The translations under genes and the position numbers were made by a program. DNA of 64,000 bases from an uncultured Phycisphaerales bacterium. Its GTDB lineage: Bacteria > Planctomycetota > Phycisphaerae > Tepidisphaerales > Tepidisphaeraceae. The notes below the pieces were generated by a model. It saw only the letters and a list, made by a program, of their open reading frames with translations, was not told the DNA's origin and ran no database searches. Below, one piece after another: positions 1 through 64,000 of this stretch. The stretch's first letter is position 1. Each line of letters begins with the position of its first letter. Location of the stretch: positions 736,001-800,000 of the forward strand of contig CAVWVQ010000003.1 of NCBI GenBank assembly GCA_963758525.1, written 5' to 3'.

Positions 1-1902
1 CGCCGCGCGAAGCCGAAGCGTTTCCTGAGGCGTGAGGGCCGCGATTCCGCTGGAGGCCCCGCCGCCGGAGTAGATGCGGTCGGGAGCGAAGTTAATGGTG
101 CTGGAGATATTGTAAACGCCCGCGGCGAAGGAAATCTTGTCTCCCGGCTGGGAAGAATCGATGGCGGCCTGGATGTTTGCAGTGTCGTCGCCGCCACTGG
201 GAGTCAACCCTCCGGCGGTGCTGGGAGCCGTCGTGCTGGACGGCGTGACGCTGACGGCACCGCGGATCGGATTGCGAAATAGCGACGCCTCAAGAGAATT
301 TGAGGCCGGATCGCCGGACCCTGTTTCGCACATCACGCCCCAATACGCGGCCCAGAGCTGATCGAATGTTCCGGTATTGATCGAGGTTTTCACGGGATAG
401 TCGGTCCACGGCTCCTCAGCCCAGTAAGCCGGCGTAATCGTGTCATTCGGATTCGGCTGAACCCCGCCGGTCGTGTCTTGAATGCACACGTAGCTGCGGC
501 CCCCATATCCCGTGACCCAATCCCCAAAGGTATAGGCGACGGATGAATCCCACGCGTTGGATTGCGAACCGGTGACTGTTCGGTAGGTAAAGCGGCTGCC
601 GGAAATGCTGGACGTCTGATTTCGCGCAACCAGCAGCGGACGAATGTTGCCGCCGGCGTCATAATTGAAATTATCGCTGAACCACTGCTGCACCTGATCT
701 GCGCTGTAGGGCGAGGATCGGATCGGGGCGCCGCTGGCGGTGAAGTTGACGGACAGCCCGAGGCATTGCTCCAGAATCGAGGGGCTGGCGGCAGGGTTCA
801 TCAAGCAATAGCGATGGGCCATCGCCAGCGACTCGCCGATCGGCAGCGCCTGATAGGGGAAGGCGGACGACGCGTTGAGTCCAGGGTTGTCCAGACGCCG
901 ACCAAGCTGCATCCACATTGCTTCCAGATCAGAGCTGAACGTGTAGCTGGGCACCGCTGCCGTGCCGGTGAAATCGTAAAGCGGAATCGGGTTTGCAGTG
1001 GGAGCCGCGCTATTCCATCGGTATTGGTTCAGCGCGGTCATCTGCGTGTCGGCGGAATTTGCCGACGGGTTGCGAAGCATTCCCTTGAGGTCCACGCTGG
1101 TGGGGAAGAAATCGCCGGGGATCAGCGGCGCCGTCGTCAGCGTGCTGGCGGGCTCATAGGCAATCGAAGCGTTGACAGCCGAGCCGTTATCCAGGCTGTA
1201 CGCGCAGCCGTAGTAGGTGACGCCATTCAGTTCACCGATCGGCAGCCGCCAGAACCCGGCGTCGGCGATGCCCGAACCGCTGGCGCTGCCCGCCAGATAG
1301 GTGTGCGCGGGCGTCCCATCGGTGGTGAGCGCGGGATAGATCACCGATCCTGTTGACGTCGACACCGTGATCGACGTCGGCTGCATGTTCGTGTTGTTCT
1401 GGTATGTAAACGGCGCGGTCTGCCCCGCAGGAACATAAGGCGACTCAAACGTCGCCCCTAAGGGCGCGACCTTCAGGTACGGCCAATACGCGTTGTTGCC
1501 GCTGGCATCGGCGCTGGGGACTCGGGCGCTGATGATGCTCGAGCCCGCGGCGGACGCAGCCGTCCAGGGACTGGTCCAGGTTACCGGAGAGGCGGAGGGA
1601 GCCGTGGCAGGCGGCCCCGTGGGTGTCGCCGCATCGGCAAGGATCTGCTGCTGCTCGATCTTGCACACGGCGTCGATGAGCAGATCGATCTCGGTATTGA
1701 AAGCGTTTTGAGCGGATGAATGGCGATCCACGCGCGTGGTGGAGATGTAGGCGGTTCCCATGAGCGCCATCAGCACCAGGAGCGCAACGACAAGAATCAG
1801 CACCGAGCCTGGTCGAGCCTGACGGAAACGATGATCGATCCGCCGCGAAAGCCGCTGTCTGCCATTGGCTAGACGGCGCAAGAGGGAAGCGGGCACGCTC
1901 AT
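1..1902 (-). CDS. Large PilX/GspK-like pilus or secretion-associated protein, 5' part (runs off left edge)
   Basis: Manual translation: ATG at 1902 with GGAG upstream; the frame appears open to position 1 and is absent from the ORF track because no stop lies in the window. N-terminus GSVLILVVALLVLMALMGTAYISTT is PilX-like. Later motifs: AWDSSVAYTFGDWVTGYGGRSYVC and GGDDTANIQAAIDSSQPGDKISFAAGVY. Confidence 0.7.
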   Translation of the reverse strand, partial: MSVPASLLRRLANGRQRLSRRIDHRFRQARPGSVLILVVALLVLMALMGTAYISTTRVDRHSSAQNAFNTEIDLLIDAVCKIEQQQILADAATPTGPPATAPSASPVTWTSPWTAASAAGSSIISARVPSADASGNNAYWPYLKVAPLGATFESPYVPAGQTAPFTYQNNTNMQPTSITVSTSTGSVIYPALTTDGTPAHTYLAGSASGSGIADAGFWRLPIGELNGVTYYGCAYSLDNGSAVNASIAYEPASTLTTAPLIPGDFFPTSVDLKGMLRNPSANSADTQMTALNQYRWNSAAPTANPIPLYDFTGTAAVPSYTFSSDLEAMWMQLGRRLDNPGLNASSAFPYQALPIGESLAMAHRYCLMNPAASPSILEQCLGLSVNFTASGAPIRSSPYSADQVQQWFSDNFNYDAGGNIRPLLVARNQTSSISGSRFTYRTVTGSQSNAWDSSVAYTFGDWVTGYGGRSYVCIQDTTGGVQPNPNDTITPAYWAEEPWTDYPVKTSINTGTFDQLWAAYWGVMCETGSGDPASNSLEASLFRNPIRGAVSVTPSSTTAPSTAGGLTPSGGDDTANIQAAIDSSQPGDKISFAAGVYNISSTINFAPDRIYSGGGASSGIAALTPQETLRLRAA

Positions 1903-2408
1903 GGTGTGGACTCCAGGTGATGCAGCTCAGGGGGGCGGCCTATTTTTTGCGGCCCTATCAGCCCGCCGTGCGGGAAACAGCTCATTGCGGAAAAGAACTT
2001 CTGCCGGCGATGGCGAGGCTTGCGTCCGTTGCGCCTCGATCGGCCACGGTCCTTCTCATATTTCTTCTAGCAGGGCTGGCGCGAAAACTGGCGGGAGCGA
2101 TCAAAATCCATTCCGCTCTAACTGCTGCGCCCGGCCAACTCTACCGTCTCGCGGCTGCACGATCCGTCGGCAGTCGCCGTCGCATAGCTGGCATCAGCCT
2201 ACCCCTCGCAGGCGCGGCTGGCTGCCAATAGTCGTGAGTGTATCAAGGTCAGCAGTCCCCACGCAAGCGTAATATTGCGAAGGAAACGCCGGGAAGGACC
2301 GATAAATTTCGGATGTGAAGGATTCGTGAGCGAAGGACCGTGAATGGACTCAGCGGGGCGAGCCTTAGCTTATTATCTTCAAAGCGTGCGCAGCACTCTG
2401 AATCCTTC

Positions 2409-2516
2409 GGTTAGCTGCCTCGCTCGCGAGGTGTGTCCAGATGCGCGAATGTCACGAACCATGTCAACTTGAGCATCCGCGCCGTTGGACACGCCTCGCG
2501 GGCGAGGCGGCTAACT
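2409..2516. repeat. REP-like inverted doublet (GGTTAG...CTAAC ends)
   Basis: ggttagctgcctcgctcgcgaggtgtgtcca ... tggacacgcctcgcgggcgaggcggctaac: about 30-bp imperfect inverted arms. Confidence 0.7.
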
Positions 2517-2601
2517 AAACGATTTGGAGTGCTCCGCAGGCCGTAATGTATCCATTCCCGCTGGCAAACCCGGCGCGTGCGCGTGGGGCGGGGGCTTGCG
2601 C

Positions 2602-2640
2602 AAAAAACCGCCGCCTCGCTCTGAGAGAACGAGGCGGCGG
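2602..2640 (-). terminator. Intrinsic terminator of the FN3 gene
   Basis: Minus strand CCGCCGCCTCG-ttctctcagag-CGAGGCGGCGG followed by TTTTTT, about 35 bp past the stop at 2676. Confidence 0.8.
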
Positions 2641-2675
2641 AGGAAAGCATCACTGTTCCGCAGTGAAAATTCAGC

Positions 2676-5455
2676 TTATGCGGCGTCGGCGATAATCACC
2701 GAAATCATCGGCTGCACCTGGATGCTGACGATGGCGGGCGTCGATGCGGCGCCGGGCGAAACCGCGACGAGATAATAGTCATACTGCCAGTTCGCGGTCA
2801 CATTGGTGTCCTTGAACGAGGTCGTGCCGGCGGCGATCGTGGCAATCACGGAGTAGCCGTCTGTCCCCTTGGACGCGCGGCGGGCCAGCACGAACGTCGC
2901 GGCGCCGTCGCTGTTGTCAACCCAATTAAGGTCCACCTCATTGGAATTGGGCGACGACGCAAGCAGGAGCGAAGGAGCGGCGGGCGCCGCGGCGGCGGCG
3001 GCCACCGGGCCGGCGGCGGAATTCTGCACCTGCACGTGGGCCGCGACGGTCGGCGAAGCGACGCCCGACAACACGGCGACCAGACGGTAATCGTATTCCC
3101 AGTTCCTGGTCACATGAACGTCGGAATACGAATTCACGCCCGAGGCGATGGTGGCGATTGTCTGAAAACGACCCGCGCCGCGCGTCGCCCGGCGCTGCAG
3201 CACGTATGCAGCCTGCCCATTCGAGTTGTCGGTCCACGAAAGATCGACTTCCCCGCCGCTTGGCGAAATCGCGACGAAATTCGTCGGCGCGGCGGTGACG
3301 CCGCTGACGACCGGCGCGCTGACGCTGGCGGCGGCGAGCACTTGCGTGTGCACGGCAGCCACGTTTGAGGTAACTCCGTTCATCACGGCGGTGAGCTGAT
3401 AATCGTATTCCCACTGTGCGTTCACGTTGGTATCCGTGTAAGAGGTAGTCCCGGCGGCCAGAGTCGCGATCGTCTGGAATCCGGTCGAGCCGTGCGTGGC
3501 ACGACGCTGTAAAATGTAAGTGCCCTGGCCGCTGGTGTTGTCGGTCCAGGAAAGATCGACTTCGGCAGAGTTCGGCGAAGCCGCCGACAAGCTTGTCGGC
3601 GCGGCTGTGGCGACGGGCGTCACCACCGGCGCGGGAGTCGAGACCGCGACATCGGGAACCTGCGCGTGGACCGTGACGACGCTCGATGAAACGCCGTTGA
3701 GCACCGCAGTGAGCTGATAGTCATATTGCCACCGCGCGGTGACGCTGGTGTCCTTATAAGACGTTGCGCCAGAAGCCAGCGTGGCAATTGTTTGGAATCC
3801 GCCAGAGCCATTTGTCGCGCGGCGCTCCAGAATGTATGTTCCGGTGCCTGAGGTGCTATCCGTCCAGGAGAGATCCACCTCGGAGCTGCTGGAGGCGACG
3901 GCCGCAAAATTGGTCGCCGCGGAGACAACCGCCGCAACCACCGGAGTGCTTACAACCGGCGGAGTGACAACTGGAGTGCTGACCACTGGCGGAGTGACGA
4001 CCGGAGCGGCCTGCACCTGAACTTGCACCGAGGCGGTGTTGGACGAATCGCCGCTGACGACCGCAACAAGCTGATAGTCATATTGCCACGTCGCGGTGAC
4101 GCTCGTATCCGCGTACGAGGTCGCGCCGGCCGCGAGAGTGGCGATGGTGGTAAATCCGGCAGAGCCATTTGTCGCGCGGCGCTGCAAAACGTATGTTCCG
4201 GTGCCGGAGGTGTTGTCGGCCCACGAAAGATCGACCTCCGAGCTGCTAGGCGAGGTCGCCGCAAAATTGGTCGGAGCGGCAACGGTTGAAGCGGGCGCGG
4301 TGGTTGTTGTGCCTCCCGTGGAGGCCGAGCCCACGTTCACGCCGCTGGGCGCCGCCGGCCAGGCCGGCGCATTGGACGCGCCCATGGAATAGTCGCTGTT
4401 GCCCGAACCATGCACCCCGCTGATGGGCCACGACGCGGCATCGGCCGCGACGCCGCTGGTCCCGATCATCACGTTATTGCTGACGTTGCCGGCCCCGACG
4501 CTGGTGCCATTGAGCACGCCCGTGCCCCAGCCCCACATGTAGTTGTTGGTGATGTTGATGTCGGAATCGCCCATGATTTCGATGGCCGACTTCGCCCACA
4601 TATCCAGGCCCTGGTCCGGCCCGTTTTGCAGGATCGTATTGCCGGTGATGTTGATGTGCTCACCGAACGCCACCCACTGTCCGCTGCTGTTCTGGTAGCC
4701 GCCCGTCGCGCAGGAAATACCCATGTGCGAATCGACGCCGTTTGAATCGAGGTTGGGGACAAAGTCGCTGATCCAGTTGTTGGCGACCGTCAGATTCGTC
4801 ATCCCATCCTGCAGTTCGATGCCGATCCGCTTCGCATGCGTGATTACGTTGTTGCTGATATCGGTCGTATTGGTCGCGGCGACTAAATGAATCGGCTCCC
4901 AGACGTAGTCGAACTTGTTGTTGTCATACGTGTCGTTGTTGCCCGGAAAACCGTAGATGCCTTCTGCCGAGAGATTGGAGAAGGAATTGTGATCGAAATG
5001 CGAGTTGTAATCGCCCACCAGGTAGATGCCGCGCGCACCGTTGGTAAAGTTGTTGTTGTGGACGTTATAGGCGCCGCTTTGGCAGTGAATCTGCGCGTCG
5101 GTGAATGTGAAGCCGGTAATTTCGGTGGTGGCATCGACCCGGTGAAGCTGATCAGCTCCTCTTTGCCGGCGAAATCGCCCACGCCGCCCGATAACTGGAA
5201 CACGGCGCCATTGCCAACATAATCACGTCCGGTTGGGAAGACCGCTGCCGCCCCGGAGTTATTGGTCGCAAGAGTGTAGGTCCCCTGCTTGAAGCTGATC
5301 GTGTCGCCGACGCTGCTGTTGTTGATCTGCGACATGAAGTTCTGCGGCGTTACCGCCACAACGCTGTAGAGTTGCCGCGACTCGAGCTTCTCGAGACTGG
5401 CCTGATGATCGCTTTTCTTGTTGCGGCGACGCTTATTATTATAAGTCTTCGACAT
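2676..5455 (-). CDS. Secreted beta-helix plus five fibronectin type III repeat protein (frameshift near 5140)
   Basis: N-terminal LEKLESRQLYS (LEPR-xLL-like motif), Asn-rich beta-helix region, five APTNF..SPSSSEVDLSWxDN...WQYDYQL repeats; ORFs 4883..5455 and 2676..5018 join across one indel; GGAGG RBS. Confidence 0.8.
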
Positions 5456-5725
5456 CTCTCTCCTCCAAGCGTGACTCGGGCGCCGGTCTGCTTTCGCAGG
5501 GACGGCGCTCGTGGCTGGTGAATCCAGCCGGTGTTTGGATCGGAGGAGACCGGCCGCGCGATAATGAGAAGATGAGGCGAACCGCGCAAAATCTGCCGCC
5601 CCTGCCGCCGGGGCGTTGCCTAGCCAGCACGCACGGCACAGGCGTTGAGCCGTGCATGCCCGATAAGCGCGTCACCGGCCGATTTGGCGTTGCGGAAGGA
5701 TGTTGGATTTCACGATGCTGATAAC

Positions 5726-6547
5726 ATGCCGCGGCTGGTGAAATGCATTGCGCACATTTCTGATCTTCACTTCGGCCGGGTGGATGAACTGATTGCCGAG
5801 CAACTCGCCCTCGAGCTGAGCGAACAACCGCCGGCATTGCTGGTCATCAGCGGTGATCTCACGCAAAGAGCCCGCCCCGCCCAATATCAGGCCGCGGCCC
5901 AGTACCTGCGACGGCTGCCCCAGCCGCAACTGGTAGTCCCCGGGAACCACGACGTGCCGCTCTGGAATGTGATCCGAAGGTTTTTCGCGCCGACGGCGCG
6001 GTTTCAGACGCACATCGGCGCCCAGCTCAATCCGATCTGGCGAGACGATGAAATGGTGGTGGCCGGCCTGAACACCGCCCGCAGCCTTACCCGCACCAGC
6101 GGCTGGATTTCAGCCCCGCAATTGGAGGCGGTATGCCGGACCTTCGCGGCAGCCCCAGCATCGGTTTGGAAGATTCTCGTGACGCATCACCCGTTCATTC
6201 CCTCGCCCCTCCACCCAAAAGGGGACATTCTCGTCGGCGCCGGCGGGGCACTTGCCGAACTGGAACGCTGCGGTGTCGATCTCCTGCTGGCCGGCCATTT
6301 GCATCTGGCCTATCACGATGATGTGCGCGTCTTCCATCACGCCGCAAATCACTCGGTCCTCTCCATTCAGGCCGGCACAGCGACGAGCACCCGTCGCCGG
6401 GGCGAGCCCAACGCGTACAACCGAATTTTCCTCGAGGGCGACGACGTGCGCATCAGCGTGCGATCCTGGAATGGAAACCGTTTCGAGCAATCCGTGGAGA
6501 AGCGCTACCGCCGAATCGAAGGAATCTGGACGCCGCGGAGCGAGTAG
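5726..6547 (+). CDS. Metallophosphoesterase (calcineurin-like, CpdA/Icc-related)
   Basis: HISDLHFG, SGDLTQRA, VPGNHD, THHP and AGHLH motifs. Confidence 0.9.
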   Translation: MPRLVKCIAHISDLHFGRVDELIAEQLALELSEQPPALLVISGDLTQRARPAQYQAAAQYLRRLPQPQLVVPGNHDVPLWNVIRRFFAPTARFQTHIGAQLNPIWRDDEMVVAGLNTARSLTRTSGWISAPQLEAVCRTFAAAPASVWKILVTHHPFIPSPLHPKGDILVGAGGALAELERCGVDLLLAGHLHLAYHDDVRVFHHAANHSVLSIQAGTATSTRRRGEPNAYNRIFLEGDDVRISVRSWNGNRFEQSVEKRYRRIEGIWTPRSE

Positions 6548-6588
6548 CCGCAGCGCGGACCGCAACGTTTTGCTGCGTTTCGGTCAGC

Positions 6589-6713
6589 CAGGGTGTCAGG
6601 GTTCAGGGTTCAGCAGCAAAATTCTATGATGCTGAAACCTGAACCCCACCACTCTGAACCCTGACACCCTGAACCCTGAACCCTGAACCCTGAACCCTGA
6701 CACCCTGACACCC
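6589..6713. repeat. Heptamer/octamer tandem repeats (CCCTGAA/CCCTGACA) in inverted arrangement
   Basis: cagggtgtcagggttcagggttcag (6589-6613) facing many ccctgaa/ccctgaca units (6632-6713), between convergent genes. Confidence 0.85.
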
Positions 6714-6716
6714 TTC

Positions 6717-7345
6717 TTACCGCGAGTCTAAATGCTGCCTGATCTGCTCGGCCACCGCGCGCATTCGATTCAGCTCGACGACGTCGAACGGCCGCGACGA
6801 GAAGTCGATAATGAGCCAGTGCCCATGCAGCAGCAGTCCGACATCCGGCGGCAGCAGCGCTCGGGCCGATGACTTTGACAAACTGCGGGCGGCATCAGCG
6901 TCTACGCCAAAAAGCAAAAAACGCTCCGAGGATCCCATGAGCGGAAAAGACGCGAGCGAAAACAGATCGAGCACACTGGAGCTTGCCGTCGCGGGGCGCA
7001 AGCCGGTTGGCGTCCACGCCAGGTCGATTCTGTGAATCAGCACATGCCACGTCCCAAGCTGCACCAACGACACATCGCCCTTGCGTTCCGTCAGCGCGAC
7101 GCGAACCCCCAGCCCCGTTCCGGAAAGCAGATCGAACGGCTCCGGTCGATCTCGCAGATTGAAACGGAGCCGAAAGCCCTCGTCCCGCGCCCATTCCGCC
7201 AGCGACACCCGCTGGCGGTGCGAGGTGAATCGTTCCGCCAGCGCCAGAACATTGCCGCCGACGCCGCCAAAATAAATCCGAGCACAGAGAACACGACCAG
7301 AGAGGTCCCGGCGTGTGGCACGGATTGGTAATACCCGATGACCAT
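6717..7345 (-). CDS. Hypothetical membrane-anchored protein (frameshift near 7230)
   Basis: N-terminal TM segment SLVVFSVLGFILAASAAMFW (ORF 7091..7432) joins the globular ORF 6717..7208. Confidence 0.6.
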
Positions 7346-7523
7346 CTTTCTGAGTTGCAGTGTATAGTCAGGGTGCGGAGCAGTCGCGGGGGTCCAATAA
7401 TGAGTCGCGGACCTGCTGCACGACGACAGCACGACGACCGCCGTGCCGGCGTTACTGGAACCACGCGGAAAAGTTCATCTGATCTTTGTCTTTCGACGCA
7501 TCAAGGGTCGATAGGCATCACGC

Positions 7524-7985
7524 ATGACGCAAACGCGCTCCACCAAACCTCTTGTGCGAGATTCGCATCGGCGCCGCCGGCAGGATTTCACGCCGATCGT
7601 ACGACTGATGACCGGGCGGTATGAGTTGCGCGTCCGCAGGTGGCGCACCAAGATGAGCGGCTGCGCCTGGCGGGTCTACTACGTGAACGGCCACGTCACC
7701 AACTGGATCGAATCCCCGTTCCCCAAGACCCCCATCAGCCTGGCGATCTTCCTCCACGAAGTCGGCCACCACGCGATCGGCTTCGATCGTTACAAAAAAC
7801 GCTGCGAAGAGGAGTATCACGTCTGGCTCTGGGCCATCGACCAGATGCGCGTTCTCGGCATCGAGCCGACTGCGCAGGTCATGCGCCGCTATGAAGCGTC
7901 GATGAAATATGCCGTGGGCAAAGCGCTGCGAAGAGGCATGAAAGAACTTCCAGCGGCGTTGATGCAGTTTGCGACTGCGGCGTAG
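7524..7985 (+). CDS. Small HExxH zinc metallopeptidase-like protein
   Basis: IFLHEVGHH with downstream EEEY as candidate third ligand; 153 aa. Confidence 0.65.
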   Translation: MTQTRSTKPLVRDSHRRRRQDFTPIVRLMTGRYELRVRRWRTKMSGCAWRVYYVNGHVTNWIESPFPKTPISLAIFLHEVGHHAIGFDRYKKRCEEEYHVWLWAIDQMRVLGIEPTAQVMRRYEASMKYAVGKALRRGMKELPAALMQFATAA

Positions 7986-8067
7986 CCTTGTCGTAAAATC
8001 ATCGGGCCGCGAAGGCGAACCGAGAACCGCAAGGACCCGCGTATCGCCCGGCCGGTCAGGGCCGAGA

Positions 8068-8406
8068 TCAGATCAGCCCCTCACAGGGGTCGCTTTCCCT
8101 TCCCTCCATCCGGTCTTGATGTTCCCATCGCGGCGTCGGGGGTTTCACACCCCGGGGCCAAGCAATTGGATTCCAGCAAAAGCGGTCGCGGAAGGCGTGG
8201 TACGCCGGAGAAATGGTTACGGGAAAGCGGTCAAAGATATCCTGCCAGTGAGCGAACAGTTCGAAGGTCGCTCGGTCCGGCATGATCCCAAAGTCCCAAG
8301 CCGTGCAAATGCGGTGGACGTAGTCTGCCTTGGCAAAGTCGCCGACCAACTCCCGACGCGGAGTGTCGAGGTCGGGATAAACGCTCTGGTCAATATGAAT
8401 TGTCAT
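8068..8406 (-). CDS. Hypothetical protein
   Basis: Protein-like, aromatic-rich ORF MTIHIDQSVYPDLD...; no recognised family. Confidence 0.55.
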   Translation of the reverse strand: MTIHIDQSVYPDLDTPRRELVGDFAKADYVHRICTAWDFGIMPDRATFELFAHWQDIFDRFPVTISPAYHAFRDRFCWNPIAWPRGVKPPTPRWEHQDRMEGRESDPCEGLI

Positions 8407-8443
8407 GGCTTGCCCGCAGATGTTACTCGAATCTGTATCGCCC

Positions 8444-8483
8444 AAAAAGAAACGGAAGCCGCTTCATCGCGGCTTCCGTTTCT
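8444..8483 (-). terminator. Intrinsic terminator after the sigma factor
   Basis: agaaacggaagccgc-ttcatc-gcggcttccgtttct 15-bp stem with T-run on the minus strand. Confidence 0.8.
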
Positions 8484-8506
8484 GTTGCCTTCGCGCCGAG
8501 AAAGAT

Positions 8507-9475
8507 TCATTCGACGGCTTCGTCGGGGGTGCGCGGCTTTGTCCGCAGGACACCGTCTTCGAGTACGCCGCGAATCTTTATCAGCGCCTTGTTCTGAATC
8601 TGGCGAACGCGCTCTTTGGTGACACCGATGATCTGGCCGACTTCTTCCAGCGTCAGCGGGCTGTCGTCCTGCTGCTGCCAGTTGAATCGGCGGCGAATCA
8701 CCGTTTCTTCCACCGTTGAAAGATCGGCCAGGTTGCGATCGACAATCGCCTTGAGCTCGTCGATGCAGTCTTCCTCGACTGCGCCGCGCCGGCGATCCTG
8801 CCAATCGCTCTTTTCCATGTCCGGCTCGAACTCAACCGGGAACCGCGTACGGTGCCGGGCGCTCTTGAGCGACGTTCGGCTGAACGCCTTGAGAATCGCA
8901 CGGCAGGCGTACGTCGAGAACTTGAACCCGCGATCGACATTGAACTTGTCCACGGCGCGGATCAGCGCCATGTTTCCTTCGCTGACGATCTCGGCAAAAT
9001 CCACGTCGCCCAGCCGGGTGCGCTTGGCCATCGCCAGCACCAGTGCGAGGTTGGTTCGCACGAGGTATTCGCGGAAGTGCTCAAACCGGCGATGCCACTC
9101 GGCAACCTGATCCGCTCGTTCGCGGGTCAGTCCGTCCTTGGCGATCAACTTCTGCAGCCGGCTCAAACGCAGCTTGCAGTAGTTGAACCGGAGGAACATC
9201 AGCCGTTCCTCCTGGCCCTTCATCAGTTGGGGCGCGCCGGCGATGGAGACATCCACCGCCTCGTCGCGCGTCGGCTGATACCAGCTTGTCATTGGAAGCT
9301 GTGGCTCTACTTCGAAGTCAAACAGCTCTTTTTCGATGCGTTTGCGCCGAAAAATGGGGCTGTCCATAAATGCGAAGTTCTGCAGCAGCAGCTCTTCCAC
9401 TTTGCGACGCAGAACCCGTGGGATCGGCGTTGCGCTCCCGGGATTCACTTTTCGGGCTTCTAATACAGTGGCCAT
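8507..9475 (-). CDS. RNA polymerase sigma-70 family factor
   Basis: Region 2 NLALVLAMAKR...EGNMALIRAVDKFNVDRGFKFSTYA; region 4 LTLEEVGQIIGVTKERVRQIQNKAL. Confidence 0.92.
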   Translation of the reverse strand: MATVLEARKVNPGSATPIPRVLRRKVEELLLQNFAFMDSPIFRRKRIEKELFDFEVEPQLPMTSWYQPTRDEAVDVSIAGAPQLMKGQEERLMFLRFNYCKLRLSRLQKLIAKDGLTRERADQVAEWHRRFEHFREYLVRTNLALVLAMAKRTRLGDVDFAEIVSEGNMALIRAVDKFNVDRGFKFSTYACRAILKAFSRTSLKSARHRTRFPVEFEPDMEKSDWQDRRRGAVEEDCIDELKAIVDRNLADLSTVEETVIRRRFNWQQQDDSPLTLEEVGQIIGVTKERVRQIQNKALIKIRGVLEDGVLRTKPRTPDEAVE

Positions 9476-9756
9476 AACCGGCCTCACTTTCCAGCTACCC
9501 CTTAACAACAACCGTTCATCGGCGGGATTTATTCTACCCGCCCCCGATTCCTGCCGCAGTGCCGGAAATTTCTCCGGCGCGCCGCACCGCCGCATAATTT
9601 TTTATGCGCTCGGGGCTTAAATGTTGCATCGTGGCTCATATCTGATCCATTACAATCGCTTTCGAGCCCCATAACATCGCGGGACCGGGGTTCCACTCCG
9701 CATAACAATAATGATACCATTGCGATAACCGTCCCAATTCGGGCTGCGGAACGATC

Positions 9757-10359
9757 ATGCGTAAACTCTGCCTTGGCGGATCATTTAACCCCATTCACCA
9801 CGGGCACTTGCTGTGCGGAATGGCTGCCGTCGAGAAGCTCGGGTTCGACACCTTGGTACTCATCCCCAGCGCCGTCCCCCCCCTCAAGTCTTCAACTGCC
9901 GATATGGCACGCGCGACGGACCGGTTTGGCATGTGTCAACTGGCAACGGAGGGCGTCGCATCGATCGAAACCAATGGCATCGAGCTGCAGCGGGATACTC
10001 CCAGCTTCACCATCGACACGGTCCGCAGCCTCAAATCAGCCGGATGGGGAAAAGTAAGCTGGCTGATCGGGACCGATGTCCTTGCGACCCTCCCCCACTG
10101 GCATAACCTGCCCGCGCTGCTGCTGGAGGTGGATTTTGTCGTCATGTGCCGGCCCGGTTGGACCACCGACTGGCAAACGCTCCCTGCCGAACTGCGCCAT
10201 CTGCAGCGATCGGTGGTGACAGTCCCCCAGATTCAGATCAGCGCCACCGAGATCCGCCGGCGCGTCCGGGCTGGACTCTCCATCGACTATATGACACCGC
10301 CGGCCGTCGCCGCGTTTATCCAGGAGCGCGGCCTCTATCGCGAAGAGAATCCCCAGTGA
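9757..10359 (+). CDS. nadD: Nicotinate-nucleotide adenylyltransferase
   Basis: GGSFNPIHHGH, SFTIDTV, LIGTD and ISATEIRRR motifs. Confidence 0.95.
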   Translation: MRKLCLGGSFNPIHHGHLLCGMAAVEKLGFDTLVLIPSAVPPLKSSTADMARATDRFGMCQLATEGVASIETNGIELQRDTPSFTIDTVRSLKSAGWGKVSWLIGTDVLATLPHWHNLPALLLEVDFVVMCRPGWTTDWQTLPAELRHLQRSVVTVPQIQISATEIRRRVRAGLSIDYMTPPAVAAFIQERGLYREENPQ

Positions 10360-11701
10360 TCAATTTCTATGACTTCGCGTACGCAACCGGACTGATGCTA
10401 TCGTCGCCCTATTGGATGATCGTGCCCAAGGCGCACCGCAAAGTGCTCGGTGCCCTGCGGACACGCATGGGGGATTCTGAAGGCACGGCGCAAACTTCAG
10501 AACCGCCCTGCGCCTCGATCATGATTCACGCGGTCAGCGTCGGAGAGCTGAACGCCACCCCCGCGCTGATCGGCGCGCTGGGTGCCGCGCGGCCCCAACT
10601 GCATTTTGTCATCAGTACAACAACCCACACCGGCGCCCAGCGCGGCGAGGAGCTCTTCGCCCACGACCCGCGCGTGACGCTCATCCGCTTCCCCCTGGAT
10701 TTCAGCTCGGCTGTGCGGCGCGTGCTGAACACGCATCGTCCTTCGGTGGTGGTGTTGATGGAACTGGAAGTCTGGCCTAACTTCATCGCTCAGTGCCGGC
10801 AGCGTGACATCCCCGTGCTGGTCATCAACGGCCGACTCACCACCAGCAGCTTTCGCGGCTACCGGCGGCTCCGCCTGCTCACGCGCGGCATGTTTCAATC
10901 GCTCGCGCACGTCTCGCGCAGGACCAGACCTACGCAAAACGTTTCATCGAAGTCGGCACGCCGCCCGATCGTGTCTCGGTCACCGGAACGATGAAGTTCG
11001 ACACGGCGCAGACAGCCCAGCGCGTCGAAGGAGATGAAGCGTTGGCCCTGGCGGTGGGACTTTCGCCAGGCAGGGAGCTGATCTGGGTCTGCGGGTCCAC
11101 CGGTCCCGGCGAGGAGGAGATCGTGCTCGAAGCCTATCGCGCTCTGCGCACCATGCATCCAGGCTTGCGCCTTGCGATCATCCCGCGCAAGCCGGAGCGA
11201 TTTGACCAGGTCGCGGCGCTGATCGCTGCCGCCGGCTTTCCGCTCGTTCGCCGCTCCCAGCCCGCGGCGGCAGCATCAGCGGACGCCGTGGTTCTCGGAG
11301 ACACCATGGGCGAACTGCGGAAGTTTTACAGCTTCGCGGATGTGGTGTTCGTCGGACGATCGCTCGTCGACCTGGGCCCGCGCCAGCACGGCAGCGATAT
11401 GATCGAGCCGGCGGCGCTGGGAAAGCCGGTGGTCGTGGGGCCGTTCACGCACAATTTCGCGGACGCGATGCATCAGTTTCGTGCGGGCGATGCGATGGTG
11501 GTCATTGAGGATCCCTCATCTCTGACTCGGGCGATCGCCGCGCTGCTCGAAAACGCCTCCCGACGATTCGAAATCGGCCACCGCGCCCGCGAAGTAGTCC
11601 ATCGCAACCAAGGCGCCACCGCACGGCACCTTGAGATCATTCTGCAACAACTCGATCGGCCGCGCCCGCGAGCCGCTCAATTCCTGACCCCTGAACACTG
11701 A
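10356..11701 (+). CDS. waaA: Kdo transferase (frameshift near 10915)
   Basis: IHAVSVGE, ELEVWPNF, INGRLT, TGTMKFD, DTMGELRKFY, FVGRSL, IEPAALGKPVVVGP; GTG start overlaps the nadD stop. Confidence 0.92.
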
Positions 11702-11736
11702 CACCCTGAACACTGACACCCTGAACCCTGACACCC
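11683..11736. repeat. CCCTGAA/CACTGACA short tandem repeats
   Basis: cctgacccctgaacactgacaccctgaacactgacaccctgaaccctgacaccc spanning the waaA stop; same family as 6589-6713. Confidence 0.8.
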
Positions 11737-11828
11737 CTCTCGTCAGCATGCAGTGCGTGAGACGCTGCAGGCTTCGTCTGGCGTCACCCCCTTGCGTTCC
11801 GAGGTTCCGCGAACCCCGCGAAGAGGGA

Positions 11829-11915
11829 ACACGAATCTGCACGAATGGGGCACGAATCCGCACGAATAAACGCGGAGAAAAATCGTCTTCGTGAAGATTC
11901 GTGCCAATTCGTGTT
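11829..11915. repeat. CACGAAT tandem repeats with inverted ATTCGTG arm
   Basis: Four cacgaat units at 10-11 nt spacing followed by ttcgtg/attcgtg units. Confidence 0.75.
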
Positions 11916-12048
11916 CTGCATTTCTCGGTCACTCCGGACCGCGCGGGATTGCGGGCAACGGCAAGTCGTGCGGTATACGAGCGAAAGCATCAGCAGTGGC
12001 GCATAATAGGCTTACGGTCGCGCACGACACACCACAACGGAGCTCACG

Positions 12049-12843
12049 ATGGTTATCAAGGACTCTGAATTTGTCGAACTCACCACGCCCTACGGCCCCA
12101 TGCGAACCCACGTCTTTCGCCCCGCCGCTCCCGGAAAGTATCCGGGCGTCGTGCTCTTCTCTGAAATCTTCCAGGTCACCGGCCCCATCCGCCGAACCGC
12201 GGCGATGTTTGCCGGGCATGGCTTTGTGGTCGCGGCCCCGGAAGTTTTTCATGAGCTGGAAGCCGCGCCCGGCTGCGTGCTCGCCTACGACCAGACCGGC
12301 GCCGACCGCGGCAACGCGCACAAGACCGCCAAGGAACTCGCCAGCTACGATGCCGATGCCCGCGCGGTGCTCGACTATCTCAAGAGCCATCCCGCCTGCA
12401 CCGGAAAGCTCGGCTCGGTCGGAATCTGCATCGGCGGCCATCTCTCCTTCCGCTGCGCAATGAACCCCGACGTCTCGGCCGCAGTCTGCTTCTACCCCAC
12501 CGACATCCACAAGCGCGGTCTCGGCAAAGGCATGCACGACGATTCCCTCGATCGCATCAAGGAAATCAAAGGCGAGCTCCTGATGATCTTCGGCCGCCAA
12601 GACCCGCATGTCCCCCGCGAAGGCCGGGCAATCATCTATAACGCGCTCGCCGACGCCGGCTCCAACTTCACCTGGCACGAATTCAACGGCCAACACGCCT
12701 TCCTCCGCGACGAAGGCCCGCGCTACGATCCCGCGCTGGCGATGACCTGCTATTCGATGGCAATCCAGTTGCTCCACCGCAAGCTTGGCGAAGGGGATTT
12801 GCCGGTTGTCGCGGAACCCGGAAAAGCCGAGTCGCGGCATTGA
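12049..12843 (+). CDS. Dienelactone hydrolase family protein
   Basis: SEIFQVT, nucleophile motif GICIGGH, GRQDPHVP and QHAFLRDEG. Confidence 0.92.
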   Translation: MVIKDSEFVELTTPYGPMRTHVFRPAAPGKYPGVVLFSEIFQVTGPIRRTAAMFAGHGFVVAAPEVFHELEAAPGCVLAYDQTGADRGNAHKTAKELASYDADARAVLDYLKSHPACTGKLGSVGICIGGHLSFRCAMNPDVSAAVCFYPTDIHKRGLGKGMHDDSLDRIKEIKGELLMIFGRQDPHVPREGRAIIYNALADAGSNFTWHEFNGQHAFLRDEGPRYDPALAMTCYSMAIQLLHRKLGEGDLPVVAEPGKAESRH

Positions 12844-12922
12844 AGCGAACCTCTCTTCGACGTCCCACGTGGCAGCGCGAAGCGATTTCAGAACGAGCGG
12901 ACGCTCTGTCAATCAAAACTGT

Positions 12923-15900
12923 TCACTTGCCGTTCCCTTTGTGATCGTTGAGCAGCTCGCGGAGAAGTTTGTTCTGGGCCTCCAGATCCTGATTCTTCCG
13001 CTCCAAGTCGGCTATCTGCCGCTGCAGCGCCTGAACCTGGTCATTGGAAACCGCTCCGGTTCGAGCGGCCATCGCACGCTGCTGCTCTTCCTGGAGACGG
13101 ATGATCCGTTGCCGTTCTGCATCCGCAGTTGCATCGCGTGCAGCGATCGCCGCAGTCACGCTGTCGCGCGGGACGACCAGGAATGCCGCAACCTCCAAAG
13201 CCGCCGCCTGCTGCTCGCCATCCCTCACCGCAACGCCGATCGGAACCGCCACCGGTATCCCATCGACATCCCTCCCAATCAGTTTCGCCAGTCGCGCCGA
13301 CTGCGCCCTGGCGTATGTCTCCACCGCATCGCGCGCCGATGGCGATGCAGACGGGCCGGTGGTCGCAAAGCCCATCTGCCGTTGCGGCGACTGGTTGAGG
13401 ATGGCCTGAATCGCCTGGTCGCGGAGCGAAGCGCCCGAAATAGTGACGGATCCTTTGTTGCCATCGATCGTGATTCCAGGACATTCCGCCGCCAATGCAT
13501 ATTGCAGCGGCGCGACACCTCCGTGCGCGGCGAAAGCGATCGTGGCCGACTCCGTGATTTTGACAACGGGAATCTCCTGCGGCGGCAACAGTTGCAGCGG
13601 TGCGGGAAACTTTGTCGCGGCGGTGTCACGCGTGGCAACCGCGTACATCCGCTCGTGCACCACCGCCACAATCTTTCCCGCAACGGCATAGATACTCCCG
13701 GCGGGGCCCCGGCTCGAGTAGCCTCGCTCGCCTTGCGCCCGCGGCTCATCTGAAAGCACGATCGGGTCCCCCGCGGTCGCACTCACCACGTCGAACAGTT
13801 TGATCTCCCACTTCTCGCGATTCGTATCTGATTGTTGCTGATTCTCATTCGCTCGCTCGAGCGTGGCGACGGCCGGATAGTCTGGCAGGATGACCGAACT
13901 CTGGCCGGTCAACGTCCCCACCATCTGTCCGCTAAGCCGCACGAGTTGCGTCCCGTTCAGCATGATGTTCCAGTCCGAAATCGGCGCGCGGCCGGAAGGG
14001 TCAAAACCCCGTCCGGGCGATCCGGCGCCGGGAATGGACGCGAATCCATCCGCACGCAGGACCTGCGTCACATGACTCATCTCGCTGTCATACAGCGCTC
14101 CCTGGTAGTACCACCCATTTCCAATGTGGACGGGAAGGGGCTGCTGGCTTCCAAAATATGGCTGATTTGAAACCTCCACCGGCGCGTCGGGGGCCAGGGC
14201 TTTGGCCGAGTAGGAACTCACCGGACCTCCTTGAGTCGATGCGTAGACGCTGCTTCCCGCGACAGCCAGCGCCAAGACGCGTCCGCGCGTAAAGACACGC
14301 TTTACGTCGCTCAGATCGTGCGTCGAGAGCATGAAGATTGCATCGGAATCCTGCGCCGCCGTGTAGACACCGTACGGGCCCAGCGCGACGGACCGCACAT
14401 TGACCGGCAACGACCGAGTGGCGACCACTTTCATCTGCTCAAGGTCAATCAGTGCCAGGCGCGTCCCGGGCACCGGCTGTCCATTCATGTTTTCCGGAGC
14501 GGCAATCGGCGCCAGAATGACGGCGGATTTGCCATCCGCACAAACCGCTGTCTCGCTCATGTCGAACGGCAGCGGCACCGATTCCCGGCAAACGTTCAGG
14601 TCTATCTCCTGCGTCCGCGTGAGCTCCGCGGCAGACACATTCACCTTGACACTGACGGGGCCGATCGCCTCCGGCGGCGGCGTCCACGCCAGGCGATTAT
14701 TCTCAAGCCGCATGCCCGGAGGCGCATCATGCAACGAGAGTTTGGCTCCGGAGCCTGCGGTGGTCAGTTGCAGAGCGGCTGGTCTTCCCGCGATCAGCGT
14801 CGTATCGCCGGCAACCGAGAAAAACAGTGAGGGTTCGGATCCGATCTTCAAGGCCGCCAGGGGAATGATCGCCGTGTGCCCGGCGCGATACGCCAGAATC
14901 ACCGAGTGTTTCTGGTCGTAGGCAAGCAGGTATTGGCCGGCCATCCCGGCGGCGCCTGATCTTCGCGAACGGGCCGACCGCGGCGGCAAAGCCGCCCGCG
15001 GCGCCCGCGCGGAACCCGCGCCCGCGGTCAACGGAACGCTCCCCAGCTCGCGCATGGTGTTGGTGGACACCGCCGTCAGTTGATCCCCATCCACCGTCAG
15101 GAGCACCGGGTGGTCGGGCAGAAAGAATGCCGGCGCACCCGACAGCTCGGCGATCGATCGGGAAAAATCCGGCGACAGCAATGCCCGGCCTCGGGACACA
15201 AGCTGATTGGCCGGGTCGGTGACAAACAGCGGCGTGCTCTCATGCTGGTAGAGCAGTTGTCGCGCCTGCAGCGGTTGGCCTGCGACGCTCGCCTCCATGC
15301 GAAATACAAACACGCCCGATGGACTGGTATGCAGCCGCCGGCCGTAGATCATCGTGCCGTCAGCCGAAACCGCGATGTCATCGGCATCGCTCCCTCGAAT
15401 GGTGATCGGCCCCTCGTCCTTCAGTGCGGCAGCATCGATTCTCCCAATCGTCGGACCAGACCGTCCGGCCGACTCCATCACGTAATAGCACCACGGTACC
15501 GTCGGATCAGCCGCTGCCGCCAGGCAGGTCAACGCCGATGGCATCTGCAGCTTCGTGCGCACCTTCAACGAGTCATCATCCAGAACATAGATGCTCTGGT
15601 CGCCAGCGCATGCGACAATGAAAACGCCGCTCGCGCCCAGTTGCTTATGAACGAGTGCGACCGGACTGTTGCCTATCGTCTGCTGAACCGTCGCCGTTGC
15701 GTCCCCCTCTGCAAGCTTTGCGTAGCCGCTCACCTGGCTGGAACCCGGGTCGATGGCTGCCACCATCCCCGTGCCCGGCGATGCCGCCAGCGCCGATAGC
15801 GTCGGCGAAAGATCCACGGCGCCAATTTCAGGCGCGTCGGCGGCGAATGCGCAGACGCCCAGCGTTGCGATCAGCAATAAACCAAATCCTGCACGAGATA

Positions 15901-15931
15901 TCCGGTCCATCGTATTGCTTCTCCGATTCAA
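12923..15931 (-). CDS. Large secreted beta-propeller/Ig-like protein with C-terminal coiled coil
   Basis: Signal peptide (GFGLLLIATLGVCAFA), YVTN-like propeller segments, Ig/cadherin-like stretches (PPGMRLENNRLAWTP; GGVAPLQYAL...GITID), coiled-coil tail. Confidence 0.75.
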   Translation of the reverse strand: MNRRSNTMDRISRAGFGLLLIATLGVCAFAADAPEIGAVDLSPTLSALAASPGTGMVAAIDPGSSQVSGYAKLAEGDATATVQQTIGNSPVALVHKQLGASGVFIVACAGDQSIYVLDDDSLKVRTKLQMPSALTCLAAAADPTVPWCYYVMESAGRSGPTIGRIDAAALKDEGPITIRGSDADDIAVSADGTMIYGRRLHTSPSGVFVFRMEASVAGQPLQARQLLYQHESTPLFVTDPANQLVSRGRALLSPDFSRSIAELSGAPAFFLPDHPVLLTVDGDQLTAVSTNTMRELGSVPLTAGAGSARAPRAALPPRSARSRRSGAAGMAGQYLLAYDQKHSVILAYRAGHTAIIPLAALKIGSEPSLFFSVAGDTTLIAGRPAALQLTTAGSGAKLSLHDAPPGMRLENNRLAWTPPPEAIGPVSVKVNVSAAELTRTQEIDLNVCRESVPLPFDMSETAVCADGKSAVILAPIAAPENMNGQPVPGTRLALIDLEQMKVVATRSLPVNVRSVALGPYGVYTAAQDSDAIFMLSTHDLSDVKRVFTRGRVLALAVAGSSVYASTQGGPVSSYSAKALAPDAPVEVSNQPYFGSQQPLPVHIGNGWYYQGALYDSEMSHVTQVLRADGFASIPGAGSPGRGFDPSGRAPISDWNIMLNGTQLVRLSGQMVGTLTGQSSVILPDYPAVATLERANENQQQSDTNREKWEIKLFDVVSATAGDPIVLSDEPRAQGERGYSSRGPAGSIYAVAGKIVAVVHERMYAVATRDTAATKFPAPLQLLPPQEIPVVKITESATIAFAAHGGVAPLQYALAAECPGITIDGNKGSVTISGASLRDQAIQAILNQSPQRQMGFATTGPSASPSARDAVETYARAQSARLAKLIGRDVDGIPVAVPIGVAVRDGEQQAAALEVAAFLVVPRDSVTAAIAARDATADAERQRIIRLQEEQQRAMAARTGAVSNDQVQALQRQIADLERKNQDLEAQNKLLRELLNDHKGNGK

Positions 15932-16083
15932 GGGATTGCGACATACTACTCTCGTCGCCGACGTGTCAAGCTCAGCAAGCGCCTACGGTACTGCGTCCCC
16001 CACGGCGACGCGTCTCCAGTCATATTAGTAGCGGCCCCCACGGAGATGACCGGCCCAAATCCTCCCGAATTCGAGCGCCAGCC

Positions 16084-16146
16084 CCCCGTAGCACGGCCGT
16101 CCCGGCTGTGATCTGAGGCCACAGCCGAGACGGCTGTGGTACGGGG
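16084..16146. repeat. GTAG-type REP doublet
   Basis: ccccgtagcacggccgtcccggctgtg ... cacagccgagacggctgtggtacgggg. Confidence 0.75.
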
Positions 16147-16224
16147 ATGCTTGATCAGGTCATCCTGCGCGGCCGCTCAAGAACCGCCGGCGTGACACAA
16201 CAATTATGGCGCTTCTCGCTTTTA

Positions 16225-16274
16225 CCCCCTCTCCCGGTACACCGGGAGAGGGCCGGGGTGAGGGTGATTTTGGA
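16225..16274. repeat. REP-like palindrome (CCCCTCTCCC...GGGAGAGGG...GGGTGAGGG family)
   Basis: 44 of 49 nt identical to the copy inside cheA starting at 43107. Confidence 0.8.
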
Positions 16275-16370
16275 GCGTCGGACACCGTCCGCGCTCGAAA
16301 CCTCCCCTTCCGGGATTCTTCATGACACCCCGTAGCCCGCGGAGAATGAATGCGTGCATCGACGCCGCGA

Positions 16371-16780
16371 TCAAGTCTTCCTGCGATGCTGTACTGATGC
16401 CCGCACCAATTTCTTCAACGTCGGCAAATCGACGTCCGAGAGCCGTTTGATGTAAAGGCAGCACTTGCCGGTGGAATATCGACCCAGCTTCGCCAGCAAT
16501 TGATCGTATTGTTTGAAACCGTCCATGATGTAGAGCGTGATATTCTGTTTGCGAGGGGCAAACGCGATCAAGGGCCAGTTGGATTCTCTGCCATCGGCAT
16601 AGAAAGTTCTGTGCTCGCCGAAACCAACGATACCCGCGCCCCACATCCGGGGCTGCACTTGCTGGCCGCCTTCATGATGTCGACGATCGTCGCGCAATCC
16701 GCACGAACTTGCGCACTTGCAATTGCTTCCAGAAAGTCCGCTACCGAGGCGTCGGTTACCTTGGTTTTAGGTTCAGACAT
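16371..16780 (-). CDS. DUF1801 domain protein (frameshift near 16650)
   Basis: KTKVTDASVADFL...MWGAGIVGFG...FAPRKQNITLYIM...LGRYSTGKCCLYIKRLSDVD. Confidence 0.88.
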
Positions 16781-16840
16781 GCAACGCCCGCAGGCTGTTC
16801 GGAGAGCCGGCGTCTATGATCGCTCTGTCCGAACGTTGAA

Positions 16841-17478
16841 TCACCACGGCTTCACCCCCATCAATCGTTGTTCCTTGCCGATGTCCATCATGAACTGGGT
16901 GAGTTGCGCCTGGGCGTGCGGCGGCTGGCGCGTGATGAAATCAGCCAGGCTTCTTTTAAACGCGTCGGCGGAGGGTATGCCGAATTTCTTCGCCGCGCCG
17001 CCGCCACCGCCGCCCGCCTTTTGCATCATGACCAGGCCGAACAGATATGTGGTGCGCCGCGTGGCGTTCTGTTCATAGAACTTGGTGAGAAACAGTTGCA
17101 TGAACGCGCTGCCGATCTGGTCGCGTTCGTCCCTGTCCAGCTTGTTGACATTGTCGGCCGCCGCCTTGCGCGGGGTCTTTCTGCATGCTGGTCGCAACGA
17201 GATCGGCAAACGATCTGTCCTTCAGCTTTGCGACGATTCCCAGGGCAAAGCGCGTCCGGTCGCGATGGGTCATGCGGTTAAAGTCATTGCTGCCCATGAA
17301 CGCCGTGCAATCTGCGAGCGGCGCCTCTGCAAGATTCGGCGCCTTGGGATAATGAATCAACCACCACGCGAGCCACGCTCCCGCGAACAGGACGACCACC
17401 AGCAACACACGGCGAGTGACGATGAAAAGCGTTGATCGCCCGGCGCTGCGAAACGGTTGGCGAGCTGTACCGGGTCAC
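16841..17478 (-). CDS. Hypothetical membrane-anchored protein coupled to the prepilin gene (frameshifts near 17170 and near the start)
   Basis: GTG overlaps the upstream TGA; TM segment LLVVVLFAGAWLAWWL; ORFs 17073..17408 and 16841..17209 join. Confidence 0.55.
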
Positions 17479-18010
17479 GGCGCCCCCGCCGGCTTCACGA
17501 AGTGATCTTCCACGTGCCCGTCGATGAACAGCCAGTTGAAGTCGGCGGCAGTGCCGTGAAAGTTGCCGGCATCCCACAGCGCCGGGATCTGGCTGGGATT
17601 GCCGAAGATCTGCCAGAAGAACGTCTGGGCCAGCGGAAGCTCCCCCAGTTCACTGTAGTAGAAGTAGCTCACCCCTTCGACAGGAAACACGACCTCGTCG
17701 GCGGGGCACCGAAATGCCTCATTGGAATTGCTCACGTATGGTCCCAGGCAGACCGGAATGGTTGGATAGCCGTTTGGATTGACCGAGGGCAGCGCGGCGC
17801 CTGCGGGTAATGCGTCTTATTTTGATTGAGGTACATCTGCACCGCGGCGCCGAGTTGTTCGAGCCGGGCCTTGCAGGCAACGCTGCGGGAAACGTTGCGT
17901 GCCCTGGCCAGCGTGGGCAGCAAAACAGAAATCAGCGCAGCGATGATGCCTATCACTACGAGCAGCTCGACCAGTGAAAACGCCACCCGGCGTCGAATGC
18001 GGTAATCCAT
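17475..18010 (-). CDS. Prepilin-type N-terminal cleavage/methylation protein, DUF1559/H-X9-DG-like (frameshift near 17795)
   Basis: AFSLVELLVVIGIIAALISVLLPTLARAR...C; FRCPAD; C-terminal FHGTAADFNWLFIDGHVE. Confidence 0.88.
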
Positions 18011-18108
18011 GCGTAGATGTCTGCCGTGGAACAGCGGTTCAACAACGTAATACGCTTGAAAATCGCGTTTGGTGACAAGAATGCTGGAAAATTGATGGGC
18101 GCGGCGCG

Positions 18109-18499
18109 TCACCGGTAGCGGATGACCACACGCCCGGACGGCTGCCGCCGCCGTTCTTCCCAAAAGACAGCCGCCTTTGTCTTCGGATCGACGAAAATCA
18201 GGAACACCGATCTATCCACGCGAAGGCATGCGGAGATGAGTGGCTTGCCGCAGTACCGCCGTAGCGCCTGCTGACGCAGAGTTACCCGTCGGCTCCAACG
18301 CTTTCCGCGCTCCTGGGTATAATCCGTCAGCCACCTCCAATCGCCTCGTGTCGAACGGTGGATGCCGCACTCCAGCACTACTGCATTGGATGACGCAGCC
18401 AGGGCCGGGACGCCCTTGGCCTGCCTGACAATCTTCATTCGACTGACTTGCGTGCGCATCCGCAGGATTCCGAGCGACAAAGAAGACTTTCACGGACAT
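18109..18499 (-). CDS. Possible hypothetical protein
   Basis: Protein-like ORF 18109..18480 (…LRVDRSVFLIFVDPKTKAAVFWEE); start uncertain, possibly frameshifted from ATG 18499. Confidence 0.3.
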
Positions 18500-18758
18500 C
18501 CGTGATTAAGGCACAGCGGGATCAGACGGCTCCCCCGCTTGCGAGCTGGGCTGCGTCTGCGGCCACTTGATCGTCATGGGACCCGGAATTGGCAATTCCG
18601 GCGCCTCGATCGGATTGATCACCGGCGGATGCGCGAGCGAGATCGACCACTGCGTCTGTGATCTCCGACGACGGCTGCACAAACTGAATCGTGTCGTTCT
18701 TTTCAAGAATGATCGCCAGCTTTCGCTCTCTCCTCCAACGCCCCTCACAGTTAGCCGC

Positions 18759-18865
18759 GGTTAGCCGCGACGCGCAGCGGAGCGCGTCTTCGCGAGATTG
18801 CGTGACTGGGGAAACTGCGCCGTCTCTCGTTCGAATACGCGCTCCGCTGCGCGTCGCGGCTAACC
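18759..18865. repeat. 107-bp REPIN-like element, copy 1
   Basis: ggttagccgcgacgcgcagcggagcgcgt ... acgcgctccgctgcgcgtcgcggctaacc; same length as, and right half identical to, 51389-51495. Confidence 0.85.
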
Positions 18866-18912
18866 TTTTGGCAACGCGCCAGCGCAGTGACCCGAGGTCG
18901 GCCTTGCGTTTG

Positions 18913-19461
18913 TCACTTGATCCAACGGAGCGATTCGACAACGCCATCGTACACGCTGCGCGCGCCGCTCAGTTGGCCCGCAGGGGACACAACGCGGAGA
19001 ATGAAAACGTGATCGCCGTGAACGATCAGCGTCGCGACCTCCGCGTCGGCCGTGTTTTTCTCAGTCCAGATCGAGTGCAGCCGCCTTGCTCTGGCTTTGG
19101 GGATGGCCGGCGAGGTTTCTTCATCTGTTTTGATCCCCGGGTGCGATTTTTTCAGATCGTCGATGTAGCCGTTCACGACCAGGCCAAGCGGAATCATGCC
19201 GGGAATGTGTGGCGGGAGATCGGGGATATCGAGCGTCAATGTTTCTGAACCACTGGTGAGCTCGAGCACGTAGTCAGGATCGTGCTGCACCTTCCAATCC
19301 GCCGGGTATTGAACGCGCACCAGCCCACCCGCATCCTGAAAGCTTTGCGTCGTGGGCGCGCTGGCAGGAGCAGTCGTCGGAGCCTTGGCCGAGCCGTCGA
19401 CCGTAGCGCAACCGATTAGGCAAAGCACGGCGAGCAAGGGTGCGGCGGGAAAATGCGACAT
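18913..19461 (-). CDS. Putative lipoprotein (PsbP/DcrB-like fold)
   Basis: Lipobox-like LAVLCLIGC, T/A/P linker, VRVQYPADWKV, C-terminal VYDGVVESLRWIK. Confidence 0.7.
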   Translation of the reverse strand: MSHFPAAPLLAVLCLIGCATVDGSAKAPTTAPASAPTTQSFQDAGGLVRVQYPADWKVQHDPDYVLELTSGSETLTLDIPDLPPHIPGMIPLGLVVNGYIDDLKKSHPGIKTDEETSPAIPKARARRLHSIWTEKNTADAEVATLIVHGDHVFILRVVSPAGQLSGARSVYDGVVESLRWIK

Positions 19462-19473
19462 CAAATCTGGCCT

Positions 19474-19533
19474 TTGTGGTGCAGGCTTCCAGCCTGCCAG
19501 CGCCGCGGACGCAGGCTGGAACCCTGCAAACAA
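19474..19533. repeat. REP doublet (GCAGGCTTCCAGCCTGC family)
   Basis: ttgtggtgcaggcttccagcctgc ... gcaggctggaaccctgcaaacaa. Confidence 0.75.
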
Positions 19534-20061
19534 TGCAACTCGCCGCAAGAACTGGCACATACGATTGCCCCCGTTCATTCAAGAGTGTACGAGAAGCGCG
19601 CGATTCCCGCAGCAGCTCTCCACCCGGGCATCTTCGGCAGCGACGGAACCGTGACGTGCCGCATCGAAATACTCCCAATGGTACGAACCACAGCGGTTGT
19701 GCGAATGAATCGCCTGCAGAATATTGCTGGGCGGCCGGTCCACGAACCTCCCGGCGGCGGAAACCGACTCAAACCGCTGTTTCATCTCCACGCACCAGGT
19801 GGCTCGTCGTTTCCCCATGGTGGCGCCGGCATTTCGAGGGGCACGCGAAAAGCGTTTCAGGTGCGCCGCGACGCGATCCGCGTGCTCCATCACGCGCTGT
19901 TGCCGCAGGGCGTGCCAACGCTGATGTTCCAACAACTGCTGTTCGTGCAGGCGGGGATATCGGTCATCCGGACCACCTGCAGAACAATGCACCCCTGACA
20001 CGCCCGAAAAAGCCAGCGAATCCGCGAAGTTGCGCATGACGATGACCCCGGTTAAGGCAAT

Positions 20062-20167
20062 TTTACCTAACATTTACCTAACACACTGGCTAGGGTAGCA
20101 CCAGAATTGTGCCATTCAACTCTTATTTTCCTCTTTTCGGTGTGGACAGGGGAAATCATGTTAGGTA
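20062..20167. promoter_or_regulatory. Three TACCTAACA boxes, candidate operators
   Basis: tttacctaaca twice in tandem (20062-20083) and inverted tgttaggta (20159-20167) in an AT-rich stretch upstream of the repressor. Confidence 0.5.
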
Positions 20168-20178
20168 TATGTATGGTC

Positions 20179-20874
20179 ATGGCGCACCGATTATTGATCA
20201 GCGGAGAGCGGCTGGCGTCTCTGCGGGCCGAGCGATATCTGACGCAGGAAGAACTCGCCGGACGGCTGGGGATGTCAACCGCCGGCGTGCGACGCCTCGA
20301 ACAGCTCCGCGCCGGCGGAATGCAGCTTCGCAACTTCCGCCGATTGGCGGCGCTGACGGAAGTGACGCCTGAACAGCTTCGTCAACGGATCTGCCTGCCC
20401 CTGCCGCACCCTCAACAGCCCGGATCGCTTGTGCACGGCCAGCCATCGGCGCTGCTGCCCGGCTCGGCGTCGGCCGTTGTCGAAATCGAACGTTTTCACG
20501 GCGTCTCCGCCGCGCGCAGCGAAGACCGCGCGGGCGTCGAGCGCGATCAGGTGCCTGTTCCCGCCGGCGCCGGCCGGCGCTTCTCGGTCGTGGTGGATGG
20601 CGACTGCATGGAGCCCAAGTACCGAAACGGCGACGTGGTGGTCTTTTCCATCGATGCCGCCGAGCGCGAAGGGATCGTCGACGGGCGCAACTACTTCATT
20701 CAATTCGCCGACGGCCAGAATACGTTCAAGCGGATCTTCCGCGAACCGTCGGACATCGAGTGGCTCGTGCTGCGCTGCTGGAACGCAAAATATCCCGACC
20801 GACGCGTCGAGCGGGCGTCGATACAGCTTCTCGCGCGGGCGGAATACCGGTTAGTGCCGGATGTGATGGACTAA
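20179..20874 (+). CDS. XRE-family HTH plus S24 peptidase (CI/LexA-like repressor)
   Basis: RLASLRAERYLTQEELAGRLGMSTAGVRRLE; VDGDCMEPKYRNGDVVV; NTFKRIF; LRCWNAKYP. Confidence 0.85.
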   Translation: MAHRLLISGERLASLRAERYLTQEELAGRLGMSTAGVRRLEQLRAGGMQLRNFRRLAALTEVTPEQLRQRICLPLPHPQQPGSLVHGQPSALLPGSASAVVEIERFHGVSAARSEDRAGVERDQVPVPAGAGRRFSVVVDGDCMEPKYRNGDVVVFSIDAAEREGIVDGRNYFIQFADGQNTFKRIFREPSDIEWLVLRCWNAKYPDRRVERASIQLLARAEYRLVPDVMD

Positions 20875-21192
20875 GGAGGGTCTAGGGTTCAGGGTCTGTG
20901 TGTGTGAGGATTCGTCGAGAGACCACGACCGGGAGCAAATGCGGGCAAGACAAAGAGAATTGCCACAAAAACACAAAAGCACAAAAAAAGTGTGGGGATC
21001 AGCAGGAGTGGTCCGTAAAGCTCACCAAAGCTCCCAACGCTGCGAGCGCAATCGTTCAGGCATTCGCTTCTTACGTACCCAATTGAAATACCGCTCAACG
21101 GAGTCCGGCGTCGCTCGGCTCCGCGCTGGCGCGACGCCCCGCGCTCCCCGCGATATCGGGCGTGGCGTGCTCAGCGTCACACCTTTTGGGAA

Positions 21193-21216
21193 AGCCCACG
21201 GATTGCCATCCGTGGG
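21193..21216. repeat. REP-like hairpin
   Basis: cccacggat-tgcc-atccgtggg perfect 9-bp stem downstream of a convergent gene. Confidence 0.6.
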
Positions 21217-21236
21217 ATCTGGACCGGGTCAATCGT

Positions 21237-22073
21237 TCAAGCTCCCAGCACCTGCAGCAGCTCTTTAATCTGCACCGTCTGCGGATCGTCCGGGTTCGTC
21301 TGCAGGTAGCGATCGAGCCAGATGGTGGCTGGTTCGGACAAACCGCAACGGGCGAGCACCAGCCCAAGATCGCGTTGCAGGTGGCTCTGCTCGGGCCAGA
21401 GGAGCATTTCCATTTCGAGAATCGCTGCCACGTCCGCGTACCGCGAGGCTTCGCCGAAGACGTTCAGGAGGTTCTGCAGCATCCGCGTCAGCCAGTGACG
21501 ATTTGACGCAGGGCGCAGATATTCGTCGGACCACTCCACCTCCGCGCCGAACATCTCCTGCACCCGTTCGTGGGCCTCCTCCGGCGTGACGACACGGCCG
21601 CCGGCGAATGGATCCACCAGCAATTGTGTGTCATCCACATCCAGGCCGACGAGAAAATGCCCCGGCAGCCCCACGCCGTAGGCGCGCAAACCCAATCGCT
21701 CGGCGATGGTTTTGTAGATCAGGCTGAGCGTGATCGGCAGGCCCTTTTTTCGGCTCAGCACCGCCGGCAGATAGCTGTTCAGAGGATTGTATTAATCTTC
21801 GTTGTCGCCGACAAAGCCTGCTTCATCGAAGAGAACTTCATGCAAATGTGCCAGGATCGCCTGCGGCTGACGGCCGCGGACGCGCGACCGTACAGTGTCT
21901 GCGTACCGCTGCAGGACGCAATCCACCGCCGACACATCGGCGTCTTCCAACTGATGCATCGCAATCGCGACGGCGCCGTGGACCAGCGCGTCGGAAGAAT
22001 TAATCACCGCAATCTGCTGGCGAAGAAGCCGAAAGGCACGCGTCGAACAGCAAAGGGGCAGGGTCGGATTCAT
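21237..22073 (-). CDS. SirB1/transglutaminase-like protein with C-terminal TPR (frameshift near 21790)
   Basis: LFDEAGFVGD, VLSRKKGLPITLSLIY, GVGLPGHFLV, VDPFAGG, RMLQNL, RDLGLVL. Confidence 0.88.
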
Positions 22074-22245
22074 AATACCTCCGCGTGGACGATCCCAAGA
22101 AACGTTATCGTCCACACACCGTCCTCCAATGCACATTCTATGCCGCGCCTCGGCGCGATTCGCTGACGCCCATGCGCCAGTACGAACGCGCATGCACGTT
22201 CATTTTAGGAAATTGCTGCCCGACGCAATACACTTTGCACGCCGC

Positions 22246-23565
22246 ATGACCGTCCAACCCGCACGCATCCCTCGCCCGATATTCCCCAGGCTGCTGTTCG
22301 CGTGCTGCGCGCTGATCTTCGCTTCGCCGGCGCACGGGCAATACGTCCTGCACGATGCAAAGAGCCCGTCGCGCTACGATCCGGGTTTTGAAGGAATTCC
22401 GTTTGTCTATTACGGGGATGACTTCAGATTCGCTGGCGGCCTCGCCGGCGGCGGGTCGGGATTGCTCCAGCCCCAGACCAACTATTTTGCAGCCGCCCTG
22501 GCGGGAGTGAACGGATCCTACGGCGGGCTCCTGGGGTTCAGCGACCTGCAGCTCAAGCCGCTCGATCGGCTATTCCTCGACTTTGACATCGCCTTCTTTC
22601 ACTTCACCGATCAGCAGACGTACATCCCGGGAAATCCCCGATTCCCGCGCCAGATCGCCGGCAGCAACCGCTCGTCGCCCGACAACTACATTCACAGCAA
22701 GGCGTACGACTTTTCCGCGGACGCCACGCTCAAATTTCTCCTCCCCATCGGGGGCGGACGGGACACCGTCATCAATCAATACGTTCTGGATAACGGCCTC
22801 TTTCAATCCGGCAGCACGGGCGGCAGCGGATGGGATCCGCTGCACTCTGGGCGCACCTCCTTGGAGCTCACGCCATTTGTTGAATACGACCGGCTGACCA
22901 ATGACCAGGGCGGCCAGGAATTGAACAGCGCCGGCCTGCGGCTTGGCGTTGAATACGACAACACCGACTTTCCCCTCAATCCAACCCGCGGGAACCACAC
23001 GCATTTCCTCGCCAGCCGCAACCTCGGAATTCTCGGAGGCGGGCAACCCTGGTCCACTCTCGAGGCTGGGTTTTCCGCGTATCTGCCGCTGGGCAGATCG
23101 GAATGGTTCAAGCAGCAAGTCCTGGCGCTCAACGCCTGGACGTCATACGCCCCAACGTGGCACTCCAGCAGCACTGCCGCTGACCCTTCTCCCACCGGCG
23201 CGCCGCCCTATTATGAAGGGGCGACCCTGGGCGGAATGGATCGCCTTCGCGGCTTTGACCAGTTCCGCTTTCGCGATCGAGCCGCCATCTATGGCGCGAT
23301 GGAATTGCGGCTGATACCCCGCTGGAATCCGTTCGCGGGCATCGATCTGTTCAAATCATCCGATGTCGCGTGGATGCAGTGGGTGTTCTTTGCCGAATGC
23401 GGGCGGGTCGCCAGCGAATATGTGACAACCGATCTGTTCACGCAGTTGAAATTCGACAGCGGCGTCGGCTTGCGCGTTCTGGCAAAGGACCAGCTCGTGC
23501 GGTTTGATCTGGCGTTCTCAGAAGACGGCGTCTTCTTCTGGGCCATGCTGGATCAGACGTTTTGA
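22246..23565 (+). CDS. BamA/TamA (Omp85 surface antigen) family outer-membrane protein
   Basis: Signal peptide, YDNTDFPLNPTRG, LGGMDRLRGFDQFRF, GVGLR...VRFDLA, terminal Phe. Confidence 0.85.
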   Translation: MTVQPARIPRPIFPRLLFACCALIFASPAHGQYVLHDAKSPSRYDPGFEGIPFVYYGDDFRFAGGLAGGGSGLLQPQTNYFAAALAGVNGSYGGLLGFSDLQLKPLDRLFLDFDIAFFHFTDQQTYIPGNPRFPRQIAGSNRSSPDNYIHSKAYDFSADATLKFLLPIGGGRDTVINQYVLDNGLFQSGSTGGSGWDPLHSGRTSLELTPFVEYDRLTNDQGGQELNSAGLRLGVEYDNTDFPLNPTRGNHTHFLASRNLGILGGGQPWSTLEAGFSAYLPLGRSEWFKQQVLALNAWTSYAPTWHSSSTAADPSPTGAPPYYEGATLGGMDRLRGFDQFRFRDRAAIYGAMELRLIPRWNPFAGIDLFKSSDVAWMQWVFFAECGRVASEYVTTDLFTQLKFDSGVGLRVLAKDQLVRFDLAFSEDGVFFWAMLDQTF

Positions 23566-23611
23566 GGAAGAGCAGCAAATTTCTGATAACTCGGATCGCG
23601 GATTAACCAAC

Positions 23612-24847
23612 ATGCGTCAAACAACCATTGCCTGCTTTGTCATATCCTTCGTCTTCCCGGCATTTGCTTTCGCGGGCGATGCGCCCCCGGAAATTCATTG
23701 GAAGAAGATGACGCTTGCCGACGGCTTTTACAGTGAGGGGGCTGCCTTTGGTGATTTCAATCACGACGGGAAGCAGGACGTCGTGGCCGGCGGCGTGTGG
23801 TATGAAGGACCCGACTTCACGACCAGGCATACGTTTGCCGCCTTTCCCAAAACCGATCCGCACGGTTACTCCAAACAATTTCTCACGTTCACCCACTCGT
23901 TCAAAAGCGACGGCTGGGACGACATCATCGTCGTCAGTTTCCCCGGGACGGACACGTCCTGGTACGAGAACCCTCGCAAAAATGAAGAGGCCGTCTGGAA
24001 AAAGCACACGGTCTTTGCAGAAACCGACAACGAATCGCCGACGTTTTGCGATTTGTTCAAGAACGGCAAACCCGTTCTTGTCTGCGGATCGGAAGGAACC
24101 AACAAGCAAGGGGGACGCGTGGGATATGCTCAGCCGGACGAAAACGATCCGACCAAGCCGTGGACGTTTCACGCGGTCTCGCCCCGGAGCAAACGCTACT
24201 TCAAATTTCTGCACGGCATTGGCGTGGGTGACGTCAACGGCGACGGACGCAACGACATCCTGATTGCTGACGGATGGTTCGAGCAGCCGGCTGAACTCAC
24301 TGGCGATGCGGAGTGGAAGTTTCACCCCGCCAAGTTTTTCGACAAGGGCCTTGGCGACGGCTGCGCTCAGATGTTCGCCTATGACGTGAACGGCGACGGC
24401 CGCAATGACGTCATCTGCAGCCTGCAGGCGCACGGGTACGGGCTGGCATGGTTCGAGCAAAAGCCGGACGGCTCATTCGAGAAGCATGTGATCATCGGCA
24501 GCAAGAAAACCGACAGCCCGCAAGGCGTCGTCTTCTCCCAACTTCACGCCCTCGAGATGATCGACATCAACGGCGACGGCCTTCCCGATCTGGTTACCGG
24601 AAAACGCTGGTGGGCTCACGGCCCCACGGGCGATGCCGAACCCGCTGCCGCGCCGGTTCTCTACTGGTTTGAGCTTGTCCGCCATCCCGACAAGACTGCC
24701 GAGTTTGTCCCCCACCTGATCGACGACAACTCCGGCATCGGCACGCAAGTCACAGCCCGGGACATCAACAACGACCATCACCCCGCCATCCTCGTCGGCA
24801 ACAAACGCGGCACGTTTCTATTCTTACAGCAGCCCGCCAGCAAGTAA
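23612..24847 (+). CDS. Secreted FG-GAP/VCBS repeat protein
   Basis: Signal peptide; repeated GDFNHDGKQDV, GDVNGDGRNDI, DVNGDGRNDV, DINGDGLPDL. Confidence 0.9.
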   Translation: MRQTTIACFVISFVFPAFAFAGDAPPEIHWKKMTLADGFYSEGAAFGDFNHDGKQDVVAGGVWYEGPDFTTRHTFAAFPKTDPHGYSKQFLTFTHSFKSDGWDDIIVVSFPGTDTSWYENPRKNEEAVWKKHTVFAETDNESPTFCDLFKNGKPVLVCGSEGTNKQGGRVGYAQPDENDPTKPWTFHAVSPRSKRYFKFLHGIGVGDVNGDGRNDILIADGWFEQPAELTGDAEWKFHPAKFFDKGLGDGCAQMFAYDVNGDGRNDVICSLQAHGYGLAWFEQKPDGSFEKHVIIGSKKTDSPQGVVFSQLHALEMIDINGDGLPDLVTGKRWWAHGPTGDAEPAAAPVLYWFELVRHPDKTAEFVPHLIDDNSGIGTQVTARDINNDHHPAILVGNKRGTFLFLQQPASK

Positions 24848-24924
24848 TCGCAAGAACGCTCCGAATCGACCGATGAGGCGGTGAACCCCGATGCATCAAA
24901 CCATTGCGGGTCTCACCGCTCTAT

Positions 24925-25007
24925 TGGGCGCGGAAGGATTCGAACCTTCGAAGGCATAAGCCATCAGATTTACAGTCTGACCCCGTTGGCCACTTGGGTA
25001 CACGCCC
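24925..25007 (-). tRNA. tRNA-Tyr(GTA)
   Basis: gggcgtg-ta-cccaagtggccaacggg-g-tcaga-ctGTAaa-tctga, long variable arm, gaagg-ttcgaat-ccttc-cgcgccc-a; CCA not encoded. Confidence 0.97.
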
Positions 25008-25173
25008 GGAATACACCGGCTAAGCCAATCTCCACTGCCGCCAGTATAAAGGGCAGTCGCGGGTTGGGCAATTGAGCGGAAGCCAACAGGTTCTCGTCAG
25101 TCCTCGTCCGTTCTCGTCCACCGATCAGGAGCCCGCGCTGAAGTCTCTAACACCCCTGAACTGCGCCCTCCGT

Positions 25174-26805
25174 TCAATTCATCACCAGCACCGTGTACTC
25201 ATAATGGAGCGTCTTTTCCTCGCCAGCCTTGAGCGGCAGGGTCCACGTCAGCTCATTGCGACGGTTGACGCTGTAGACGCCTTCTTCGCGGAGCGTGAGT
25301 TGGGGGCTGCCATCGGACTTGGTCAGCTCTCCTGAGAACTGACGGTGGATCACCAGGTGAATCTCCTGATCGCGGTGATTGCTGATGGTCAGGTCGCCGC
25401 TGACGCTGACTCTCCGGTATTCGCGCCCGCCGATGTTCTCGAGCTGGCGTTCGCTGTTCGGTGTCTCGTGCTCGATGGCGCGGGTTCGAACAGAAAGGGC
25501 TTTGGTGATCTGGAGCGTGGTCTCTTCGCCGCTGTTGACCCAGTAGCTGAGCCGCTGGCCCGCGAAATGGCCGTGGTCCTCGATCATCGCGGGGGCGGTC
25601 GTCATTGGAAACGCCAGGGGATTCTTGAACTTGACGGCATCCCATGGCTGATCCTGGTCATTCTCCGCAGTGCGCCGGCCGTACTGCTCGCGATCGCGGA
25701 AACGCCCCTCTTCGTCGCGCGTGTCGGGAACGATCCACTCGACGATCCGCTCGTACGTCGCCGGAGCTGTGCCGACGGAAACCATCAGCGAGTCTCCCTC
25801 CTCCATGGTGCGTTTGCCGATGGATTGGTAATGCAGGTCGACCCCCTCGCCGGACGGCGGCGCGGCAAGATCGACGCCGCCCGCATCAGCGCCCGATGGC
25901 GGCGCCGCGTTCTGTGCCACAATATTGCCAGCCGCCGACGCATACTCGGCAGGATCCCGGTTGATCTGATTGAAGAATTCGGTCCAATTCTGCGAGAGCG
26001 CCAGCGGGCTGACAACATGTGAGAACTGCACGCTCGGGTAGCCGCTGATGAGCGTCATCTCGGCGTCTTTCATATCGGCCAGCTCGTTTTTCACCACGGC
26101 CTGCTGCTCGACGGTGAGGCTCTTGTCGTCGACAAGATTCACGCGATAGCTCGGCGCCCAGGCAATTCCCCTGGTGAGGTAGCTGACGTGAATGCTCCCC
26201 TTCTTGTCGCCGTGCGGCGTCAGCAGCAGCGTCGGAACGCGCTGGCGGGTGGTGGGTTTGGCATCATCACATTCCAGGAAAGCGATCTCGGAAGGATCCA
26301 CGAACGTCCGGCCACGCCCGCTCTCCAGCACCAGGAAATTCGACGAGCCGCCTGCCGGAGGTGGCTCTCCGCCGTAGTAATAGCGATCGGAGGGACGCTC
26401 GTAGGTTCGGCTCCATGCTGCGTCTCCGGACGGTTTTTCCAAGGCAAGGACTTTCCCGCTCGCCGCGGGAATGCCGCCCTGCTTGAAGTGAATCGTAACG
26501 GCCCGGCCGACAAGTTCCTGCTGCAAATCGATGGTAGGGCGCTGCGGCGCGTCGACCTCCCGCATCGTCACCTGCGCATCGACCGCGATGTCTCCCTCTA
26601 TCCAGAAGGTGCCGTGCACCGGAGCTGGCACATCATCGATCCGATAGACGCCCGGCCCCGCGATCTCGGCGCTGCGCCTTACCGCCGCCAGTCCGTTCTT
26701 GAACAGCGCGATCGATTCGATCGGGCTGCTCAGCGGGATCTCTTCCGCATAAACATCCGTCGCCGCCAACAGAGCAGCCGCGATAGTGAGGCACACGTAG
26801 CGCAT
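25174..26805 (-). CDS. DUF4139-like secreted protein
   Basis: Signal peptide; IESIALFKNGLAAVRR, SYLTRGIAWAPSYRV, LTWTLPLKAGEEKTLHYEY. Confidence 0.8.
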   Translation of the reverse strand: MRYVCLTIAAALLAATDVYAEEIPLSSPIESIALFKNGLAAVRRSAEIAGPGVYRIDDVPAPVHGTFWIEGDIAVDAQVTMREVDAPQRPTIDLQQELVGRAVTIHFKQGGIPAASGKVLALEKPSGDAAWSRTYERPSDRYYYGGEPPPAGGSSNFLVLESGRGRTFVDPSEIAFLECDDAKPTTRQRVPTLLLTPHGDKKGSIHVSYLTRGIAWAPSYRVNLVDDKSLTVEQQAVVKNELADMKDAEMTLISGYPSVQFSHVVSPLALSQNWTEFFNQINRDPAEYASAAGNIVAQNAAPPSGADAGGVDLAAPPSGEGVDLHYQSIGKRTMEEGDSLMVSVGTAPATYERIVEWIVPDTRDEEGRFRDREQYGRRTAENDQDQPWDAVKFKNPLAFPMTTAPAMIEDHGHFAGQRLSYWVNSGEETTLQITKALSVRTRAIEHETPNSERQLENIGGREYRRVSVSGDLTISNHRDQEIHLVIHRQFSGELTKSDGSPQLTLREEGVYSVNRRNELTWTLPLKAGEEKTLHYEYTVLVMN

Positions 26806-27242
26806 GGGATTCCTTCCGCCAGGAGAAAACGAGTTGACTCGGGAATGAAACGAGCGGCGGATCGAAAAGTTGCAACGGAAGATGCCGCTTTCCTCATGAA
26901 CGTCTTCCTCGAACTCAAGCCGCCGCGATTCGCCGAGGGTCGTTCGTCTCCGCTTCGCGTCGTCGCAGACCGGGCGCAGAGCCGCACAGCCGTCTGTCGT
27001 CCAATCGCGCAGGACCTGAGATCCAAGCGAGTGCATTCCCAATGGCTCCAGATCACGTGGTAGAGATGAAATTGCGCGCCGCCGACAGCAAAAGGATCAA
27101 AGGCCCACTGACTGCGATCCGTTGCTTTCCGGATTGGATTCCCCCGGCTTGCTCGCGGCCTTCGACATCGCTAAGATTCTCCGCCTTGCTGGCTGACGTC
27201 TCGGCGATTTGTCGGGACGCACGTCCGGCTCAGGAGTGTTCC

Positions 27243-27482
27243 GTGAAAACCAAAATTCATCCGCGTTATCAGACCTGCAACGTTCACTGCGCATGCGGCA
27301 ATACCTTCGTCACCCGCAGCACACTGCCGAAAATTACCGTCGATATCTGCAGCGCTTGCCATCCGTTCTTCACCGGCAAACAGAAGTTTGTCGACACCGC
27401 CGGTCGCGTTGAGCGCTTCAGCAAGAAGTTCGGCGGAACCTACAGCTTCCAGAAAACCGCCCCGGTCCCCGCGAAGAAATAA
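27243..27482 (+). CDS. rpmE: 50S ribosomal protein L31 (Zn-binding type)
   Basis: GTG start after AGGAG; KIHPRY...CACGNTF...[26 protein letters not shown]. Confidence 0.97.
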
Positions 27483-27501
27483 CCGATTTTCCCGGACCGG
27501 T

Positions 27502-27565
27502 GTAGCCGCCGAGCTTGCACGCGAGGTTTGTCCCCTCGAAAGTCGCGAGCAAGCTCGGCGGCTGC
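27502..27565. repeat. GTAG-type REP doublet
   Basis: gtagccgccgagcttgc ... gcaagctcggcggctgc. Confidence 0.75.
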
Positions 27566-27735
27566 GCGCGAAGAGCTAGGCGCTGCATCTTGAAAAGACG
27601 GGCATCCCGATTGGGGGGCGTCACAAATCGCGCAAACTTCGCGCTTTCTCCCGGCGTGTTACTTTTCCCGTCAATTCATTTGACGCGGGGTGGGCTTTCT
27701 GCACGATTCACCCGATAGACAGCTTTGGAGCCGAG

Positions 27736-28380
27736 ATGGGTCTGAGCCGCAACACAATCTGGACGGTCCGCGCCGTGGCGACTCTCGCCGCCGCGCTGGT
27801 TTCGTTTGGCTGCCAATCCGGTTCGGTTTCCACCGCAAAATTAGTAGCAAACCAGTCCCGTGTCGACTTCAACGGGCTGGAGAGCACCCACCTTCTCGTC
27901 GACGTCAGCGCGGCCGGGGCGGCGACGCGCGCCTGGACACATCGCCCCCCCGAAAGCAGCGCCCTTTATTCCCACGAACAGTGGCGATCGCCAACCGGCA
28001 TTACCGGCGTCGGAATTGTTTATCTGCATCTGCCACTCCCGGTCGGTCCCTCGGCCGTCCTCTGGCTGGCCGAACAACACTTCGCATCGATCCCCGGCGG
28101 AAAAGGGCATGTGCTCGGCGAATGGACCGACCTTCTGGGACGATCCTGGTTCATGGCCCAAAGCACCAGACTTCATGTCTCCGGATACATCATGACGGAG
28201 GGCTATTGTGCGTGGATCGTCTATTTCGCATATAAGTCGGACGGCCAGTTCCATCCGGCCGAGCTGAGTCTGGCCGCGCGATCGGTGGAGTCGTTCGTTC
28301 CGCTGACCGAGGTGCACGAACCGGCCGGTCCGAACGTGGCCGACGCAACCCGCCAGCAGCACCTGGCCGCCACGGAGTGA
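27736..28380 (+). CDS. Putative lipoprotein
   Basis: Lipobox-like AALVSFGC; GGAG RBS. Confidence 0.7.
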   Translation: MGLSRNTIWTVRAVATLAAALVSFGCQSGSVSTAKLVANQSRVDFNGLESTHLLVDVSAAGAATRAWTHRPPESSALYSHEQWRSPTGITGVGIVYLHLPLPVGPSAVLWLAEQHFASIPGGKGHVLGEWTDLLGRSWFMAQSTRLHVSGYIMTEGYCAWIVYFAYKSDGQFHPAELSLAARSVESFVPLTEVHEPAGPNVADATRQQHLAATE

Positions 28381-28386
28381 GTCGGC

Positions 28387-29199
28387 ATGAAGCCTCGCAC
28401 GCTGATCCTTCGCACCGCCGGCACCAACTGCGATCTGGAAACCGCTCACGCCTTCGATCTGGCCGGCGCCGAGTCGCATCGGATTCACGTCAACCGCCTG
28501 CTGCACCACGCCCTCCGGCTCGACGACTACCAGATCCTCGCGTTCCCCGGCGGCTTCAGCTACGGCGACGACATCGCCGCCGGCAAAATCCTCGCCAATC
28601 AGCTTCAACACCACCTGCGCGACGCCCTGCGAGACTTCGTCGCTTCCGGCCGACCCGTCATCGGCATCTGCAACGGCTTTCAAGTGCTGGTGAAAACCGA
28701 ACTGCTGCCCGGCCCCTTAGCCGACCGCACCGGCCAGACCTGCACGTTGACGAACAATACGTCCGGCCGATTTATCGACCGCTGGATCCGCCTCGCCCCA
28801 CTCGGCGGCCGCTGCATCTGGACCAAAAATCTTTCAGTCGACGCGACTGGAGCGATCGAACTTCCCATCGCCCATGGCGAAGGAAGATTCGTCCCCGCGA
28901 CCGAGCAGGTTCGCCAAGCCCTTTGGGACAACGGCCAAGTCGCCCTGACCTACGTCAATGATGCGGGCTCCCCCGCCAGCGGCCAATTCCCCGACAACCC
29001 CAACGGCAGCACCGACGACATCGCCGGCGTCTGCGACGCCTCCGGCCTGGTCTTTGGTCTCATGCCGCATCCGGAGCGTTTCGTGGATGCCACGCAACAC
29101 CCCGCCTGGAAAACCCGCCCCATCCAGGAAGGCGCCGGCCTGCAGGTCTTCCGCAATGCGGTGAGCTATGTGAAAGACGCCGTTGGGGCGGGGGTCTGA
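28387..29199 (+). CDS. purQ: Phosphoribosylformylglycinamidine synthase I
   Basis: GTNCD, PGGFSYGD, GICNGFQ, PIAHGEGRF, NPNGS, GLMPHPER. Confidence 0.96.
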   Translation: MKPRTLILRTAGTNCDLETAHAFDLAGAESHRIHVNRLLHHALRLDDYQILAFPGGFSYGDDIAAGKILANQLQHHLRDALRDFVASGRPVIGICNGFQVLVKTELLPGPLADRTGQTCTLTNNTSGRFIDRWIRLAPLGGRCIWTKNLSVDATGAIELPIAHGEGRFVPATEQVRQALWDNGQVALTYVNDAGSPASGQFPDNPNGSTDDIAGVCDASGLVFGLMPHPERFVDATQHPAWKTRPIQEGAGLQVFRNAVSYVKDAVGAGV

Positions 29200-29290
29200 A
29201 TCAGGCTCCCTTGACTTAGCTCAGGAAGCCGATACTTTTTGACCCGCGCTATGGCGGAAATCGGTTAGAATTAGCGAGGTTGCTTCTCTT

Positions 29291-29369
29291 TCGGCAGTAG
29301 CTCAATGGCAGAGTCCCCGGTTCACCGGGATTAACCGACTTGTTGTAGGTTCGAGTCCTACCTGCCGAA
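29291..29369 (+). pseudogene. tRNA-Asn-derived copy with remodelled anticodon arm
   Basis: Acceptor and T arms identical to 29400-29471; CAGTCGGCTG replaced by TCCCCGGTTCACCGGGA. Confidence 0.75.
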
Positions 29370-29399
29370 ATAAGAGTTAAGGTGCCGCAAGTAGTTTTT

Positions 29400-29471
29400 T
29401 CGGCAGTAGCTCAATGGTAGAGCAGTCGGCTGTTAACCGACTGGTTGTAGGTTCGAGTCCTACCTGCCGAG
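29400..29471 (+). tRNA. tRNA-Asn(GTT)
   Basis: tcggcag-ta-gctc-aatggta-gagc-a-gtcgg-ctGTTaa-ccgac-tggtt-gtagg-ttcgagt-cctac-ctgccga-g; U1-A72 pair. Confidence 0.97.
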
Positions 29472-29582
29472 TTTTTACGCCCCATCCCATCCGGATGGGT
29501 TTTCTGAAGCCGGCCGGCGTTCGCCTGGAGCCAAGCCTGCTCAAAGCCGGATACGGTGGTCCCTCACCGCAAGCCCGATCGC

Positions 29583-29975
29583 CTACCGCAACGCGACCGA
29601 ATCCGGGTCCGTCTCGCGCTCGATGCACTCCACAAGCTCCTCGAATTGAATGGACTTGGGCAGGTACCGCCGTTGGCTGACGCCGAACGACGGCTCGCAT
29701 GACTCCTGCCTGGTGACCAGGGCGGTGAGATAAAGCACGGGGATATGCTGAAGCCCCGGGTCCGCCTGCAGTTCTGCCGCCAGTTCGCTGCCGTCGATTT
29801 CGGGCATCATCACGTCCATGAGAACCAGGTGAGGGTCGAATTCCCGGATCGCTTCGATCGCTTTCCGAGAGTCGTTCACCTCGCGTACGGTGTACCCCGG
29901 CGTCGCTTCCAACAGCAGCCGAAGACTCCATGTGAAGTCTGGTTCGTCATCCACCACCATGATTCGCTTCTTCAT
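29583..29975 (-). CDS. Single-domain response regulator
   Basis: RIMVVDDE, LMDVMMPEIDG, YLTA, YLPKS. Confidence 0.9.
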   Translation of the reverse strand: MKKRIMVVDDEPDFTWSLRLLLEATPGYTVREVNDSRKAIEAIREFDPHLVLMDVMMPEIDGSELAAELQADPGLQHIPVLYLTALVTRQESCEPSFGVSQRRYLPKSIQFEELVECIERETDPDSVALR

Positions 29976-30333
29976 AGACGGCCTTGATCGCGTCGTGAAA
30001 AATCCTTCCGCATGCCCGAACGAACAAGATGTGCAGCCGAGCTGAAGCTTACGAGCCTGCCCGCGCAGCCGCAAGAAAAATCGGCTCCGAACACGAGGGC
30101 GCTGGACGTCTCCATGAGTCGCGAATCCGGATGCGCATTCTGTGCTGCCCCCCTTCGCCTGTCGCCAGCGAAGCAAAGTTTGGAAAGGCGGCCTCAAAAA
30201 CATACGCTATCGTCGATGTGAAGGGGCTGAGGCGATGACGCTTCAGCCAGAGCGCGGGGAACACAATTCGGAAAGGCCTGCTCTCATCTCTGGCGCCAGG
30301 GGCCGTCCGTATATCGCCGATCGGAGCAGATTC

Positions 30334-32516
30334 ATGAACCGGTTTGGGCGTAAGAACGGGGCCACGGGGCGTCTTGTGCGAGTCCATCTTCTGAAACTGA
30401 TTGTCTTTCGATGCGGCGCCGCGGTGCTCGCGGGAGGGAGCGTCTTGCGCAGAGCCCGCCCGGCACTCAACCCGCATCCGCTCCCCAGACGAGTATCGTC
30501 CCTGCATCGGATCTGACTCTTTCGCCAGAACCGTCCAAATTCAAGAACCTGAGCCTCGAGCAATTGATGCAGGTTGAGGTTTCCACCGTTTCGCGGGTAG
30601 ACGAGCGAATCGACGAGGCGCCCGGAAGCGTCTACGTTTATTCGAGCGATGTGATTCAAAACCGGGGTTACCGCAGCCTCGGGCAGTTGCTGCAGACCGT
30701 TCCGGGCTTCACGGTTTTCCATCGGGATCTCGACTTTGTCGTCGGCGTTCGCGGGTTGCTGGCGAACGATAACGACAAGGTTTCGCTCCTGATCAACGGC
30801 CAAAACGTCAACGGCCCGCACGAGCAGGATTTTCTCAACGGCCCGATCAATCTCGACAATGTCGAGCGTGTCGAAGTCGTGGTCGGCCCCTCCTCGCTGT
30901 TCCAACAGGGAAACACTCTGGCGGCCACGATCAACGTCATCACCAAGGATCCGGAAGGGATCGAACTGGTGAGCGGAGTGGGCAACGACCTGCGTTATTC
31001 GGAAACGCTGATGGGCGGCCATCGCTGGGCGCCGGACCGGCTGCTGAGCTTTTCGCTGAGCACCGAGGCCGAAAAAGGTTTCAATGCCTGGTCGCGTGGC
31101 GCCGGCCTGGGTGTTCCGGGAGAGACGCTGACGGGCGAAATCGATCAGCCGGACTATTTCGGCATCGTTCATGGGCAATATGGCGAACTATCCGGGCAAT
31201 TCATCGCCTATCGATCGAGCTGGCCGGAGCTGCACATCGACAGCGACGCGCGAAATGACGGAGAGATGTCGGAGCAAAAGTATTCGCTGTTCCTGAAAGC
31301 CGAGCATCCGTTCAGCGACAGCCTGACGGGAATCGCCCGAACCGAAGCCACGTTGAAAGAACAGACCCGGCTCAACGCGGATGGCATTCCGCCATTCAAC
31401 GCGGAGCAGCAGTCCCTCAATCAGTGGGACTACGCGAGCGAACTGGGACTTCGTTACACAGGCATCGAGCATCACATCATCCAATCCGGAGCTCAGTTCG
31501 AATATGACGACAATTTCAAGAATTATTTCACTTATCTCGGCCCAAATCAGCAGGGCCACATTCCAAGAACCTCTCTTTTCAACAAGGATGACTACGACAT
31601 CGGATTCTATCTCGATGACGAAATGCGGCTGACGGATCAATGGAAAGTGATCGGCGGAGCCCGGGTGGATCACAGCACGCGGCTGGAGGGCAACCGATGG
31701 TTCCCCGGCGCCCGGGCCGCGATCATTTACGAGCCGACGAAGATGTGGGTTTCCAAGGTCGTCTACAACCGATCGATTCGAATGCCGTCGGCGCTCGAGG
31801 CGTTAAATGACGTCTGGGGCTTCGAACATCGAGACCAGCCCACCGATCCGCCGTTCGCGCGGCTGTCGAATCCCGCAACAGAACCTGAGATTCTGTCCAC
31901 CATCGAGTGGGACAATATCGCTTACCTTGGCGACGCGCGGGTGGGAGTGAATATTTATCATCAGGACATGAGCGATTTCATCAGCTTCTTTCAGCCGCAT
32001 GCAAATGGCGGCAATCTCCACGGCGACGGTGTGGAACTCAATTTTGAAGCCCCGCTGAGAGATCGCGTCAAATTCTGGGCAAACGGCGCGTGGAACGATT
32101 CCAAGCTTCACCTGTTCAACAAAGCTTTGTTCGGCCCCAACCCCGAGGCCAGCGCCGGTGGAACTGAGTCGATTCACACATACGTCAATGAACACGATCA
32201 GATTATCGGATCGCCGAGCTATACCGCGAACGCGGGCGTGGAATACGAGATCACGAATCATCTGACTTTTTCGCCGTCACTCCGGTATTTCACGGATCAG
32301 GCTGCCGCCAACGACGGGGCATACCTTACCATCCGGAATCGGTTTTATGTCGACGCCACATTCATGTGGAGAGAGATCGCGGGCAGGCACCTGGACTTCG
32401 CGCTGTCCGGGTACAATCTTCTCGACAACCGGCAGTCGGTCGGTTCTCCGTTTAATGGAAATACATACAGACCCGGAGGTATCTCATTCGTCGCCTCGCT
32501 GACACTGAGGTTCTGA
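30334..32516 (+). CDS. TonB-dependent receptor 1 (probable frameshift near 30445 in the signal peptide region)
   Basis: LSLEQLMQVEVSTVSR, plug NVERVEVVVGPSS...ATINVITK, YNLLDN, terminal LTLRF; ATG 30334 after GGAG. Confidence 0.9.
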
Positions 32517-32628
32517 GCTGCAACCATCATCGGGAGGTCCGTCGGTTGAAATCCGCCGCAGCGTCTATGGGGCGATGACCCTCCGATGGTAGCATGGCGA
32601 TGGGGGATCAGCGGAAAGGAGACTCGCG

Positions 32629-34752
32629 ATGACGTCCCCTGGCGCCAAGGATTCTGCGGGAGCGCTCTGGAGCCAACATTGGCGCAGCAAGTCCGCAGGG
32701 GCGCGCGTCCGCCTGATTGGCGGGCTGCTGGCGCTGGCGGGCGGAGTGCAGAGCGGATCGGCCGCAGATCCCGCGACGCAGCCTGCATCTCCACAGATAT
32801 CAGCCACCACATCAGAGGCTCCTGCCACCGGCACCTCGCCGGGAGTATTGAAGAAACTCAGCCTCGAGGAGTTGATGAACGTCGAGGTCACCACCGTCAC
32901 GCGAACCGAAAGCACCGTCGGGTTGTCCCCAGCCGCCGTCTTCGTCATTACGCCAGAGATGATTGATCGCTCCGGTGCGCTGAGCCTCCCCGAGCTGTTC
33001 AGGATGGTGCCGGGGATGGACGTGGCGCGGGTTAATGGCAACACCTGGGCGGTCAGCTCGCGCGGGTACAGCTCGGCATTCGGGGCGGTTTTTCAGAACA
33101 ATCTGCTCGTCCAGGTGGACGGGCGAAGCGTCTACAATCCCATCTTCGGCGGGGTATTCTGGGACACCGTCGATTATCCGCTGCAGGACATCGAGCGCAT
33201 CGAAGTCGTCCGCGGGCCGGGCGGCACGGTCTGGGGGGACAACGCGGTCAACGGCGTCATCAACATCATCACCAAGCCCGCCGATGAAACCCAGGGCGGC
33301 CTCGTCAGCGGCGGCGCCGGAACGCTCGATCGCGGGTTCGGGTCGATCCGCTATGGGGGCAAAATCGGAGACAACACCTGCTACCGGGTTTATGGAAAAG
33401 GCCTGACCCGAGGAGATGATTTCGACTTCAAGGCCGAGCCCAACGACTCGTGGACTGTCGGAGACGGAGGCTTCCGCATCGACTCGCATCCGAGCGACGC
33501 CAATCAGTTCACCTTGCAGGGTGACTATGTTCATAGCGACGCCTCGAGCTTCGCTCAGGCTGGAACCAGGCCGTTCGACTTCACCAGCCAATTCACCGAG
33601 CGGTCCAACGGCACTGATGTGCTGGGCCGATGGACGCATCAGGTGGGCAAGGATTCCAGTTGGAGCCTGCAAACTTACTGGAATTACGTGGAACGCGACT
33701 CTTTTGACAACATTCTGAATCTCCGATGGAGCACGTACGATCTTGACTTTCAGCACAACTTCCTGATCGGCGACAATCAGAAGTTCAATTACGGGCTCGA
33801 ATACCGCTACAACGACTCGTTTCTGGGCCCCAGCTCGTCGAGCACGTTAACCGGGGTCACCAGAGCAAGGCAGAGCGTCTACAGCGGATTCCTCCAGGAC
33901 CAGATCGCGCTGGCGCCAGATCGGCTTTTCCTCACCCTCGGATCCAAGCTTGAATACAACACGTTTTCCCGGTTCGAATATCAGCCCAGCGGCCGGCTGC
34001 TGTGGAGCGTCGATCCTCGCCAATCCGTCTGGGCGGCCATTTCCCGCGCCGTGCATACTCCCGATGTATTCGAACGTGATGTGAGGTTCGTGGAGGCGGC
34101 CGTCCCGCCCGCGCCCGCCACGACTGTGATCGCTCCAAATATGGGCATCGATTCCGAGGCGGTGATTGCATACGAACTGGGCTATCGCGTTCAGGCGACC
34201 GAAACCGTTTCGCTGGACACCGCGGCCTTCTACAACGATTACACAAAAATCAGCCTTCTCGTGCCAGCCGGCGCTGCCCCCGTCCCCTTTATTTTCAAGA
34301 ACGCGATGCGGGGAAAGAGTTATGGTGTCGAGGTCGGGGCCACTTGGAAGCCCGCCGACTGGTGGCAGGTCCGTTCGGCATATACGTTCCAAACCGTTGA
34401 ACTGCACCCCGACCCCAGCCTTTCCCAAATGTTGCAATCCACCTACGGACAGGCTTCCAGGGAAACTCCGCAAAACCAGCTCTATCTTCAGTCCACCTGG
34501 AACCTCCCCCATCACGTCGACTTTGACTTGATGGCTCGATATGTCGAAACCACCGGCGGATTCGTCGGGCCCCAGCCCAATGTGCCCAGCTACATCTCGA
34601 TGGACGCTCGATTGGCCTGGAAACCACGTGACGATCTCGAACTGGCAGTCGTCGGGCAGAATCTGCTCGACAACCATCATCCCGAGTTTGGCGGAAGTCC
34701 GTCGGTGGAAATCCGACGCAGCGTCTATGGGACAGTTACCTACCGCTGGTAG
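32629..34752 (+). CDS. TonB-dependent receptor 2
   Basis: LSLEELMNVEVTTVTR, IERIEVVRGPGGTVWGDNAVNGVINIITK, GQNLLDNHHPEF, terminal YRW. Confidence 0.93.
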   Translation: MTSPGAKDSAGALWSQHWRSKSAGARVRLIGGLLALAGGVQSGSAADPATQPASPQISATTSEAPATGTSPGVLKKLSLEELMNVEVTTVTRTESTVGLSPAAVFVITPEMIDRSGALSLPELFRMVPGMDVARVNGNTWAVSSRGYSSAFGAVFQNNLLVQVDGRSVYNPIFGGVFWDTVDYPLQDIERIEVVRGPGGTVWGDNAVNGVINIITKPADETQGGLVSGGAGTLDRGFGSIRYGGKIGDNTCYRVYGKGLTRGDDFDFKAEPNDSWTVGDGGFRIDSHPSDANQFTLQGDYVHSDASSFAQAGTRPFDFTSQFTERSNGTDVLGRWTHQVGKDSSWSLQTYWNYVERDSFDNILNLRWSTYDLDFQHNFLIGDNQKFNYGLEYRYNDSFLGPSSSSTLTGVTRARQSVYSGFLQDQIALAPDRLFLTLGSKLEYNTFSRFEYQPSGRLLWSVDPRQSVWAAISRAVHTPDVFERDVRFVEAAVPPAPATTVIAPNMGIDSEAVIAYELGYRVQATETVSLDTAAFYNDYTKISLLVPAGAAPVPFIFKNAMRGKSYGVEVGATWKPADWWQVRSAYTFQTVELHPDPSLSQMLQSTYGQASRETPQNQLYLQSTWNLPHHVDFDLMARYVETTGGFVGPQPNVPSYISMDARLAWKPRDDLELAVVGQNLLDNHHPEFGGSPSVEIRRSVYGTVTYRW

Positions 34753-34765
34753 GCTGGAGAACCCG

Positions 34766-35350
34766 ATGGAACCACGTTTTGCTCGTGCACATCCTTCCTC
34801 GCAGCGATGCACCGCCGTCCGGCGGCTTCTGGGAGCCGTCGTGGCGGGCTGGATCGTCATGGGGCTGGCGCAAACTTCCGCGATGGCCGCCAGCAAGGAG
34901 TACGAGGTCAAGGCCGCGTTCCTCTTCCACTTCACTCAGTTTGTCGAGTGGCCCGACTCCGCGTTCGCCGATCCCAATGCCCCCTTCTGCATCGGCGTGC
35001 TCGGGGATGATTCGTTTGGGGGCGCGCTCGACGAAATCGTCAAGGACGAAAGCGTCGGCCGGCATAAGATCGTGATCAAGCGCTCCCGCCAGACGGCGGA
35101 CTTGAAAGGGTGCCAGATTCTCTTTATCAGCAACTCGGAGAAGGATCACGTCGCACAGATCCTCTCAAGCCTCGATGATTCGGGAATTCTCACGGTGGGC
35201 GAAACCGACGGTTTTGCCGGGCAAGGGGGAATCATCAACTTCTATCTCGAAGAGAACAAAGTGCGCTTCGAAATCAACCCCGGCACGGCAAAGCACCATG
35301 GGCTGAAGATCAGTTCTCAGTTGCTTGGCCTGGGCAGAATTGTCCGGTAA
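34766..35350 (+). CDS. YfiR/HmsC family (DUF4154) periplasmic protein
   Basis: [49 protein letters not shown]...[10 protein letters not shown]. Confidence 0.93.
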
Positions 35351-35364
35351 GACGTTGGAGACAG

Positions 35365-37014
35365 ATGAACCGGCTGAGAGATCTTTCGATCCGATGGAAG
35401 CTGACGCTTCTGGTTTTGGGTTCGACCCTGAGCGTGCTGCTGCTGGCGTGCATTGCGCTGGTGGTGCGCGAGGTTGCTGCATTCCGCCATGGCATGGTGC
35501 AGGAGCTGACGGTGCTTGCCGACGTCGTCGGCGACAACAGCCGCGCGGCGATCTCCTTCGACAGCCGCGAAGACGCCGAGCGCACGTTGTCGAGCCTTGA
35601 AGTGGAGCCGCACATCATGGGCGCGTGCCTGTTCGGGAAACAGGGAACGCGCTTCGCCGAATACACCCGCGCGGGGGTCGCCCTGGCGTTCCCGGCAGCG
35701 CCGCCCGCAGACGGATCTTATTTTGAACGCGATGATCTGGTGCTGGTTCATCCCGTCATGCTGCATGAGGAGCGCGTCGCGACGATCTACATCGTTTCGG
35801 ATCTCCAGCAGATCAGCGATCAGCTCAAGTCGTATGCCGTGATTATCTGCCTGGTCGTGCTGGCGGCGTTTCTGGTCACGTTCGCGCTCTCGTTTCGTCT
35901 GCACCGCTTCATCTCCGAGCCGATTCTCCGCCTTGCCGAGACGGCGCGCATCGTCGCGGAGAAGAAGGATTATTCCGTCCGCGTCGCCGCCAAAGGCGGC
36001 AAAGACGAGATCGGCCTGCTGACTGGCGCGGTGAATCACATGCTCTCGGAAATTGAGGCCGGCCATACCGCGATGCAGCAGGCCAACCAGTCGCTCGAGG
36101 CCCAGGCGGTGCAGATCAGCGACGCCAAACGATCGCTGGAGGGGCAGGCCGCCCGCATCATGGAGACGGTGAGCGTGCTGGGTTCTTCGTCCAAGGAGAT
36201 CCTCAGTTCAAGCTCGCGGCTTGCCGCCAGCGCCGTCGAGACAGCCACCGCCGTCAACCAGACGACGACCACGGTTGAGGAGGTTCGCCAGACGTCGCTT
36301 CATTCCAGCCAGAAAACACGCCAGGTGTCAGAGAGCGCCCAGCGCGCCGCGGAAGTGTCCGAGCGCGGCAAGCAATCGACGGAACAGACGGCCGAGGGAA
36401 TGCATCGCATTCGCGAGCAGATGCAATCCATCTCCGCCAGCATGCTGCGCTTGAGCGAGCAGACGCAGACGATCGGCGGCATCATCAACACCGTGGAGGA
36501 TTTGGCGCAGCAATCGAACCTGCTGTCGGTCAATGCCGCCATCGAAGCCGCCAAGGCCGGGGAGCATGGAAAGGGATTTGGCGTGGTGGCGCAGGAAGTC
36601 AAATACCTGGCCGACCAGAGCCGCCAGGCAACGACGCAGGTGCGCACCGTCCTCAATGACATCCAGCGGGCGACCAACGCAGTCCTGCTCGCGATCGAGC
36701 AGGGATCCAAAGCGGTTGAAGCCGGGGTGGAGCAATCCGCTGAGGCCGGCAGATCGATCATCCTGTTGTCCCACAACGTCAGCGACGCCGCTCTCGCGTC
36801 CGCGCAAATCGCGGCTTCCAGCCAGCAGCAGGTTGTGGGAATGGATCAGGTGGCCCACGCGATGGAGAGCATCAAGCAAGCCAGCACGCAAAATGTCGAA
36901 AGCGCCAAGCAACTGGAAACCGCGGCGCAAGGCCTCAGCCAGTTGGGGAAGCAACTGGAAGAGCTGGTGGGGCGATATAAGGTGATCTCGAACCGGGGGG
37001 AGAAGGGGGTTTAG
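35365..37014 (+). CDS. Methyl-accepting chemotaxis protein with YfiN-type CHASE8 sensor and HAMP domain
   Basis: TM1, [18 protein letters not shown]...G.RFAEY (CHASE8-like), TM2, HAMP ([10 protein letters not shown]...DEIGLL), MA tip [33 protein letters not shown]. Confidence 0.9.
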
Positions 37015-37079
37015 CGTGAGCGCCCTATCTCCTCTCGACGTGCCGCTCGCTGCGGGGAATCAGTGGTTCAAGTCGTTCA

Positions 37080-37695
37080 TCAAGGAGTGGAAGCTTTCGA
37101 CAGCGCGATGGGATACCGCGCTACGAACTCCCAATTCTGCGGGGAGCAGATTCTCTTTCTGGGGATTCTCGTTTACATATTTAATGCGGGAGCGCACCTC
37201 GTCGGGAGTGTATAAGAACTTCGAGTATGGGCGTTCGCCCCACACTCGGTGCCGATCCGAAAGATCCGCGACGGCGCGAAGCGATTCGCGAGCTCCCTCG
37301 GCGAAGGTGCGCCAGATGACTTCATGGGAATGTTTGTGTCGCTGGACCACGAGATGCGCGTGATTTCGGAGGATGGCGCACGCCCAAACGTTGTAGCCGA
37401 ATTGCTGGGCGGTTCGCGCGAAGCTTTCAGCGATGAGTTGACGCATGCGTGCATCGAACCAGAGGGTTTCGTGTTCCAACAAGGGCTGAGCTTCCGCGTG
37501 AAATTGCTTCAGCTCGGAGCGACTGGGTTGCCGCTGCTTTCTGCCAGGATGGATTTCGCCCAATGCCGCGAGGAGTTCTTTGCGAATTTCGTCGGAGCCG
37601 CTGCCGCGAATGTCGTTGGGGGGCCAATGTCCGTAGCCCATGAGTACTAAGTGATGAGCGATGACGATCCGATGGCGGGGTTGCCGGTGATTCAT
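37080..37695 (-). mobile_element. REP-associated tyrosine transposase-like HUH endonuclease (probable frameshift near 37142)
   Basis: HLVLMGYGHWPPNDIRGSGS, HUH motif NHAHLVV, catalytic Tyr IKYVNENP; an alternative frame gives PQNWEFVARYP...stop at 37080 (ORF track ends 37060). Confidence 0.8.
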
Positions 37696-37713
37696 GCTGA
37701 TTTGGCGAAACAT

Positions 37714-37944
37714 GGTCCGCGACGACGCGAAGCGACTGCCAGGCTCCGTCGGCAATCGAGCGGCAGATCACGCATTACAGTCTCGCTGCAGTGCTACGGT
37801 AGCGAACGACTGATTGAGAATCCAACGCTCTTCGGGGCCCACATTACTCGACCCTACTAATAACGCAGGTACCTGTTCACATCGGACTTCGTACATCGTG
37901 TTCCGCTGCGCGTCGCCGGCGCTCGCTTCGCGTCGTCGCGGACC
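37714..37944. repeat. Perfect 22-bp inverted repeat element upstream of the RAYT gene
   Basis: ggtccgcgacgacgcgaagcga (37714-37735) and tcgcttcgcgtcgtcgcggacc (37923-37944); one-mismatch copy at 26951-26971. Confidence 0.8.
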
Positions 37945-38005
37945 GTAGCACCCCAAGAGCCCAAGGAATTCATAACCCGACCCGAAATTGCGGTCCCGCT
38001 TCGAA

Positions 38006-39856
38006 TCACCCCCCCGCGCCTTCCTTCTCCGGCAACTCCCGCAATGGAAGATGCACCGTAAATCGTGAACCTTTCCCAGGCGTCGAGTCCACCTCGATCC
38101 TTCCCCCGTGGTCGGTGACAATTCCGTAGCTGATGCTCAACCCGAGCCCCGTCCCCTGCCCCAGAGGCTTGGTGGTAAAGAAGGGATCGAAAATCCGGCC
38201 GATCACGGCGGGCGGAATGCCGCAGCCGCAATCGGTGACGTCGATCGACAGTTCCGATGCATTAGCGCGGGTTCCGACGACGATCGTGGTGCCCGGTTCA
38301 GATGCATCGATCGCATTACCCAGCAAATTCATAATCACCTGATTGATCTTCGCGGGATAGCAGACCAGCGGGGGAACAGCGGGCAGGTTCATCTCGATCT
38401 TCACGCGCTTTTCCGTCGCGCGGTTGCGAATCAGGTTCACCGTTGACTCGATGCCGGCGTTGATATTCACGGCACTCAGGTCGCTCTCGTCGAGACGAGC
38501 GAAGTCGCGCAGGTCGGTCACGATATGCCGGATGCGATTCAAGCCGTCCTGCGAGCGGACGAGAATCTCCATCAGATTGTCCAGCGTGTAGTTCAGGTCG
38601 ATCCGGTCGCTCAGCTCGGCGATGGGTTCGAACAGATTGGATTGCTGCTGAATGATGCTGTCGGCGGCGCGGTACAGCATCAGGATCTGGCGGACGGAAC
38701 TGACGTCACGCCGCAGCACCGCGACGTTGTTGCTCACAAACGCCAGCGGGTTATTGATCTCGTGGGCGATGCCCGCAACCATCTGCCCCAGGCTCGCCAG
38801 TTTCTCGGTCTGCACCATCTGCGCTCGGGCGCGCTTCAGCGCCTGGTGCGCTTCACGCTCGGATCGGGCGGCGTCTTCAAGAAGATGGTTTTGCTGTTGC
38901 AGCTGCGCTTCGGTGCGCTTCCGCTCCGTGACATCGCGCACCACCGTGCACAACACCTGCCGGCGGCCATACGTGATGACGCCGGCACTGGCTTCGACGG
39001 TCACCAGCGATCCATCCTTGCGGCGGTACTGCCGCTCCCCGAAGGAATGCGAGCCGGCAGCGAGCACCTCCTCGAAGCGCGCATCCACGTTTTCGCGGTC
39101 GTGTCCGACAAAAACGTAGATGCTCATATTCTGCATCTCCTGGGCGCTGTAACCCAGAAGCCGCTGGAACGCTGCGTTGGACTCGACGACCTGCCGATTG
39201 TCCGCATCGACCAGATAAATCCCCTCGGCAGTTTGCTCCACCACGGCGCGGTATCGCTCCTCGCTCTGCTTGAGCTTCCGCGCCTGGTCGACCAGTTCCA
39301 TGTTCAGCAGCGTGAGCTCGCGCTTCGTCCGCGAAAGCTCGGTGTTCCGCTGCACCGCCGCGGCGTACGTCGAAAGCAGGAGATTGAGAATCTGCCGACG
39401 GTCCGCCGAAATGACGTGCGTTTCCCCGTTAAAGACAACCTCGACGGGGGAGGATTCCGCAATCCCCGTCGGAGCGGGATTGGCCAGGATCGACTCGACC
39501 CGTGCCAGCAATTGAGCCGGGTCGTAAGGCTTGGTCAGGTAATAGTCCGCCCCCACTTCCAGTCCGCGCAGCACGTCCGACGCTTCGGACAACGACGTAA
39601 GAAGGATCACCGGAATATCCCGCAGTTGCGGATCCTGCTTGATGGCGTGACACATCTCGTAGCCACCCATGATCGGCATTTCCACGTCGCTGATAATGAA
39701 CGTGGGCTTGCGTGTCCGGGCCGCGGCGAGCGCCTGTTCGCCATCCTCGGCAACCGTCACGCTGTAGCCGCACGCCTCCAGCAGATGAAGCAGGACATTG
39801 GCCTGCGTCGGACTGTCCTCGGCGATCAGGGCCTCGACAGGATTGGAAGCGCTCAC
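38006..39856 (-). CDS. Hybrid REC-PAS-histidine kinase
   Basis: REC (IAEDSPTQ, SDVEMP), [46 protein letters not shown]. Confidence 0.93.
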   Translation of the reverse strand: MSASNPVEALIAEDSPTQANVLLHLLEACGYSVTVAEDGEQALAAARTRKPTFIISDVEMPIMGGYEMCHAIKQDPQLRDIPVILLTSLSEASDVLRGLEVGADYYLTKPYDPAQLLARVESILANPAPTGIAESSPVEVVFNGETHVISADRRQILNLLLSTYAAAVQRNTELSRTKRELTLLNMELVDQARKLKQSEERYRAVVEQTAEGIYLVDADNRQVVESNAAFQRLLGYSAQEMQNMSIYVFVGHDRENVDARFEEVLAAGSHSFGERQYRRKDGSLVTVEASAGVITYGRRQVLCTVVRDVTERKRTEAQLQQQNHLLEDAARSEREAHQALKRARAQMVQTEKLASLGQMVAGIAHEINNPLAFVSNNVAVLRRDVSSVRQILMLYRAADSIIQQQSNLFEPIAELSDRIDLNYTLDNLMEILVRSQDGLNRIRHIVTDLRDFARLDESDLSAVNINAGIESTVNLIRNRATEKRVKIEMNLPAVPPLVCYPAKINQVIMNLLGNAIDASEPGTTIVVGTRANASELSIDVTDCGCGIPPAVIGRIFDPFFTTKPLGQGTGLGLSISYGIVTDHGGRIEVDSTPGKGSRFTVHLPLRELPEKEGAGG

Positions 39857-40956
39857 AAGCTCCCCCCCTTCAGATGAACTTTTTGATCCGCCGCTGCCTC
39901 AAGCAAGGCGGCAATGCGCTCGGGACTCAGAACAAACGCAGCCGCGTCCAGCTTGACGGCCTCGCCCGGCATCCCGAACACCAGACTGCTTTCCCGGTCC
40001 TGGGCGATCGTCATCGCGCCGCCATCCCGCATCATTTTCAACTGCTCGGCTCCGTCTCTTCCCATCCCCGTGAGTAGCACGCCCGCGGCAAAGGCGCCAT
40101 ACACGCGCGAGACCGATTCGAAGAGATGAGCCACCGACGGTCGCAACCCCGCATCCGGCGCCGCAAGACTCAGAACCAGCCTTCGATCGACGGCAACGCC
40201 CATGTGAAAACCATCGGGGGCGAGATAGGCGTGTCCGGGAAGCGCCTGCTCGCCGGCGCCGGCAATGCTCACGCGAAACCCGGTTGTAGCGGCGAGCCAA
40301 TCGACCAGGCCCTGCAGAAACCCGACGGCGATATGCTGCACGATCAGAATCGGAGCGGGAAACTCAGGCCGCAGCCCGCGCAGGATCGTCTGCAGCGCCA
40401 ACGGACCGCCAGTGGATGCGCCGATGGCAACCACTTCGGGGTGCGGGGTCTTTTGTGTCGGGGATGGAACGAACTGTCGCGCGGGAACGGCGGTCGGACG
40501 CGTCGGCGCGACCGCTGCCCGCGGGCGGGACCACCGCCGCACCATCTTCACCTCCGACATCGCTTTGACGGTCTGCACCAGATATCTCGCATCGCGCTCG
40601 TGGTCCCGATGGCCCGGCCCGTGAGGCTTCCCGACGATGGCAACCGCACCGGCTTCAATGGCTTTGAACGTCGTCGCCACCTCTTCCGGCCGCCAGTTGG
40701 CCGTGACGATCACGATCGGCACGGGCTGGTTTTCGATGATGCGGCGGGTCAACTCAAAACCATTCATTCCAGGCATATTGATGTCGACGGTCACCAGATC
40801 GGGAACGCCATGGCTCAAAGCCTCCAGCGCATCGGCGCCGTTCGCGGCGGTCCCCACAACGCTGATGTCGGGATCGGCGCTGAGGATGCCCTGCAGCAGT
40901 TCCCGCATCACTGCTGAATCCTCGACGATGAATATCCTGATCCGGTGATTCTGCAT
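39853..40956 (-). CDS. cheB: Chemotaxis methylesterase (REC plus CheB; WspF-like)
   Basis: IGASTGGP, VQHI, RPSV, LTGMGRDGA, VFGMPGEA. Confidence 0.95.
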   Translation of the reverse strand: MQNHRIRIFIVEDSAVMRELLQGILSADPDISVVGTAANGADALEALSHGVPDLVTVDINMPGMNGFELTRRIIENQPVPIVIVTANWRPEEVATTFKAIEAGAVAIVGKPHGPGHRDHERDARYLVQTVKAMSEVKMVRRWSRPRAAVAPTRPTAVPARQFVPSPTQKTPHPEVVAIGASTGGPLALQTILRGLRPEFPAPILIVQHIAVGFLQGLVDWLAATTGFRVSIAGAGEQALPGHAYLAPDGFHMGVAVDRRLVLSLAAPDAGLRPSVAHLFESVSRVYGAFAAGVLLTGMGRDGAEQLKMMRDGGAMTIAQDRESSLVFGMPGEAVKLDAAAFVLSPERIAALLEAAADQKVHLKGGSL

Positions 40957-40959
40957 TCG

Positions 40960-41006
40960 CTCTCAAATGAATGTTCGCGAGTTCTCTCAAATGAATGTTC
41001 GCGAGT
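40960..41006. repeat. Tandem direct duplication with 24-bp period
   Basis: ctctcaaatgaatgttcgcgagt at 40960-40982 and 40984-41006, just upstream of cheB. Confidence 0.85.
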
Positions 41007-41129
41007 ACGCGATCATGCCGGTCGATCCGCTGCCCGGAGGGCAGCCGCTGAACGATTGCTAAACGCTGCCAAACGTTGACGGAACCGTGCGATGGCGCGG
41101 GGTCTTTCAGCCCCGCGCAGCCGCGTCGC

Positions 41130-43742
41130 TCAAACAAGCCGTCGAACCACGTCCACGAGATTGCTCTGATCGAAACTTCCTTTCACGATATACGCGTTGG
41201 CCCCGACGTCGGCTCCCCGCTCGCGATCCGCGCGAGGCCAGGGCAGTCACCAGCACCACCGGAAGCTCCGCCAATCGCTTGTCGCGGCGGATCGCCGCCG
41301 TCAGATCGAATCCATTCATCCGCGGCATCTCGACGTCACTGACCACCACGTCAAACACTTCCGTGCGCAAGATCGCAAAGGCGTCGACCCCGTCCACCGC
41401 GGTCTTCACGCGATGTCCGGCGGACTCCAGGATGTTTTTGAGCAGCATCCGGGAGGTGATCGAATCCTCCACCACGAGCACCGACTTCCGCGACCTGGCC
41501 GAATCTTCGCCGGAGGGGCGGGCGGCCGCTGCCGGCCGCGCTTTCATCGCCGATTTCATCAAGTCCGCCACATTTAAAATCGGCACCGCGTGACCAGATC
41601 CAAGCACTGTCGCTCCCGCAATATTTCGCACGCGCGATAGCGGTTTGCCCAACTGCTTCACCAACACTTCCTGCTCATTCAACACCGCGTCGACCCGCAT
41701 GGCGATCCGCTTCTCCGCCGATCCGATCACCACCGCCGGCGCGAACCGGGTGGTTTCGTGGCCGGACGGACGGGACAAATCCAGCAGGTCTTCCAGCCGC
41801 ACCAGGGAAACCGTCCGGTCGTCGAGCACCATCATTTCCCGTCCCTCGACCGTCTTCACCTGATCGGGCCGCACGCTGGTGACGCGCTCCACGTGCGTGG
41901 TCGGAAGCACGAACAGTTGGTGAACGACTTCCACCAGAATCCCGCGAAACGTCGCCAGTGTCAGCGGCAACAGGAGCCGAAACGACGTGCCGGCTCCCGG
42001 GCGCGTCTCCAGCGTGACGCGTCCGCCGAGCTTCTCCACTTTCTCCTGCACGATCGCCAGGCCCAGGCCGCGCCCGGAGATTTCGGTGATCGTGTCGCGC
42101 GTCGAAACCTCCGGCTCGAAAATCAGATTCAGCGCTGCGGCGTCCGCCAGTTCATTGGCCTGCGCCTCCGTGAGGTTGCCGTGACGAACCGCTGCCGCGC
42201 GAACGCGGGCGACGCTGATGCCTTGGCCGTCGTCGGAAATCAATATTTCAACTTTGTTTCCGTCCGCCTGGGAGACGGCAAGGTCGATGGTCCCGCGCCA
42301 GGCTTTCCCGCCGCCGTCCGCTGCTGCGGCGTCTCGATGCCATGATCGATGCAGTTTCGCAGGAGGTGAATCAGCGGATCCTTGAGATCTTCAAGAATCC
42401 GCTTGTCAATTTCGCTGTCTTCCCCGCGAATCACCAGCTCGATCTCCTTTCCCATGTCCCTGGATAACTCGCGGACGAGCCTGGGAAACGCGGCAAACAG
42501 GGTGCTGAACGGGAGCATCAGCAGGCGCTTGGATTCTTCCAGCAGAAGGTCGACCCGGGCGGCGGTGTCACGCCGATCGCGGTCGGCGAGCTTCGCCACC
42601 GTTCGGAGCTGATCCTCCGCGGAGCGGACAAACGACTGATTCCAGTCGAAAAACTCCAGCAGCCTGGCCGCAAGCGACGCGGGCACTACGCAATCGCGGC
42701 TGTCGTTTTCCGCCACGCTCCGGCCGTCAGCGCCCGCCGCGGTCATTTGCCGCAGGCTCTGGATGTCGGCCGTCAGCGACGTCCATTGCTTTTCCCATCC
42801 CGCCCACATCACGGTGACATCGCGAAGGTCCGAAGCGCGCTGATCAGCGTTGAGCTTCAGCGCCAACAGTTCCTCGGCGTGCAGCAGGAGCGCATCGAGT
42901 TTGTCAGTTGAAATCCTCAGCGTCTGCGACAGCGAAGACCGCGGAACCGCCCCGCGGTCCCGCGGCGAAGGTGCCGCCTCAGGGGCAGGCGACGCTGCTG
43001 TCTCAGGGGCAGACGACGCTGCTGCCGCAGGGGCAACGGCCGGTGCCGCGGCCGCGGCCGGCGCCTGGCGTGCTGTGAATCCTGTTTCCTGCGAAACGCC
43101 TCTGGTCCCCTCTCCCGGTATCCCGGGAGAGGGATAGGGTGAGGGTGATTTTGGATTGGCAACGGTCGCTCGAACTTCCGAATCACCCTCACCCCTGCCC
43201 TCTCCCGGCGTACCGGGAGAGGGAGCAGTCGGCTCTTGCGACATTGCGCGGTCGCTCGCCCGAACCGGGTCGTCTTGCGGCTTCGTCTCAACCGGCGCCG
43301 CGGCACGCTCAGTGCGCCGCGGCGCAGGCCGTGCCACTTCCAGAGCGGCAAGCTCCTCCTGGACCTTGAACAGCTCGTCGCGCTCGACTTCCGACGCCGC
43401 GCCCCGCGAAGTCGGCAGCAGCCTTTCCACCACCTTGACGGCGCGATGCAGCGGATCCAGCAGCTCCGGAGCCGCCCCCGCGTCACGCCGCTTCCAGGCG
43501 GAGAAGACGCCTTCCAGGGCCTGACAGACCATTTCGATCTCCGCAAGGTTCACCGCGCGGGCGGCGCCTTTGAGACTATGAGCGTCGCGGAAAATGCTCG
43601 ACACGATCTCCTGTCGGCGCGGAGCCTCCGAAGTTTTCTCCAACGCCAGCAATCCCGCGGTAATGGCCTGCAGATGCTCTTCGGCCTCCACGCGGAATGC
43701 GGCCTGCAGTTTGCCGAGAAATTCGTCGTCAGACGACTTCAT
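41130..43742 (-). CDS. cheA: CheA-REC hybrid kinase (WspE-like; frameshifts near 42290 and 41225)
   Basis: Hpt FRDAHSLKGAARAV, HLLRNCIDHGIE, SDDGQG, SGRGLGLAIV, CheW-like domain, C-terminal REC ending VKGSFDQSNLVDVVRRLV. Confidence 0.92.
43107..43224. repeat. REP doublet embedded in frame in cheA
   Basis: cccctctcccggtatcccgggagagggatagggtgagggtgatt ... aatcaccctcacccctgccctctcccggcgtaccgggagaggg. Confidence 0.85.
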
Positions 43743-44274
43743 GAGGGATCACCGTTCACTTCTTCATGCACAACGATCGACTCGTCTTCCATGATCCTGG
43801 CCGCGTCGAGGACGATCAGTTGCTGGTCCGTGACGCCCAGCAAATATCTCGCGCCACGCCGGTGAGCGTTGAGGGCGCCGGCCGAATTTCGCTGCTGCAA
43901 AGCGACCGGACCCCGAGAATGGCGTCGGCAAGGACGCCGAGCTCGCCTTCGTGATGCTCGATCACAATCACCTTGTTCAAATCGGTCAGACCTTTGATCG
44001 GCAAGTCAAAAAACCGCCGCAGATCGATCACCGTGAGGATCTGCCCGCGCACATTGATGATTCCCAGCACGAATGAAGGCGTGCAGGGAAGCGGTGTCAG
44101 CTCCTTGATGGGGTACACCTCGCGCACCCGGATGCTTTCGATCGCATACTGTTCGTCCGCAAGGCGGAAAACGACGACTTCCAGCGAATTTGTCGTCTCA
44201 TCGGTCGAGCGAATCTCCCTCGCCAGATCGTGCGCGCGTGACTTGAGGATTTCCTTTTTGCTGGAGAGATTCAT
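43739..44274 (-). CDS. cheW: CheW (WspD-like; frameshift near 43855)
   Basis: FRLADEQYAI, TPLPCTPSFVLGIINVRGQILTVIDLRRFF; ATGA overlaps with both neighbours. Confidence 0.92.
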
Positions 44275-45681
44275 ACCGATAAGCCCCCGTCAACAATCGT
44301 ATGGATGATCTCGGCGAGCCGACCCACGGCCATCCCGTCCGAGTCGGGCACCGGCTCGTCCCGCGAGCGTCCGTGAAGCAGTTCGAGCGCGTTGGCAAAA
44401 TGCCTGCTCATCTGCGACAGCTCACCCTGGTGACGCGCAAGATGCGCCAGCGCGAAGTGGGCCATGACGAACGTCGGATCCAGATAGACGGCCCGGTTGA
44501 ATGAGGCCGCCGCTCCGCGAAAGTCGGCCATTTCCATCAGCATGCTTCCGCGCAGGTAGTGAAAGCTGGGATTCATTTTCTCCGCGTCAATGGCGCGCTG
44601 GCTCAATTCCAGCGCGGCCGCGAGCTTTCCCTGATTGGCATGCGCCTGCGCCATCAAGGCGAGAACGCCCGGAGGGGGATTGAGCCGGGCGGCAATGGGC
44701 TTCAGCCAATGCACCACCTCCGCATATCGCCCCTTCTCGAACAGCGCCGCGGCATGAGCCAGCGCGTCAGCGTCGACATCGACGGGCGCGAGATTCGGCG
44801 CGGGCTCATTGGAACGCTCCGGTTCTTCAAGGACGGCGGCGCCTTTTTGGAATACGACAATCCCCGGATAACTGGCCGTTGTGAGTTCTTTGGACTGGAC
44901 AAATGCGGTCTCCGCTGCGCCGACCAGCAGCCATCCATCTTCGCAAAGGCAGCGGCTGAATTTTTCCACGAGGCGTTCGATCTGCGCCGCAGCGAGGTAG
45001 ATCATGACATTGCGGCACATGATCAGATCCATCGCATTGGTGTTGTTCAGCAACGAAGGAAAGGCGTCCTGGGCCAGGTTGAGATAATCGAAGCTCACCA
45101 TTCTTCGAATTTCTTTGCGCACCTCGAGTTGTCCGTCGCCCGCCGGAGTGAAAAATCGATCCTTGATCTCCGGCGGCAAATTCCGAAATGACCAGTCGCC
45201 AAAAACTCCGGCAGCGGCCTTCTGCAGGAAGCGCGGGTTGATGTCCGTCGCCAGCAGCGTGATGTCCCAATCGTTCACATCGGGCAGGAGCCGGGCCAGC
45301 GTGATGGCCAGGGAATACGGCTCTTCGCCGGTGCAGCATCCGGCCGTCCAGATTCTCAGCCGCCGCTGCTCCGATCTGCGCGCAGAATCAGCGCCGGCAG
45401 AATTTCCTGGGCGAGAATCTCGAAGCTTCGCTGCTCCCGGAAAAAGTAGGTTTCGCCGACCGTGAGATGGCTGGCGAGAATCTCGATCTGCCGTTGGTCC
45501 AGCCGCGCGGAGCAGAGCCACACCGCGCAGCTCTCGGCATCATCAAAGCCGAATTCGCATGCAGCCGCCGCAACGCCGCGCATCAGATCCGCATGCCGTT
45601 CGGCGCGAAGTGAAGCCCCATGCTCGCTTCGATCACTTTGCTCAATTGCCCGGGAAGCAATTGGCGGATGGGGTCGGTCAT
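44271..45681 (-). CDS. cheR: CheR methyltransferase with TPR domain (WspC-like; frameshifts near 45600 and 45380)
   Basis: LTVGETYFFRE, IWTAGCCTGEEPYS, ATDIN, DLIMCRNVMIY, C-terminal TPRs. Confidence 0.92.
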
Positions 45682-46154
45682 GACGCCCCCGTGGCTCGAT
45701 GGTGTTCGTCGATTGCCCCGGTTAACGATAGTTCGTCATTGCCCGACAGGAGGGAATCGAGGTCGTACACCAGGATCATCTCATCCGATCGCCTGAAGAC
45801 CGTCTGCGAGTAATCCAGCGCCGAAGCGATCTGCTCGACGGGGATCAATTCGTCGGCGGCGCACGCGATCACCTCGCTCGAATCGACGATAAAAGCGACG
45901 GTCCGCCTGGAGGTGTGGGCGATGACTAGCTGATGATCGAGTTCGATCTCGCGGTCCACCAGACCGCAGCGACGGCGCAGATTCAGAACCGGCACGATTT
46001 CGCCATGAACGTTGACGATGCCAGCCACGATCGGCGGCGCCTCCGGCAGCGGCGTTACGTACACGACGCGAACCACGCGGTCGACGGCCGCTACCGGCAA
46101 CGCGAAGCGCTGTTCATCCAACGCGACAACCACGAAATGCGAAACAGCCGCCAT
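45678..46154 (-). CDS. cheW: CheW (WspB-like)
   Basis: TPLPEAPPIVAGIVNVHGEIVPVLNLRRRCG. Confidence 0.92.
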   Translation of the reverse strand: MAAVSHFVVVALDEQRFALPVAAVDRVVRVVYVTPLPEAPPIVAGIVNVHGEIVPVLNLRRRCGLVDREIELDHQLVIAHTSRRTVAFIVDSSEVIACAADELIPVEQIASALDYSQTVFRRSDEMILVYDLDSLLSGNDELSLTGAIDEHHRATGAS

Positions 46155-46251
46155 ACTCGACCCTCGGACGGCGACGCGAACGGGATTCTAAACCGAACGA
46201 AAATGCTCCAACTCCGCAATTAAGTTACCGACATCTGTCTCCCAAGGCGAA

Positions 46252-47079
46252 TCATTCAACAGTTGATACTACCACCCCCGTATGCACATCCATTCCCATC
46301 GCCTGAAAGATTTTATCGCGCGTCCGCAGATACTGCGGGGAATCGATGTCGCGCGGGCGCGGCAAGTCGACTGGCACCACGTCGCGGACAGTGGCCGGAC
46401 GATTGCTCATCACCAGCACGCGATCGGCCAGTTGCACCGCTTCTTCGATATCGTGCGTGACGAACAGGACGGTTTTCTTCTCGCCCTGCCAGATGCGGAT
46501 GAGATCGGCGCGCATCTTCAGGCGGGTGAGAAAGTCGAGCGCGCCGAACGGCTCATCCATATAAATGATGTCGGGATTGGCGGCGAGCGCGCGGGCGATC
46601 TCAACGCGCTGACGCATTCCGCCGGACAATTCGCGCGGGTAGGAGCGCTCGAAGCCGTCCAGGCCGACCATGTCAACATAATGCGCGACGATCCGGTTTC
46701 GCTCGGTCGCGCTGAGGCGCGACAGGCCAAAACCGATGTTTTGTTCGACGGTCAGCCAGGGGAAAACCCCATTTTCCTGGAAGACGAAGATGCGCCGATG
46801 GTCGGGGCCGGAAACGGGCTGTCCCTCGACGATCACGTCGCCGCGGGTTGGGGTCAGGAAGCCGGCGATGATGTTGAGCAGCGTTGATTTGCCGCAGCCG
46901 GACGGGCCGACGATGCAGACGAACTCGCCGGGGGAGACGTCGATGCTGACTGACTCCAGCACGTGAACCTGCTCGTCGCGTCGCTTGCCGGCAAAGCTCA
47001 TCCACAGATCGCGCACGACCACGATGGGGCCGGCAGGAATGACCTTTTGCGTCAAGATTGAGCTCCCCGGCTGCTTCAT
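46252..47079 (-). CDS. ABC transporter ATP-binding protein (NitT/TauT family)
   Basis: GPSGCGKST, LSGGMRQR, MDEPFGALD, VTHDIEEA. Confidence 0.95.
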   Translation of the reverse strand: MKQPGSSILTQKVIPAGPIVVVRDLWMSFAGKRRDEQVHVLESVSIDVSPGEFVCIVGPSGCGKSTLLNIIAGFLTPTRGDVIVEGQPVSGPDHRRIFVFQENGVFPWLTVEQNIGFGLSRLSATERNRIVAHYVDMVGLDGFERSYPRELSGGMRQRVEIARALAANPDIIYMDEPFGALDFLTRLKMRADLIRIWQGEKKTVLFVTHDIEEAVQLADRVLVMSNRPATVRDVVPVDLPRPRDIDSPQYLRTRDKIFQAMGMDVHTGVVVSTVE

Positions 47080-47912
47080 CGCGTTCCATACCCCCAGCGG
47101 ACCTCGTCAAACTTCTCCAGTTGGCGAACGAGCAGATCGAGCACCAGTCCGATGATGCCGATCATGACCATCCCCGCAACGACCAGGTCGTAGCGCCGGC
47201 CGGCGTTGCGCGCGTCGATGATGAGGTAGCCCAGGCCGGAGTTCACGGCGATCATCTCCGCGGCGACGACCACGAGCCACGCCACGCCAAGGGCGATGCG
47301 AATGCCGGTAAGAATCTGCGGCAGCGCCGCCGGGAGAATCACGCGGGCGAACAATTGCACGCGCGACAGCCCGAAGTTGCGTGCCGCCCGCACGTACACC
47401 TGCTGCATGTTTTGCACCGCGGCAATCGCCGCCACGATGATCGGGAACAGGCTGGCCAGGAAAATGAGGAAGATCGGTGCCAAGTCGGAAACGCCGAACC
47501 AGAGAATCGCGACGGGAATCCAGGCGATGGGTGAAATCGGGCGAAACACCTGAAGGATCGGATTGAACGCGTCGAAGGCTTTGCCGAACCATCCGAGGAG
47601 AAGTCCGATCGGCACGCCCACGAGCACGGCTGCGAGAAATCCGCAGGTGACACGGAAGAGCGACGCGACGATGTACTTCAACAGCACGCCATCGCGGGCG
47701 AGTTCGGCAATTCCCTTTGCGACCGCGACGGGCGTGGGAAAAATCTGCGTGCCGGACACGTGCACCGCGCCGTCCCAGCCGAGCAGAAACACGACCGCCA
47801 CTGCCGCAGGGAGGAGGATTTTCTGCAAGGCGATGCCATCGGCAGACCTGCGCGCTGGAGCGGGCCGGGATCGCGCTATTGCCCGCGACTTTGCCTGAAC
47901 CGTTGTCTCCAT
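47076..47912 (-). CDS. ABC transporter permease (NitT/TauT family)
   Basis: SLFRVTCGF, RPISPIAWIP, AARNFG, VVAAEMI...GLGYLI. Confidence 0.93.
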   Translation of the reverse strand: METTVQAKSRAIARSRPAPARRSADGIALQKILLPAAVAVVFLLGWDGAVHVSGTQIFPTPVAVAKGIAELARDGVLLKYIVASLFRVTCGFLAAVLVGVPIGLLLGWFGKAFDAFNPILQVFRPISPIAWIPVAILWFGVSDLAPIFLIFLASLFPIIVAAIAAVQNMQQVYVRAARNFGLSRVQLFARVILPAALPQILTGIRIALGVAWLVVVAAEMIAVNSGLGYLIIDARNAGRRYDLVVAGMVMIGIIGLVLDLLVRQLEKFDEVRWGYGTR

Positions 47913-47989
47913 GAGCTTCTTTCTCTTTTCCAATACGATCGTGTCGATTGTAGCGATGGCGTCGTTCCATCCGTAATTTCTTGGGCTTC

Positions 47990-48012
47990 GTAGGGCGGGA
48001 TTCATCCCGCCG
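47990..48012. repeat. Single GTAG REP
   Basis: gtagggcgggattcatcccgccg; same family as 58317-58407. Confidence 0.75.
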
Positions 48013-48274
48013 CAGTCCGAGGAGTTGCGATAGGGCGGCGGAACCGCACTGGTGATCAATGCCAATAGCTCCGGGACCGTCAAACAGCGGCTCGATCCCT
48101 GGCCGACGTTTCGTTTCTACCTCACGCCGTTCTGTGTTTCGAGCTTTGCGGCACTGGTGAAAGGGAAGGGCTTTGTCCTCGTCTTCTCGCCGCACGCTTC
48201 TGAAATGGTCGTTGCCCTGCTCCTGTGCGCCGTGCTCTGGAGTGCATCGCGGGTTGCGCGCGGCGGCCGCGGCG

Positions 48275-49321
48275 TTACTGCTTCCCATCCCAATTCCAAG
48301 CCGTGAGCTGCGCGTCATCCTTGCAGAACGACGGATCGCAGTAGTCCTCAAAATGCGCGGTGCCCTGCAGAATGCCCGCCTCGCAGCCGAGCCGCTCGAT
48401 CTCCTCGAAATCCTTTTGATGCAGCGCCAGGTTCGTGTACTTCACGCGATCAGGCGGCTTGCTCAGGACGAACCGGAGCAGTTTGGGATCCTGGTTGTAA
48501 TAGTTCTGCGCCACAAACTGCGACGCCTCCATGCGATGGTCCATCGATTGATCGATCCACTTGCCGCTTTTGGCGATGCCATCGACCAATTGCTGCACCA
48601 CGTCGCGATGCTGTTTGATCATGTCTTCGTTAACGGCCAGCACGCACGAAATGAAGTCCGGCCACACGTCTTTCGTCAGATAAAGCACGCGGCCGTAACC
48701 GTCCAACTCCGTCTCCCCCATGAATGGCTCCCCGGAGGTGATCGCGTCCACCGCCTTGACGGACAGCGCCGCTGGCATATCCGGCGGAGGCATTTCGACC
48801 AGGTGAACATCGTTGATCGTCATCCCATGCTCGCGCAACGCCTTAAACACCAGCAGCCGCTGGTTTGAATAACGATTCGGCACGGCGATCGTTTTCCCGC
48901 GCAGATCTTCGATGCGATAAATCTGCGAGTCCTTGTGCACCATCATCGCGGTGCCGTCGCGATGGCCCAGATAGACAATTTTGATCTTCACCCCCTGCTC
49001 GCGCAGCGCCATCGCCATCGGCGCCAGGATAAACGTCGCCGGCGTGTAACCGGAGAGATGCGCCTCCTTGAGTTCCGGCCAGCCGTTAAATCGCACCGGC
49101 GTGAAGAGGCCTTGGCCGGCCATTTGATGATTGATGTAATCGGTCACCGGGCAGGTGAGATGGCACGTCACGGGAAGGTAGCCAAGCTTGTATTTCTCTT
49201 CGGCAACCTGCGCCGCGGCGCGGGAGAACGGCCGGACATTCCAATTCAGCCACGCATGCGCGGCGGTGATCGCAAGCACCCAGAGGGTCAGGGAGAAGAT
49301 GATGGATTTTTGCAGGGACAA
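48275..49321 (-). CDS. ABC transporter substrate-binding protein (NrtA/SsuA/NMT1-like)
   Basis: N-terminal hydrophobic segment, LGYLPVTCHLTCPV, EDLRGKTIAVP, EMPPPDMPAAL, GEPF. Confidence 0.9.
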   Translation of the reverse strand: MSLQKSIIFSLTLWVLAITAAHAWLNWNVRPFSRAAAQVAEEKYKLGYLPVTCHLTCPVTDYINHQMAGQGLFTPVRFNGWPELKEAHLSGYTPATFILAPMAMALREQGVKIKIVYLGHRDGTAMMVHKDSQIYRIEDLRGKTIAVPNRYSNQRLLVFKALREHGMTINDVHLVEMPPPDMPAALSVKAVDAITSGEPFMGETELDGYGRVLYLTKDVWPDFISCVLAVNEDMIKQHRDVVQQLVDGIAKSGKWIDQSMDHRMEASQFVAQNYYNQDPKLLRFVLSKPPDRVKYTNLALHQKDFEEIERLGCEAGILQGTAHFEDYCDPSFCKDDAQLTAWNWDGKQ

Positions 49322-49429
49322 GGCGATCTCGTGCGGGGCAATATACGGTCGGAGGCCGCGGAGACAAGCGAGCCGCGACTTCGATAAACGTGCGGTAGCT
49401 GATTACGAATGACGTGGGCTGCGGAGTGG

Positions 49430-49525
49430 AATTTCAAATTTCAAATCTCAAATTTGGAATCCAGAACCGTTGCGAACATTTGGCTCAACCAGGATAAATT
49501 CTCAAATCTGAGATTTCAAATCTTC
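49430..49525. repeat. AT-rich heptamer repeats (TTTCAAA/TCTCAAA)
   Basis: aatttcaaatttcaaatctcaaattt ... ctcaaatctgagatttcaaatct. Confidence 0.7.
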
Positions 49526-49555
49526 CCTGCGTTTTCTTAAACGCGAGTCTCCATC

Positions 49556-49738
49556 TCAAAGGTAGTTCCGTACGACGAAAAAGTAGAACACCATGAAGAC
49601 GAAGACGAACACCATGCCCGTGACGAGCATGGCCGTCACTCCTCCAAACGTGACGGACGCCACCATGGCCGGCCCGATCAGCAGCAGGCCGATCAGCGCC
49701 GCGAATTTGACCCGCGTGGGAATTTTGTCGAACGTCAA
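49556..49738 (-). CDS. Small two-TM membrane protein (60 aa)
   Basis: TTG start with GGAGG RBS; two hydrophobic segments. Confidence 0.65.
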   Translation of the reverse strand: MTFDKIPTRVKFAALIGLLLIGPAMVASVTFGGVTAMLVTGMVFVFVFMVFYFFVVRNYL

Positions 49739-49759
49739 AGCAGCCTCCGGAGAAGTCTC

Positions 49760-50551
49760 TTATAACTGAGACGCCTCGGACGGGCGCAGGAACCGGGAGA
49801 CGATGTTGGAAACATTATCCTGGTACATCGGATCGCCCTTGAGTTTTCGCCAGGCAGGGTTACTGCTAAAGGCGTCCCAGTTTTTCTTCGACGCCGCCTG
49901 GTTCTCGTGAAATAACATGTAGGTGAGATGCGGCAGATTCGGCCCCGCGAAGGCTTCGCCGAAGAAGACCCCCGGCATTCCCGCTTCGGTGAAGAGGGGG
50001 ATTTCGCCGGAATTGAACATCTTCATCTTGTTGAGCGCGCGCTCCTCGTTGGGATTTTCGTATTGCCGCAGCTCAAACACGCGATCGGGATTCTTTGCCG
50101 GCGGCGTCAGCCTGGGATGCCCGGCAAATGCATAGAGCAACTGTGTTTCAAAGCGGGTGAACGCGGGGTCGTCCTTTCCAGCCAGCAGGATCTCCTTCCC
50201 GGCAGTCTGGAACTCTGCATCGGCAGCAAGACGCGGCTCTAGATCGATGACCGACTGCACAGACTCGTGCGGCAGGAAGAGCCACGCATCCTTCGCTTCC
50301 GACGCCTTCTGATCCGCCAGCGTGAAGATGCCAACCGGCTGAATGCCGAGCCGATTGAGCGCGGGCAGCATGGCGTCGCCGAGGAATTTCTCGAACGCGT
50401 CGCGTTTCTCGACGGTTTTGAAGTGGTACGTCCGCAATTCGTAGATCTGTGGCTTTTCCGCATCGCCCGCCGTCTGCTCTCCGCGCGACGCCGTCGACAG
50501 CAAACCCAAACCCGCCGTCGCCGAGAGTTGAAGAAACGCACGTCGTCGCAT
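49760..50551 (-). CDS. NIPSNAP family protein with Tat signal
   Basis: MRRRAFLQ Tat motif; YELRTY and FELRQYE repeats; PHLTYML. Confidence 0.88.
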   Translation of the reverse strand: MRRRAFLQLSATAGLGLLSTASRGEQTAGDAEKPQIYELRTYHFKTVEKRDAFEKFLGDAMLPALNRLGIQPVGIFTLADQKASEAKDAWLFLPHESVQSVIDLEPRLAADAEFQTAGKEILLAGKDDPAFTRFETQLLYAFAGHPRLTPPAKNPDRVFELRQYENPNEERALNKMKMFNSGEIPLFTEAGMPGVFFGEAFAGPNLPHLTYMLFHENQAASKKNWDAFSSNPAWRKLKGDPMYQDNVSNIVSRFLRPSEASQL

Positions 50552-50706
50552 GAAGACTCCCTGTGAATGGATGAGAAGCAAGCGTTCCGCCGTACTGATG
50601 ATAATGCGCCGGTCCCCGGAATGTTGAATGGGTAATCGGAAGCCGTGCAGTATTTGCAGCCGCGGATATACTGCGGGTCAAGCCGCAACCAGCAACGAGG
50701 TATTGC

Positions 50707-51297
50707 ATGCCATCGACCCCAGCCAAGCGTCCGATTCTGATCGTCGATGACGAGCCGGACATGCTCCATTCGCTGAAGAATCTGCTCCGGCATGACTACC
50801 AGGTCTTCAGCGCGTCCAGCGGCGCGGAGGGAATCCGGATATTGGAGCGGGAGATCATTCATCTGGTGATGACCGATCAGCGCATGCCGGAAATGACCGG
50901 GGTCGAGCTGCTCAAGCACGTCAAAAGCGAGCACCCGGCCGCCATCCGCCTGATCTTCACCGGCTACGCCGACGTGAAAGCCGTCATTGCCGCGATCAAT
51001 CAGGGGAATGTCTTTCGCTTTCTCAGCAAGCCATGGGAGCCCGAAGAGCTGATGTCGGTGCTGCAGGAAGCCGGCGAGCACCATGACCACATCGTTCAGC
51101 GCGACACGCTGCTGAATGACATTGCCCGTTACGAGCAGGACTCCAACCAATTTCGCGATGACGTGCTTGCGGGGAAGTTTGGCTCCCTTACCAGGGAAGG
51201 CGCCGAAAAAACCGAGCAATTGCTGGCGACCAGCCGCCAACTGCTCGGCCGCCTGGAGCAATCCCTCGCCGCCGCGATGCGCAGGCCGATGCGCTGA
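50707..51297 (+). CDS. Response regulator (REC plus helical tail)
   Basis: ILIVDDE, MTDQRMPEMTG, FTGYAD, FLSKPW. Confidence 0.92.
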   Translation: MPSTPAKRPILIVDDEPDMLHSLKNLLRHDYQVFSASSGAEGIRILEREIIHLVMTDQRMPEMTGVELLKHVKSEHPAAIRLIFTGYADVKAVIAAINQGNVFRFLSKPWEPEELMSVLQEAGEHHDHIVQRDTLLNDIARYEQDSNQFRDDVLAGKFGSLTREGAEKTEQLLATSRQLLGRLEQSLAAAMRRPMR

Positions 51298-51388
51298 GCT
51301 TCGCGCCCGATACCTTTTCAGTGCAGAACTGCTTTCAGAACCGAAACCGCAGAGCTGCCCCCGAGTTTCCAACGATACGCAGTCACCC

Positions 51389-51495
51389 GGTTAGCCGCGA
51401 CGCGAAGCGGAGCGCGTATTTGTGGTGATTGCGCGAGGGCAACATTGCGCCGTCTCTCGTTCGAATACGCGCTCCGCTGCGCGTCGCGGCTAACC
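51389..51495. repeat. 107-bp REPIN-like element, copy 2
   Basis: Same ends and length as 18759-18865; lies between convergent genes. Confidence 0.85.
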
Positions 51496-51511
51496 TTGGG
51501 CGGCCGTCGCA

Positions 51512-63084: not shown

Positions 63085-63981
63085 TTACCCCTCAAACGGC
63101 ACCGCCGGCAATCCCCGGACTCCGGGTCTGACAGCGAAGATTCCCCCGGAGAGCGGCGCGGCTTGCAGTTGCGCCGGCGTCATGGTTTCGCGCGGAGGTG
63201 ATGAAAAGCGTCCCCAGATCATCGCCGCCGAACATGCAGCCTACCGCCCTGGGAACAGGAAGCAGAACCTGCCGTTCGATGCGGCCGGCGGGATCGTAGC
63301 GAACCACCCGGCCGATGCCGACCTGGTTGCTCCAGACGTGTCCCTGGGCATCCACACACAGCCCGTCGGGAAAGGCGCCGAGCTTGCGATCAACCTCCGC
63401 GAAGACGCGACGATTGGTGACCGAGCCGGTCTGGGCATCGAATTCATACGCGAAGATCACGTAACGAAAACTCTCGGTGTGATACATCGTTCTGCCGTCA
63501 GGGCTCCACGCGGTCCCGTTGGAACACACAAGCTGGGTGCAGGTTTGCGTGACCGTCAAATCCGGATCCAATCGGTACAGGCTGCCGACCGGGGCATCCC
63601 AGGCGGGATCGCCGATCGTGCCGGCCCAGAAGCGGCCTTGCGGGTCGACTCGCCCGTCATTGAAGCGATTCCCCGGCGTATCGCCTTCGACAGTTGCCAG
63701 CATCTCCAGTTTGTCCGACTCGGGATCGAAGAACGCAAAATTCTTGCGAAGCGTCAGCAGCAGGCCGCCCTGCTTGCGAAACGCCAGACACGTCACCAGG
63801 TCGGGCAGGCTGAACGTTTCGTTGTGTCCGCTGTCGGGATCGAACCGGTGAACTTTTTTGCCGTGAATGTCGACCCAGTAGAGCCGGCGCTGTGCGCATG
63901 CCAGAGAGGAGATTCGCCCACGATGGCGTCCCATTTGAGGACGCACCGAACGTCGTCGCCAGATATTGTTGAGATTGCCAT
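63085..63981 (-). CDS. SMP-30/gluconolactonase family protein (frameshifts near 63900 and 63190)
   Basis: VGESPLWH, LYWVDI, RFNDGRVDPQGRFWAGT, SNGTAWSPDG, PDGLCVDAQG, FGGDDLGTLFITSAR. Confidence 0.92.
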
Positions 63982-64000
63982 AATCCTTCCCAGGGCATTT

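What the first reader, a model, noticed from the sequence alone, without database searches (positions are those of the whole stretch)
29583..46154. Candidate trans-envelope chemosensory system: TBDR-TBDR-YfiR-CHASE8/MCP converging on an MCP-less Wsp-like operon
Seen: a plus-strand run of two TonB-dependent receptors, YfiR and a membrane sensor with a YfiN-type CHASE8+HAMP N-terminal half and a methyl-accepting C-terminal half. About 1 kb further, across a RAYT gene, is a convergent and mostly ATGA-coupled operon cheW-cheR(TPR)-cheW-cheA(REC)-cheB-REC/PAS/HK with no MCP. Known: YfiR represses the CHASE8 sensor YfiN (a diguanylate cyclase) in YfiBNR, TBDR-YfiR-sensor triads usually end in a kinase or GGDEF domain, and Wsp/ACF operons normally carry their own receptor. 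Inference: an outer-membrane receptor signals through YfiR to a chemoreceptor array with methylation adaptation and a hybrid-kinase output. I do not know of a characterised example of this wiring.
Basis: partly seen in the sequence, partly recalled or inferred. Interest (0 to 1): 0.88.

Follow-up and report, generated by a model that had tools for sequence, protein, structure and literature searches.

The report
Outer-membrane receptor wired to chemosensory pathway
Two outer-membrane receptors, a periplasmic YfiR-like protein and a chemoreceptor with a YfiN-type sensor sit next to a chemotaxis-like operon that lacks its own receptor; they likely form its input, a rare chemoreceptor version of a widespread, catalogued but untested envelope-spanning signalling trio.

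Summary
Observation confirmed, with one correction: cheA, cheR, cheW2 and TBDR1 carry six frameshifts, all at GCGC, as do 19 of 22 breaks sampled genome-wide, so they are likely sequencing errors. The CHASE8-HAMP-MCP is very likely the operon's own receptor. The genome has one other MCP, in its own cluster (30% identical), while this MCP is about 60% identical to receptors inside operons of this type. In 6 of 9 other loci the same trio runs straight into cheA. The parts are known: NCBIfam catalogues the TBDR-YfiR-sensor trio (NF053590-92), Malone 2012 listed a YfiN with MCP output, and a TBDR-periplasmic protein-kinase relay (PahS/P/K) is characterised. This scan found the same module on four other genomes. 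New here: yfiR-linked receptors of divergent subfamilies share a short helix (LSLEELM) just before the TonB box. In 151 genomes 52 of 58 motif hits lie within 5 kb of yfiR, against 0 of 19 motif-less hits. Verdict: new variant of a known kind.

The parts
29583..29975 (-). Stand-alone receiver (REC) gene, divergent from TBDR1; possible accessory part
   Evidence: Pfam Response_reg; a 45%-identical REC lies directly upstream of the TBDR1-like gene in G658 (L143)
30334..32516 (+). TBDR1, divergent TonB-dependent receptor; frame break near 30447 in the signal-peptide region
   Evidence: Pfam Plug + barrel; NF053590 107 bits, far under cut-off 645; frames read; 50-57% homolog heads a linked che operon in G658
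30540..30590 (+). LSLEQLM helix motif and following TonB-box-like strand of TBDR1
32629..34752 (+). TBDR2, TOL_0244-like TonB-dependent receptor (plug + barrel, no Pfam signalling domain hit)
   Evidence: NF053590 590.6 bits over 74-706, cut-off 645; AF2 model pLDDT 85; fold matches CirA/BtuB/FepA
32848..32898 (+). LKKLSLEELMNVEVTTV: predicted periplasmic helices (71-75, 79-83) directly before the TonB-box position; candidate YfiR-docking element
   Evidence: DSSP on model, pLDDT about 65 there; L82 112/118, E80 99/118, M83 88/118; the part after the motif aligns to the CirA N-terminus
34766..35350 (+). YfiR-like periplasmic protein (TOL_0243 family)
   Evidence: DUF4154 156 bits; NF053591 167 > 125; true YfiR model NF053586 31 < 85
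35365..37014 (+). Chemoreceptor TM-CHASE8-TM-HAMP-MCPsignal, 40H-like; AAISF patch at residues 61-65 (35545-35559)
   Evidence: (NF053592 219 > 194)
37060..37755 (-). RAYT-like Y1 transposase ORF at the junction; probably not part of the system
   Evidence: NF047646 35 bits, under cut-off 80; 27-nt inverted arms at 37714-37740 / 37918-37944
38006..39856 (-). REC-PAS-HisKA-HATPase output kinase (multidomain response regulator)
39853..40956 (-). cheB (REC + methylesterase)
   Evidence: NF001965 313 > 293
41130..43742 (-). cheA with C-terminal REC; frame breaks near 42295 and 41236
43108..43223 (.). REP-like inverted repeat lying in frame in the cheA linker
   Evidence: 43-nt arms, 88% complementary; core hairpin has 73 copies in the genome
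43739..44274 (-). cheW2; frame break near 43853; stop overlaps the cheA start (ATGA), leaving no room for an MCP
44271..45681 (-). cheR-TPR; frame breaks near 45590 and 45383
45678..46154 (-). cheW1

Best explanation
The TBDR-TBDR-yfiR-MCP run and the convergent cheW-cheR-cheW-cheA-cheB-kinase operon are likely two halves of one non-motility (ACF-type) chemosensory system, in which a YfiR-like protein likely shuttles between the outer-membrane receptor and the chemoreceptor's CHASE8 domain. Steps: (1) shown: domains, gene order, MCP type, single candidate receptor, conserved linkage. (2) Inferred by homology, about 0.75: YfiR binds the AAxxF patch of CHASE8 and holds the receptor in one state, as in YfiR-YfiN. 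(3) Inferred, about 0.45: an outside ligand binds the TBDR, the TonB box and the LSLEELM helix before it are exposed to the periplasm, and the helix captures YfiR through the pocket that YfiB uses, freeing CHASE8. The TBDR would thus replace YfiB. (4) From established chemosensory logic: HAMP and the MCP hairpin change CheA autophosphorylation through the two CheWs; CheR-TPR and CheB adapt by methylation; phosphoryl flows to CheB, the CheA REC and the REC-PAS-kinase, which feeds a downstream two-component output. Ligand, sign and final output are unknown. Pairing of MCP and operon alone: about 0.9.
For: Only 2 MCPs and 5 CheW domains in the genome; the other MCP sits in its own cheA-cheW-MCP-cheR-cheB cluster. 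Signalling domain: median 60.5% identity to 111 non-CHASE8 MCPs of this type, 30% to the other own MCP; 73 of 78 such loci have a che core gene within 4.5 kb, the other 5 are contigs of 1.3-3.4 kb. Tip-to-motif spacing 89 against 75 in the other MCP, gap-free C-arm against PcaY. Of 9 other CHASE8-MCP loci with DNA, 9 have yfiR directly upstream, 8 have a TBDR in the cluster and 6 run into cheA (L047, L052, G356, G658, G559, G1054). YfiN's YfiR-binding motif AAVVF (PMC3375315) matches AAISF here; F65 in 44 of 49 aligned homologs. YfiR partner-surface residues are conserved (F168, E169, I170, L186 120/120). Both strong NF053590 hits of the genome precede a yfiR. Helix motif: 52 of 58 hits within 5 kb of yfiR against 0 of 19 motif-less hits; 35 of 36 motif genomes have yfiR; 8 of 8 in a second class. 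Motif-bearing receptors of different subfamilies score only 70-134 bits against each other, like unrelated TBDRs. TonB and ExbB-family genes are present. FecA-type signalling domains occupy the same position before the TonB box (PMC11658791).
Against: All support for steps 2-3 is co-occurrence and homology. The motif profile includes 25 residues of plug start and was built from yfiR-linked receptors, so it may mark descent and not a binding site; kin are not independent. In the gammaproteobacterial sample only 11 of 22 motif hits lie near yfiR and 7 of 15 yfiR genomes have no motif hit. 11 of 62 yfiR hits in the first sample have no motif receptor within 5 kb, and 8 of 17 kinase-type yfiR loci fetched show no TBDR directly upstream. 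G248 has the trio with a different MCP type (31%) and no che marker nearby; L048 shows none in 9.5 kb upstream. A strict AA-hydrophobic-x-F pattern is found in only 65 of 120 homologs. TBDR2 stays under the NF053590 cut-off. Four comparable breaks fall in the 4.9-kb cheW-cheR-cheW-cheA core where 0.76 are expected (P 0.008 for that hand-picked interval, 0.19 for the whole module), so decay in this strain is not excluded.
Confidence: 0.5

Rival explanations
1. Ligand hand-over: the TBDR imports or presents a small, probably hydrophobic molecule; YfiR acts as a periplasmic binding protein that takes it and then docks on CHASE8, as PahP does between PahS and PahK. The helix would be a resting dock for YfiR or only a TonB-binding aid.
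For: PahS(Q91_0827)-PahP(0826)-PahK(0825) has the same gene order and was shown by SPR, co-IP, two-hybrid and FRET to work this way (PMC10570129). P. aeruginosa YfiR binds vitamin B6 and L-Trp in the pocket YfiB uses (PMC4887326). The family namesake TOL_0244 rises sevenfold on n-C28 alkane and is 40.3% similar to OmpS, reported as an alkane sensor (PMC6304351).
Against: PahP is described as a two-domain binding protein of at least 254 residues; this YfiR is a 194-residue single domain. B6/Trp affinity is in the ten-millimolar range. One TBDR-kinase-ABC_sub_bind cluster examined has a receptor without the helix motif (L237). Very divergent TBDRs pair with closely related YfiRs, which fits a protein-protein relay better than a ligand-specific carrier.
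Confidence: 0.3
2. YfiR-CHASE8 senses periplasmic state (envelope or redox) by itself; the TBDR is a co-regulated output or neighbour and not an input.
For: yfiR-CHASE8 pairs occur without an adjacent TBDR. Malone 2012 treats YfiR-YfiN[PAS/HAMP] as the ancient core. C75/C116 align with the redox-switchable C71-C110 pair of P. aeruginosa YfiR.
Against: C75 is kept in only 59 of 120 homologs and the C145-C152 pair is absent. Genomes with an orphan yfiR often carry a motif receptor elsewhere (G205, G008, G1083 with 10 of each). Adjacency survives inversion in 3 pairs. The helix motif would be unexplained.
Confidence: 0.12
3. In this strain the che core is decaying after a rearrangement, and the trio is a relic or signals elsewhere.
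For: Breaks concentrate in cheR, cheW2 and cheA; a transposase-like gene sits at the junction; a REP-like element lies in cheA.
Against: 22 of 107 sampled genes elsewhere in this assembly show a frame change; 19 of these 22 and all six breaks here lie at GCGC, against 25% background (P 2e-9); no in-frame stop substitutions were seen in the aligned stretches' frames and catalytic motifs are intact.
Confidence: 0.08

Closest known systems
NCBIfam trio NF053590 (TOL_0244 TBDR), NF053591 (TOL_0243 YfiR-like), NF053592 (YfiR-like-associated sensor kinase N-terminus)
   Same: Gene order TBDR-yfiR-sensor; YfiR and sensor N-terminus pass the cut-offs, TBDR2 nearly.
   Different: Output is an MCP feeding a che operon, not a kinase; two TBDRs. 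No mechanism found in print in my searches.
YfiBNR of Pseudomonas aeruginosa (Malone 2012 PMC3375315; Li 2015 PMC4655355; Xu 2016 PMC4887326)
   Same: YfiR fold, CHASE8/PAS-HAMP sensor, conserved partner surfaces; Malone's Table S4 lists a Polaromonas 'YfiN' with MCP output.
   Different: No yfiB in the cluster, no GGDEF, no C145-C152 disulfide; below the cut-offs of true YfiR and YfiN models; 'TonB' does not occur in that paper's main text or 8 supplements.
ACF-class chemosensory operons (Wsp-like; CheR-TPR clusters, Munoz-Martinez 2012 PMC3447774)
   Same: Two CheW, CheR-TPR, CheA-REC, CheB, multidomain response regulator, 40H-like MCP.
   Different: Order cheW-cheR-cheW-[MCP]-cheA-cheB-RR, REC-PAS-kinase output in place of WspR REC-GGDEF, receptor on the opposite strand, YfiR/TBDR input.
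PahS/PahP/PahK/PahR of Cycloclasticus (PMC10570129) and TOL_0244/OmpS (PMC6304351)
   Same: TBDR, periplasmic shuttle and inner-membrane sensor in three adjacent genes; TBDR acting as an outside sensor.
   Different: PahP is a two-domain substrate-binding protein, not reported as YfiR-like; output is a kinase.
Cell-surface signalling by TonB-dependent transducers (FecA/FecR/FecI, FpvA, FoxA; review PMC11658791)
   Same: An extra element just before the TonB box of a TBDR, in a signalling gene context.
   Different: A helix of about 10 residues in place of a 79-residue signalling domain; soluble YfiR in place of membrane FecR; chemosensory output in place of an ECF sigma factor.

Membership tests
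NCBIfam TOL_0244/0243/NF053592 trio | YfiR-like protein over NF053591 cut-off | tested here: met
   167.3 > 125
NCBIfam TOL_0244/0243/NF053592 trio | Sensor N-terminus over NF053592 cut-off | tested here: met
   219.2 > 194 over residues 8-231
NCBIfam TOL_0244/0243/NF053592 trio | TBDR over NF053590 cut-off | tested here: inconclusive
   TBDR2 590.6 < 645 but full-length best hit; TBDR1 107
NCBIfam TOL_0244/0243/NF053592 trio | Histidine-kinase output on the sensor | tested here: not met
   MCPsignal instead
YfiBNR | YfiB (PAL-like lipoprotein) in the operon | tested here: not met
   No OmpA/PAL hit among the 27 ORFs scanned around the locus; a genome-wide YfiB search was not run
YfiBNR | GGDEF output; YfiN and YfiR equivalog cut-offs | tested here: not met
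   NF007423 88.8 < 325; NF053586 30.9 < 85
YfiBNR | AAVVF-like patch on the sensor and hydrophobic partner surface on YfiR | tested here: met
   AAISF 61-65; V166/F168/E169/I170/L186/L187/L189 conserved
YfiBNR | C145-C152 disulfide of YfiR | tested here: not met
   Aligned positions are not Cys
YfiBNR | Physical YfiR-sensor repression | not testable with these tools
ACF chemosensory class | Multidomain response regulator and CheR-TPR | tested here: met
   criteria from PMC3447774
ACF chemosensory class | 40H chemoreceptor | tested here: met
   C-arm gap-free against PcaY, 14 residues longer than the 36H-like second MCP; N-arm register ambiguous by one heptad in the phmmer alignment; PcaY as 40H is recalled
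ACF chemosensory class | CheA class by the Wuichet-Zhulin/MiST models | not testable with these tools
   Class models not in the libraries; the paper was not retrievable
TonB-dependent transducer (FecA type) | N-terminal signalling domain plus anti-sigma/ECF pair | tested here: not met
   No such Pfam hit on either TBDR or neighbour; only short helices in the model
PahS/PahP/PahK type | Two-domain periplasmic substrate-binding protein | tested here: not met
   194-aa DUF4154 protein against a two-domain PahP

The most novel reading that the evidence does not exclude
The LSLEELM helix before the TonB box is a ligand-gated docking site for YfiR. TBDR, soluble YfiR and CHASE8-HAMP then form a distinct, widespread kind of cell-surface signalling without sigma factor (yfiR in 40 of 151 sampled Verrucomicrobiae-class genomes) that plugs into kinases or, as here, a methylation-adapting chemoreceptor array, so that a chemoreceptor senses molecules that never need to reach it.
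Probability: 0.4. Interest if true: 0.8.

Novelty: new variant of a known kind. Interest (0 to 1): 0.57.

Why it matters
Malone 2012 left open what feeds YfiR in the many yfiR-yfiN systems that lack YfiB. The data here point to a TBDR and to one short helix on it, which can be tested with a peptide. If right, it explains a large catalogued but unstudied family and gives a chemoreceptor controlled from the outer membrane through a protein shuttle. The MCP version is rare (full-length hits in 2 of 301, 3 of 401, 0 of 107 and 0 of 301 sampled genomes) but has homologs named from Verrucomicrobium isolates, so cultured test strains may exist.

Tried and rejected
Sequencing runs: one DNA run with a 0.09 share, no RNA holder listed; its contigs are short, none of the 8 pieces shown spans a break with enough flank, so the frameshifts could not be checked. 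Plasmid collection: no record covers 80% of the MCP. PDB by sequence: no CHASE8 match; YfiR only at E 0.56-0.81. AF2 monomer of the MCP drew the hairpin as one long helix (pTM 0.36), so it could not fix the heptad class; its sensor domain matched WalK-type PAS folds weakly. Promoter/terminator scans: nothing above chance. Idea that the motif is strictly next to yfiR: rejected; it holds better per genome. Idea that motif receptors also pair with ABC_sub_bind proteins: not supported (0 of 22 motif hits near one by the tables; one such cluster lacks the motif, one is cut by a contig end). Idea of a simple inversion from the same-genus G1054 layout: not shown, since its CheW/CheA are no closer (39-57%) than those of distant loci. 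L065 (full-length match, 2.2-kb contig) was dropped from the 9-locus count as uninformative. Paper searches with no relevant hit: chase8+chemoreceptor+yfir 0; yfir+tonb-dependent+histidine kinase+duf4154 3 listings (19); chase8+yfin+periplasmic 4 (24); yfir+tonb-dependent receptor+outer membrane+operon 1 (69); tonb-dependent+yfir-like+sensor 0 (108). Most subscription papers are not in the library.

Full report
OBSERVATION. The genes are as described. Plus strand: TBDR1, TBDR2, yfiR-like (DUF4154) and a 549-aa TM-CHASE8-TM-HAMP-MCP with two strong hydrophobic segments near residues 16 and 159. Minus strand, 991 bp on: cheW1, cheR-TPR, cheW2, cheA-REC, cheB, REC-PAS-kinase. cheW2 and cheA overlap by ATGA, exactly where related operons carry their MCP. 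A weak RAYT-like ORF fills the gap.

FRAMESHIFTS. Six breaks were found: two in cheR, one in cheW2, two in cheA, one in the TBDR1 signal region. As a control, 424 ORFs from 400 kb of a same-genus genome were mapped on this assembly; 107 passed the identity and length filters and 22 of them show a frame change (0.156 per kb, a lower bound). 19 of these 22 junctions have GCGC within 15 bases, against 25% of random sites, and so do all six here. This points to a systematic read error; that it stems from long-read base-calling at a modified motif is inference. The che core still has more breaks than the average rate predicts (P 0.008 for the chosen 4.9 kb, 0.19 for the module), and public contigs could not settle it.

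IS THE MCP THIS OPERON'S RECEPTOR? The 6.47-Mb genome (91% complete, 6% contamination) has two MCPsignal and five CheW matches. The second MCP lies in a separate cheA-cheW-MCP-cheR-cheB cluster, is 30% identical and 14 residues shorter from tip to the C-arm motif (75 against 89). The window's signalling domain is a median 60.5% identical to 111 non-CHASE8 MCPs; 73 of 78 loci of that type have a che core gene within 4.5 kb, typically in the order cheW-cheR-cheW-MCP-cheA-cheB-RR. CheR-TPR with a multidomain response regulator marks ACF pathways (PMC3447774, passages); WspA-type receptors are 40H (PMC11253619, passages).

LINKAGE ELSEWHERE. 117 of the 120 best homologs (query included; 45-86% identity) carry CHASE8+HAMP+MCPsignal. 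Nine other loci had DNA. yfiR is directly upstream in 9 of 9. The trio is co-directional with cheA in 6: L047, L052, G356, G658, G559 and the same-genus G1054. G559 is also split, with cheW-cheR-cheW-cheB-RR convergent on TBDR-yfiR-MCP-cheA-RR, and G1054 shows no cheR or cheB in the 40 kb fetched. L049 ends inside the MCP; L048 has the TBDR downstream and no che marker in view; G248 has the trio with a different MCP type and no che marker nearby. Full-length hits are rare: 2 of 301 genomes of the own class, 3 of 401 of a Chthoniobacter MAG's class, 0 of 107 and 0 of 301 in Myxococcota samples (in three of these searches only 3-4 candidates per genome were scored). Most CHASE8 hits end in kinases, including the genome's second trio. 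In a quick tree of 97 CHASE8-HAMP regions, non-MCP outputs nest among MCP outputs (6 changes, at least 3 forced); in a tree of 165 MCP domains the CHASE8 label changes 9 times (at least 6 forced). Only about half and a third of the 120 homologs went into these trees, and the set is biased to relatives of the query. Input and output modules are swapped repeatedly; no direction is claimed.

INTERFACES. Malone 2012 (passages and Table S4) proposes that YfiR binds AAVVF on YfiN. The MCP has AAISF at 61-65 (A61 37, A62 33, L/I/V63 48, F65 44 of 49). By the weak phmmer alignment to P. aeruginosa YfiR (E 0.56), the YfiB/YfiN-binding surface described in PMC4655355 and PMC4887326 (passages) maps to residues that are invariant or nearly so in 120 homologs. 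The C145-C152 pair is absent; C116 is invariant, C75 is in 59 of 120.

THE RECEPTOR HELIX. TBDR2 folds as plug plus barrel (pLDDT 85), with short predicted helices at 71-75 and 79-83 just before the strand that aligns with the CirA N-terminus; reading that strand as the TonB box is from established knowledge. The motif L-x-x-[LM]S[LM]EELM-x-x-x-V is in all 15 yfiR-linked receptor N-termini examined and in none of three other receptors of this genome. These receptors belong to subfamilies that score only 70-134 bits against each other. Among 31 relatives, 29 plug hits lie in 11 genomes; the motif profile gives 48-72 bits to 7 hits, four next to yfiR and three in two genomes whose yfiR has no adjacent TBDR; two more in G205 show the motif by eye; none of the 7 TBDR-bearing genomes without yfiR has it. 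In 151 genomes of a second class, 52 of 58 motif hits (two training hits left out) lie within 5 kb of yfiR, 0 of 19 motif-less hits do, 35 of 36 motif genomes have yfiR and 35 of 40 yfiR genomes have the motif. In 161 genomes of a third class the local link is weaker: 11 of 22 hits, 8 of 8 motif genomes with yfiR, 8 of 15 yfiR genomes with motif; one genome has ten of each, mostly unlinked. G1100, flagged unpublished, enters only that denominator. The profile also covers the start of the plug, so ancestry alone could give this pattern. Binding is untested.

MECHANISM. Best reading (0.5): ligand-loaded TBDR exposes the helix, captures YfiR, frees CHASE8, and the MCP changes CheA activity, with CheR/CheB adaptation and a REC-PAS-kinase output. 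Ligand-driven exposure of the TonB box in BtuB and a signalling domain before the box in FecA are precedents (PMC11658791, passages). Main rival (0.3): YfiR carries ligand from TBDR to sensor as PahP does (PMC10570129: abstract, passages, sections 10, 11, 14, one supplement searched). Both make YfiR a shuttle. TOL_0244 is induced on long alkane and resembles OmpS (PMC6304351, passages; the OmpS paper itself was not read), a hint at hydrophobic ligands that does not identify the ligand here.

NOVELTY. Known: YfiR-YfiN core with MCP output in silico (2012), the NCBIfam trio, ACF operons, a TBDR-periplasm-kinase relay. The scan noted the same module on four other genomes; the NCBIfam lead came from there and was tested. 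Not found in ten paper searches (listings only except the papers named): a TBDR-YfiR link, the helix motif, or a tested CHASE8 chemoreceptor. Subscription papers and bioRxiv supplements were out of reach. Heptad labels for PcaY and Tsr, the name ACF/Wsp gene order and GTDB class names for the sampled groups are recalled or taken from record titles. Verdict: real, a new variant of a known kind, with one concrete new testable element; interest 0.57.

Noticed in passing
window 43108-43223: A REP-like inverted repeat (43-nt arms) lies in frame in the cheA linker; its hairpin has 73 copies in the genome, 11 as pairs within 200 bp, and 13 lie with at least 150 open codons on both sides in some frame. 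Possible coding-sequence REP insertions.
   Followed up: partly
whole genome G000: Frame breaks cluster at GCGC (19 of 22), a likely assembly-wide error signature; split genes in this genome should be read with care.
   Followed up: yes
window 37060-37944: RAYT-like ORF with 27-nt inverted arms upstream and a partial arm copy inside the ORF at 37265; about 9 related places in the genome.
   Followed up: partly
window 40960-41006: Exact 23-nt tandem duplication between cheA and cheB.
   Followed up: no
window 51512-53142 (-): A second PAS-histidine kinase, split in two ORFs, similar to the operon's output kinase around the phospho-His; possible paralog or partner.
   Followed up: no
window 46252-49321 (-): NMT1-type ABC transporter directly upstream of cheW1 on the same strand; the permease gene gave no Pfam hit in its longest ORF and looks broken.
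   Followed up: no
G000:C3:1523366-1529100 (L007): Second TBDR-yfiR-CHASE8 trio with a hybrid kinase; its TBDR is also split. Cross-talk between the two YfiRs is possible.
   Followed up: partly
G1083 (L240-L246, L249, L250): One genome with ten motif receptors and ten yfiR genes, mostly unlinked; a good case for pairing specificity.
   Followed up: partly
L237 and L238 (G1129): TBDR next to an ABC_sub_bind protein and an sCache hybrid kinase or REC: a PahS/P/K-like sister layout.
   Followed up: partly
L147-L148 (G248): TBDR-TBDR-yfiR-CHASE8-MCP with a different MCP type (31% identity), suggesting a separate fusion.
   Followed up: partly
L054: A TBDR-yfiR-CHASE8-kinase trio directly upstream of the same operon type with ordinary MCPs: a layout from which the fusion could arise.
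   Followed up: no
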